32,000 nt of DNA from an uncultured Erysipelotrichaceae bacterium. Lineage in GTDB: Bacteria; Bacillota_I; Bacilli_A; Erysipelotrichales; Erysipelotrichaceae. Below, in pieces: positions 1 through 32,000 of the stretch. Positions within the stretch are counted from its first letter, which is position 1. Every line of letters begins with the position of its first letter. The position numbers were made by a program, and so were the translations under genes. The stretch covers positions 1,110,001 through 1,142,000 of the forward strand of contig OW818653.1 of NCBI GenBank assembly GCA_942492995.1, given 5' to 3'. Below the pieces are notes generated by a model. It made no database searches. It saw nothing but the letters and a program-made list of their open reading frames with translations, and was not told where the DNA came from.

Positions 1-1990
1 AATTTCCAATCAATGTTTTAATTTCTTCGACATTCTCAGGTTTCGCAATAACAGATTTAGTTAAAAATGGTAAACGATCGACTTCTGTTAATTTCATTAA
101 ATAATCGAAATTCACGACATTCGTATACAACTCACCAACTGATGTATAATCCAGATTTTCATAAACTAGGAGTGACCCCTGATAATTCTCTTGGATTAAT
201 TTAAAGTTATTATGAGGTAGTTCATCTGCGCTCACCACTATTGCGTATTTGGTACTTAAGAAATTAATGATTTCCGCATCTTTGATGTTAAATATCCAAT
301 CACTTTCAAAATCCTTTACACTTGGAGCTAACTTCTTCATATCATTGAATGAAGGCGCATACGTTGAATCATATGTCATCAAACCTTTTAACTGATAATG
401 TAAATTATGATTATGACTGTATGACCAATATAAACTATCATGCGGTACATAAACACGATAGAATTCACTGTAATTATCTGGATCTAAACTTTCGAAATAA
501 CGATTTAAATCATTTGGGTTTTCTTGTAGAACATGCGTTGCCTTATTAACAAACTCCCACGTTGAATTCTCATTTAAGCGTATAAATCCAATTAACCAGA
601 TATTATGCGCTGCCAATTGAATTATAGTTAAAACTAATATACTAACCATTAACCATTTCTTGTTTAGTTTGATTAAGATATATAACGTTATGAATACAAC
701 AAGCGATACCATTGATAGATAGAATAATCCAATATTATCTGTAAATTGATTTAAATTACCAGTTACTAACATCGATAATGGAACATTAAAGACTAAGATA
801 ATCGATATTACGATTAAGCTTAGTTTTAGATTACGCATATTAATTAAGTGTGTATTCGTTAAGTATCGTGAAGCGTTGATTAGATTCACAATAATAAATA
901 GATACGTCCATCTAAAACTTGGACTACTAAATCCAAGTATCATCATATTTCCACTTGGAATAATAAGTAATAGAATCATAAAGCTATATAATCCAATCAT
1001 CGCATTACGATAATACTTATCTTTATCTGTAATAAATTGTGGTAATAGAATTGATGTAATCGATCCAGCCCATAAACATAATTCACGGGTTACATGCGAT
1101 CCCGTCTCAAACACATTATAATCTTGATATATAATATTTTGACTTGGGACAAATAGCGCTTGTAGTTGATGGAAGTAAATTTCAGGTTTATCAAACACTA
1201 AGGCAAAATAGAATGTACCTACACGATCATTTTGTATGATATTTAATAAGGATGGTAGAATAAGTACCATTGTGGTTAATACCGCAATTAGATATACTCC
1301 AATTAATAGTAGTGTATCCTTAATAAAATCTTTGTATCCTTCACGTACACTATAATATCGAGCGATAAAATAGAATGGTGTAAAGAATGATAACGAGAAG
1401 AACATATAGTAATTAGTTAACAATAATAATGATGTACTAATAATGAATAGCGTAAGTTTCTTCTCTTTGAGATACATCTCAACAGCTAAGAAGAATAATG
1501 GCGTAAAGCTATACGCAGACACAAACATTGGTTGACCTAAGAAGAATATAACCCAACTACTAAAGCCAAAACATAGCGCCAATGTAATAGAGACGATATT
1601 TGATGATTTTAAGTACTTTAATAAGGCAAACATACTTAACGATGAAATAACTAATTTAATTATGGTTTGAAGTTTAAATATTTCATAGAAATGAACATTA
1701 AATAATAATGAGACGTAATAATAAACATCTCCTAACATATAAAAACTCTTACTCGCCCAGAAATTATTTCCTAAAAACAAATTCCATGAATAAAATGGGA
1801 ACTCTCTGTTCTTTATAAATTGTCCGATTAATGATCTAAATTCTGTATAGTATGGGAAATATGTAGGTTTTAAATCTCCACCATATTCAAAGGGTAATCC
1901 TTTGATTAAATAAGGCGATATTATAAATAAAACTAATACTAACGCAGTTAAAGTAAGCCCTATGATGGGTAATAATCGTTTCTTGTTCAT
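1..1990 (-). CDS. YfhO-family polytopic membrane glycosyltransferase (GT-C type); partial, C-terminus lies beyond the left edge of the window
   Basis: Absent from the supplied ORF track because no stop lies in the window. My reverse-strand reading from the ATG at 1990-1988 stays open for 663 codons to position 2: MNKKRLLPIIGLTLTALVLVLFIISPYLIKGLPFEYGGDLKPTYFPYYTEFRSLIGQFIKNREFPFYSWNLFLGNNFWASKSFYMLGDVYYY... It has many hydrophobic helices followed by a soluble C-terminal part. The absence of any listed minus-strand ORF here agrees with an uninterrupted frame. The N-terminal loop pattern matches my recollection of YfhO proteins. This is a hand translation, not verified by search. Confidence 0.75.
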   Translation of the reverse strand, partial: MNKKRLLPIIGLTLTALVLVLFIISPYLIKGLPFEYGGDLKPTYFPYYTEFRSLIGQFIKNREFPFYSWNLFLGNNFWASKSFYMLGDVYYYVSLLFNVHFYEIFKLQTIIKLVISSLSMFALLKYLKSSNIVSITLALCFGFSSWVIFFLGQPMFVSAYSFTPLFFLAVEMYLKEKKLTLFIISTSLLLLTNYYMFFSLSFFTPFYFIARYYSVREGYKDFIKDTLLLIGVYLIAVLTTMVLILPSLLNIIQNDRVGTFYFALVFDKPEIYFHQLQALFVPSQNIIYQDYNVFETGSHVTRELCLWAGSITSILLPQFITDKDKYYRNAMIGLYSFMILLLIIPSGNMMILGFSSPSFRWTYLFIIVNLINASRYLTNTHLINMRNLKLSLIVISIILVFNVPLSMLVTGNLNQFTDNIGLFYLSMVSLVVFITLYILIKLNKKWLMVSILVLTIIQLAAHNIWLIGFIRLNENSTWEFVNKATHVLQENPNDLNRYFESLDPDNYSEFYRVYVPHDSLYWSYSHNHNLHYQLKGLMTYDSTYAPSFNDMKKLAPSVKDFESDWIFNIKDAEIINFLSTKYAIVVSADELPHNNFKLIQENYQGSLLVYENLDYTSVGELYTNVVNFDYLMKLTEVDRLPFLTKSVIAKPENVEEIKTLIGN

Positions 1991-2083
1991 ATCGATATGA
2001 TTTTATCATATGTACGTTTTTTTTAATAGAATGAAATAAGCCAATAAGCGCTTCAAAAATAAATGCAAAATTAATCTTATTCT

Positions 2084-2092
2084 TGATATACT
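2084..2092 (+). promoter_or_regulatory. Putative extended -10 promoter element (TGaTATACT) for the 2142/LCP operon
   Basis: tgatatact at 2084-2092, with a weak -35 TGCAAA 17 nt upstream (2064-2069). Confidence 0.3.
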
Positions 2093-2098
2093 AATGAT

Positions 2099-2122
2099 AG
2101 TCTAGTCTGAGACTAGTCTTTT
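2099..2122 (+). promoter_or_regulatory. Leader hairpin/operator-like palindrome containing three (T)AGTCT units
   Basis: agtctagtc (2099-2107) pairs with gactagtct (2111-2119) around the loop tga, with one mismatch in 9 bp, followed by TTT. It includes the perfect palindrome AGACTAGTCT. It lies between the putative -10 element and the RBS. Confidence 0.3.
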
Positions 2123-2141
2123 ACTAAGCGTAAGGAATGAT

Positions 2142-2768
2142 ATGAAGAAACATAAACACTTAATAATAGGTTTAATCGCAACATTAATTTTAATGATACT
2201 AGTCGTAGTTATTACGTTTTTAGAGTTGAAAAAAGATTACTTTTCTAACACAATAAGTAATTCTGAAGGTGTTGTTTTATATGAAATTCAATCTACCGCA
2301 ACAGAATATCAGAAGGAACAGTTTAAAATTTTATCTGAGAAGATAAATGATGAAGCTTTACTTCCTGAGATTGCGGCAAGTGTAGTGACGAATTACGTTG
2401 CGGATTTCTATACCTGGTCCAATAAAAAAGGAACATATGATATCGGTGGTATGCAGTATGTTTATCAACCTGAAATTGTTAATATTTATAATTACGCAAA
2501 AGATTATTTCTATCGTGATCTAAGTTATAACATTAATAAATATGGTGCTGAGAATTTGTTAGAAGTTGAAAGTGTTAATATTACATTTTCTGACTTTAAC
2601 GTTAGTGTTGAATACAATGGTCAATCTTATACTTCGTTCTATGTGACCGCGACTTGGACATATGTACAAAAAGAAGGTTTTGATACAAGTGGTTATCAAT
2701 CTTCCGGTGAGTTTAGTCTATTGAATCGTGACGGTATTATTGAAATTTATCGTTACTATGGAGAATAA
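2142..2768 (+). CDS. Membrane-anchored extracytoplasmic protein of unknown function
   Basis: 208-aa ORF with an AAGGAA RBS at 2131-2136. The N-terminus MKKHKHLIIGLIATLILMILVVVITFL looks like a signal anchor. The rest is a Tyr/Asn-rich soluble domain with no motif I recognise. Its stop (2766-2768) is 1 nt from the ATG of the LCP gene. Confidence 0.6.
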   Translation: MKKHKHLIIGLIATLILMILVVVITFLELKKDYFSNTISNSEGVVLYEIQSTATEYQKEQFKILSEKINDEALLPEIAASVVTNYVADFYTWSNKKGTYDIGGMQYVYQPEIVNIYNYAKDYFYRDLSYNINKYGAENLLEVESVNITFSDFNVSVEYNGQSYTSFYVTATWTYVQKEGFDTSGYQSSGEFSLLNRDGIIEIYRYYGE

Positions 2769-2769
2769 T

Positions 2770-5160
2770 ATGAAAACCATAAAGTTAAAAAGAAAATCGA
2801 ATGAGTTTATTAATTTAATACTATTTGGATTATTTGCGGTTATTTCAATCCTATCAGTTGTGAATATACTTCAATACTTAAGTTTAAGTTATACCTTATT
2901 TATCCTTGGTATCTCAATGTTAATTCTTGTGAATGCGCTTGTATTTATCCTAACTCGACTCTTTTCTAGGAATAAAGTTCTTGAGATGATTATGACTGGT
3001 GTGTTAGTGGTATTAATTGGTTTATCATCGTATGCATTAGTTACTATCATAAGAATTAATAATGCGGTAGGAAATGTTGTGGTGAGTGATGATGTTGTGG
3101 AAGAAGTCTTCACAAGTTTCGTAACGTATGATAATACACGTATTACATCTATTGATGATATAAGTGGAAAACGCTTCGGGATTGTCGATAATGAAAATGT
3201 TTTAGAAGGTAATTCATTAGCGATTGAAGAACTTGAAAATGCAAATATTGATGTAACATTTGTAAAATATGATACATACAATAATATGTTATTGGCACTG
3301 TTCAGTAATGAGATTGATGTAGCGCCATTACCTCAGGAATATTACTCCATGTTTATCACAAATGATGGATATGAAGAATACTTAGATAAGACTGAAGTCG
3401 TACATGAGTTTAGTAAGAAAGTTAAAATTGAAGGTCAGGATACTGTTCGTAAGGACTTAAGTCAAGAGCCGTTCTCAGTTCTATTAATGGGTAATGATGG
3501 TGGACGTACAGATGCATTAATCTATGCGACGTTTAATCCTAAGACTATGGTTGTGACCCTTACAAGTATTGCGCGTGATTCATATGTGCCTATTGCTTGT
3601 TATAACGAACAAGCTAAAGATAAGATTAATCATTCACGTCAAATAAGTCGTCAATGTACATTGGATACAGTCAGTAACTTATTAGATGAAAAAGTAGATT
3701 ACTTTGTGGAAGTTAACTTTGAAGCAGTAGTCGATGTAGTTGATACATTAGGTAAACTTTGGATTGATTCTCCAGTAGAGTTTGTTGGTCAAGATGCTAG
3801 CGCAGATCGTGGACATTTCACTGTTTGGGTTGGTAAAGGTGGTCAATTTATGACTGGTGAACAAGTATTAGCGTTTGCCCGTGAACGTAAGAATATGCCT
3901 GGTGGTGACTTACAACGTCAATTAAACCAACAACAAGTTATTCGTGCATTGATGAACAAATTACTTGAAACACGTGATATCAATCTATTTATAAATGCAG
4001 TTGAAGCTTCAGGTAATAATGTTAAGACAAACTTATCCATTAGTCAGTTATCTGGTTTAGCAAATTATGTTATTGGTGAGATGAATACAAGTCAGATGGA
4101 TAACTCATACTTTGTTCAAATGAAGAATAATCGAATTACAGGTTACTTCTCTTGGGCTTACAATGATTCATTACAATTACCGTTATCAATCTATAAGCCT
4201 TATAATGGTTCAATCACAGATGCACGTGCAATGATTGATGGAAACCTTATGAGTGATTCATATACTCCCGCAAATCATAAAGCGTTTACGTTTAATATAT
4301 TCACACCTTATTTCGGTGAAAACTATATCAAGGATTTCTATGATGAAGTTGAAATTCATGAACCATTGCCAGACTTTATGCCATCAATGACAAGTGAAAG
4401 TGCGCCATGGATATTAAGTGATGTTAAGACATGGCAAACGAAACGTAGTTGGATAAAATTAATCGTGACTGAAATTTGGGAAAATAATCCTAAATATAAT
4501 GCGAGTTACTTATATAATCAAGTTATTAGTCAAAGTGTAAAATATGGTGTTAAAACAGCGAATATTACAGAATTATCGATTGAAGTCATAAAACGTGATC
4601 TTGATTGTCGAATACTTGAAAATCGTTCAGATGCACAATGTAAAGATATCGTACCTAACTTCATTGGTATGACGTATAAAGAAGTGAATGATTGGAATCT
4701 TGCGAATGGTAATATTGTTACAATCAAGTTAATTGATGAAACGAGTACAAATTACGATTTAACTCAAGTTAATAAAGCGATTATTCAAAATGTAGAAGCT
4801 TATTCTAAATTAAAGAATCTAACTGGTAAGATTGAAGTAAGTGTTGTGGATTATCCAAAACTTACTCTACCAGTCACAAGAATGTTTAGTGAAAAATGGA
4901 AGAAAGCTGATGTTGAGGCATGGTACTTAACGAATTCAGCGAAGCTATTCGTAGAACCATTGTTTACTGAAGAATTCTCAGTTGATAAAGCTATAGGTGA
5001 GGTTATTGAAGTTATGTATATCGTAGATGGTGTTGTAACAAAATACTCTACAGATACGATTATTAAGGGTAATATGCAGATTGTATTCTCGATCTCCAAA
5101 GGACCAAGTGCTACACCTGATCCTACACCCGACCCAACACCTGAGACTCCTGGTCCATAA
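2770..5160 (+). CDS. LCP (LytR-CpsA-Psr) family glycopolymer-to-peptidoglycan ligase, long Cps2A-like form with a C-terminal repeat extension
   Basis: The track ORF starts at 2728, but the ATG at 2770 (MKTIKLKRK) follows GGAGA at 2760-2764 and is the likelier start. The protein has three N-terminal TM helices, then an accessory domain (GKRFGIVDNE...NEIDVAPLP), then the LCP core (FSVLLMGNDGGRTDALIYATFNP...LTSIARDSYV...FARERK...GDLQRQLNQQQV). About 270 extra C-terminal residues contain three PASTA-like repeats and end in SATPDPTPDPTPETPGP. Confidence 0.85.
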   Translation: MKTIKLKRKSNEFINLILFGLFAVISILSVVNILQYLSLSYTLFILGISMLILVNALVFILTRLFSRNKVLEMIMTGVLVVLIGLSSYALVTIIRINNAVGNVVVSDDVVEEVFTSFVTYDNTRITSIDDISGKRFGIVDNENVLEGNSLAIEELENANIDVTFVKYDTYNNMLLALFSNEIDVAPLPQEYYSMFITNDGYEEYLDKTEVVHEFSKKVKIEGQDTVRKDLSQEPFSVLLMGNDGGRTDALIYATFNPKTMVVTLTSIARDSYVPIACYNEQAKDKINHSRQISRQCTLDTVSNLLDEKVDYFVEVNFEAVVDVVDTLGKLWIDSPVEFVGQDASADRGHFTVWVGKGGQFMTGEQVLAFARERKNMPGGDLQRQLNQQQVIRALMNKLLETRDINLFINAVEASGNNVKTNLSISQLSGLANYVIGEMNTSQMDNSYFVQMKNNRITGYFSWAYNDSLQLPLSIYKPYNGSITDARAMIDGNLMSDSYTPANHKAFTFNIFTPYFGENYIKDFYDEVEIHEPLPDFMPSMTSESAPWILSDVKTWQTKRSWIKLIVTEIWENNPKYNASYLYNQVISQSVKYGVKTANITELSIEVIKRDLDCRILENRSDAQCKDIVPNFIGMTYKEVNDWNLANGNIVTIKLIDETSTNYDLTQVNKAIIQNVEAYSKLKNLTGKIEVSVVDYPKLTLPVTRMFSEKWKKADVEAWYLTNSAKLFVEPLFTEEFSVDKAIGEVIEVMYIVDGVVTKYSTDTIIKGNMQIVFSISKGPSATPDPTPDPTPETPGP
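5113..5148 (+). repeat. Three imperfect 12-nt tandem units encoding (T-P-D/E-P/T)x3 at the extreme C-terminus of the LCP protein
   Basis: The units acacctgatcct / acacccgaccca / acacctgagact were read directly from the sequence. Confidence 0.7.
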
Positions 5161-5163
5161 TAC

Positions 5164-5197
5164 AAAAGCAGAACTCCTCAAAGTTCTGCTTTTTTTC
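5164..5197. terminator. Bidirectional rho-independent terminator between convergent genes
   Basis: Stem agcagaact (5167-5175) pairs with agttctgct (5182-5190) around a 6-nt loop. It is flanked by an A-run upstream and a T7 run downstream, so either strand reads as hairpin plus U-tract. Confidence 0.75.
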
Positions 5198-5213
5198 TGA
5201 CTATTAATTATTT

Positions 5214-6797
5214 TTAGATTGTTTCGTTCTTTAATAATTTCTTTAATAATATCGCAATCACAAACGCAATAATTATATTACTTACAAACTCATCTAATGT
5301 ATGACCTGAAGCATACGCTCCTACTAATCCAAACAGTGCGGACATCGCATAGATAACTGTATTGAAATTCAAGTTCTTCTTTAGATTCATTAAGAATATA
5401 AACACTCCATATGCGACTAATATTAACCAAGGACTCATTAGGATAACCCAACCGGCATATCCAAATGAATAGAATTGTTGGACAAAATCACTTTCTAGGA
5501 TGAGAGATCCTGTCATTATCGTACTGTAACCAAGCCCTAACGCATGATCTACACTCGGTGTAGGAGTTTCACTCCATTTATATTTAATAAATATTGTTTG
5601 AATTTGTCTGCCATTCACACGTTCTTCAAGTGGGTAATTAAACATTAAATCTAACCAGAACTTCGCATCGTAAGTATATTTATACCAATCTAAATAATAT
5701 ATTTTAGGAACACTCGATATTAAATTTGATTTAATACCATATTGTTCAAACGCATAGACATACGCTGGATCGTACTTAACTTTAGGTTGATTCAACTGTT
5801 CATTCACTTCATCACGACCACCATCTAGAATGTAATTATCTTCTCCGACAATCGCATTATTCGAACGATCCACTTGCATATTAATGTAAGCAGGGCTGAA
5901 TGGAATTAGTGTTCCTACTAATACGGCCATTAAACAGGTAAATATCACTGTAGTCTTATTGAATGTCTCATTTCGAATAATAAACTTAAAGAAAATCATA
6001 ATCGCCACAATCGCAATAGGTGTTAGTAATGCCCCATATGTTGCGATACGTGTTGATAACATAACCATCGCAATACTCTGTACGAAGATTATCACTAAGT
6101 GAATAATTTTATCTTTTTTAGTTTGAGCTCTTGATAAGAAGAAATAAAGCAATGGAAGGATTATAAACAAAACGATACCAATCGTATTACCATTTTGGAA
6201 AAAGAATTTCGATGCTAGTTTTCTAGGATCAAAATCATCATAAATCCCAAAGAACCAGGTAAATATGTTTGCGGATGTATAGCCATCATACGTTGACATA
6301 CCAAATAAGAATAAATTACCTAAAACAATTGGGAATGAAATCGTAATGGATAACCAACTTATAACTGTTTTGATTATCTTCTCTGAGAAATCCGCAATGA
6401 AAAATAAGTAGATTAAATAGAAAGGAATAATTAAAGTAAGTACATATACAAGTTCTTTATACGTACTAAACTGGAAATTTGGTGGAAGATATAAATCATT
6501 ACGAATCAATAATGCATTCTTTGTGTGCGCAAAGAAATACGCTAACACTACGACTCCGTAGATCGTCGACAATACAAATGCACGTTTTTTATTATGATCA
6601 AACACTAGAAATCCAATGAGGATAAAGAGTGGAATGATAATAAAATGAATTATTGTCGCAATTCTTGGTAAATTAAACTGATTTAAGAAGTCATAAACCA
6701 AATAGTCTAAACTAATTACTGGCTGTAATAAAACTAAAATTGCGAGTACAATTTTAAATTTCTCTTTATCCAATTTACCTAATATCTTTTTAATCAT
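5214..6797 (-). CDS. Wzy / O-antigen-ligase-like polytopic membrane protein (glycopolymer polymerase or ligase)
   Basis: 527 aa with more than 10 predicted TM helices. The segment MVMLSTRIATYGALLTPIAIV resembles the Wzy_C/O-antigen ligase core. A large hydrophilic loop (QVDRSNNAIVGEDNY...KWSETPTPSVDH) precedes the last helices. GGAGA RBS upstream at about 6803-6807. Confidence 0.55.
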   Translation of the reverse strand: MIKKILGKLDKEKFKIVLAILVLLQPVISLDYLVYDFLNQFNLPRIATIIHFIIIPLFILIGFLVFDHNKKRAFVLSTIYGVVVLAYFFAHTKNALLIRNDLYLPPNFQFSTYKELVYVLTLIIPFYLIYLFFIADFSEKIIKTVISWLSITISFPIVLGNLFLFGMSTYDGYTSANIFTWFFGIYDDFDPRKLASKFFFQNGNTIGIVLFIILPLLYFFLSRAQTKKDKIIHLVIIFVQSIAMVMLSTRIATYGALLTPIAIVAIMIFFKFIIRNETFNKTTVIFTCLMAVLVGTLIPFSPAYINMQVDRSNNAIVGEDNYILDGGRDEVNEQLNQPKVKYDPAYVYAFEQYGIKSNLISSVPKIYYLDWYKYTYDAKFWLDLMFNYPLEERVNGRQIQTIFIKYKWSETPTPSVDHALGLGYSTIMTGSLILESDFVQQFYSFGYAGWVILMSPWLILVAYGVFIFLMNLKKNLNFNTVIYAMSALFGLVGAYASGHTLDEFVSNIIIAFVIAILLKKLLKNETI

Positions 6798-6820
6798 AAC
6801 ATCTCCTTTTGCGTCATATT

Positions 6821-7816
6821 CTATTTAACAAATCGATTAATTCTACGTAAAACATATTTATAATACACATACAATTTAAGTTTACTCTTATTAAAGTAGA
6901 TTGAAGATTGTGGTAGTTCCATTAATGAATACTTACATTTTGGAAAATCATTGAATGTCTCAGTTAACATTTTAAATGTATCACCAATAAACTCATAGAC
7001 AAATTTTAAATTATCCATGGTAGGAACTTTTCTTAACATATTTAAACAATTTATTGCGCTTAAGTACTTGAGTTCTTCATAGTAATGATTAAATAATGAA
7101 TGTTCCTTATAAAAATCTACATTTATTTTAATCATTATCAGGATATCTTTGATTTTTACATCAGATGACCCAGAAATATTATTAGGTCGATCGATTAGGT
7201 AATTGGCAAGTGGTTGATTAATGAATCCAACTTTTTCACAATACGTTAAATATCTAAATGTTGTGCCTAAGTCTTCATAACGATATCCTGTTGGATATTC
7301 TATATTGTTCATTTTGAATAGCTGTGTTCGATAGATTTTATTCCATGCGGCATTACTTAAGTACGCGACGAGCTCTTTATCCACCTTTGGATTATAGATA
7401 CGATTTTCATCAAAACGTTCACGAATTAATTCTTTACGATTTTCTCTTATAAACAATTGATTATAGTCAAATACAACTAAATCACAATTATCCACAATCA
7501 TTTTATTTACGCATTTTTCTAACAAATTCAATTCAAAGTAATCATCCGAATCAAGGAACATCACATACTCAGAGTCCACATACTTTAATCCGAAATTACG
7601 TGCATCACTTAAACCACCATTCGTTTTAACAAACCGTCTAAAGCGATTATCCTGATTTACATATTTTTGAACAATTTCATCTGAATGATCTTTTGAACCA
7701 TCATTCACACAAAATACTTCAAAATCACGATATGTCTGATTAAGAAGCGAATTTAAGCATTTATCAATGTAGTCTCCAACATTGTAATAAGGTAAAACGA
7801 TTGTGACTTTTGGCAT
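6821..7816 (-). CDS. Family 2 glycosyltransferase (GT-A fold)
   Basis: The track ORF extends to 7858, but the ATG at 7816 (MPKVTIVLPYYNVGDYIDKCLNSLLNQTYRDFEVFCVNDGSKD) gives the canonical GT2 N-terminus. That ATG sits 1 nt after the upstream stop. DSDD motif (FLDSDDYF) present. Confidence 0.85.
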   Translation of the reverse strand: MPKVTIVLPYYNVGDYIDKCLNSLLNQTYRDFEVFCVNDGSKDHSDEIVQKYVNQDNRFRRFVKTNGGLSDARNFGLKYVDSEYVMFLDSDDYFELNLLEKCVNKMIVDNCDLVVFDYNQLFIRENRKELIRERFDENRIYNPKVDKELVAYLSNAAWNKIYRTQLFKMNNIEYPTGYRYEDLGTTFRYLTYCEKVGFINQPLANYLIDRPNNISGSSDVKIKDILIMIKINVDFYKEHSLFNHYYEELKYLSAINCLNMLRKVPTMDNLKFVYEFIGDTFKMLTETFNDFPKCKYSLMELPQSSIYFNKSKLKLYVYYKYVLRRINRFVK

Positions 7817-7817
7817 A

Positions 7818-8765
7818 TTAACCTTTATATAGTACAGCAGATAGATCATATCTACCAAGATAGAATAATGTGAAGATAATCTTTGTCTTAATTGGATAGT
7901 TCATCATCATTGATTTTATATACCAATTCTTTAACATACCCTTAAGATGATTAATATTCTTTCTAAAGTATTCTTTTCGATCATTATAATTATCCATTTT
8001 CTTAATTCTCAAACTTGTTAAGAATAATCCATGTTCAATTAACAAGAATTGTTTAATTTCTTGCCAATCATCATTAGGTAAATCGATGTATTCTTCAATA
8101 TGATGAATTGCCCAGTAAATATCAAACATCTTATCATTTTTTAAATGTGCAATTGAACCTTCGCGTTGATAATAAAAATAGAATGGCTCATGAATAATCT
8201 TGATTGAATTTGCTCGATAAAGAATGCAAGGGATTGTTGCTAAATCTTCATACCATTTCCCTTTAGGAAAGCGAATTTCGTTAAATAAGTTTCGTCTAAA
8301 TATCTTATTGCACGCACTATTATTAAGTTTTAAACTTCCAAGTGAATCATTTAAATCACTTTCATTTCCTGCAGATGCGATTTTTTGATCACCATTGTCA
8401 TAAACATACATCAAATCGCAACACACAACATCTGTATTATCGTCAATTTTCTCCATCATTTCACTAAACATGGATGGATTAATATAATCATCCGAATCTA
8501 TGAATGCGATATACTCACTATCTGAATGGTCAATGCCATAATTTCTGGCATCACTTAAACCACCATTTGGCTTTGTATACAATTTAAAAATATGCGGATA
8601 CTGATTTTCATATTTTCCCGCAATATCTTTTGATTGATCCGTTGAACCATCATTAATAAGTCGAACAAAAAAATCCTTATAATTTTGGTTTAATAAACTA
8701 TCTAGACACTTTTCTAGATAGGGCTCAACGTTATAAATTGGTACAATTACATCTAATTTAGCCAT
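7818..8765 (-). CDS. Family 2 glycosyltransferase (GT-A fold), tandem paralogue of the downstream gene
   Basis: MAKLDVIVPIYNVEPYLEKCLDSLLNQNYKDFFVRLINDGSTD...GGLSDARN...FIDSDDYI. AAGGAA RBS upstream. Confidence 0.85.
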   Translation of the reverse strand: MAKLDVIVPIYNVEPYLEKCLDSLLNQNYKDFFVRLINDGSTDQSKDIAGKYENQYPHIFKLYTKPNGGLSDARNYGIDHSDSEYIAFIDSDDYINPSMFSEMMEKIDDNTDVVCCDLMYVYDNGDQKIASAGNESDLNDSLGSLKLNNSACNKIFRRNLFNEIRFPKGKWYEDLATIPCILYRANSIKIIHEPFYFYYQREGSIAHLKNDKMFDIYWAIHHIEEYIDLPNDDWQEIKQFLLIEHGLFLTSLRIKKMDNYNDRKEYFRKNINHLKGMLKNWYIKSMMMNYPIKTKIIFTLFYLGRYDLSAVLYKG

Positions 8766-8800
8766 AGTTCCTTATAAGTATATCATGAATAAACTAATTG

Positions 8801-8829
8801 ATATTACATTGATTGTGTCAGTTAATCAA
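8801..8829 (-). promoter_or_regulatory. Putative sigma-A-type promoter for the GT2-GT2-Wzy-like operon
   Basis: On the minus strand: TTGATT (plus coordinates 8824-8829), a 17-nt spacer, then TAATAT (8801-8806), about 36 nt upstream of the ATG at 8765. Confidence 0.45.
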
Positions 8830-8856
8830 AACTAATGTCCTAATATATTTGTTACA

Positions 8857-8865
8857 TGATATAAT
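8857..8865 (+). promoter_or_regulatory. Putative extended -10 element (TGaTATAAT) for the GtrB-like/GT-C operon
   Basis: tgatataat read at 8857-8865, 17 nt upstream of the ATG at 8882. There is no good -35 element. Confidence 0.35.
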
Positions 8866-8881
8866 TTGTTGGGTGAATCTA

Positions 8882-9811
8882 ATGAAAAAATTAACGATCG
8901 TAGTCCCTTGTTATAATGAGGAAAAAGCACTTCCATTCTTCGTGGAAGAAATGAGTATTCAAGCTAAAAATATTCAATATGATATTGAATATCTTTTTGT
9001 GAATGATGGTTCAAAAGATAAAACTTTAACTGTTCTTCTAGATTTAAAGAAAAAGTATAATCATCTTAATTTTAATATAATCAACTTCAGTCGTAATTTC
9101 GGTAAAGAAGCTGGAATGTTAGCTGGGCTTAAAAACTCGACGGGTGATTTAGTTGTGATGATGGATGCGGATATGCAAGATCCACCAAGTTTATTACCAA
9201 AAATGATTCAAATGATTGAGAATAATGATGTCGATAGTGTTGCGACATATCGTGTAACTCGTAAAGGTGAACCTCTAATAAGAAGTTTCTTTGCGCGTAA
9301 GTTCTATGCCATTATTAATAAAATTAGTGAAATCGATATTGTGGATGGTTCTAGAGATTATCGCTTAATGACTAGAAGAATGGTTGATGCGATTCTAGAC
9401 ATGTCAGAATATCATCGTTTTTCAAAGGGTATATTTGTTTGGGTTGGATTTTCAACTCAATACTTAGAATACGAAAATGTTGAACGTGTAGCTGGTGAAA
9501 CGAAGTGGAGTTTCTGGAAGTTATTAATGTATGCAATAGAGGGTATTGTCGCATTTACGACCGTACCACTTAGACTTTCAACGTTAGTTGGTTTATTTAT
9601 GTCAATGGTAACATTAGCCTATATGGTTTTTGTGTTCATAAAAGCATTGCTTTATGGAGATCCTGTCGCAGGTTATCCATCTATGATGGTTGTGATATTA
9701 TTCCTTGGTGGGGCACAACTTTTATCTCTTGGAGTATTAGGTGAATACCTTTCTAAGACATACATGGAAGTTAAAAAACGTCCTCATTACATCATCAAGG
9801 ATCGCTTCTAG
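8882..9811 (+). CDS. GtrB/CsbB-type polyprenol-phosphate sugar synthase (membrane-anchored GT2)
   Basis: The track ORF starts at 8813, but the ATG at 8882 (MKKLTIVVPCYNEEKALPFF) is the canonical GT2 start, with GGGTGA upstream. It shows FVNDGSKDKT, MDADMQDPP, and two C-terminal TM helices (LRLSTLVGLFMSMVTLAYMVFVFI and MMVVILFLGGAQLLSLGVLGEY), which is typical of the GtrB/CsbB/Ppm1-like class. Confidence 0.8.
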   Translation: MKKLTIVVPCYNEEKALPFFVEEMSIQAKNIQYDIEYLFVNDGSKDKTLTVLLDLKKKYNHLNFNIINFSRNFGKEAGMLAGLKNSTGDLVVMMDADMQDPPSLLPKMIQMIENNDVDSVATYRVTRKGEPLIRSFFARKFYAIINKISEIDIVDGSRDYRLMTRRMVDAILDMSEYHRFSKGIFVWVGFSTQYLEYENVERVAGETKWSFWKLLMYAIEGIVAFTTVPLRLSTLVGLFMSMVTLAYMVFVFIKALLYGDPVAGYPSMMVVILFLGGAQLLSLGVLGEYLSKTYMEVKKRPHYIIKDRF

Positions 9812-9838
9812 TATTTCTTAAGAAAGGTTTTAATAATC

Positions 9839-11521
9839 ATGAAAAGTAATCGTTTTTTTGCGCAGTTTTTTAATAGTAAGTATTTTGTACCACTAGTACT
9901 TTTACTAATGTTAATCCTTTACACATTCCCTTTTTATAATCGAGGAATTGTCTTTGGACATGATTTAATTTATCATCTATCTCGTGCAATGGGCGCATAT
10001 GAACAAATTAAATTAGGTATCTTCCCTGTAAAAGTATTAGGTGGATTCTATGGAGGTTATGGATATGCGGTTGGATTGTTCTATCCAACTGGTCTCTTGT
10101 ACATAATTTCGTTTCTATTATACTTTGGCGTTTCACTACTTATTTCATATAAACTTTGGATTGTATTAGTTACGTTCCTTACACTCATAAGTATGTATAT
10201 CTCGAGTTATACAATAGTCTCATCTAAACGATTTGCGCTAGTGTCTACATTTCTTTATGTATTCTCAATCTATCGAAATTATGCGGATTTGTTAGCACGT
10301 GCCGCACTTGGAGAATATATTGTATTTATGTTTCTACCAATTGTGTTTGCGAGCTTTTATGCGATTGTAAATAAGAAACAGAATCAATGGTTATGGTTGA
10401 GCATTGGAATGTTTGGAATACTTACAAGTCATACGATATCAACCATCTGGGTTGCCTTACTTCTAATAATCTATACTTTAATACATTTTAAAGATGTATA
10501 TCTAAATAAAAATGTTTTATTTACAATAATTAAAGCTGCTTTATTCACATTATTAATATCAATTTACTATTGGTTGCCGATGATAGAAATGATGGTGAGT
10601 GATACATATCGATACAATTATCCTTGGACTAACCTATCATTAAACGTTATAACTACATGGACAAAAATATTCTATATTAGTCCAAATCTAAATATATTCC
10701 CTTATGGAGTTGAGAGTTGGTTGATTGTAATACTCGTGATTGCGGTTATTACTAAATTCAAATCTTATTTACAACATGATTTTATGAAGTTTACGTTAAT
10801 CGTATTACTCTTATTATTTGTGTTTGTATCAAACATTATTCCAGTTAATTTATTAAGTATATTTGATTTTATGCAATTCCCATGGCGTGTATATTTATAT
10901 ATAACATTCTTTATTAGTATTGCCGTTGCGTATTTCATTGAATTATTAAGTCAAAAGAAGCAGATTATACTAATCGGTTCGTTAATTGTAATTACTTATG
11001 TTGGTTATATTAGTTCGATTAATGCATATTACATTGAGAAATATGATCGAATATACTTTACTTTCCCACGCTATCAGATTGAACATTTCTATGGAGAGTT
11101 TCTTCCAAAACTAGCGAATATGGACTATATTACCGCAAACATTGACCCATATTTTATTAACATTTCTAATCCAATTGATATAACGTATGAGAAGAAAATA
11201 ACTACATTCGATATTTACTTTAATCAATTAGACTATACCAATACAAAATTAGACATTCCATTATTGTATTACAAAGGATATTCAGCGTATTTAACAAGTG
11301 GAGATACAACTGTAATATTACCGATTCAGAAGAGCAATAATAGTTTAATGTCGATTAATATTGGGGAATATAAAGAAGGTGTAATCCATTTCTATTATCA
11401 AGGAACGCGCATTCAAAAAGTATCTGCACTTATTAGTATTGCGACGGGTGGATTATTTATTCTATATAGCTTATTGAAGAAGTTTAATTTATTACCAAAA
11501 CTAATTAAAAGAAAAGTGTAA
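9839..11521 (+). CDS. Polytopic GT-C-fold membrane glycosyltransferase, probable partner of the GtrB-like enzyme
   Basis: 560 aa with about 12 or more TM helices. An early loop motif GHDLIYHLSRAMG resembles the acidic first-loop motif of GT-C enzymes. The C-terminal soluble domain ends in a final TM helix. The gene lies 27 nt downstream of the GtrB-like gene. Confidence 0.6.
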   Translation: MKSNRFFAQFFNSKYFVPLVLLLMLILYTFPFYNRGIVFGHDLIYHLSRAMGAYEQIKLGIFPVKVLGGFYGGYGYAVGLFYPTGLLYIISFLLYFGVSLLISYKLWIVLVTFLTLISMYISSYTIVSSKRFALVSTFLYVFSIYRNYADLLARAALGEYIVFMFLPIVFASFYAIVNKKQNQWLWLSIGMFGILTSHTISTIWVALLLIIYTLIHFKDVYLNKNVLFTIIKAALFTLLISIYYWLPMIEMMVSDTYRYNYPWTNLSLNVITTWTKIFYISPNLNIFPYGVESWLIVILVIAVITKFKSYLQHDFMKFTLIVLLLLFVFVSNIIPVNLLSIFDFMQFPWRVYLYITFFISIAVAYFIELLSQKKQIILIGSLIVITYVGYISSINAYYIEKYDRIYFTFPRYQIEHFYGEFLPKLANMDYITANIDPYFINISNPIDITYEKKITTFDIYFNQLDYTNTKLDIPLLYYKGYSAYLTSGDTTVILPIQKSNNSLMSINIGEYKEGVIHFYYQGTRIQKVSALISIATGGLFILYSLLKKFNLLPKLIKRKV

Positions 11522-11536
11522 TTTTTACACTTTTTT
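11512..11536. terminator. Weak AT-rich bidirectional hairpin terminator overlapping two convergent stop codons
   Basis: aaaagtgta (11512-11520) pairs with tacactttt (11526-11534) around the loop atttt, with T/A runs on both sides. The stem has only two G:C pairs. Confidence 0.4.
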
Positions 11537-13010
11537 AAACTCTATTTTTAATTATCTTATTCTTAAACATTATTAGTATCGTCCAAACATCATTGAATTC
11601 TTTTTTTATGAATAAATATGAAAGTACTACATAGATTGCAAATCCAGTAAGTACTTGTAATCCAAGTAATGAGACTGAACCAAGATTTAATAACGAAACA
11701 GCTAATACGCCAGCCCCCATCGCAAATGATACGAGAGTTATTGGACTAATATCTTTAATCTGATCAATGTATCCATATCCAACAAACTCTTTCGAATAAT
11801 GTACATTAATTAGATATCCAATCTGTGCATTAAAGAACAATACCCATAATAATTCAATAATCGAAACACCATACCACAACGCTATTGAGATTGTTGTAAA
11901 TGCGACTATTTTCTTGAAAATCTCTAATCTTAAATACAGATCCGTTCGTCCAATGACTGTTAAGATATTTAGATTCACTTTATGTAGTGGAATCATTAAC
12001 CCATTAATTGCGAGAATTTGCATAATTGGTATCATACCCAACCATTGTTCATTAAATACAACTTTGACGATAGATTCAGATGTTGCGGCTAAACCAATCA
12101 AGATTGGATAGATAATAAAGATCGATAATTTTAAGATTCTTCGACTTGTCTCTAACATTGATTCTTTTTGGTTTTGAAGTTTACTTAATACAGGAAATGA
12201 AACTTTTTGAATCGCATCCGTCAATGTTTGCGCAGCCCCATCACGAATCTTAAGTGCATTACTATAATACCCAAGTGCTGAGACAGAGAACAAAGCGCCC
12301 ATAATCAAATTGAATATATTCTCATAAACTGTATGGATTAAACCAGATAACATTAATTTCCAAGAATATACAATCGCCTCATTTAAGAATTGACGATCGA
12401 TTTTACCTTTTAAATCTAAATGATAGATTTGCGTTAGGAGAATTGTTTGAATTAATTGAAATGAAACATTGTAAATTACTAAACTCCATACCCCAAAATT
12501 AAACAAACTTACTGTAACTGCGATAATACCCGATACAATTGCCGCAACTAACATACTCATTGTTTGACCACGGAATTGTAGATCACGCGTCAACATTGCC
12601 TTATGTACAGATCCATACGCATTAAAGATAATTGCGGATGAACTAACCACAAGTAACATTTGTGTAGATGGTTCATTTAAATAATCTGAAATCCAAGGTG
12701 AACCTAACACAAAGATTGTCACAATTATAAACGCAAAAATCATATTTGCGACAAACAATGAAAACGCATCATTTTCTTCCAACGTTTGTTTACGAATTAG
12801 AAATAATGTTAATCCATTTTCGATTAGATAATTCGCAACACTCACAAAAGCCATCACAAGCGCTACTAAACCAAATGCTTCTGGCCAGAGTAATCGAGCT
12901 AATATGATTTGTGTTAATATTCGTATTATTTGAAACGCAAAAGAACCACCAGAACTCCACATCATCCCATTGATTGCTTTGCTTTTTATGTTTATATTTG
13001 TTTCACTCAT
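11535..13010 (-). CDS. wzx: Wzx-type polysaccharide flippase (MOP/PST superfamily)
   Basis: 491 aa with about 12-14 TM helices. The N-terminus KSKAINGMMWSSGGSFAFQIIRILTQIILARLLWPEAFGLVALVMAF is the classic Polysacc_synt/RfbX-type signature. Confidence 0.8.
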   Translation of the reverse strand: MSETNINIKSKAINGMMWSSGGSFAFQIIRILTQIILARLLWPEAFGLVALVMAFVSVANYLIENGLTLFLIRKQTLEENDAFSLFVANMIFAFIIVTIFVLGSPWISDYLNEPSTQMLLVVSSSAIIFNAYGSVHKAMLTRDLQFRGQTMSMLVAAIVSGIIAVTVSLFNFGVWSLVIYNVSFQLIQTILLTQIYHLDLKGKIDRQFLNEAIVYSWKLMLSGLIHTVYENIFNLIMGALFSVSALGYYSNALKIRDGAAQTLTDAIQKVSFPVLSKLQNQKESMLETSRRILKLSIFIIYPILIGLAATSESIVKVVFNEQWLGMIPIMQILAINGLMIPLHKVNLNILTVIGRTDLYLRLEIFKKIVAFTTISIALWYGVSIIELLWVLFFNAQIGYLINVHYSKEFVGYGYIDQIKDISPITLVSFAMGAGVLAVSLLNLGSVSLLGLQVLTGFAIYVVLSYLFIKKEFNDVWTILIMFKNKIIKNRV

Positions 13011-13095
13011 CTATATTAGAATACCCACTATTCTTATAAAAGTCTATTTATTTTTCGTATTAAGAAAGAATAAAAACTAAATAATATATATCCCA

Positions 13096-14673
13096 TTAAT
13101 TTGGTTCATACACATAGAAATAATCAAATTCAACTCTATCTAACTGATATGACTCTAGTTTAATAATAAAATCTGTATTCGACTTATTCACAATATAATA
13201 GGCATTACGATCAATTATTTCAGGCATGCCAAAATTATACTGTTTGTATCCATTTTCATATTTTCCTAAATTATAATCAAACGGTGATATTTGAGCACTA
13301 AGTAAAAAGTAGATATGGCCTTGGTAATTACTATCAATATTACTTTCTGTATATACAAGTTTATTTTCAGTGTTATTTACTTCGACGTATTCTATCTCTT
13401 CAGTAAATAGATTTGAGAATAAGGTTTGAGGATAAATATCATATTTGTATTCAAAATAGTAATACTTCGCAAACCCAATAAAGTTCATAATATATAAGAA
13501 TATTAATAGAATATGTAATGATTTAATAACCCATTGTGATTTAACATAATGTTTTATAAGTGTTTCAGATGCGTATACACCAATAACAAGTAATACCAAA
13601 ATTGAATAGAATATACCATTCATTTTATTCGTATTGAGTTGTTCCTCAAGCATAATTCCCATAACGAACACTGAAAACGCAAAGAACCAGATTACTACAA
13701 TCGGTGAATAACATCTCGATTTAATACTTCTAAATAGTTCTATCAATCCATAAAATATACCAATTAATACAAATGGGATTGATATTCTATACATCGTATA
13801 AAATTGACTAAACGTATTATATGTAAGTTGATCATACATAAATACACTTCTCGTAATAAGTTTAAAATTCTCAATTATTTTAGAGAACGTAAATCCTGAA
13901 CCTCTGAAATTGGTTAATTTAGGGAATGTAATGCCAAAGATAAGCAAACTATTCATATTGAGTGAATTTACTATAACCATTAGAATTAATGGAAGTGCTA
14001 ATAATACGAGTGGAATAACAAAGTATAAAACATATTTATATTGGATTGATTTTGTCCAAATCATATAAATAAGAATTAATAAAAGAAATATAGGCATTAC
14101 AACATAACTTAGTGCATAGGTATATAAAATTAATCCTGAGAAAAGACCAGCGATGATATAGTAATTCTTACTCTTCTCACTTATCATTTTATGCACAAAA
14201 TATAGTACAATCGATGACATACCCATCATCAAATTACAGTCCAATCCAAATCGAGATTGCATAATAAAATATGGAAGTACTGTAAATAGGAATGAAAACA
14301 AGATTCCATAATATTTTGAATTAAGTATTTCTGTAACAGTTTCATAACCAACAAAGAATGTAAGAGTTGATAGTATAATTCCTGGCAATCGAATTGAATA
14401 AATAGATAATCCAGATAATTTAATAAGAATCATAGACATATAGGCATATAACGCACTTTGCCCAGCCCCAAAATTAATCAAATAGACAGGATATGAATTC
14501 AAATAACGATCAACTCCAAAATTAGCTAAAGAAAAAGCATCATACGCCATTCCAACTTCATCTACATGCATTCCAAATGGAACTTCATTTAGATTAAACA
14601 ATCGAGTAATTAAAAAGCCAATAAACAATGTACACATTATTAAAGTCATATTCGATTTTATTAATTTTTTCAT
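13096..14673 (-). CDS. GT39/ArnT/PMT-like GT-C membrane glycosyltransferase
   Basis: 525 aa and polytopic. The first extracytoplasmic loop FGMHVDEVGMAYDAFSLANFGVDRY carries the D-E motif typical of the ArnT/PMT_2 family. GGGGA RBS upstream. Confidence 0.7.
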   Translation of the reverse strand: MKKLIKSNMTLIMCTLFIGFLITRLFNLNEVPFGMHVDEVGMAYDAFSLANFGVDRYLNSYPVYLINFGAGQSALYAYMSMILIKLSGLSIYSIRLPGIILSTLTFFVGYETVTEILNSKYYGILFSFLFTVLPYFIMQSRFGLDCNLMMGMSSIVLYFVHKMISEKSKNYYIIAGLFSGLILYTYALSYVVMPIFLLLILIYMIWTKSIQYKYVLYFVIPLVLLALPLILMVIVNSLNMNSLLIFGITFPKLTNFRGSGFTFSKIIENFKLITRSVFMYDQLTYNTFSQFYTMYRISIPFVLIGIFYGLIELFRSIKSRCYSPIVVIWFFAFSVFVMGIMLEEQLNTNKMNGIFYSILVLLVIGVYASETLIKHYVKSQWVIKSLHILLIFLYIMNFIGFAKYYYFEYKYDIYPQTLFSNLFTEEIEYVEVNNTENKLVYTESNIDSNYQGHIYFLLSAQISPFDYNLGKYENGYKQYNFGMPEIIDRNAYYIVNKSNTDFIIKLESYQLDRVEFDYFYVYEPN

Positions 14674-14799
14674 TTAAACAAATCCCCTATTTTGTTAAAC
14701 ATATTCATAAAAATACTCTTACGTATTAGTTGAATTTACATATTAAAGAATATACTAATAAGTATGATTTAGTATATATTACATGATAATACTTTATAT

Positions 14800-15897
14800 T
14801 TATTTAAGAATTTCTTTTAGTATATTTGTAATTAAACAAATTGATTCATAATCTAACTCGCCATACATCGGTAAACAAATTACTTGATTGGAAATAGTTC
14901 TAGATAGTGGCAAATCAGCTTGATAGATATCTCTATAACAAGCATAATCCGTAACTAATGGATAAAAATATTTCTTCGCATTTATTCCTTTTTCTTTTAA
15001 CGTATTAAAAACTTCATCTCGTGAGATTGTTTTATGATTAATTAGAATTGGAAAATATGAAAAGTTATACTGCGTATTTTGATGATAGATTGGTAATGTG
15101 ATTGTATCAATCTCGTTTAACAACGTTATATATGCATTCGCATTATTACAACGATCCGAAATCTCTTTTTCCAAGAGTGGTAAATTACTTAAGCCCATCG
15201 CAGCTTGGAATTCATTCATTTTTAAATTTGAGCCAATATATGTTATATCTTCAGATGTTTCCATCCCGTAATACTTTATTAATTCTAATTTTTTAGTTAA
15301 TGCACTATCACGATAGGTAAGTAATCCACCTTCAATCGTATTAAATACCTTCGTCGCATTCATACTAAACATCGACACATCCCCAAAATTACCAATCCCA
15401 ATATTATTGTGCTTAACTCCAAATACATGGGCCGCATCATATATAAGTTTCAAATTGTATTTGTGTGCAAGTTTCTCAAACACTTCCACATCACATACAT
15501 TGCCTAAGATATGAACTGGCATTATCGCAACTGTTTTATCCGTTATCTTCTTTTCAACTTCTACTGGATCTAATGTAAAATCATCTTCTTTTATATCCGC
15601 GAATACAGGCGTACAACCTTGTCGTACAATCGCATGGGTTGTGGAAGGAAATGTAAACGCAGTCGTGATTATTTCTCCTTTTAATTGATACGCTTCTAAA
15701 ATAGCTTCAAGTGCTAAATGTCCATTCACAAATAAAGACGCATTTTCAACTTCAAGAAGCTCTTTAAGTTTAGTCTCTAATTGTTCATGTTTAGAACCTT
15801 TACTCGTTAATTGATGTGTATCCCAAATCGATTCTATCTCTTTTACATAATCTTCAAACTTCGGTAATAAAGACTTTGTGACATTGATTTTTTTCAT
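14800..15897 (-). CDS. DegT/DnrJ/EryC1/StrS-family PLP-dependent sugar aminotransferase
   Basis: The track ORF extends to 15915. The ATG at 15897 (MKKINVTKSLLPKFEDY) follows GGAGA at the right distance. It shows the family pattern ...FVNGHLALEAIL...TFPSTTHAI...DAAHVFG...SMFSMNATKVFNTIEGG, with the Schiff-base lysine in NATK. Confidence 0.85.
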   Translation of the reverse strand: MKKINVTKSLLPKFEDYVKEIESIWDTHQLTSKGSKHEQLETKLKELLEVENASLFVNGHLALEAILEAYQLKGEIITTAFTFPSTTHAIVRQGCTPVFADIKEDDFTLDPVEVEKKITDKTVAIMPVHILGNVCDVEVFEKLAHKYNLKLIYDAAHVFGVKHNNIGIGNFGDVSMFSMNATKVFNTIEGGLLTYRDSALTKKLELIKYYGMETSEDITYIGSNLKMNEFQAAMGLSNLPLLEKEISDRCNNANAYITLLNEIDTITLPIYHQNTQYNFSYFPILINHKTISRDEVFNTLKEKGINAKKYFYPLVTDYACYRDIYQADLPLSRTISNQVICLPMYGELDYESICLITNILKEILK

Positions 15898-15905
15898 AAT
15901 TTCTC

Positions 15906-16862
15906 CTAAACCCAATACTTAAATCTAAGAATTCGTAAATAATCGAATACGTTCGGATAGTTTTTCTCAATCCATAAAGCGAGTTGACTATATTTATTTA
16001 GATTTATAAATGGTTTAAACTTTTCTTGATTTAAGGTTTGAAACTCTCTTTTACGTGTAATTATTAAATATTCTAAATAATTTAATGTTTCATTCATTAT
16101 AGTATCATATTGAAAATTCGTATATTGATTAAACTCTTTAAAAAATTCATATTCAGATTGGTAATGATGAATAAGTTTCTGAGTATTCATACGTACACGA
16201 TGAGTCCATGATAAATCAACCCCAACACGATAGACAGACATTACATCAGGAATATAAACGATATTCCCTATTAATGAGAAGTACATTAGTCGTGTCACAT
16301 CGCCAACTTTGAAATGTTTAAAGAATTCAGGCATTACTATTGGTTCATTTCTAAACATAAATGAGTGAAATGGAAACACACTACCTCGATGCTTGATAAT
16401 TTCTTCCATAGTTAAGATACGTTTCTCAGTACCGATTCTCCAAACTTTACGTGCAATTGGATTACGTGTATTTTGAATGTAACAAGCATGTCCAACACAT
16501 ACACATTTTTCATCGGATTCAAGAATTTCAACCTGCTTTTGAAGTTTATATGGATCAATCCAATAATCGTCACCTTCACATATCGCTAAATACTTGCCAT
16601 TCGCTCTTAAACGATTTATCTCAAACACACTCTTGCCTTGACTGTATTGATTAATACTTTGATATATTGGTTTAACTAAGTTTGGATATTGTGTCTCATA
16701 TTGTTTAATGATTCGTTGTGTATCATCTGTTGAAGCATCATCATGGATACATATCTCAAATGCGAAATCCGTTTTTTGCATAATAAAACCATCCAATGCC
16801 TTTTTAATAAAGCTTGAATGATTAAATGTATGACATAAAATACTTACAACGATTTTTTCCAT
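15906..16862 (-). CDS. Family 2 glycosyltransferase
   Basis: MEKIVVSILCHTFNHSSFIKKALDGFIMQKTDFAFEICIHDDASTDDT...CEGDDYW motifs. Confidence 0.8.
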   Translation of the reverse strand: MEKIVVSILCHTFNHSSFIKKALDGFIMQKTDFAFEICIHDDASTDDTQRIIKQYETQYPNLVKPIYQSINQYSQGKSVFEINRLRANGKYLAICEGDDYWIDPYKLQKQVEILESDEKCVCVGHACYIQNTRNPIARKVWRIGTEKRILTMEEIIKHRGSVFPFHSFMFRNEPIVMPEFFKHFKVGDVTRLMYFSLIGNIVYIPDVMSVYRVGVDLSWTHRVRMNTQKLIHHYQSEYEFFKEFNQYTNFQYDTIMNETLNYLEYLIITRKREFQTLNQEKFKPFINLNKYSQLALWIEKNYPNVFDYLRILRFKYWV

Positions 16863-16873
16863 TTAACTCACTT

Positions 16874-17710
16874 TTATTTTTGATTTAAATTTAATAATAC
16901 TCTTAATTCTGAAGAACTCATCATTGTATGTTCATTAACATCGATTAATCGGTGAATTCGCTTAATTAAATCGATATTACTCGCTAAAACAGTGCGATTA
17001 TCATCGTACCAGATATTATCTTCTAATCCAATTCTTACACCATATCCTAATGATATTGCACATTGATTTGAGGTGAACTGTGAATTTCCAATACCACCAA
17101 TTGAGAAGATTGCGTTCTTTGGAAGTTCATTAATTAATGTAGCAAGATGTAATAGATTAAGTTGAGCACCTGCTATATTTCCAAGAATTAAATTTACGTA
17201 AATAGGTGTTTCTATATTTAACTTTTTTATCAGATAATTCAAATAATTAATCATACCCAAATCGAATACTTCAAATTCAGGCATAATTCCATTTTTTAAC
17301 ATTGTATTGATTAAGTCCATAATCATTTCAGGTGAATTATGACTAACATCTTTAGAGAAGTTTATTGAACCTAAGGTTAAACTAGCCATATCTGGTTTCA
17401 GATCACCCGTTAATTGTAATACCTCTGAACGCGCTTCAAACGTATTAACAGATCTACCTGTTGTCGATACAACAATCACAATATCTTTATTGTATGATCG
17501 AATACCACGAATTATTTCTGCATAGATTTCTTTTTTATAGGTAGGTATGCCATCTTCATCTCGTGCATGTAAATGTACCATTGTAATACCTAAATCAATC
17601 GCATTCTTAACTTCTTGGACAATCTCTGAAACGCTGATTGGAACATGTGGCGTTGTCGATTTCATTGGCAACATCCCTGTAGGTGTAAAGTTTATGATAA
17701 TTTTAGACAT
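16874..17710 (-). CDS. BKACE (beta-keto acid cleavage enzyme, former DUF849) family protein
   Basis: The track ORF extends to 17755. The ATG at 17710 (MSKIIINFTPTGMLPMKSTTPHVP) follows AAGGGG. It shows ITMVHLHARDEDGIPT and RIGLEDNIWYD, motifs characteristic of the 3-keto-5-aminohexanoate cleavage enzyme family. Confidence 0.8.
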   Translation of the reverse strand: MSKIIINFTPTGMLPMKSTTPHVPISVSEIVQEVKNAIDLGITMVHLHARDEDGIPTYKKEIYAEIIRGIRSYNKDIVIVVSTTGRSVNTFEARSEVLQLTGDLKPDMASLTLGSINFSKDVSHNSPEMIMDLINTMLKNGIMPEFEVFDLGMINYLNYLIKKLNIETPIYVNLILGNIAGAQLNLLHLATLINELPKNAIFSIGGIGNSQFTSNQCAISLGYGVRIGLEDNIWYDDNRTVLASNIDLIKRIHRLIDVNEHTMMSSSELRVLLNLNQK

Positions 17711-17808
17711 ATAACCCCTTTTATGGCTAAATGAGCATTTTCTATAGTTTAACATTTTCTTTAATGCTTGTGTTTTGTAATGTATTATATATTTATTAGG
17801 AAACCTCC

Positions 17809-18825
17809 ATGAAAATTAATCTACTAATAACAAGTGTTGGAAGACGTAACTACATAGTTCAATTCTTTAAGGAATACATGCATGATGATGACACGATACA
17901 TGTATCAAATAGTAATATAACCAGTGCTTTTAATGAAGCACATTTTAGTGTTGTGACACCATTAATAAAAGATGAAACGTACATTGACTTTCTGGTAGAT
18001 TATTGTGTAAAAAATAGAATAAATGCGCTTTTATCACTTTTCGATTTAGATATCTACGTACTATCAAAACATAAGTCTAAATTTGATGCGATAAATGTTA
18101 CATTACTATTCTCTGACGAGAAGATTATTGAGATCTGCAATGATAAATGGATGACATATAAATTTCTAATTGACCATGGATTTAAAACTCCACTAACATA
18201 TCTTAATTATGATGAAGTTATACAATCACTCGATAAACAAATTATCAAATTTCCAATTATGATTAAACCACGATATGGAACTGGTTCAATTGGATTATAT
18301 GAAGCGAATGATCTTGAAGATTTAGTGTTTTATACAAAAAAAGCGCATCAATTAATTAAAAGAACATACATTAATGAATTTAATCCGATTGATTCACAAT
18401 TATTAATCTATCAAGAAAAAATAGTTGGGACTGAATACAATCTAGATGTGATTAATGACCTTAACTGTGACTATCAAACTACAATCGTTAAACAAAAACT
18501 TGAGATACGAGCTGGAGAAACGGATAAGGCGATTATTATAGATAATGATAAATTAAAAAATGTTGGATTAAATCTATCTCAACATTTAAAACATCGATTA
18601 AATTGTGATTGTGACCTCATTCTAGATATAAACAATACTGCATATATTATTGATTTAAATCCACGTTTTGGAGGTGGTTATCCATTTAGTCATTTAGCAG
18701 GTGTTAACTTACCACATGCAATTCTTTCTTGGTTAAAGAATGAAATAATCGATTATGAATGGAAAGTAGTTAAACCAAATTTAGTTATACAAAAAGAAAT
18801 TATAATGAAGATATTAAAAGATTAA
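17809..18825 (+). CDS. ATP-grasp ligase (stand-alone), opposite orientation to the surrounding operon
   Basis: MKINLLITSVGRRNYIVQFFKE..., then FPIMIKPRYGTGSIGL, and a C-terminal IIDLNPRFGGGYPFSHLAGVNLP. This is the typical pre-ATP-grasp plus ATP-grasp organisation seen in glycan loci. Confidence 0.8.
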   Translation: MKINLLITSVGRRNYIVQFFKEYMHDDDTIHVSNSNITSAFNEAHFSVVTPLIKDETYIDFLVDYCVKNRINALLSLFDLDIYVLSKHKSKFDAINVTLLFSDEKIIEICNDKWMTYKFLIDHGFKTPLTYLNYDEVIQSLDKQIIKFPIMIKPRYGTGSIGLYEANDLEDLVFYTKKAHQLIKRTYINEFNPIDSQLLIYQEKIVGTEYNLDVINDLNCDYQTTIVKQKLEIRAGETDKAIIIDNDKLKNVGLNLSQHLKHRLNCDCDLILDINNTAYIIDLNPRFGGGYPFSHLAGVNLPHAILSWLKNEIIDYEWKVVKPNLVIQKEIIMKILKD

Positions 18826-19472
18826 TTTTTAAAACGAATTCCTATTGAATGGCTTGGATTTCCTACATTCTTTGTGTTTTCTTCCACATCTCTTATCACA
18901 ACAGAACCTGCCCCAATAAGGGCTTTTTGTTTGATGTGTATGTTATTAGAAATCGTTGAATTTAAACCGATATAAACTTGATCATCAATTGTACATACTC
19001 CACCAATGGTTGTGGAAGCAGTAATAATGACATGACTACCCATTTTAAGTTCATGTCCAATATACACTTTTTGACGAATAATATTATTATCTTGAAGGAC
19101 AGTTTCTGGTCCGATATAACACAATTCAAAGATTATATTGTTTACACCCATTTTTACATCATTAAACACAACACTGCGTTTACTTATATAGTTTCTAAGA
19201 TTATAACCTTTGGCTTTTGCCCTATAAAAAAGCGTTGAATCTTGATTCAAAGAAGCATCTAAAACAACCATATCAAATTCACTCGGAGGATAAATCATTT
19301 CAACATCTTCAAAGGCAATTTGTGGTAGATCACAAAACTTACCCGATTCATCTAAATAATCACGATCAACACAAAATGCGACAATCACAAAATCATCATG
19401 ATCAATCGCGTCAAAATACAACATCTTAGATAATAATCGTCTACCATAGACTACGATACCTTTAGATTTCAT
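18822..19472 (-). CDS. NeuD/PglD-family sugar N/O-acyltransferase (left-handed beta-helix)
   Basis: The N-terminal Rossmann-like part is MKSKGIVVYGRRLLSKMLYFDAI..VIVAFCVD. The C-terminal hexapeptide repeats are IGHELKMGSHVIITASTTIGGVCTIDDQVYIGLNSTISNNIHIKQKALIGAGSVVIRDV. GGAGA RBS present. The start overlaps the upstream gene by 11 nt. Confidence 0.8.
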   Translation of the reverse strand: MKSKGIVVYGRRLLSKMLYFDAIDHDDFVIVAFCVDRDYLDESGKFCDLPQIAFEDVEMIYPPSEFDMVVLDASLNQDSTLFYRAKAKGYNLRNYISKRSVVFNDVKMGVNNIIFELCYIGPETVLQDNNIIRQKVYIGHELKMGSHVIITASTTIGGVCTIDDQVYIGLNSTISNNIHIKQKALIGAGSVVIRDVEENTKNVGNPSHSIGIRFKN

Positions 19473-21507
19473 TGTCGTTCTCCATGTAATATTTTGTTAG
19501 TGAATCAATTGTTTGGATTAATGTAACCTTTGGCTCCCAATTAAGATCATTATATATTTTTGATGAGTCTAGTCGATATCTTAAATTAATCGATTCACTT
19601 ACAATTTCAATTCTAGATTTCGAATGACCTTTTATACGATTTACAGAATCGATTGCGAGATTTGCGAAATCGATTATTGAGTATGATTCTTTTGAGCTCA
19701 AGTTATAACATTCTTCCCATTTATCGGGTTGAGCAATAAGTTTAGATAATGCGTCACTAACATCTTCAATATCGATTAAATCAAACACTTGTTCACCACC
19801 AACAATCTTAATTGGCTCATTACGTAGAGCTTGTTTAATAAACTTTGATAAGACAAACACATCAACCAATCCTTTTGAATCTCCTAATACTGTTCCAAGT
19901 CGAATTGATGTAGTATTTAAATCTGGATTTGCGTATTTAATCGTCTTTAGTAATAATTCTGTCGAAACTTTAGCTTGGCCATAAAATGTCTTAGGTTTCA
20001 ATAAAGATGATTCACTCCAGATTGGATCTGCATAATTTCCATATACACTTCGTGATGATAAATTAATTATGTTTTTAACTTTAATTAGTGATGCCTTAGC
20101 GAATAATTCTGATGTGAACTCCAAACTACGTGTAATTTGTTCATCACCTAGATGAGGACGTGCAAACCCTAGATGGATTAAACAATCAATCTCCTTCCAA
20201 GGTATTGAATTGGTTGATAAATCGTTTAGCGTATACATATTTTGAATCGTATTATTGAATACTTTTCTCGCATTATCCATATTCGTTGTGAGTATATCAA
20301 CCATATAACCCTGATTTAATAGCTTATTTACTAAGTTATAACCAATAAAACCCGTAGAACCTGTTACACAAATACGCTTAATCGTATTCAACTTATTCTT
20401 CTCCCAGAATTTATTCTGATTGAAAACGATACAATCATTGTTAGAAATATAGTAATCCGTCAATGATCGATAAACTAACCCATTAGACTGTGTAGGATAT
20501 CTACTATCCACTCCAATATCATACTTATAATAAGATAATATCAGATTTCGAACTTCATCAAATCCTAGCCAAGCACGTGCAGATGTAGATCCACTCATAC
20601 GTCCATTCATTTCTATCCCATAAAATGTATTGTTCGCTTCTCTTAGCTGTAAATTAAACATTCCACGCCAACCTTCTTTTACGATAGCTGTTGTGTATTC
20701 TTTAGCGATTCTACTTAACTCTTCATTTATAAATGGTTCTGCCTTTTCACATCGTCCTAATACCATTAAACTCTTTGATGTGAATATCTCATCAAATTGA
20801 CCGTCTTCATGAATTAAGACTTGTGCTGCATATTGAGCATCATCAGGTAGATGAAAGAAGAATGGAATACCACATTGAATATCTGATTCAAAGCGATTGA
20901 GTTTAATCATATTATCGTTATTAAAACCAATCAATTTTTGTAAGATAATATTCTCTATTTTAGAATTAAGTAAGGCCAAAAGATGATTATCATGCATTAA
21001 TACACGTATTCCAAGCGATCCAAATCCATCTCTTGGTTTCGCAATAATTGGATACTCAACGTGATTTGCCCATTCAAATACATCACCATTTTCCCCATTG
21101 AGAATATATGATTGTGCAAAGGGTAAATGATATTTTTTCGCAAATGACATACTTAATGCTTTATCATTCATAATCTCAATCGAAGATATACTTCCTTTAG
21201 AAATCATATTTTGAAACTCTGGATGCTTATTAAAAAACTTAGCTAGTATCATCACGTCTTCATCACGCCCTGGTAAAACTAAATTAGGTACTTCTTTCAT
21301 TAAAACATTAATAAAAAATGATTCAAACTCAGTCGAATTACTATTAACTGATTTATACAATCGATCACATCTAAAAACGCGAGGATTTTCCGAAATAGTA
21401 TTTATACCCACTATTTCAACTTTCTCTCTTCGACCTTCCAGAGCATCTAGTACATTCTGACCGAGTAAACTTCCAACACTTAGTATTAGTATTTTAAATT
21501 TATTCAT
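19462..21507 (-). CDS. Fusion protein: N-terminal ATP-grasp ligase plus C-terminal extended-SDR NAD(P)-dependent epimerase/dehydratase/reductase
   Basis: The track ORF extends to 21564. The ATG at 21507 (MNKFKILILSVGSLLGQN) sits 1 nt after the upstream stop. The ATP-grasp part shows YPIIAKPRDGFGSLGI and GIEMNGRMSGSTS. The SDR part shows ICVTGSTGFIGYNLVNKLL, SSRSVYG and the catalytic YGQAK. Confidence 0.8.
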   Translation of the reverse strand: MNKFKILILSVGSLLGQNVLDALEGRREKVEIVGINTISENPRVFRCDRLYKSVNSNSTEFESFFINVLMKEVPNLVLPGRDEDVMILAKFFNKHPEFQNMISKGSISSIEIMNDKALSMSFAKKYHLPFAQSYILNGENGDVFEWANHVEYPIIAKPRDGFGSLGIRVLMHDNHLLALLNSKIENIILQKLIGFNNDNMIKLNRFESDIQCGIPFFFHLPDDAQYAAQVLIHEDGQFDEIFTSKSLMVLGRCEKAEPFINEELSRIAKEYTTAIVKEGWRGMFNLQLREANNTFYGIEMNGRMSGSTSARAWLGFDEVRNLILSYYKYDIGVDSRYPTQSNGLVYRSLTDYYISNNDCIVFNQNKFWEKNKLNTIKRICVTGSTGFIGYNLVNKLLNQGYMVDILTTNMDNARKVFNNTIQNMYTLNDLSTNSIPWKEIDCLIHLGFARPHLGDEQITRSLEFTSELFAKASLIKVKNIINLSSRSVYGNYADPIWSESSLLKPKTFYGQAKVSTELLLKTIKYANPDLNTTSIRLGTVLGDSKGLVDVFVLSKFIKQALRNEPIKIVGGEQVFDLIDIEDVSDALSKLIAQPDKWEECYNLSSKESYSIIDFANLAIDSVNRIKGHSKSRIEIVSESINLRYRLDSSKIYNDLNWEPKVTLIQTIDSLTKYYMENDNEI

Positions 21508-21508
21508 A

Positions 21509-23230
21509 TTATTGTTCTTCTTTCCAAAATAGTTTAAACGTTGGGGATGTGGATGAGAAAACACCCTCGCTTATCGATACTTCATTATCAATATTTATAA
21601 TCACTTCAATTAAATATGGCTCTATTGTATTTTGAGCTATATTTATTGCGTTTTCCAATTCTTCTAGTGTCCGTACACACATCGCTTCTATATTGAAACT
21701 TTTCGCATAGTGTGTCCAAGATACATTCGGTAAACGTGATATCTGATTCCGTGTTAGTTCTTCTTCTTTATTCAATCTTAATTCGATTCTTCCATACGAA
21801 CCATTATTTATTACGATAAACTTAGTATTACGATGATACCTTTGTGCTACAGCTAATTCATTCCCATGCATTAACATACATCCATCCCCAGTTAATATCC
21901 ATGTCGCAATCGAGTTATCGACAAATGAAGCGCCTATACCAGCCGCAATTGCCCACCCCATTGGCGCATTCTTTGCGGCAGTGAAGAATGTATTATAGTT
22001 AATCACATCCCAATATTTACTTCCATAGATACGATGATCTCCAGAATCCAAGAAAAAGTTAGATGTTTTATTAATCAATCCATTCATTAAAAACAAACAA
22101 TTTTCCATACTTAATTTAGTACTCTTATCATGTACTTCATATTTAATTGGCTTATAAACATATTTAATAAACCAAGATTTCTCATTATCCGAAATCACAT
22201 TCAACTTCTGTAATGAATCAATGAAATGATTGATTGAACTTTGTATGTGGATAATAGGATGTTCCAAAATACCATCCCTTTGCGCTCGATTGCTAATAGA
22301 GTAAATATTCCTATACTTTTTGAATAGTTTATTACTCCATGCCATCGTATTTCGCTCATTTAATTCTGTCCCAAAAAAGTAAATATCTTCAATTTGTTCA
22401 TTTGAGACCAATTGAATCGCAGATTCATTTCCTGCATATCCATATACTCCACAGAATAATTCACTTGGAATAAGTGCTTGTGTATTCTTTGCGCCTATTG
22501 TACACACCATAGGAATTGCATGTTTTATACAAAAATTGATTATAGAATTTATATCATCGAGATTATTTAAATCTTCACCTAATATAAATATTGCTTTATG
22601 AAAGTTCATTTTATAACGTTCTAAATTTAAATCTTTTTTATCATAGTGTTTAACAAGTTTATTTATCACTAAATTTTCTAGAATTTGTGTCTTAAAGACA
22701 TCACAATGAACATTCAGATGTAAAGGATAATTATTATAATTTCTAAATTCTGAATGGAACGTTTCTAATGTATAAAATAATTCATTAGAATCTGTTGGGA
22801 TACATTGATTATTAATAAGCAATTTCATTATTTCAGAGGATTTACAACCATCTTGGTTTGATGTTTGAAATCCAAGTTTATCTTTAATTGATAGTGGCGC
22901 ATCGCCTGTTAAATATATAACAGAACTATGATCAATCATTGCGGTAGATACTGCAGTTATAAGATTTGTCAGACCTGGTCCATTGATTGTCGCAACTAAG
23001 GATATTTGTTTAGATTTCCTAAAGTATCCATCTGCCATAAAACCAGCCCCTTCTTCATGTGCTGAGACGACTAATTTGAAACGTTTATCCTTCGCGACAG
23101 CTAAAATAAAATGTTCTATGTGAGCTCCAGGTATTGTAAATATCGTACGAATCCCTAGGTCATAGAACAAATTTAGACAATAGTGTGTAAAATCATAGGT
23201 TAAACTTGATACATTTTCTGAATTATACAC
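21509..23230 (-). CDS. Thiamine-diphosphate-dependent enzyme of the acetolactate-synthase/YerE-like class
   Basis: 573 aa with a GTG start at 23230, preceded by GGAGA at a 6-nt spacing. The N-terminal Pyr domain reads VSAHEEGAGFMADGY...INGPGLTNLITAVSTA. The C-terminal ThDP motif is GDG, then 24 residues, then NN (LTGDGCMLMHGNELAVAQRYHRNTKFIVINNGSYG). Confidence 0.8.
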   Translation of the reverse strand: MYNSENVSSLTYDFTHYCLNLFYDLGIRTIFTIPGAHIEHFILAVAKDKRFKLVVSAHEEGAGFMADGYFRKSKQISLVATINGPGLTNLITAVSTAMIDHSSVIYLTGDAPLSIKDKLGFQTSNQDGCKSSEIMKLLINNQCIPTDSNELFYTLETFHSEFRNYNNYPLHLNVHCDVFKTQILENLVINKLVKHYDKKDLNLERYKMNFHKAIFILGEDLNNLDDINSIINFCIKHAIPMVCTIGAKNTQALIPSELFCGVYGYAGNESAIQLVSNEQIEDIYFFGTELNERNTMAWSNKLFKKYRNIYSISNRAQRDGILEHPIIHIQSSINHFIDSLQKLNVISDNEKSWFIKYVYKPIKYEVHDKSTKLSMENCLFLMNGLINKTSNFFLDSGDHRIYGSKYWDVINYNTFFTAAKNAPMGWAIAAGIGASFVDNSIATWILTGDGCMLMHGNELAVAQRYHRNTKFIVINNGSYGRIELRLNKEEELTRNQISRLPNVSWTHYAKSFNIEAMCVRTLEELENAINIAQNTIEPYLIEVIINIDNEVSISEGVFSSTSPTFKLFWKEEQ

Positions 23231-23368
23231 ATTATTTCTCCGTTTAAAACGAGCTGTTTTCTAATGATTTTAGTTTAACAAAATCAACTCTAAATGTATA
23301 TAAATACCCATGGTAGTGCATACATTATATAGATAAGAATAAAAAACTGTTTTAACCCTTTTAAAGTC

Positions 23369-23396
23369 TTGTAATATTCACTTAATACACTATAAT
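23369..23396 (+). promoter_or_regulatory. Putative sigma-A promoter of the regulator/aminotransferase operon
   Basis: TTGTAA (23369-23374), a 16-nt spacer, then TATAAT (23391-23396), followed by the AAGAGG RBS and the ATG at 23421. Confidence 0.5.
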
Positions 23397-23420
23397 TAGA
23401 CTAATTTAAAGAGGCAAAAT

Positions 23421-23903
23421 ATGGAAAAACTACTAAAACTATTAAAAGATAATGCACGATTATCGACAAAAGAATTATCAGTGATGTTAAATCGAAGTGA
23501 AACTGATGTCTCAAACCAAATTTCTGAACTCGAAAATCAAGGAATTATTAAAGGATATAAAACACTTATCAACGAACAAAAAGTGAATGCTGGAGTTACC
23601 GCATTGATTGAGTTAAAAGTTACACCAAAGAAAGAATATGGTTTCCAAGACATCGCCGACCGTGTAATGCAATTCCCTGAAGTGGAAAGTGTTTATCTAA
23701 TGGCGGGAGACTATGATTTAGCTGTTTTTGTGAAAGGTGAAACGATTCAAGATGTCGCAATGTTTGTGGCTAAACGATTATCACCACTTGATTCAGTTAT
23801 TTCTACCGCAACTCATTTTGTCTTACAAAAATATAAACAAGATGGTGTTATTCTTGATGATTTAAAAAATAATGACATAAGAAGTCAAATGGTAAAAGAA
23901 TGA
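23421..23903 (+). CDS. Lrp/AsnC-family transcriptional regulator
   Basis: MEKLLKLLKDNARLSTKELSVMLNRSETDVSNQISELENQGIIKGYKTLIN forms the HTH, followed by an AsnC-type ligand domain. Its stop overlaps the next start (ATGA at 23900-23903). The pair resembles Bacillus subtilis alaR-alaT (yugG-yugH). Confidence 0.85.
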   Translation: MEKLLKLLKDNARLSTKELSVMLNRSETDVSNQISELENQGIIKGYKTLINEQKVNAGVTALIELKVTPKKEYGFQDIADRVMQFPEVESVYLMAGDYDLAVFVKGETIQDVAMFVAKRLSPLDSVISTATHFVLQKYKQDGVILDDLKNNDIRSQMVKE

Positions 23904-25063
23904 CGAAGCCTTTGAAAGTAAACAAATACCTCGCTACCATACCAGATGCGATAATTACGAAATATTTAGAAATTGGCGCAAATCCTGAAGTAATTTCGTT
24001 AGGCATCGGTGAACCTGATTTCTCAACACCTTACCACATACGAGAAGCTGCGATTGAAGCACTATCATTAGGTAAAACGTTTTATACTCCCGCAAAAGGC
24101 TTATTAGGTTTACGTAAAGAAATTGCGAACACAATGAAACGTAAAACTCGTTTAACCTATGATCCAAATACTGAAATACTTGTGACAATTGGCGCAAGTG
24201 AAGCGATTGAAGTCGCAATTATTACATTGCTCAATGTTGGAGATGAAGTTATCGTCGTTTCTCCAAGTTATTTAAGTTATGAACCTATTGTTAAAATGTG
24301 TGGTGGCGTTGTCGTGAATGTTGAGACAAAAGAAGCAGATGGATTTAAACTCACAAAAGAAGCACTACTCGAAAAATTAAGCGATAAAACACGTTTAATT
24401 CTATTAAACTATCCTAATAACCCGACTGGCGCAATTATGAATAAAGCAGAATTAAGTGAGATTGCGTCTGTTCTTAAAGATCGTGATTTACACGTCTTAT
24501 CAGATGAAATTTACAGTGAACTAAGTTATACAAAAAAACACTTCTCAATTGCAGAATGTGAAGGTATGTATGATAAAACACTTGTTATCAATGGATTCTC
24601 AAAAACATACGCAATGACAGGTTGGCGTTTGGGTTATGTTTGTGCTCCAAAGGAAGTAATCGATACTTTAGCGAAATATCATCAATACGCTATTCTCTGT
24701 GCACCAACCATATCTCAGTTCGCTGGTATTGAAGCACTTAAAAATGGAGATGATACGATTGTACATATGCGTGATGAGTATGATATGCGTAGACGATTTG
24801 TCGTCGATCGCTTAAATTCAATTGGTTTACCAACATCTAATCCACTTGGCGCATTCTATGTTTTTATAAATATCCAATGGACAAAAATGAGTTCAACCGA
24901 ATTTTGTGATAAACTTCTAGAGAGTAAAAAAGTCGCACTTATACCAGGTAATGCGTTTGGTAAGAGTGGCGAAGGGTTTGTACGCCTTTCATATTCATAT
25001 TCTATTCAACATATCAAGGAAGCTCTTGATCGAATTGAAGCATTTATCAAAGAACTAGTTTAA
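23900..25063 (+). CDS. Class I/II PLP-dependent aminotransferase (AlaT/AspC-like)
   Basis: LGIGEPDFSTPYHIREAAIEAL, NYPNNPTGA, and NGFSKTYAMTGWRLGY, which carries the PLP lysine. Confidence 0.85.
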   Translation: MTKPLKVNKYLATIPDAIITKYLEIGANPEVISLGIGEPDFSTPYHIREAAIEALSLGKTFYTPAKGLLGLRKEIANTMKRKTRLTYDPNTEILVTIGASEAIEVAIITLLNVGDEVIVVSPSYLSYEPIVKMCGGVVVNVETKEADGFKLTKEALLEKLSDKTRLILLNYPNNPTGAIMNKAELSEIASVLKDRDLHVLSDEIYSELSYTKKHFSIAECEGMYDKTLVINGFSKTYAMTGWRLGYVCAPKEVIDTLAKYHQYAILCAPTISQFAGIEALKNGDDTIVHMRDEYDMRRRFVVDRLNSIGLPTSNPLGAFYVFINIQWTKMSSTEFCDKLLESKKVALIPGNAFGKSGEGFVRLSYSYSIQHIKEALDRIEAFIKELV

Positions 25064-25082
25064 ATTTTATAGGGGGACTAAG

Positions 25083-25925
25083 ATGAGAAGAAATGAGAAG
25101 ATTATCGTATTTCTAATGATTATCGGTGTAATCTATTTTTCACAGTTTATCAATGTTATAGAACCGGTACCATGGATAGAGTACAAATTAATTGCACATG
25201 CGTTAGGTGGTATCGATAATTCAACGTATACAAACTCATTAGAGGCATTAGATGAAAGTATAAAAGAAGGATACAAACTTGTAGAAGTAGATATATTACT
25301 TACACGAGATAACCAACTCGTTTTACGTCATGATTGGGGAGTTGGAAGTTATTTACATTTAAATCAAGCATATGTTGAAAATGGATCGGGTTATTATGTT
25401 CCAACATTAGATGAATTTATAAATCTTCCTATTCTAAATCAATATACTCCAATGACATTTGTGGATTTACTGAACTACATGAAAATACATAAAGACTTTT
25501 ATGTTGTGACTGATACGAAATATTTAACACCAGAAGAATATTTACCAGAATTTGAATTAATTGTGAAAGAGATAAACAAAGTTGATCCGAGATTACTAGA
25601 TCGATTTATCATTCAATTCTATAATCAAGAAATGTATTACAACTTATCTCAGAACTTTCCATTTAAAGAATATCTATTTACGATATACGCTGTAGATATA
25701 ACAAACGATGAAATAATTCGTTTTATGAGTGATAATCAACTTAAATACTTAACAATGTATGAAGGTAGAATTGAACAAGAATTCATTGATGAATTAACGA
25801 ATTTAGGTATTTATACCCTTACGCATACAATTAATGATTTGACAAAAGTAAGTGATTATTTATATATTGGTCTAGATGGTATTTATACGGATACTGTTTT
25901 AATGGAAGAAATAGGTTTAAAATAA
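25083..25925 (+). CDS. Membrane-anchored glycerophosphodiester-phosphodiesterase-like (GDPD/PI-PLC-like) protein
   Basis: An N-terminal TM helix (IIVFLMIIGVIYFSQF) is followed by IAHALGGIDNSTYTNSLEALDESIKEGYKLVEVDILLTRDNQLVLRHDW, a GDPD-type H...E.D...HD pattern. AGGGGGA RBS. Its stop abuts the next ATG (TAAATG). Confidence 0.7.
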   Translation: MRRNEKIIVFLMIIGVIYFSQFINVIEPVPWIEYKLIAHALGGIDNSTYTNSLEALDESIKEGYKLVEVDILLTRDNQLVLRHDWGVGSYLHLNQAYVENGSGYYVPTLDEFINLPILNQYTPMTFVDLLNYMKIHKDFYVVTDTKYLTPEEYLPEFELIVKEINKVDPRLLDRFIIQFYNQEMYYNLSQNFPFKEYLFTIYAVDITNDEIIRFMSDNQLKYLTMYEGRIEQEFIDELTNLGIYTLTHTINDLTKVSDYLYIGLDGIYTDTVLMEEIGLK

Positions 25926-27773
25926 ATGGAATTTACACGACATAAACTAATCTCAATCACATTATTTTCAATAATGTATCTTTTCTATTCAAGCCTCTTC
26001 TTTAGTTTAAGCAAATATACAATATTACTAAATACAGTACTATTTTTAATTGTAATTATTCCTGCAGTTGCGCTTAAAGAGAAACTATCAACGATTTGGT
26101 TAAGTACATTCCTTGTATTCTTATCCATTCTTTTCTCTGTACAATCTGTATATTATCGAGCGTTTAATCAATTTGGATTAATAAGTACTTTAGTTAGTAT
26201 GAAGAATGATATAGGGTTCTATTCGGATAGTGTTATTGAGTTCATTCAATTGAAAGATATTATATTATTACTTCTTCCATTAGTATTTATACTAGTTACT
26301 CATTATGCAAAAAAGAAAATAAAAAATATTCACTATAAGAATATTATTCGTAAAACACTTATCTATTTAGCTGGAACAACATTAGTCTTAACAAGCTTAT
26401 TCTTCGGATTACTTAACCAATCAAAGAATGAATATGATATATTCAGTTATTTTAAGACAGATCACTTTATATTTCTAACGATACCGAATACAAATCAATT
26501 TACGAATCGATTTGGTTTAGTTGGATTATTCTTTCGCGATGTTTCAAATACATATTTAGGATCGATGAATATAAGTAACAAGAAAGTCGCAAATGATATT
26601 GATCAAATACTATCGACAAATACTGAAATAGAGTTAAATTCTTACTCAGGGATCTATGAAGGTAAAAATTTATTATTAATCGAAGCAGAATCACTCAATA
26701 ACTTAGCGATTGACCCTGTTTTAACGCCAACACTTTATCGTTTGAAAACGAATGGTATCAATGTAGAAGGATACAATTCACCATTATTATTTGGTTCAAC
26801 AAGTGATTCAGAGTTTATGGCTAATACAAGTTTATATCCATCAAATAATGGATATATCACATACCATCGTTATGCGTCTAATTTATATCCAAGTACCTTA
26901 GCAAAACAATTTCAATTATCCGATTACATTACTACTGCCTTTCATAATAGTGCTGGCGATTTCTATAATCGTACGAACATGTTAAAACAACTGGGCTATG
27001 ATTTTATGGATAGTAATATCCTTGGACTTGGTGCAGGTGAATTGGATAGTAGAACATTGAATGTCGCAAAATGGATATTCTTTGAACAAGAAAAATACTT
27101 ATCATTTTGGATTACATATAGTGGTCATCAACCCTATACCGTAGAGAGTCTAGATCCAACACTTGTTCAATACTACAATCAAGTCGTTAGTCTATATCCA
27201 AATCTCCCATCTGCAGAACAAGTTTATTTAGCTAAAATCATGGACTTTGACCGAAGCTTAGAGTATCTGATTTATGATTTTGAACATAACAATAAACTCA
27301 ATGATTTAGTAATTATTATCTACGGAGATCATCATCCAAAAGAAATATTCTCAGAGAAGACAGAGTTCTATGATATCTGTGAGTCAAAGGGATATAACAC
27401 TACAAATTGTTTTGAGACACCATTCATTATCTGGGACAATACGAACATTTCAGAGACCATACAAAAAGTATCTAATCCATTAGATATTGCCCCAACGATT
27501 TATGATTTATTTAACTTAGATTATGATAAATCGACGATTGTCGGAAGAAGTGTCTTCGATCAATCCTATGAAGGTTATTATTTTGATGAATATGGCACAA
27601 TCAAAACTGATAATTTCGCTTATAACTCGATTGATCATTCAATTATTAGTTTCAATGAAACGAGTGATGATTCTAATCTTATTACAGCACAAGCTTTGTA
27701 TCAGAAGATGCAAATCCTTCGTAAATTAGTTGATATTAATTACTTCAAAGAATTAGAATCTGAAATAGAATAA
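25926..27773 (+). CDS. LtaS-family (sulfatase-fold) polyglycerolphosphate synthase / glycerol-phosphate transferase
   Basis: Five N-terminal TM helices. The extracellular domain shows LLLIEAESLNN, FGSTSDSEFMANTSLYP (the nucleophile-Thr motif, compare GKTSDAEF of S. aureus LtaS), TTAFHNS and ITYSGHQPY. Confidence 0.8.
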   Translation: MEFTRHKLISITLFSIMYLFYSSLFFSLSKYTILLNTVLFLIVIIPAVALKEKLSTIWLSTFLVFLSILFSVQSVYYRAFNQFGLISTLVSMKNDIGFYSDSVIEFIQLKDIILLLLPLVFILVTHYAKKKIKNIHYKNIIRKTLIYLAGTTLVLTSLFFGLLNQSKNEYDIFSYFKTDHFIFLTIPNTNQFTNRFGLVGLFFRDVSNTYLGSMNISNKKVANDIDQILSTNTEIELNSYSGIYEGKNLLLIEAESLNNLAIDPVLTPTLYRLKTNGINVEGYNSPLLFGSTSDSEFMANTSLYPSNNGYITYHRYASNLYPSTLAKQFQLSDYITTAFHNSAGDFYNRTNMLKQLGYDFMDSNILGLGAGELDSRTLNVAKWIFFEQEKYLSFWITYSGHQPYTVESLDPTLVQYYNQVVSLYPNLPSAEQVYLAKIMDFDRSLEYLIYDFEHNNKLNDLVIIIYGDHHPKEIFSEKTEFYDICESKGYNTTNCFETPFIIWDNTNISETIQKVSNPLDIAPTIYDLFNLDYDKSTIVGRSVFDQSYEGYYFDEYGTIKTDNFAYNSIDHSIISFNETSDDSNLITAQALYQKMQILRKLVDINYFKELESEIE

Positions 27774-28489
27774 CGTTTAAATACTGAATAATTGTCTGAT
27801 GAGCTATCTGAATCAAATGAATATCCATCGAGATTAAATAATTTAATCTCATCTACAGAATGTACATTATGTTTAATACAATAATACGCCATTAATCCGC
27901 GCATCTTCTTCGCATTGTAGCTAATAATCTTGTCTTGTCCATCCACATTATCGATAAATTCGATACGATGGACTTTTTCTTTTAATGGCTTTAAGAAATG
28001 ACTAAACTCTTGAGATGCACAATCAAGAATGAAATCTTCCTTTTTAAAATAGGTATGCATTTTGTTTTTCCAATACGAATTTAAATTAATCGTATTTAAT
28101 TTCATCGTGAAATCCAAGCGATACGACTGAACACCATCAAATGGTTTTAAAACTCCATACATCGCGCTTATAATTCTTACATGCTCATTTAAATAAATAA
28201 TTTCAGTCTCATTAAAATTATCAAGATTAAAACAATCATATACAACACCTTTGTATAATCGAATGGCAGGAATTAATTCTTTTCGATTAACTTTAAACTG
28301 CTTATATAAATAATATGTTTCATCAAGGAGTTTATCTTTTATATGCATTACTTTCGATAAATCATCCTTTTTATAACTCTTTATTTCTTTCACGATTTGT
28401 TTAGAAAAAGTATAATACTTCGGATGTTCTAAATCATCTTGCACTTCAATATTGGATTGAGTTTTACTGGGTGATAATATTATTTTCAT
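27740..28489 (-). CDS. yaaA: YaaA-family peroxide stress protein (UPF0246/DUF328)
   Basis: The N-terminus MKIILSPSKTQ is diagnostic, followed by ...PAIRLYKGVVYDCF...YNAKKMRGLMAYY. The 3' end overlaps the LtaS-family gene by 34 nt. Confidence 0.85.
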   Translation of the reverse strand: MKIILSPSKTQSNIEVQDDLEHPKYYTFSKQIVKEIKSYKKDDLSKVMHIKDKLLDETYYLYKQFKVNRKELIPAIRLYKGVVYDCFNLDNFNETEIIYLNEHVRIISAMYGVLKPFDGVQSYRLDFTMKLNTINLNSYWKNKMHTYFKKEDFILDCASQEFSHFLKPLKEKVHRIEFIDNVDGQDKIISYNAKKMRGLMAYYCIKHNVHSVDEIKLFNLDGYSFDSDSSSDNYSVFKRYSISDSNSLK

Positions 28490-28534
28490 ATTTTACCTAT
28501 TTTGGATATTTTAACATATTAATTTTATCGTGGT

Positions 28535-28552
28535 CATTTCAAACATTTCAAA
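28535..28552 (+). repeat. Perfect tandem 9-mer (catttcaaa x2) in the yaaA / small-membrane-protein intergenic region
   Basis: Read directly: catttcaaa at 28535-28543 and again at 28544-28552, 26 nt upstream of the ATG at 28578. Confidence 0.6.
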
Positions 28553-28577
28553 CTTAATTTCATGTAATAATAATTCT

Positions 28578-28934
28578 ATGTTAAAACCTAATAAACTTTC
28601 TAAAATCATCTACAGTATTGCGGGATTATTTCTAATCTACTCGAGTTATAACTACATTATAATTCGTGATTATTGGCAATTATTTATTAATTTTGAATTC
28701 TTACTTATGTTAATTTATATGAATTTCTATTATAGAAAGAAACCACTTATGTTAACTAATGTATCATTATTGTTTCTTTTAATGCATTTTATTGGATATG
28801 GAATTCATGGAATCATTATACAAATGTATTGGCAAACAATGATTTCGATAGTATATATCATTGGATATACACTTTATAGTACGTTATATAAACGAAATAA
28901 ATATCCGATTTATTTCAACCCAAAGATCAAATGA
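28578..28934 (+). CDS. Small hydrophobic protein, about four TM helices, unknown function
   Basis: The track ORF begins at a GTG at 28530. The ATG at 28578 (MLKPNKLSKIIYSIAGLFLIY) is an alternative start. No recognisable motif, and coding status rests only on ORF length and hydrophobic periodicity. Confidence 0.45.
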   Translation: MLKPNKLSKIIYSIAGLFLIYSSYNYIIIRDYWQLFINFEFLLMLIYMNFYYRKKPLMLTNVSLLFLLMHFIGYGIHGIIIQMYWQTMISIVYIIGYTLYSTLYKRNKYPIYFNPKIK

Positions 28935-28943
28935 TCTTTTTTT
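28922..28943 (+). terminator. Weak hairpin plus T-run overlapping the stop codon
   Basis: aaagatc (28922-28928) pairs with gatcttt (28933-28939) around the loop aaat, followed by a T-run to 28943. Confidence 0.35.
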
Positions 28944-29074
28944 ACGAACCAATTTGAGCATAGTGTTTGAAACTATGTTATATATTAACTAAAGTATATG
29001 TACATCATATGAACTTCAGGTCAAAGTTGAAGCGTTTAACATTGATGATAATGGATCTATCTGAAAGGAGCTTT

Positions 29075-30760
29075 ATGAAAGAATCTATTACCATTGTTTT
29101 ATCGGGTGAAGCTGGACAAGGATTACAAACTGTAGAAGAATTTTTGGTTGAATCACTCACCCATGAAACATACGTTTTCTCATCTAAGGAAGTTATGAGT
29201 CGAGTACGGGGAGGAAATAACTCTGTCGAAATTCGTATCTCTAATCATCCAATTGAGGCATTACGTTATACCATAGACTATTTATTTTTATTCAACGATC
29301 ATTCATTAGAACGACTTATTCCACGATTACACTCAAAAACACAGATTATTGGGGAGAATGGATTTTTAAGCGAAGATCAAAAAAAGAAATACGCATTTAC
29401 AGAAATTAATTTTATGGAATTAGCGAAACAAGCTGGTAATCGTTTGTATTTTAATGTCGCAATGTTTGGATACATTTCTGGTTTATTAAATGGTTCTAAA
29501 CAATTTGCACATCAGACAATTTCTAAACGTTTTATTCGTAAAGGTGAAGATGTTGTACTAGGAAATACAACCGCATTTGACTTAGGTTATGAATTAGCTC
29601 AGAGTTCTAAGATTAAAATGGATTTCAAACCAAATACAGAGTTTACACCTTTAAAAGTGTTAACTGGAAATGATGTATTAAGTATTGGGGCACTTGCGGG
29701 TGGTGTCAATTATCTTGCGGCATATCCAATGTCTCCTGGCACAACGTTAATGCAGCTTCTAGAGGCTAAAACACATGAGTTTGATGTATTAGTCGAACAA
29801 GCAGAAGATGAGATAGCAGCCCTTAATATGGTTATAGGCGCATGGTATGCTGGCGCACGTGCAATGACGACAACCTCTGGTGGTGGATTTGCACTAATGA
29901 GTGAAGCTGTAAGTTTAGCAGGTATCACAGAATCACCTGCTGTTATCCATGTTGCACAACGTCCTGGTCCAGCGACTGGTTTACCAACCCGTACTGAACA
30001 AGCTGACTTAAATCTTGTGCTTTATGCAGGACATGGTGAATTCCCACGTGTCATCTACGCTCCAGGAAGATTAGCATCTGGCGTAGAACTTATGGCACGC
30101 TCATTCGCAATAGCGGATGAATATCAAATACCAGTATTTATGTTAAGTGATCAATATTGGTTAGAATCACTTGCTCAAACTAAACCAATCACAATCCCAA
30201 CAACGTATTCAGAAAATAAAGTCGTAAAGACAAAACGTGATTATAAGCGATATGCACTTGATGAAAGTGGATTATCACCTAGAGGAATACCTGGATATGG
30301 TGATGGTTTTGTAAAAGTAGACAGTGATGAACATGATGAAGAAGGTCTATTAACTGAATCATTTGATATGCGTGTAAAAATGCATGAAAAGAGACTTAAT
30401 AAGTTTAATTTAATGAAATCCGATATTTTAGAACCGATCATAGAAGGTTCAAAAACTAAAGAGACTTTAATTATTGGTTGGGGTTCTACATACGGTGTTA
30501 TATCTGAAATCGTATCTGAAAATCCTAATTTAACCCATGTTCATTTTGAACAAGTCTATCCATTACCAGAATCTGTAGAAGAATTATTAAACAATGCGAA
30601 GAAGATTGTGATTATCGAGAATAACGCAACCGGACAATTCGCAAATCTACTTCAGATGACATATGGTATAAAACTCAAAGATCGTATATTGAAATACAAT
30701 GGAGAACCATACCATGTGGATGAACTTGAACTCAAACTAAAGGAGAAACTACATGACTAA
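29075..30760 (+). CDS. 2-oxoacid:ferredoxin (acceptor) oxidoreductase, alpha subunit (fused gamma-alpha type)
   Basis: The track ORF starts at 28967. The ATG at 29075 (MKESITIVLSGEAGQGLQTVEEF) follows AAAGGAG. It shows YLAAYPMSPGT, TTTSGGGFALMSEAVSLAG and VAQRPGPATGLPTRTEQADL. Substrate specificity (2-oxoglutarate versus others) cannot be read from the sequence. Confidence 0.85.
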   Translation: MKESITIVLSGEAGQGLQTVEEFLVESLTHETYVFSSKEVMSRVRGGNNSVEIRISNHPIEALRYTIDYLFLFNDHSLERLIPRLHSKTQIIGENGFLSEDQKKKYAFTEINFMELAKQAGNRLYFNVAMFGYISGLLNGSKQFAHQTISKRFIRKGEDVVLGNTTAFDLGYELAQSSKIKMDFKPNTEFTPLKVLTGNDVLSIGALAGGVNYLAAYPMSPGTTLMQLLEAKTHEFDVLVEQAEDEIAALNMVIGAWYAGARAMTTTSGGGFALMSEAVSLAGITESPAVIHVAQRPGPATGLPTRTEQADLNLVLYAGHGEFPRVIYAPGRLASGVELMARSFAIADEYQIPVFMLSDQYWLESLAQTKPITIPTTYSENKVVKTKRDYKRYALDESGLSPRGIPGYGDGFVKVDSDEHDEEGLLTESFDMRVKMHEKRLNKFNLMKSDILEPIIEGSKTKETLIIGWGSTYGVISEIVSENPNLTHVHFEQVYPLPESVEELLNNAKKIVIIENNATGQFANLLQMTYGIKLKDRILKYNGEPYHVDELELKLKEKLHD

Positions 30761-31601
30761 CTTTAACTTTAATTTTGATATCGATATGGCATGGTGCCCA
30801 GGCTGTGGTAACTTCCCTATTCGCGAAATGATCATAGAAGCACTTAATGAATTGAACTTAGATCCTACACAAGTTGTATTCTCATCTGGTATTGGCCAAG
30901 CCGCTAAAATGCCTCAATACATTGATTCCAACTACTTTAATGGACTACATGGACGTGGATTATCTGTCGCAAGCGCAATCGCAGCTGTAAACCCAGAATT
31001 AACGGTAATTGCGGAAGGTGGGGATGGCGATATGTATGGTGAAGGTGGTAATCACTTTATTCATAATATACGTAGAAATCCTAATTTATTGCATATCGTA
31101 CATGACAATATGGTCTATGGTTTGACAAAAGGACAAGCTGCCCCAACATCTCCAATAGGGCTTGTTACTCCAACACAAATTGATGGTGTATACAACGAAC
31201 CAATTAATCCTATGGCATTAGCTCTATCACTTGGTGCTACATTTGTCGCAAGAGGATTCAGTGGTGATAAACAAAAAACTAAAGAATTAATTAAACAAGC
31301 GATTCTACATAAAGGATATGCAATATTAGATATCTTCCACCCATGTGTTACCTATAACAAGATTAATACATTCGCTTGGTTCAAACGTAATACGTATTGG
31401 TTGGATGAAACACATGATAAATCAAACATTGATGATGCGTTCAAATTAGCATTAAACACAGAAAAATTAGCGTGTGGTATTCTTTATCAAACAAATACAC
31501 AATTGGATTACCATAGTCGTAACCCTTTCTATCAAGGTAATCTAACCCCATTGTATAAACGTAAAAGAGACTTAAAGAAAGTCCAGCAATTACTCGATTA
31601 A
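30753..31601 (+). CDS. 2-oxoacid:ferredoxin oxidoreductase, beta (ThDP-binding) subunit
   Basis: WCPGCGNFPI, and GGDGDMYGEGGNHFIHNIRRNPN as the ThDP motif. Overlaps the alpha-subunit gene by 8 nt. Confidence 0.85.
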   Translation: MTNFNFNFDIDMAWCPGCGNFPIREMIIEALNELNLDPTQVVFSSGIGQAAKMPQYIDSNYFNGLHGRGLSVASAIAAVNPELTVIAEGGDGDMYGEGGNHFIHNIRRNPNLLHIVHDNMVYGLTKGQAAPTSPIGLVTPTQIDGVYNEPINPMALALSLGATFVARGFSGDKQKTKELIKQAILHKGYAILDIFHPCVTYNKINTFAWFKRNTYWLDETHDKSNIDDAFKLALNTEKLACGILYQTNTQLDYHSRNPFYQGNLTPLYKRKRDLKKVQQLLD

Positions 31602-31605
31602 TAAG

Positions 31606-31634
31606 AAAGCTGATTCAATGAATCAGCTTTTATT
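31606..31634. terminator. Bidirectional rho-independent terminator
   Basis: An 11-bp stem: aaagctgattc (31606-31616) pairs with gaatcagcttt (31620-31630) around the loop aat. T-rich on the plus side and A-rich upstream, so it can serve both convergent genes. Confidence 0.7.
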
Positions 31635-32000
31635 CTGTTATAGGTTGTTCTTCATCTCCAGATTTATACAATACAATTTTACCAGAATCATGTAAACCTT
31701 TTAATATGGCAAGCGTGATAGGGAACGATAATAAACCCGCAACCCCAAATAGATTTGTCCCAATAAACATCGCGAACAATGTGACGATTGGATGTAAACC
31801 AACTTGATCTCCAACTACTTTAGGTTCTATCACATTACGTATGACTGTCACAACAATGTAGAGTATAAACAATCCAATCCCTAAACCAGTATTCCCTTCC
31901 ATAAAGTTAATAATAACCCATGGAATCATAATACCACCTGTACCCATAATCGGTAACACATCAAATATCGCAATCAAGAACGCTATGATAATCGCTTTAT
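31630..32000 (-). CDS. AI-2E family transporter / YtvI-like membrane protein; partial, N-terminus lies beyond the right edge
   Basis: The track shows the C-terminal 115 aa from an internal Met. The frame stays open upstream to position 32000 (...KAIIIAFLIAIFDVLPIMGTGGIMIPW...). The pattern D-x-LP-x-x-G-x-G...P...NxxxPK is the AI-2E_transport signature. Confidence 0.75.
   Translation of the reverse strand, partial: KAIIIAFLIAIFDVLPIMGTGGIMIPWVIINFMEGNTGLGIGLFILYIVVTVIRNVIEPKVVGDQVGLHPIVTLFAMFIGTNLFGVAGLLSFPITLAILKGLHDSGKIVLYKSGDEEQPITE

Follow-up and report, generated by a model that had tools for sequence, protein, structure and literature searches.

Three recurring gene modules make up a seven-gene block in a bacterial wall-glycan locus

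Related systems and layout of the block

The closest analogues of the cassette described here are the anthrose operon and the sfmABCDE genes of Shewanella. The latter encode a TPP enzyme, a FabG-like SDR, an ATP-grasp protein, a NeuB-like protein and a methyltransferase and are required for a flagellin glycan whose nonulosonic acid bears a basic group and is substituted with a nitrogen-free C9-C11 H16-20 O7 moiety, so that a link between a glycan and the set of TPP enzyme, SDR and ATP-grasp is already on record (PMC3765264). In ArnA, an acylating N-domain is followed by an SDR C-domain, like the ATP-grasp and SDR halves of the fusion protein in our cassette, and the aminotransferase and GT2 of the cassette and a neighbouring PMT_2-family GT-C run parallel to the Arn system. 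A ThDP enzyme paired with a reductase has a precedent in yersiniose synthesis (YerE/YerF).

The window that we analysed, 32,000 nt of a low-GC bacterium, contains the block within a cell-wall sugar locus. Seven intact, densely packed genes occupy positions 14800-23230 (Table 1). ORF listing and profile searches with Pfam and NCBIfam upheld all the domains and junctions given in the initial annotation: a 1-nt spacer at 21508 separates the ThDP and fusion genes, the fusion gene overlaps the NeuD-like gene by 11 nt, and gaps of 11 nt and 8 nt lie between BKACE and GT2 and between GT2 and DegT, respectively. To these we add a 4-nt overlap of the convergent plus-strand ATP-grasp and minus-strand NeuD-like genes, which was absent from that annotation. 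All gene models except BKACE match a public protein collection exactly, which indicates that independent gene callers picked identical starts. For BKACE, 17710 is the more plausible start, given an AGGGG motif 5-6 nt upstream and the length of the homologue P0328 (97% identical, 278 aa). Independent contigs (L001, L002/L003, L089-L091) repeat the same gene set and order, with protein identities of 55-94%, showing that chance does not account for the block. The flanks encode an LCP ligase, a Wzy/O-antigen-ligase-like protein, four more GT2s, a Wzx and three GT-C proteins, and the original description of a glycan-tailoring cassette within a wall-glycopolymer locus is borne out.

Table 1. Genes of the block and its two conserved neighbours
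Feature	Coordinates	Strand	Length (aa)	Evidence or remark
ALS-like ThDP enzyme	21509..23230	-	573	TPP_enzyme_N and TPP_enzyme_C above cut-off
ATP-grasp::extended-SDR fusion	19462..21507	-	681	Pfam, NCBIfam, alignment A1, fold models
NeuD/PglB/VioB-like left-handed beta-helix acyltransferase	18822..19472	-	216	Hexapep, TIGR03570
Second ATP-grasp ligase, PylC-like N domain	17809..18825	+	338	PylC-like_N and ATP-grasp_3
BKACE/DUF849 beta-keto acid cleavage enzyme	16874..17710	-	278	PF05853; longest ORF to 17755
GT2 glycosyltransferase, soluble	15906..16862	-	318	Glycos_transf_2
DegT-family sugar aminotransferase	14800..15897	-	365	PF01041
PMT_2-type GT-C membrane glycosyltransferase	13096..14673	-	525	Conserved cassette neighbour
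Wzx/MOP flippase	11535..13010	-	491	Conserved cassette neighbour

Distribution of the three modules

Three modules, each of which recurs elsewhere, are combined in the block, which is thus a mosaic and not one unprecedented mix. The first comprises DegT and the soluble GT2, with Wzx and the PMT_2 GT-C as companions; the second, the ThDP enzyme and the ATP-grasp::SDR fusion; and the third, the NeuD-like acyltransferase and BKACE, with the second ATP-grasp. Some close relatives have this third module and others lack it at one chromosomal site, beside an AsnC/AspAT pair: all seven genes are found there in the window and in L001, six in L090/L091, which keep the NeuD-like and BKACE genes and do not have the second ATP-grasp, and only ThDP-fusion-GT2-DegT in L002/L003. 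The second ATP-grasp, encoded on the opposite strand, is thus an optional add-on. In other phyla the module occurs as BKACE, acyltransferase and ATP-grasp.

The first module holds together over long distances. DegT, the fusion and a GT2 homologue occur together in L002-L004, L058, L090, L091, L146, L147, L163 and 18 GTDB loci, and even in taxa far removed GT2 and DegT stay with the cassette. The Wzx (Polysacc_synt_3, 245 bits) has orthologue-level matches adjoining GT2-DegT in L001-L004, L090 and L091, and the PMT_2 GT-C (31.7 bits, multiple hydrophobic segments) shares the locus of the cassette in L001-L003 and L091. In another lineage, L163-L165 carry BKACE, two ATP-grasps, an LbH acyltransferase, DegT, a 318-aa GT2, RmlA/RmlB and WbqC with no ThDP enzyme.

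The initial annotation had called the combination unprecedented and knew of no described pathway containing it. The latter holds, as no orthologue of any characterised pathway was found; the former was overstated in view of the three modules, the near-identical mix in L163-L165 and the Shewanella genes. Overall, the observation is confirmed and its interpretation partly supported. The most likely product of these reusable modules, which recur in other bacteria, is an amino sugar whose side chains are unusual acids. We tentatively propose, with a probability of roughly 45%, that the cassette would convert an NDP-4-amino-4,6-dideoxyhexose into an unusual N-acyl, possibly peptide-like, sugar for wall-glycan assembly. 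All of its chemistry is deduced from gene content, motifs, folds and gene linkage.

The ThDP enzyme and the ATP-grasp::SDR fusion

The ThDP enzyme matches TPP_enzyme_N (93.8 bits) and TPP_enzyme_C (87.4 bits), with a middle domain of only 18.8 bits against a cut-off of 30.4, and reaches no NCBIfam equivalog cut-off (best 144 bits versus 539). Its closest solved structures are BbmA/CsmA (~105 bits), which we could not identify in the literature, and AHAS (~82 bits). The cofactor-activating Glu59 (HEEGAG), an AHAS-like FQ motif and TGDGC...NNG are invariant in an alignment of 10 family members. The position of the gene is always directly upstream of an ATP-grasp gene, and the linkage holds across 29-100% ThDP identity; of the 41 metagenome loci of this ATP-grasp with enough upstream sequence, 21 have the ThDP gene there. 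An adjacent FabG-like or extended SDR joins the pair in 11 metagenome loci, and often the pair occurs with a FabG-like reductase where glycan genes are absent. Free-standing trios lie among unrelated genes in L005, L087, L088 and L100, and L006 (fusion identity ~41%) has ThDP-fusion, likewise with no glycan genes; the ThDP/ATP-grasp pair is therefore not intrinsically a sugar module.

These linkages bear on the YerE-type branching mentioned in the initial annotation, in which the ThDP enzyme would use pyruvate to extend a sugar nucleotide by two carbons at its C4 keto group, SDR and DegT would process the side-chain ketone, and the ATP-grasps would acylate the amine. The yersiniose precedent, the conserved carboligase motifs Glu59 and FQ, and the translational coupling of an ALS-like enzyme to a nucleotide-sugar-type SDR within a glycan locus fit such a scheme. 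However, the ThDP gene tracks the ATP-grasp and not sugar genes, including in the FabG-like-SDR operons above, and 78 GTDB loci have DegT-fusion units and no ThDP enzyme, making C-branching quite improbable. On our preferred reading, the ThDP enzyme is instead the proposed maker of the acid ligated by the next gene: it would join 2-oxo acids into a free alpha-hydroxy-beta-keto acid, our guess, based on the chemistry of the family, being one of the acetolactate type.

The fusion consists of a carboxylate-amine ligase (~residues 1-372; CPSase_L_D2/ATP-grasp) and a nucleotide-sugar-type SDR (~373-681; Epimerase, 92.9 bits). Alignment A1 shows the invariant ATP-grasp residues K116, K157 and E299-x-N-x-R303 and the SDR motifs TGxxGxxG, SSRSVYG and YGQAK. 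The predicted ATP-grasp domain (pLDDT 93.9) best matches 2pn1, followed by biotin carboxylase, PurT, PurK and RizA, ligases that activate carboxylates or join them to amines. The SDR half, taken from the full-length model, resembles GalE, UXS, MoeE5 and RmlB at TM ~0.8, and its top 50 fold matches are all nucleotide-sugar SDRs (TM 0.72-0.83); in sequence, its best relatives are MoeE5, a UDP-GlcA 4-epimerase, and UDP-GlcA decarboxylases. It carries SSRSVYG where 4,6-dehydratases carry STDEVYG, and motif comparison did not find the T-D-E triad that marks dehydratases (T-S-E marks UXS/ArnA), so it is not a classical 4,6-dehydratase. The notion that SDR, DegT and PglD-like enzyme form the classical amino-sugar trio therefore fails, since this SDR is a fusion half and relatives have separate RmlB/RmlA genes upstream of DegT.

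Distant ATP-grasp::SDR fusions with no ThDP enzyme are coupled to DegT, and DegT homologues of at least 150 bits lie directly upstream of the fusion homologue in 26 of 62 GTDB loci. In the proposed route, the ATP-grasp half would activate the carboxylate as acyl phosphate and form an amide with the sugar-nucleotide amine, and the SDR half would then reduce the beta-keto group to give a dihydroxyacyl amide, following the logic of the free-standing ThDP/ATP-grasp/FabG-like reductase operons. Alternatively, the SDR half could be an epimerase or a C4 oxidase.

Amino sugar, acyl groups and their assembly

DegT (DegT_DnrJ_EryC1, 292 bits) has DesI as its best NCBIfam model (240 bits, below cut-off; ArnB 137 bits) and as its best solved relative (2po3, 157 bits), ahead of PseC and perosamine synthases; by sequence it is most like C4 aminotransferases of NDP-4-keto-6-deoxyhexoses. 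RmlA and/or RmlB lie inside the fetched flanks of 10 GTDB loci, with RmlB-RmlA directly upstream of DegT in five Halomonadaceae loci, and both occur in the L163-L165 cluster; L015 and L021 have RmlA and no detectable RmlB. The upstream position points to dTDP-4-amino-4,6-dideoxyhexose. No nucleotidyltransferase, 4,6-dehydratase or UDP-glucose dehydrogenase was found in the window, so the sugar precursor is assumed: DegT would aminate an NDP-4-keto-6-deoxyhexose made by RmlA/RmlB-type enzymes encoded outside it. The cassette GT2 (62 bits; nearest named models TuaG and EpsE, both far below cut-off) has no hydrophobic segment and is the proposed installer of the finished sugar, which it would pass to a lipid-linked glycan for export and attachment to the wall by Wzx, the GT-C enzymes and the LCP ligase.

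The ArnA-like architecture suggests another route, in which the SDR half would carry out a C4 oxidation, with or without decarboxylation, of a UDP-sugar or UDP-uronic acid, DegT would aminate the product, the ATP-grasp would either draw the unfavourable equilibrium forward through ATP-driven N-acylation or amidate the uronic carboxylate with an amine, and GT2, Wzx and the PMT_2 GT-C would act as ArnC, ArnE/F and ArnT. In line with this are the sequence relatives of the SDR half, the presence of ArnA among its fold matches, the lack of a separate dehydratase in the window, L015 and L021, and a UDP-glucose dehydrogenase family gene and epimerase beside ThDP-fusion in L007. We nevertheless consider it unlikely: SSRSVYG contains neither diagnostic triad, a second C4 oxidase would be redundant beside the Halomonadaceae RmlB-RmlA, DegT is nearer DesI than ArnB, the window has no UDP-glucose dehydrogenase, and the cassette GT2 lacks the membrane segment seen in the GtrB-like GT2 at 8813-9811.

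BKACE covers the full PF05853 model (1-274 of 274; 251 bits), scores below the Kce equivalog cut-off (229 versus 382 bits) and retains HLH, GLED and PEFEV in alignment with Kce (2y7d); HLH and GLED are presumably Zn-site positions. Homologues at 56-63% identity are widespread, beside LbH, GNAT or NRPS C-domain genes, and in every context read the neighbour is an acyl-transfer enzyme; L026 and L163 also contain extra ATP-grasps. The NeuD-like protein (Hexapep, 30.2 bits) has the sugar N-acetyltransferases QdtC, VioB and PerB as solved relatives, and its homologue adjoins BKACE in L001, L090, L091, L147, L086 and L048 and shares the L163-L165 cluster with it. BKACEs yield acyl-CoA and acetoacetate (PMC6365646). 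Here, a beta-keto acid and acetyl-CoA would give a special acyl-CoA besides acetoacetate, and the NeuD-like enzyme may move the acyl group onto the sugar or its side chain.

BKACE homologues are also found in Flagellimonas, alongside a GNAT, and in a Methylococcaceae genome, where an NRPS C domain, a carrier protein and an adenylating enzyme accompany them. Together with L006 and the free-standing ThDP-ATP-grasp-SDR operons, this would suit a free small molecule (an N-acyl amino acid or dipeptide-like) made by ThDP enzyme, ATP-grasp and SDR, perhaps with BKACE, NeuD-like enzyme and second ATP-grasp, the glycan-locus position being incidental. The initial annotation had held that co-occurrence outside glycan loci would indicate such a pathway. 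ThDP and ATP-grasp, with or without SDR, do occur there as 30-50%-identical homologues only, as does BKACE (L161, L162), but in the loci read, the combination of ThDP, BKACE and ATP-grasp was confined to glycan loci. Moreover, GT2 and DegT are bound to these genes by spacings and overlaps of 1-11 nt, the fold of the fused SDR is of the nucleotide-sugar kind, and no exporter or regulator of its own was found in the cassette. Relatives with fusion identity of at least 47%, and L007 (44%), all lie in or beside glycan loci, L006 alone being otherwise, and L163-L165 again combine RmlA/RmlB with homologues of the NeuD-like enzyme, BKACE, DegT and GT2. A free product is thus very improbable.

Besides the assumed sugar precursor, the alternative roles of the SDR half, the guessed ThDP product and the glycan-free loci of the ThDP/ATP-grasp pair, further points stand against the N-acyl sugar model: the NeuD-like protein is under its family cut-off (TIGR03570, 136 versus 160.8 bits), one aminotransferase faces three amide- or acyl-forming enzymes, and the model requires an acyl group with its own amine or carboxylate. 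The second ATP-grasp would lengthen the decoration by a further amide bond. It matches PylC-like_N (80 bits) and ATP-grasp_3 and exceeds the cut-off of NF009404 (324 versus 316); the functions of this family and of the solved homologue 2pn1 are not known. The second and fused ATP-grasps are distant paralogues (hhalign probability 97.4%, 21% identity).

Gene content of the locus

The seven ORFs that the initial annotation had placed in the cassette were all found in the ORF listing, and each of its domain calls was borne out by Pfam and NCBIfam. The junctions were also as it had described: a single nucleotide (21508) forms one spacer, 11 nt are shared at 19462-19472, and there are gaps of 11 nt (16863-16873) and 8 nt (15898-15905). 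The plus-strand ATP-grasp gene and the minus-strand NeuD-like gene are convergent and overlap by 4 nt (18822-18825). Six of the implied gene models have exact copies in the public protein collection, namely the ThDP enzyme (573 aa), the ATP-grasp::SDR fusion (681 aa), the NeuD-like protein (216 aa), the separate ATP-grasp ligase (338 aa), the GT2 (318 aa) and the DegT aminotransferase (365 aa). The start of the BKACE gene is most likely at 17710, because AGGGG lies 5-6 nt upstream and a 97%-identical homologue is 278 aa long.

The window, with a G+C content of ~31%, is a wall-glycopolymer locus of a monoderm bacterium. Three GT-C-type enzymes are encoded, namely the YfhO-type, the 560-aa polytopic and the PMT_2 proteins. 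The stretch 1-2141, which lacked called ORFs, was considered as an RNA gene, but this was rejected because it holds the YfhO gene running off the window. The ORF for the 208-aa protein overlaps the start of the LCP gene, and the two are probably co-translated. No nucleotidyltransferase, 4,6-dehydratase or UDP-glucose dehydrogenase is encoded within the 32-kb window. Scans of the whole window with Rfam (gathering threshold) and for tandem repeats returned nothing, and between 11000 and 24000 the numbers of promoter-like sites (83, against 94.5 expected in shuffles) and terminator-like sites (6, against 4.0) were uninformative.

Genes of the locus, with their positions in the window
Feature	Position	Strand	Remark
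YfhO-type GT-C	1-1990	-	PF09586, 151 bits; runs off left end
208-aa protein	2142-2768	+	N-terminal hydrophobic segment; no Pfam match
LCP ligase	2728-5160		
Wzy/O-antigen-ligase-like protein	5214-6797		
Two GT2s	6821-8765		
GtrB-like membrane GT2	8813-9811		
Polytopic protein	9839-11521		560 aa; counted as GT-C-type
Wzx	11535-13010		
PMT_2 GT-C	13096-14673		cassette comes next
Seven-gene cassette	14800-23230		
ATP-grasp 2	17809-18825	+	separate ligase of the cassette
ATP-grasp::SDR fusion	19462-21507	-	
AsnC regulator and aspartate-type aminotransferase	23421-25063		right flank
GDPD			right flank
LtaS-like sulfatase-fold protein			right flank
YaaA and two-subunit 2-oxoacid:ferredoxin oxidoreductase	27740-31601		right flank

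The fused ATP-grasp::SDR protein and its gene partners

Within the alignment of the fusion family (A1), K116, K157, E299 and R303 of the N-terminal half are invariant and N301 is nearly so (E299-x-N-x-R303). The structural model of this domain (pLDDT 93.9) had 2pn1 as its best Foldseek match (E 2e-18), followed by biotin carboxylase, PurT, PurK and RizA. Judged from motif and predicted fold, this half is a competent-looking ATP-grasp that falls among the carboxylate-amine ligases. The second ATP-grasp of the cassette is distantly paralogous to the fused domain (hhalign probability 97.4%), is likewise homologous to 2pn1, and passes NF009404 (324 against a cut-off of 316), a family without known function. 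Both belong to the PRK12767 subgroup of 'carbamoyl-phosphate-synthase-like' proteins, to which the structural-genomics entry 2pn1 belongs and whose nearest characterised folds are PurT, biotin carboxylase and RizA; we know of no member with an assigned substrate, nor of a description of the SDR fusion or of its coupling to ThDP and DegT genes. When 1.84 billion representatives were searched exhaustively, the ATP-grasp domain had 1006 matches at E<=1e-3 and 140 at E<=1e-30; the relatives are mostly free-standing proteins of 365-380 aa. Three matches of 736-747 aa (P0188, P0212, P0236) contain two matched stretches and are apparently tandem ATP-grasp fusions, a further architecture of the family.

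The C-terminal half matches PF01370 (92.9 bits), carries TGxxGxxG and S...YxxxK (YGQAK), and belongs to the extended SDR NDP-sugar family. By fold, it has only nucleotide-sugar enzymes as neighbours (GalE, UXS, MoeE5, RmlB, WbmG and ArnA; TM 0.72-0.83). The T-D-E acid/base pair of NDP-hexose 4,6-dehydratases is absent from this half, as is the catalytic Glu of UXS and ArnA. All members of the fusion family carry SSRSVYG or SSQSVYG, whereas the RmlB-like neighbours in two homologous loci (L060 and L163) carry STDEVYG; therefore the SDR half is not a 4,6-dehydratase, and the 'classical trio' of SDR, DegT and PglD-like enzyme proposed initially loses its dehydratase. A role as acyl-phosphate or thioester reductase was also rejected, as such a fold is absent from the top 50 matches.

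The DegT protein is a clear member of the DegT/DnrJ/EryC1 family (PF01041, 292.1 bits against a cut-off of 19.8, residues 22-364). It reached none of the named equivalogs DesI, PseC, WecE and ArnB (best DesI, 240 bits against 650; others lower), and by sequence it is most like DesI and other C4 aminotransferases. Scanning GTDB with the fusion alignment gave 80 loci at 21-44% identity, mostly from Bacteroidota, Halomonadaceae and Chlorobi, the best match being a 44%-identical Sphaerochaetaceae MAG; 67 of the 80 carry the fused form. The 78 loci outside the ThDP clade all lack a ThDP gene within 10 kb. Among the 62 loci with upstream sequence, an orthologue-type DegT gene lies directly upstream of the fusion on the same strand in 26, and a GT2 homologue lies within 5 kb in 18. 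RmlA and/or RmlB homologues are present in 10 GTDB loci, and five Halomonadaceae loci have the order RmlB-RmlA-DegT-fusion. The directly upstream DegT and the Rml linkage argue that the fusion would act after formation of a dTDP-4-amino-4,6-dideoxyhexose, and that its SDR half would not be the source of the keto sugar. In Algoriphagus marincola (locus L038, 1-16000), a DegT-fusion pair directly follows genes of nonulosonic-acid type, namely NeuB, a PglD-like acyltransferase, an HpcH/HpaI aldolase-like gene and a second DegT; the fusions of some Bacteroidota may therefore serve to decorate a nonulosonic acid pathway.

ArnA, ArnB, ArnC and ArnT constitute the lipid A 4-aminoarabinose pathway, in which a two-domain enzyme with an N-acylating and a nucleotide-sugar SDR half is likewise arranged around a DegT-family aminotransferase, together with a GT2 and a PMT_2-type GT-C. 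A reading along ArnA-like or uronic-acid lines draws on this layout, on the similarity to MoeE5 and UXS and on the GT2 and PMT_2 neighbours, but is weakened by the missing catalytic Glu and by the linkage to RmlA/RmlB, which points to 6-deoxyhexoses. The soluble GT2 of the cassette weakens it too: it has no membrane segment and is TuaG/EpsE-like, and on both counts it was rejected as an ArnC/GtrB-type polyprenyl-phosphate transferase. The N-terminal domain of the fusion is an ATP-grasp where ArnA has a formyltransferase, the SDR lacks the decarboxylase residues (T-S-E), and the fusion falls outside the ArnA-type family, so that the resemblance is one of layout only.

The ThDP enzyme belongs to the ThDP-dependent ALS/AHAS-like enzymes (TPP N and C domains, 93.8 and 87.4 bits). 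The cofactor-activating E59 (HEEGAG) and TGDGC...NNG are invariant in an alignment of 10 family members (A4), and the AHAS-like FQ motif is kept. Its middle domain is divergent from the canonical FAD-binding one (TPP_enzyme_M, 18.8 bits against 30.4), and none of the NCBIfam ALS equivalogs was reached, all scores being far under cut-off (e.g. 130 against 738). The best solved relatives are BbmA/CsmA (~105 bits) and AHAS (~82 bits); literature searches gave no identification of BbmA/CsmA, which thus add nothing to the functional inference. The family is small, with only 13 clusters at at least 52% identity.

A metagenome scan with a 12-sequence ATP-grasp alignment gave 41 loci with enough upstream sequence; in 21 of them a ThDP gene immediately precedes the ATP-grasp gene. 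A FabG-like or extended SDR is adjacent in 11 loci. ThDP/ATP-grasp/SDR trios occur among unrelated genes in four loci (L005, L087, L088 and L100), a ThDP-fusion pair stands without glycan genes in L006, and in L007 such a pair abuts a cluster of MurJ-like, LicD, Wzy_C, epimerase and UDP-glucose-dehydrogenase-family genes. Because it occurs among unrelated genes as well as in or beside glycan loci, we take the trio to be a self-contained chemical unit, recruited to glycan loci. The four trios, on metagenome contigs from several phyla, are free-standing three-gene operons of ThDP, ATP-grasp and FabG-like reductase genes amid housekeeping genes, an arrangement for which we found no described function in the literature.

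This linkage bears on the role of the ThDP enzyme. YerE and YerF of Yersinia pseudotuberculosis form the branched-chain sugar yersiniose with an ALS-like ThDP enzyme followed by a reductase, and the initial annotation had named YerE-type branching as a precedent. The cassette shares the ALS-like enzyme, followed by a reductase, in a sugar cluster, but its ThDP gene keeps an ATP-grasp ligase as partner also outside sugar loci, which argues against branching of the sugar itself and weakens this reading. A pathway to an unrelated small molecule is weakened as well, by the translational coupling to GT2 and DegT, by the nucleotide-sugar fold of the SDR and by glycan clusters of the L163 type described below.

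BKACE, an acyltransferase and a second ATP-grasp ligase

The BKACE protein matches PF05853 over the full model (251 bits, 1-274 of 274) and thus belongs to the family. Like Kce, the 3-keto-5-aminohexanoate cleavage enzyme (2y7d), it has the full-length BKACE fold and the same expected reaction; its HLH, PEFEV and GLED align with the matching Kce residues, positions with metal-site and catalytic roles in that enzyme. It differs from Kce in context: it did not reach the Kce equivalog (NF052387, 229 against 382), no kam or kdd genes of a lysine-fermentation setting lie nearby, its neighbours are glycan genes, and its subgroup is large, highly conserved and found adjoining acyltransferases. Homologues of this BKACE at 56-63% identity number in the thousands and span several phyla.

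In every context read, BKACE adjoins an acyl-transfer enzyme. This is a NeuD-like LbH protein in the window and in six other loci (L001, L090, L091, L147, L086 and L048), a GNAT in Flagellimonas (L161, CP186325.1) and in L026, where a further ATP-grasp is present, and an NRPS condensation domain with carrier protein, adenylating enzyme and Orn/DAP decarboxylase in a Methylococcaceae locus (L162). The homologues in L161, L162 and L026 are ~60% identical and lie outside glycan loci, which suggests one conserved acyl-CoA product that is passed to different acceptors. An Orn/Arg decarboxylase lies near BKACE in L086. In L163-L165, BKACE is ~8 kb from the LbH gene of the same cluster, which has the order RmlA-RmlB-GT2-ATPgrasp_ST-ATP-grasp_4-DegT-WbqC-LbH and scores 351 bits (BKACE), 351 (DegT), 238 (GT2) and 194 (LbH) against the proteins of the window.

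The NeuD-like protein itself scores 136 bits against TIGR03570 (cut-off 160.8) over the full model length; Hexapep is above cut-off, Pfam calls no PglD_N, and among solved structures it is closest to the sugar N-acetyltransferases QdtC, VioB and PerB.

A comparable arrangement is antABCD of Bacillus anthracis, which encodes an enoyl-CoA hydratase (AntA), a glycosyltransferase (AntB), an aminotransferase (AntC) and an LbH acyltransferase (AntD). The operon acts on dTDP-4-keto-6-deoxyglucose, which rml genes elsewhere supply. Its product anthrose is an N-acylated viosamine (PMC9614988). By enzyme type, the DegT, GT2, NeuD-like and BKACE genes of our cassette, and the L163-type clusters, would correspond to this Firmicute cassette of glycosyltransferase, DegT, LbH N-acyltransferase and dedicated acyl-CoA-preparing enzyme. 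The supplier is BKACE here and an enoyl-CoA hydratase there; analogues of the other three are present, whereas no enoyl-CoA hydratase is encoded in the window. Conversely, anthrose synthesis involves no ThDP enzyme, ATP-grasp ligase or fused SDR. BKACEs convert a beta-keto acid and acetyl-CoA to an acyl-CoA and acetoacetate (PMC6365646); no glycan role is described there or in bioRxiv 10.1101/2023.02.15.528638, in which the BKACE family survey is cited. On the simplest reading, BKACE would make the acyl-CoA for the neighbouring transferase, that is, the anthrose logic with another acyl-CoA supplier. The recurrence of an extra ATP-grasp suggests that the acyl group bears an amine or carboxylate of its own, such as 3-aminobutyryl or succinyl.

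Four related loci have a BKACE gene with a frameshift or truncation (L001 10182-11104, L026 2627-3503, L086 12735-13677 and L048 14788-15318); in L001, the closest relative with full synteny, it is split into 220 aa and a fragment. It is intact in the window, L090, L091, L147 and L163. The lesions may reflect assembly error or decay of the accessory module.

A candidate acylation route and its variation among relatives

From gene content, motifs, folds and linkage we infer the following chemistry. DegT would aminate an NDP-4-keto-6-deoxyhexose made elsewhere, and the ThDP enzyme would form an acetolactate-type alpha-hydroxy-beta-keto acid. The ATP-grasp half of the fusion would amide-link this acid to an amine of the nucleotide sugar, and the SDR half would reduce the beta-keto group. 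A second acyl or peptidyl decoration would come from BKACE, the NeuD-like enzyme and the second ATP-grasp; the cassette has one amine donor and three acylating enzymes. GT2 would then move the sugar to a lipid-linked glycan, to be processed by Wzx, the GT-C enzymes and LCP.

More broadly, the fusion may represent an undescribed class of CoA-independent bifunctional enzymes that couple a free beta-keto acid to an NDP-amino sugar through an amide bond, with reduction following within one protein. The acid would be supplied here by a dedicated ThDP carboligase, whereas the DegT-coupled fusions from Bacteroidota, Halomonadaceae and Chlorobi would draw it from general metabolism, with BKACE, acyltransferase and ATP-grasp as a second widespread route, to peptide-like glycan side chains. 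This reading is tentative, and we put its probability at about one in four. If true, it would be a general route to the hydroxyacyl amides of many bacterial surface sugars. N-acyl decorations largely set the antigenic identity of O-antigens, capsules and S-layer, spore and flagellar glycans, and to our knowledge the genes for most exotic acyl groups are not known. Cassettes for N-acylated amino sugars are of a known kind, and the parts used here seem new as modules: we found no description of a ThDP-fed ATP-grasp::SDR ligase-reductase or of a BKACE-fed acyltransferase with ATP-grasp extension, and little of use on ATP-grasp enzymes in O-antigen amino-sugar acylation or on the anthrose operon.

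The only published case we found that ties a TPP enzyme, an SDR and an ATP-grasp to glycan decoration, likened here by gene types, is sfmABCDE of Shewanella oneidensis. The operon codes for a NeuB-like protein, a TPP enzyme of 581 aa, an SDR of FabG type, a methyltransferase and an ATP-grasp. It is needed for a flagellin glycan whose nonulosonic acid, with a basic group, bears a nitrogen-free C9-C11 H16-20 O7 unit (PMC3765264). An amino-bearing sugar with an oxygen-rich, nitrogen-free, acid-like moiety would fit the scheme of building a hydroxy acid and linking it as an amide. The systems differ in that the sfm SDR is separate, in its NeuB-like enzyme and methyltransferase, and in its target, a flagellin nonulosonic acid.

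If the model holds, it would give a function to a small family of ATP-grasps (about 1000 among 1.8 billion representatives), to the large BKACE subgroup and to the sfm modification, and would add ATP-driven, CoA-independent acylation to the glycan-engineering toolbox. The comparison of loci also yields three portable gene signatures, each with many natural variants: ThDP, ATP-grasp and SDR; DegT and ATP-grasp::SDR; and BKACE, acyltransferase and ATP-grasp.

Relatives of the cassette differ in content. The full seven-gene set is present in L001 (70% ThDP identity), six genes without the second ATP-grasp in L090 and L091, and only ThDP-fusion-GT2-DegT in L002 and L003 (55% ThDP identity); L089 starts in the same way as these two, and its contig ends after GT2. 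In the more distant L004 (38% ThDP and 47% fusion identity), ThDP-fusion and GT2-Wzx-DegT lie 8 kb apart in one glycan cluster. From the four-, six- and seven-gene versions, the NeuD-like and BKACE genes therefore appear to form a two-gene unit and the opposite-strand ATP-grasp a further add-on. All seven genes occur together in a narrow lineage only, but the sub-modules of the set are widespread.

Beside every variant of the cassette, whether of four, six or seven genes, lies the pair of AsnC-type regulator and aspartate-type aminotransferase genes, as seen on five contigs (L001, L002, L089, L090 and L091). This side is therefore a fixed chromosomal site with variable content, and the versions held there constitute a natural knock-out series. 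The YaaA and oxidoreductase genes also adjoin the cassette in L002 (4366-8210), probably as housekeeping neighbours, although the 2-oxo acids handled by the oxidoreductase are of the class that the ThDP enzyme would consume. On the opposite flank, the order of LCP, Wzx and PMT_2 is rearranged between relatives.

Follow-up and report, generated by a model that had tools for sequence, protein, structure and literature searches.

Our analysis of a 32,000-nucleotide stretch of an uncultured Erysipelotrichaceae genome (hereafter, the window) indicates that a BKACE (beta-keto acid cleavage enzyme) is probably the acyl-donor synthase of a two-gene cassette, in which it would supply a carboxylate-ended acyl-CoA for the N-acylation of an amino sugar made by a DegT aminotransferase. 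In the window, the real partner of this enzyme is an acyltransferase encoded at 18822-19472, which the original prediction had missed. Two results are new here, namely the switching of the clade between unrelated acyltransferase partners and a paired-arginine signature in the two enzymes. Although the enzyme family has been studied intensively, the results point to a biosynthetic role for one of its branches, which is large and widespread, and to a route to acyl donors for surface glycans that has not been described. Genes of this clade are currently annotated as lysine-fermentation enzymes and can thus inflate butyrate-pathway predictions.

The BKACE gene and its glycan locus

The locus comprises the following features:

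11535..13010, minus strand: Wzx flippase of the glycan locus (by profile)
13096..14673, minus strand: PMT-type (GT-C) membrane glycosyltransferase (by profile)
14800..15897, minus strand: DegT/DesI/VioA-type sugar aminotransferase, 365 aa
15906..16862, minus strand: GT2 glycosyltransferase, with orthologues (45-47%) following BKACE in two genomes of the genus, G012 and G020
16874..17710, minus strand: BKACE/DUF849 enzyme of the acyltransferase-linked clade, 278 aa (PF05853 profile, active-site residues)
17809..18825, plus strand: PylC-like ATP-grasp ligase of PRK12767 type, inverted between acyltransferase and BKACE
18822..19472, minus strand: PglD/PerB/VioB-type hexapeptide N-acyltransferase, 216 aa (catalytic H140; R133 for the Asn of PglD)
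19462..21507, minus strand: fusion of an ATP-grasp domain with an NAD-dependent epimerase/reductase (SDR)
21509..23230, minus strand: ThDP-dependent enzyme, acetolactate-synthase-like

Both motifs from which the family had originally been predicted, HLHARDEDG and GLEDN, lie in the open reading frame 16874-17710, and the assignment to BKACE/DUF849 is borne out. The PF05853 profile matches over the full length (E=1.3e-74; 251 bits against a gathering score of 24.8). The structures closest to an AlphaFold model of the protein (pLDDT 90.8) are DUF849 enzymes (3NO5, Z 37.1, rmsd 2.0; Kce 2Y7E, Z 36.0), while TIM barrels outside DUF849 reach only Z<17. Profile and structures thus speak against membership of another TIM-barrel family, the outcome that the prediction had named as its refutation. 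The metal ligands H46, H48 and E230 are intact, as are S82, S115, N117, E147, R226 and D231, and the Ser/Thr/Asn carboxylate site is present; with this complete set the enzyme does not fall into the inactive group G7. Its bit scores lie under every NCBIfam equivalog cut-off, and by its sequence it is a family member outside the Kce, carnitine and 3-oxoadipate equivalog groups. The characterised family had been described as serving lysine fermentation and carnitine catabolism. Both roles hold, but the range is wider, including beta-ketoadipate/glutarate (PMC4922564 S1 Table), deoxyribonate activity, and a biosynthetic DUF849 enzyme, BsfD (10.64898/2026.01.15.699783). The BKACE groups, including those of the NetSyn context analysis, are described as catabolic or without an assigned role (10.1101/2023.02.15.528638).

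Translation starts at the ATG at 17710, with a ribosome site (AAAGGGG) 5 nt upstream; a longer version starting from the ATG at 17755 was rejected, as it has no such site. The gap of 11 nt to the GT2 gene (start 16862) and the 98 nt to the divergent ATP-grasp gene (start 17809) agree with the original prediction. BKACE is a single-copy gene in the 2.0 Mb, 33.6% GC host genome, and comparison with an 84%-identical relative gives 103 synonymous and 44 non-synonymous codon changes, indicating purifying selection. A promoter scan at the locus stayed at chance level (50 vs 59.9 expected).

By profile, the neighbours of BKACE are GT2, DegT, PMT-type GT and Wzx genes. Transcription on the minus strand runs in the order ThDP enzyme, ATP-grasp/SDR fusion, acyltransferase, (inverted ATP-grasp), BKACE, GT2, DegT, GT-C and Wzx, so that an inserted gene stands between the acyltransferase and BKACE. 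The best model for DegT is DesI, a dTDP-4-keto-6-deoxyglucose aminotransferase, and from its family the protein is predicted to make the NDP-amino sugar acceptor, with the GT2 enzyme likely transferring the acylated sugar. In the pathway that we propose, the metal centre of BKACE would condense acetyl-CoA with an anionic beta-keto acid, and cleavage would yield acetoacetate and a carboxylate-ended acyl-CoA. This is the chemistry of the family; the reaction, its direction and its substrate in this enzyme are those that we infer. The acyltransferase would pass this acyl moiety on to the NDP-amino-dideoxyhexose that DegT makes, at its amino group. From their family functions, the GT2 enzyme would add the N-acylated sugar to an envelope glycan and Wzx would export it.

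The order of the locus is kept in close relatives at 84-97% identity. Only two of 20 other genomes of the genus (G012 and G020) carry BKACE, and a close orthologue of the acyltransferase is restricted to these same two. Both have the order acyltransferase>BKACE>GT2>DegT, in which stop codons overlap with start codons, and in G012 the four-gene block directly adjoins the same Lrp/aminotransferase pair, with no equivalent of the fusion 19462..21507 upstream of the acyltransferase. This order suggests a core of four genes, to which the ATP-grasp and ThDP genes were added in the window's lineage. The emphasis that had been laid on the ATP-grasp ligase did not hold up: such a gene lies within 4 kb at only 5 of 105 clade loci and is absent in G012 and G020, and it was therefore rejected as the functional partner of BKACE. 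The sole other linked PylC-like copy is 29% identical to that of the window. The ThDP enzyme, found among the loci scanned only in the window's own lineage, was rejected as a substrate supplier on that ground, and also as an oxalyl-CoA decarboxylase, no such model being among its best 25 NCBIfam matches. Some relatives carry DegT and GT2 with different tailoring genes and without BKACE, and in G008 and G013 (L381:9466-10578, L382:8124-9215) an orphan DegT (74-75%) is left near Lrp, the rest of the cassette being gone. Judging by these relatives, BKACE and the acyltransferase act together as a cassette that can be exchanged. A related BKACE at L052:10001-10837 has a 1-bp deletion near codon 201 with the other cassette genes intact, which is either an assembly error or a pseudogene.

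Several further genes of the region were noted. The ThDP enzyme and the ATP-grasp/SDR fusion (19462-23230), a combination confined to the window's lineage in this survey, could presumably make a branched-chain sugar, as with YerE/YerF, and a fusion 28% identical to that of the window lies near DegT and GT2 in G014 (L383:4556-6490). At 9839-11521 (plus strand), after an ArnC/GtrB-like GT2, a 560-aa membrane protein is encoded that has no match in Pfam or NCBIfam and is probably a GT-C transferase that has gone unrecognised. A second DegT, with apparent GNAT-like and FdtA-like genes, lies shortly outside the window on its left (L384:12686-14679, G000) and would form a separate amino-sugar route of the same glycan region.

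Coupling of the clade to acyltransferases

The survey covered about 290 loci, which came from genomes in GTDB, metagenomes, IMG/VR and plasmids and also from two phylum draws blind to context. BKACE belongs to a clade of 208 distinct sequences (39-100% identity, and at most 35% to anything outside). The clade is supported by SH-aLRT 99.7/aBayes 1 in an IQ-TREE tree of a 61-sequence set and, with its 208 sequences, by 0.945 in FastTree; its grouping with pca-type enzymes is weak (SH-aLRT 71). Its members come from Bacillota, Bacteroidota, Planctomycetota, Nitrospirota, one genome of Woesearchaeota and contigs of viruses.

An acyltransferase, either hexapeptide or GNAT, lies within 1.3 kb at 132 of the 143 clade loci with adequate flanks vs 0 of 45 loci outside. 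Recruitment of the loci was by similarity, and as many of them are related to one another (phage, Flavobacteriaceae), the counts do not represent independent events. At 121 of the 143 the distance is within 200 bp. The difference persists on dereplication at 70% (44/50 clade vs 0/15 outside) and at 60% (18/22 vs 0/9). As clade loci were the source of the neighbour HMMs, the controls were examined independently of these: 12 annotated plasmid loci showed only catabolic genes (pca, carnitine and others), and a Pfam search of the principal clusters of Kce neighbours likewise returned only catabolic, lysine-fermentation-like genes.

Within 1.3 kb, hexapeptide protein and GNAT exclude each other as partners, and Fitch parsimony counts 14 switches between them. 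GNAT-BKACE and BKACE-GNAT fusions occur in Bacteroidota, and single fusions join BKACE to a GT4 and to a sulfotransferase. What argues most strongly for a shared metabolite is the swap to an unrelated fold with the same need for an acyl-CoA, and it is quite likely that BKACE is coupled to the acyltransferase as its acyl donor. Loci of the hexapeptide type are glycan-linked in 15 of 19 cellular and 35 of 45 viral cases, as against 1 of 32 cellular loci of the GNAT type. The survey of BKACE neighbours proposed with the original prediction thus finds DegT and GT genes adjoining clade BKACEs when the partner is of the hexapeptide type. The idea that an unusual acyl-CoA acylates an amino sugar gains from the clade-wide coupling, although the particular acyl groups suggested do not (see below). 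Direct action of BKACE on a keto-sugar acid, also considered originally, has become less likely, as a third of the clade stands beside a GNAT without glycan genes.

In Flavobacteriaceae and Bacteroidales (L002, L004, L011, L015, L307 and ~30 others), BKACE and GNAT form a stand-alone two-gene operon with variable flanks. Virus contigs (L147-L214; IMG/VR, up to 335 kb) carry the order BKACE > hexapeptide acyltransferase > DegT-like, as at L160:7001-9100. Here, the DegT-like protein is half-size (~200-210 aa) with its Asp and Lys motifs kept, and the cassettes lie among glycosyltransferases and PhoH. An acyltransferase is present at 69 of 79 viral BKACE loci, and neither GenBank phages nor PHROGs yielded a match to the viral BKACEs. 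Salmonella plasmid pRSE21 (L215:6486-12853) and a Streptomyces camelliae plasmid (L216:1735-9688) carry clade BKACEs that lack an acyltransferase. Their neighbours are GTP cyclohydrolase II, gamma-glutamyltransferase, a SAM methyltransferase and an extra riboflavin synthase, with a RibD-like gene in one and RosB in the other, possibly a lumazine/flavin-type antimetabolite cluster; as a speculation, an oxalyl unit would fit 6,7-dioxo-lumazine at these two loci.

Chemistry like that of BsfD, in which acetyl-CoA would be joined to an anionic keto compound, maybe an acyl on an NDP-sugar, without any new acyl-CoA, is unlikely. BsfD is a biosynthetic DUF849 enzyme of divergent chemistry, with Phe at the position of Kce Tyr145 and an Arg for the anion; BKACE also has Phe149 and Arg86, and a few clade members, those in ribA/ribD clusters, are without an acyltransferase neighbour. 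However, Phe149 occurs in 32 of 32 sampled Kce-clade sequences and in pca-type enzymes and was rejected as a mark of such chemistry. Furthermore, the best explanation for a tight coupling to two CoA-dependent transferases that are unrelated to each other is an acyl-CoA common to both.

Paired arginines and the predicted acyl group

BKACE has Leu at residue 14, where Kce has Glu14. Gly85-Arg86 is invariant in the alignment of all 208 clade members. Arg86 is also found in 100% of pca-type enzymes, the corresponding residue being Ala for Kce and, for the carnitine enzymes, Thr. Anionic beta-ketoadipate and beta-ketoglutarate were assigned to group G4 with a panel from which oxaloacetate was absent (PMC4922564). 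In BsfD, the Arg that holds the phosphonate sits in the loop following the strand that Arg86 also follows (10.64898/2026.01.15.699783).

The acyltransferase of the window has an N-terminal domain and a hexapeptide helix (TIGR03570, 136 bits, under the cut-off of 161), and its H140 aligns with the catalytic His of PglD/PerB. Before this His, the Asn-Thr motif of PglD/PerB/VioB is replaced by Arg133-Gln134, R133 aligning with the Asn, which in PglD-type enzymes we take to line the acyl site. An Arg 6-7 residues before the catalytic His occurs in 62 of 67 BKACE-linked acyltransferases vs 1 of 37 unlinked ones at 70% dereplication, and in 33/37 vs 1/29 at 50%. The raw counts are 101/108 vs 2/38, and the two unlinked exceptions lie 1.34 kb from a BKACE. 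This Arg occupies one of two adjacent positions and is found in two or more separate lineages; the window's acyltransferase is without the N-terminal Arg that most relatives keep. Arg on both consecutive enzymes suggests an acyl group that ends in a carboxylate, and from these sequence features an anionic group seems rather probable, although the Arg of the acyltransferase could bind the acceptor instead. Arg86 of BKACE and the Arg before the His of the acyltransferase thus offer a sequence signature predicting an anionic N-acyl group.

It is improbable that the partner is an ordinary acetyltransferase, with BKACE working in reverse (acetoacetate and malonyl- or succinyl-CoA giving acetyl-CoA) or removing a by-product. 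Group G4 enzymes are active in reverse (PMC4922564), and the host can make acetoacetate (thiolase/AtoDA) and malonyl-CoA. However, ordinary PglD/NeuD acetyltransferases need no BKACE (0 of 30 sampled loci had one nearby), and the linked acyltransferases show a systematic residue change near the acyl site. Supply of a neutral or amino acyl group by BKACE is similarly doubtful. Groups such as 3-hydroxybutyryl, 3-aminobutyryl and glyceryl are common N-acyl substituents on bacterial amino sugars, and the hydrophobic Leu14 resembles enzymes for non-charged substrates. But the Glu14 that an amino substrate requires is missing, Arg86 is invariant, and no lysine-fermentation or other substrate-supplying genes lie near BKACE; the originally suggested 3-hydroxybutyryl, acetoacetyl and aminobutyryl groups therefore fit the pocket poorly. 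That BKACE is a catabolic passenger in a variable glycan locus is very improbable: cassettes turn over often at this site, with the BKACE-less DegT relatives and the frameshifted metagenome copy described above, but clade-wide adjacency, overlapping start and stop codons, fusions, carriage beside glycan genes on virus contigs and purifying selection all argue against it.

For the preferred reading, an anionic acyl-CoA made by BKACE, the leading candidate donor reaction, held tentatively, is the conversion of oxaloacetate to oxalyl-CoA; malonyl or succinyl groups from 3-oxoglutarate or 3-oxoadipate are less likely. No substrate-supplying gene was seen to be conserved beside BKACE across the surveyed loci, and the host has ACC and already makes malonyl-CoA, which together favour a common substrate and a product that is otherwise unavailable. 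A succinyl-CoA ligase was not found in the host genome, and no source for 3-oxoadipate or 3-oxoglutarate is evident there. Oxaloacetate is the common anionic beta-keto acid, and BKACE chemistry on it would give oxalyl-CoA; a structural relative, ObcA (below), acts on precisely this pair of oxaloacetate and acetyl-CoA. The host genome showed no clear source of oxaloacetate: a pyruvate-carboxylase domain was not found in it, and there is only a weak PEPCK-like match. A 569-aa protein with weak PEPCK_ATP and DUF4914 matches (L385:1025-2731, G000 368 kb) is possibly a divergent PEP carboxykinase. The host also has a thiolase/AtoDA operon, which could recycle the acetoacetate released by BKACE. Extended to the clade, a stand-alone oxalyl-CoA synthase, paired in bacteria and large phages with hexapeptide or GNAT transferases that are Arg-adapted, for N-oxalyl amino sugars and other oxalylated products, is a possible but tentative reading. 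In the literature searched, which left out most subscription journals, we found neither N-oxalyl nor N-malonyl sugars, nor any BKACE in glycan loci or tied to acyltransferases. An N-oxalyl surface modification, if true, would thus be one of which we found no report.

Relation to known systems

Among characterised relatives, the group G4 3-oxoadipate:acetyl-CoA acetyltransferase (NF053568) is the best match in structure (Z ~37), with the same catalytic set and the same Arg after strand 3 (R86), and the DUF849 structures 3NO5, 3CHV and 3FA5 share the STGGR motif. BKACE differs from it in identity (~34%), in Ser123 for Tyr, Asn178 and Met153, in its NF053568 score (192 bits, under 350) and in context, which is biosynthetic, with glycan rather than pca genes, and aromatic-catabolic for G4. 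Kce (G2) shares the fold, the His-His-Glu metal site, Arg226/Asp231 and the Glu143 equivalent. BKACE differs in having Leu for Glu14 and Arg for Ala86, scores 229 bits against the 382 of NF052387, falls outside the Kce clade, and at its locus shows none of the kdd/kal/kamA lysine-fermentation context of Kce. Neither the carnitine dehydrogenase context nor the pocket residues of the carnitine enzymes (G5) are present.

ObcA/Obc1 of Burkholderia oxalate biosynthesis (4NNA-C, 5IKY) is a related barrel (Z ~30, profile E 6e-11) that combines oxaloacetate with acetyl-CoA as a step towards oxalate and acetoacetate. However, it is 22% identical, has ~200 extra residues (542 aa against the 278 of BKACE) and ends in free oxalate. 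BsfD of flavophos biosynthesis (9ZSC) is likewise a biosynthetic DUF849 enzyme with an Arg for its anionic substrate, but its product is a free diketone, not an acyl-CoA; it is distant (E 3e-21) and has no described acyltransferase partner.

In gene content, the locus resembles VioA/VioB, PglE/PglD and PerA/PerB, which combine a DegT aminotransferase, a hexapeptide N-acyltransferase and a glycosyltransferase, as here. These systems, and AntD-type acylation, use acetyl-CoA or donors made by ligases or hydratases. Unlike the Vio, Pgl and Per systems, the present locus has BKACE as its proposed donor enzyme and a transferase with Arg in place of Asn/Thr.
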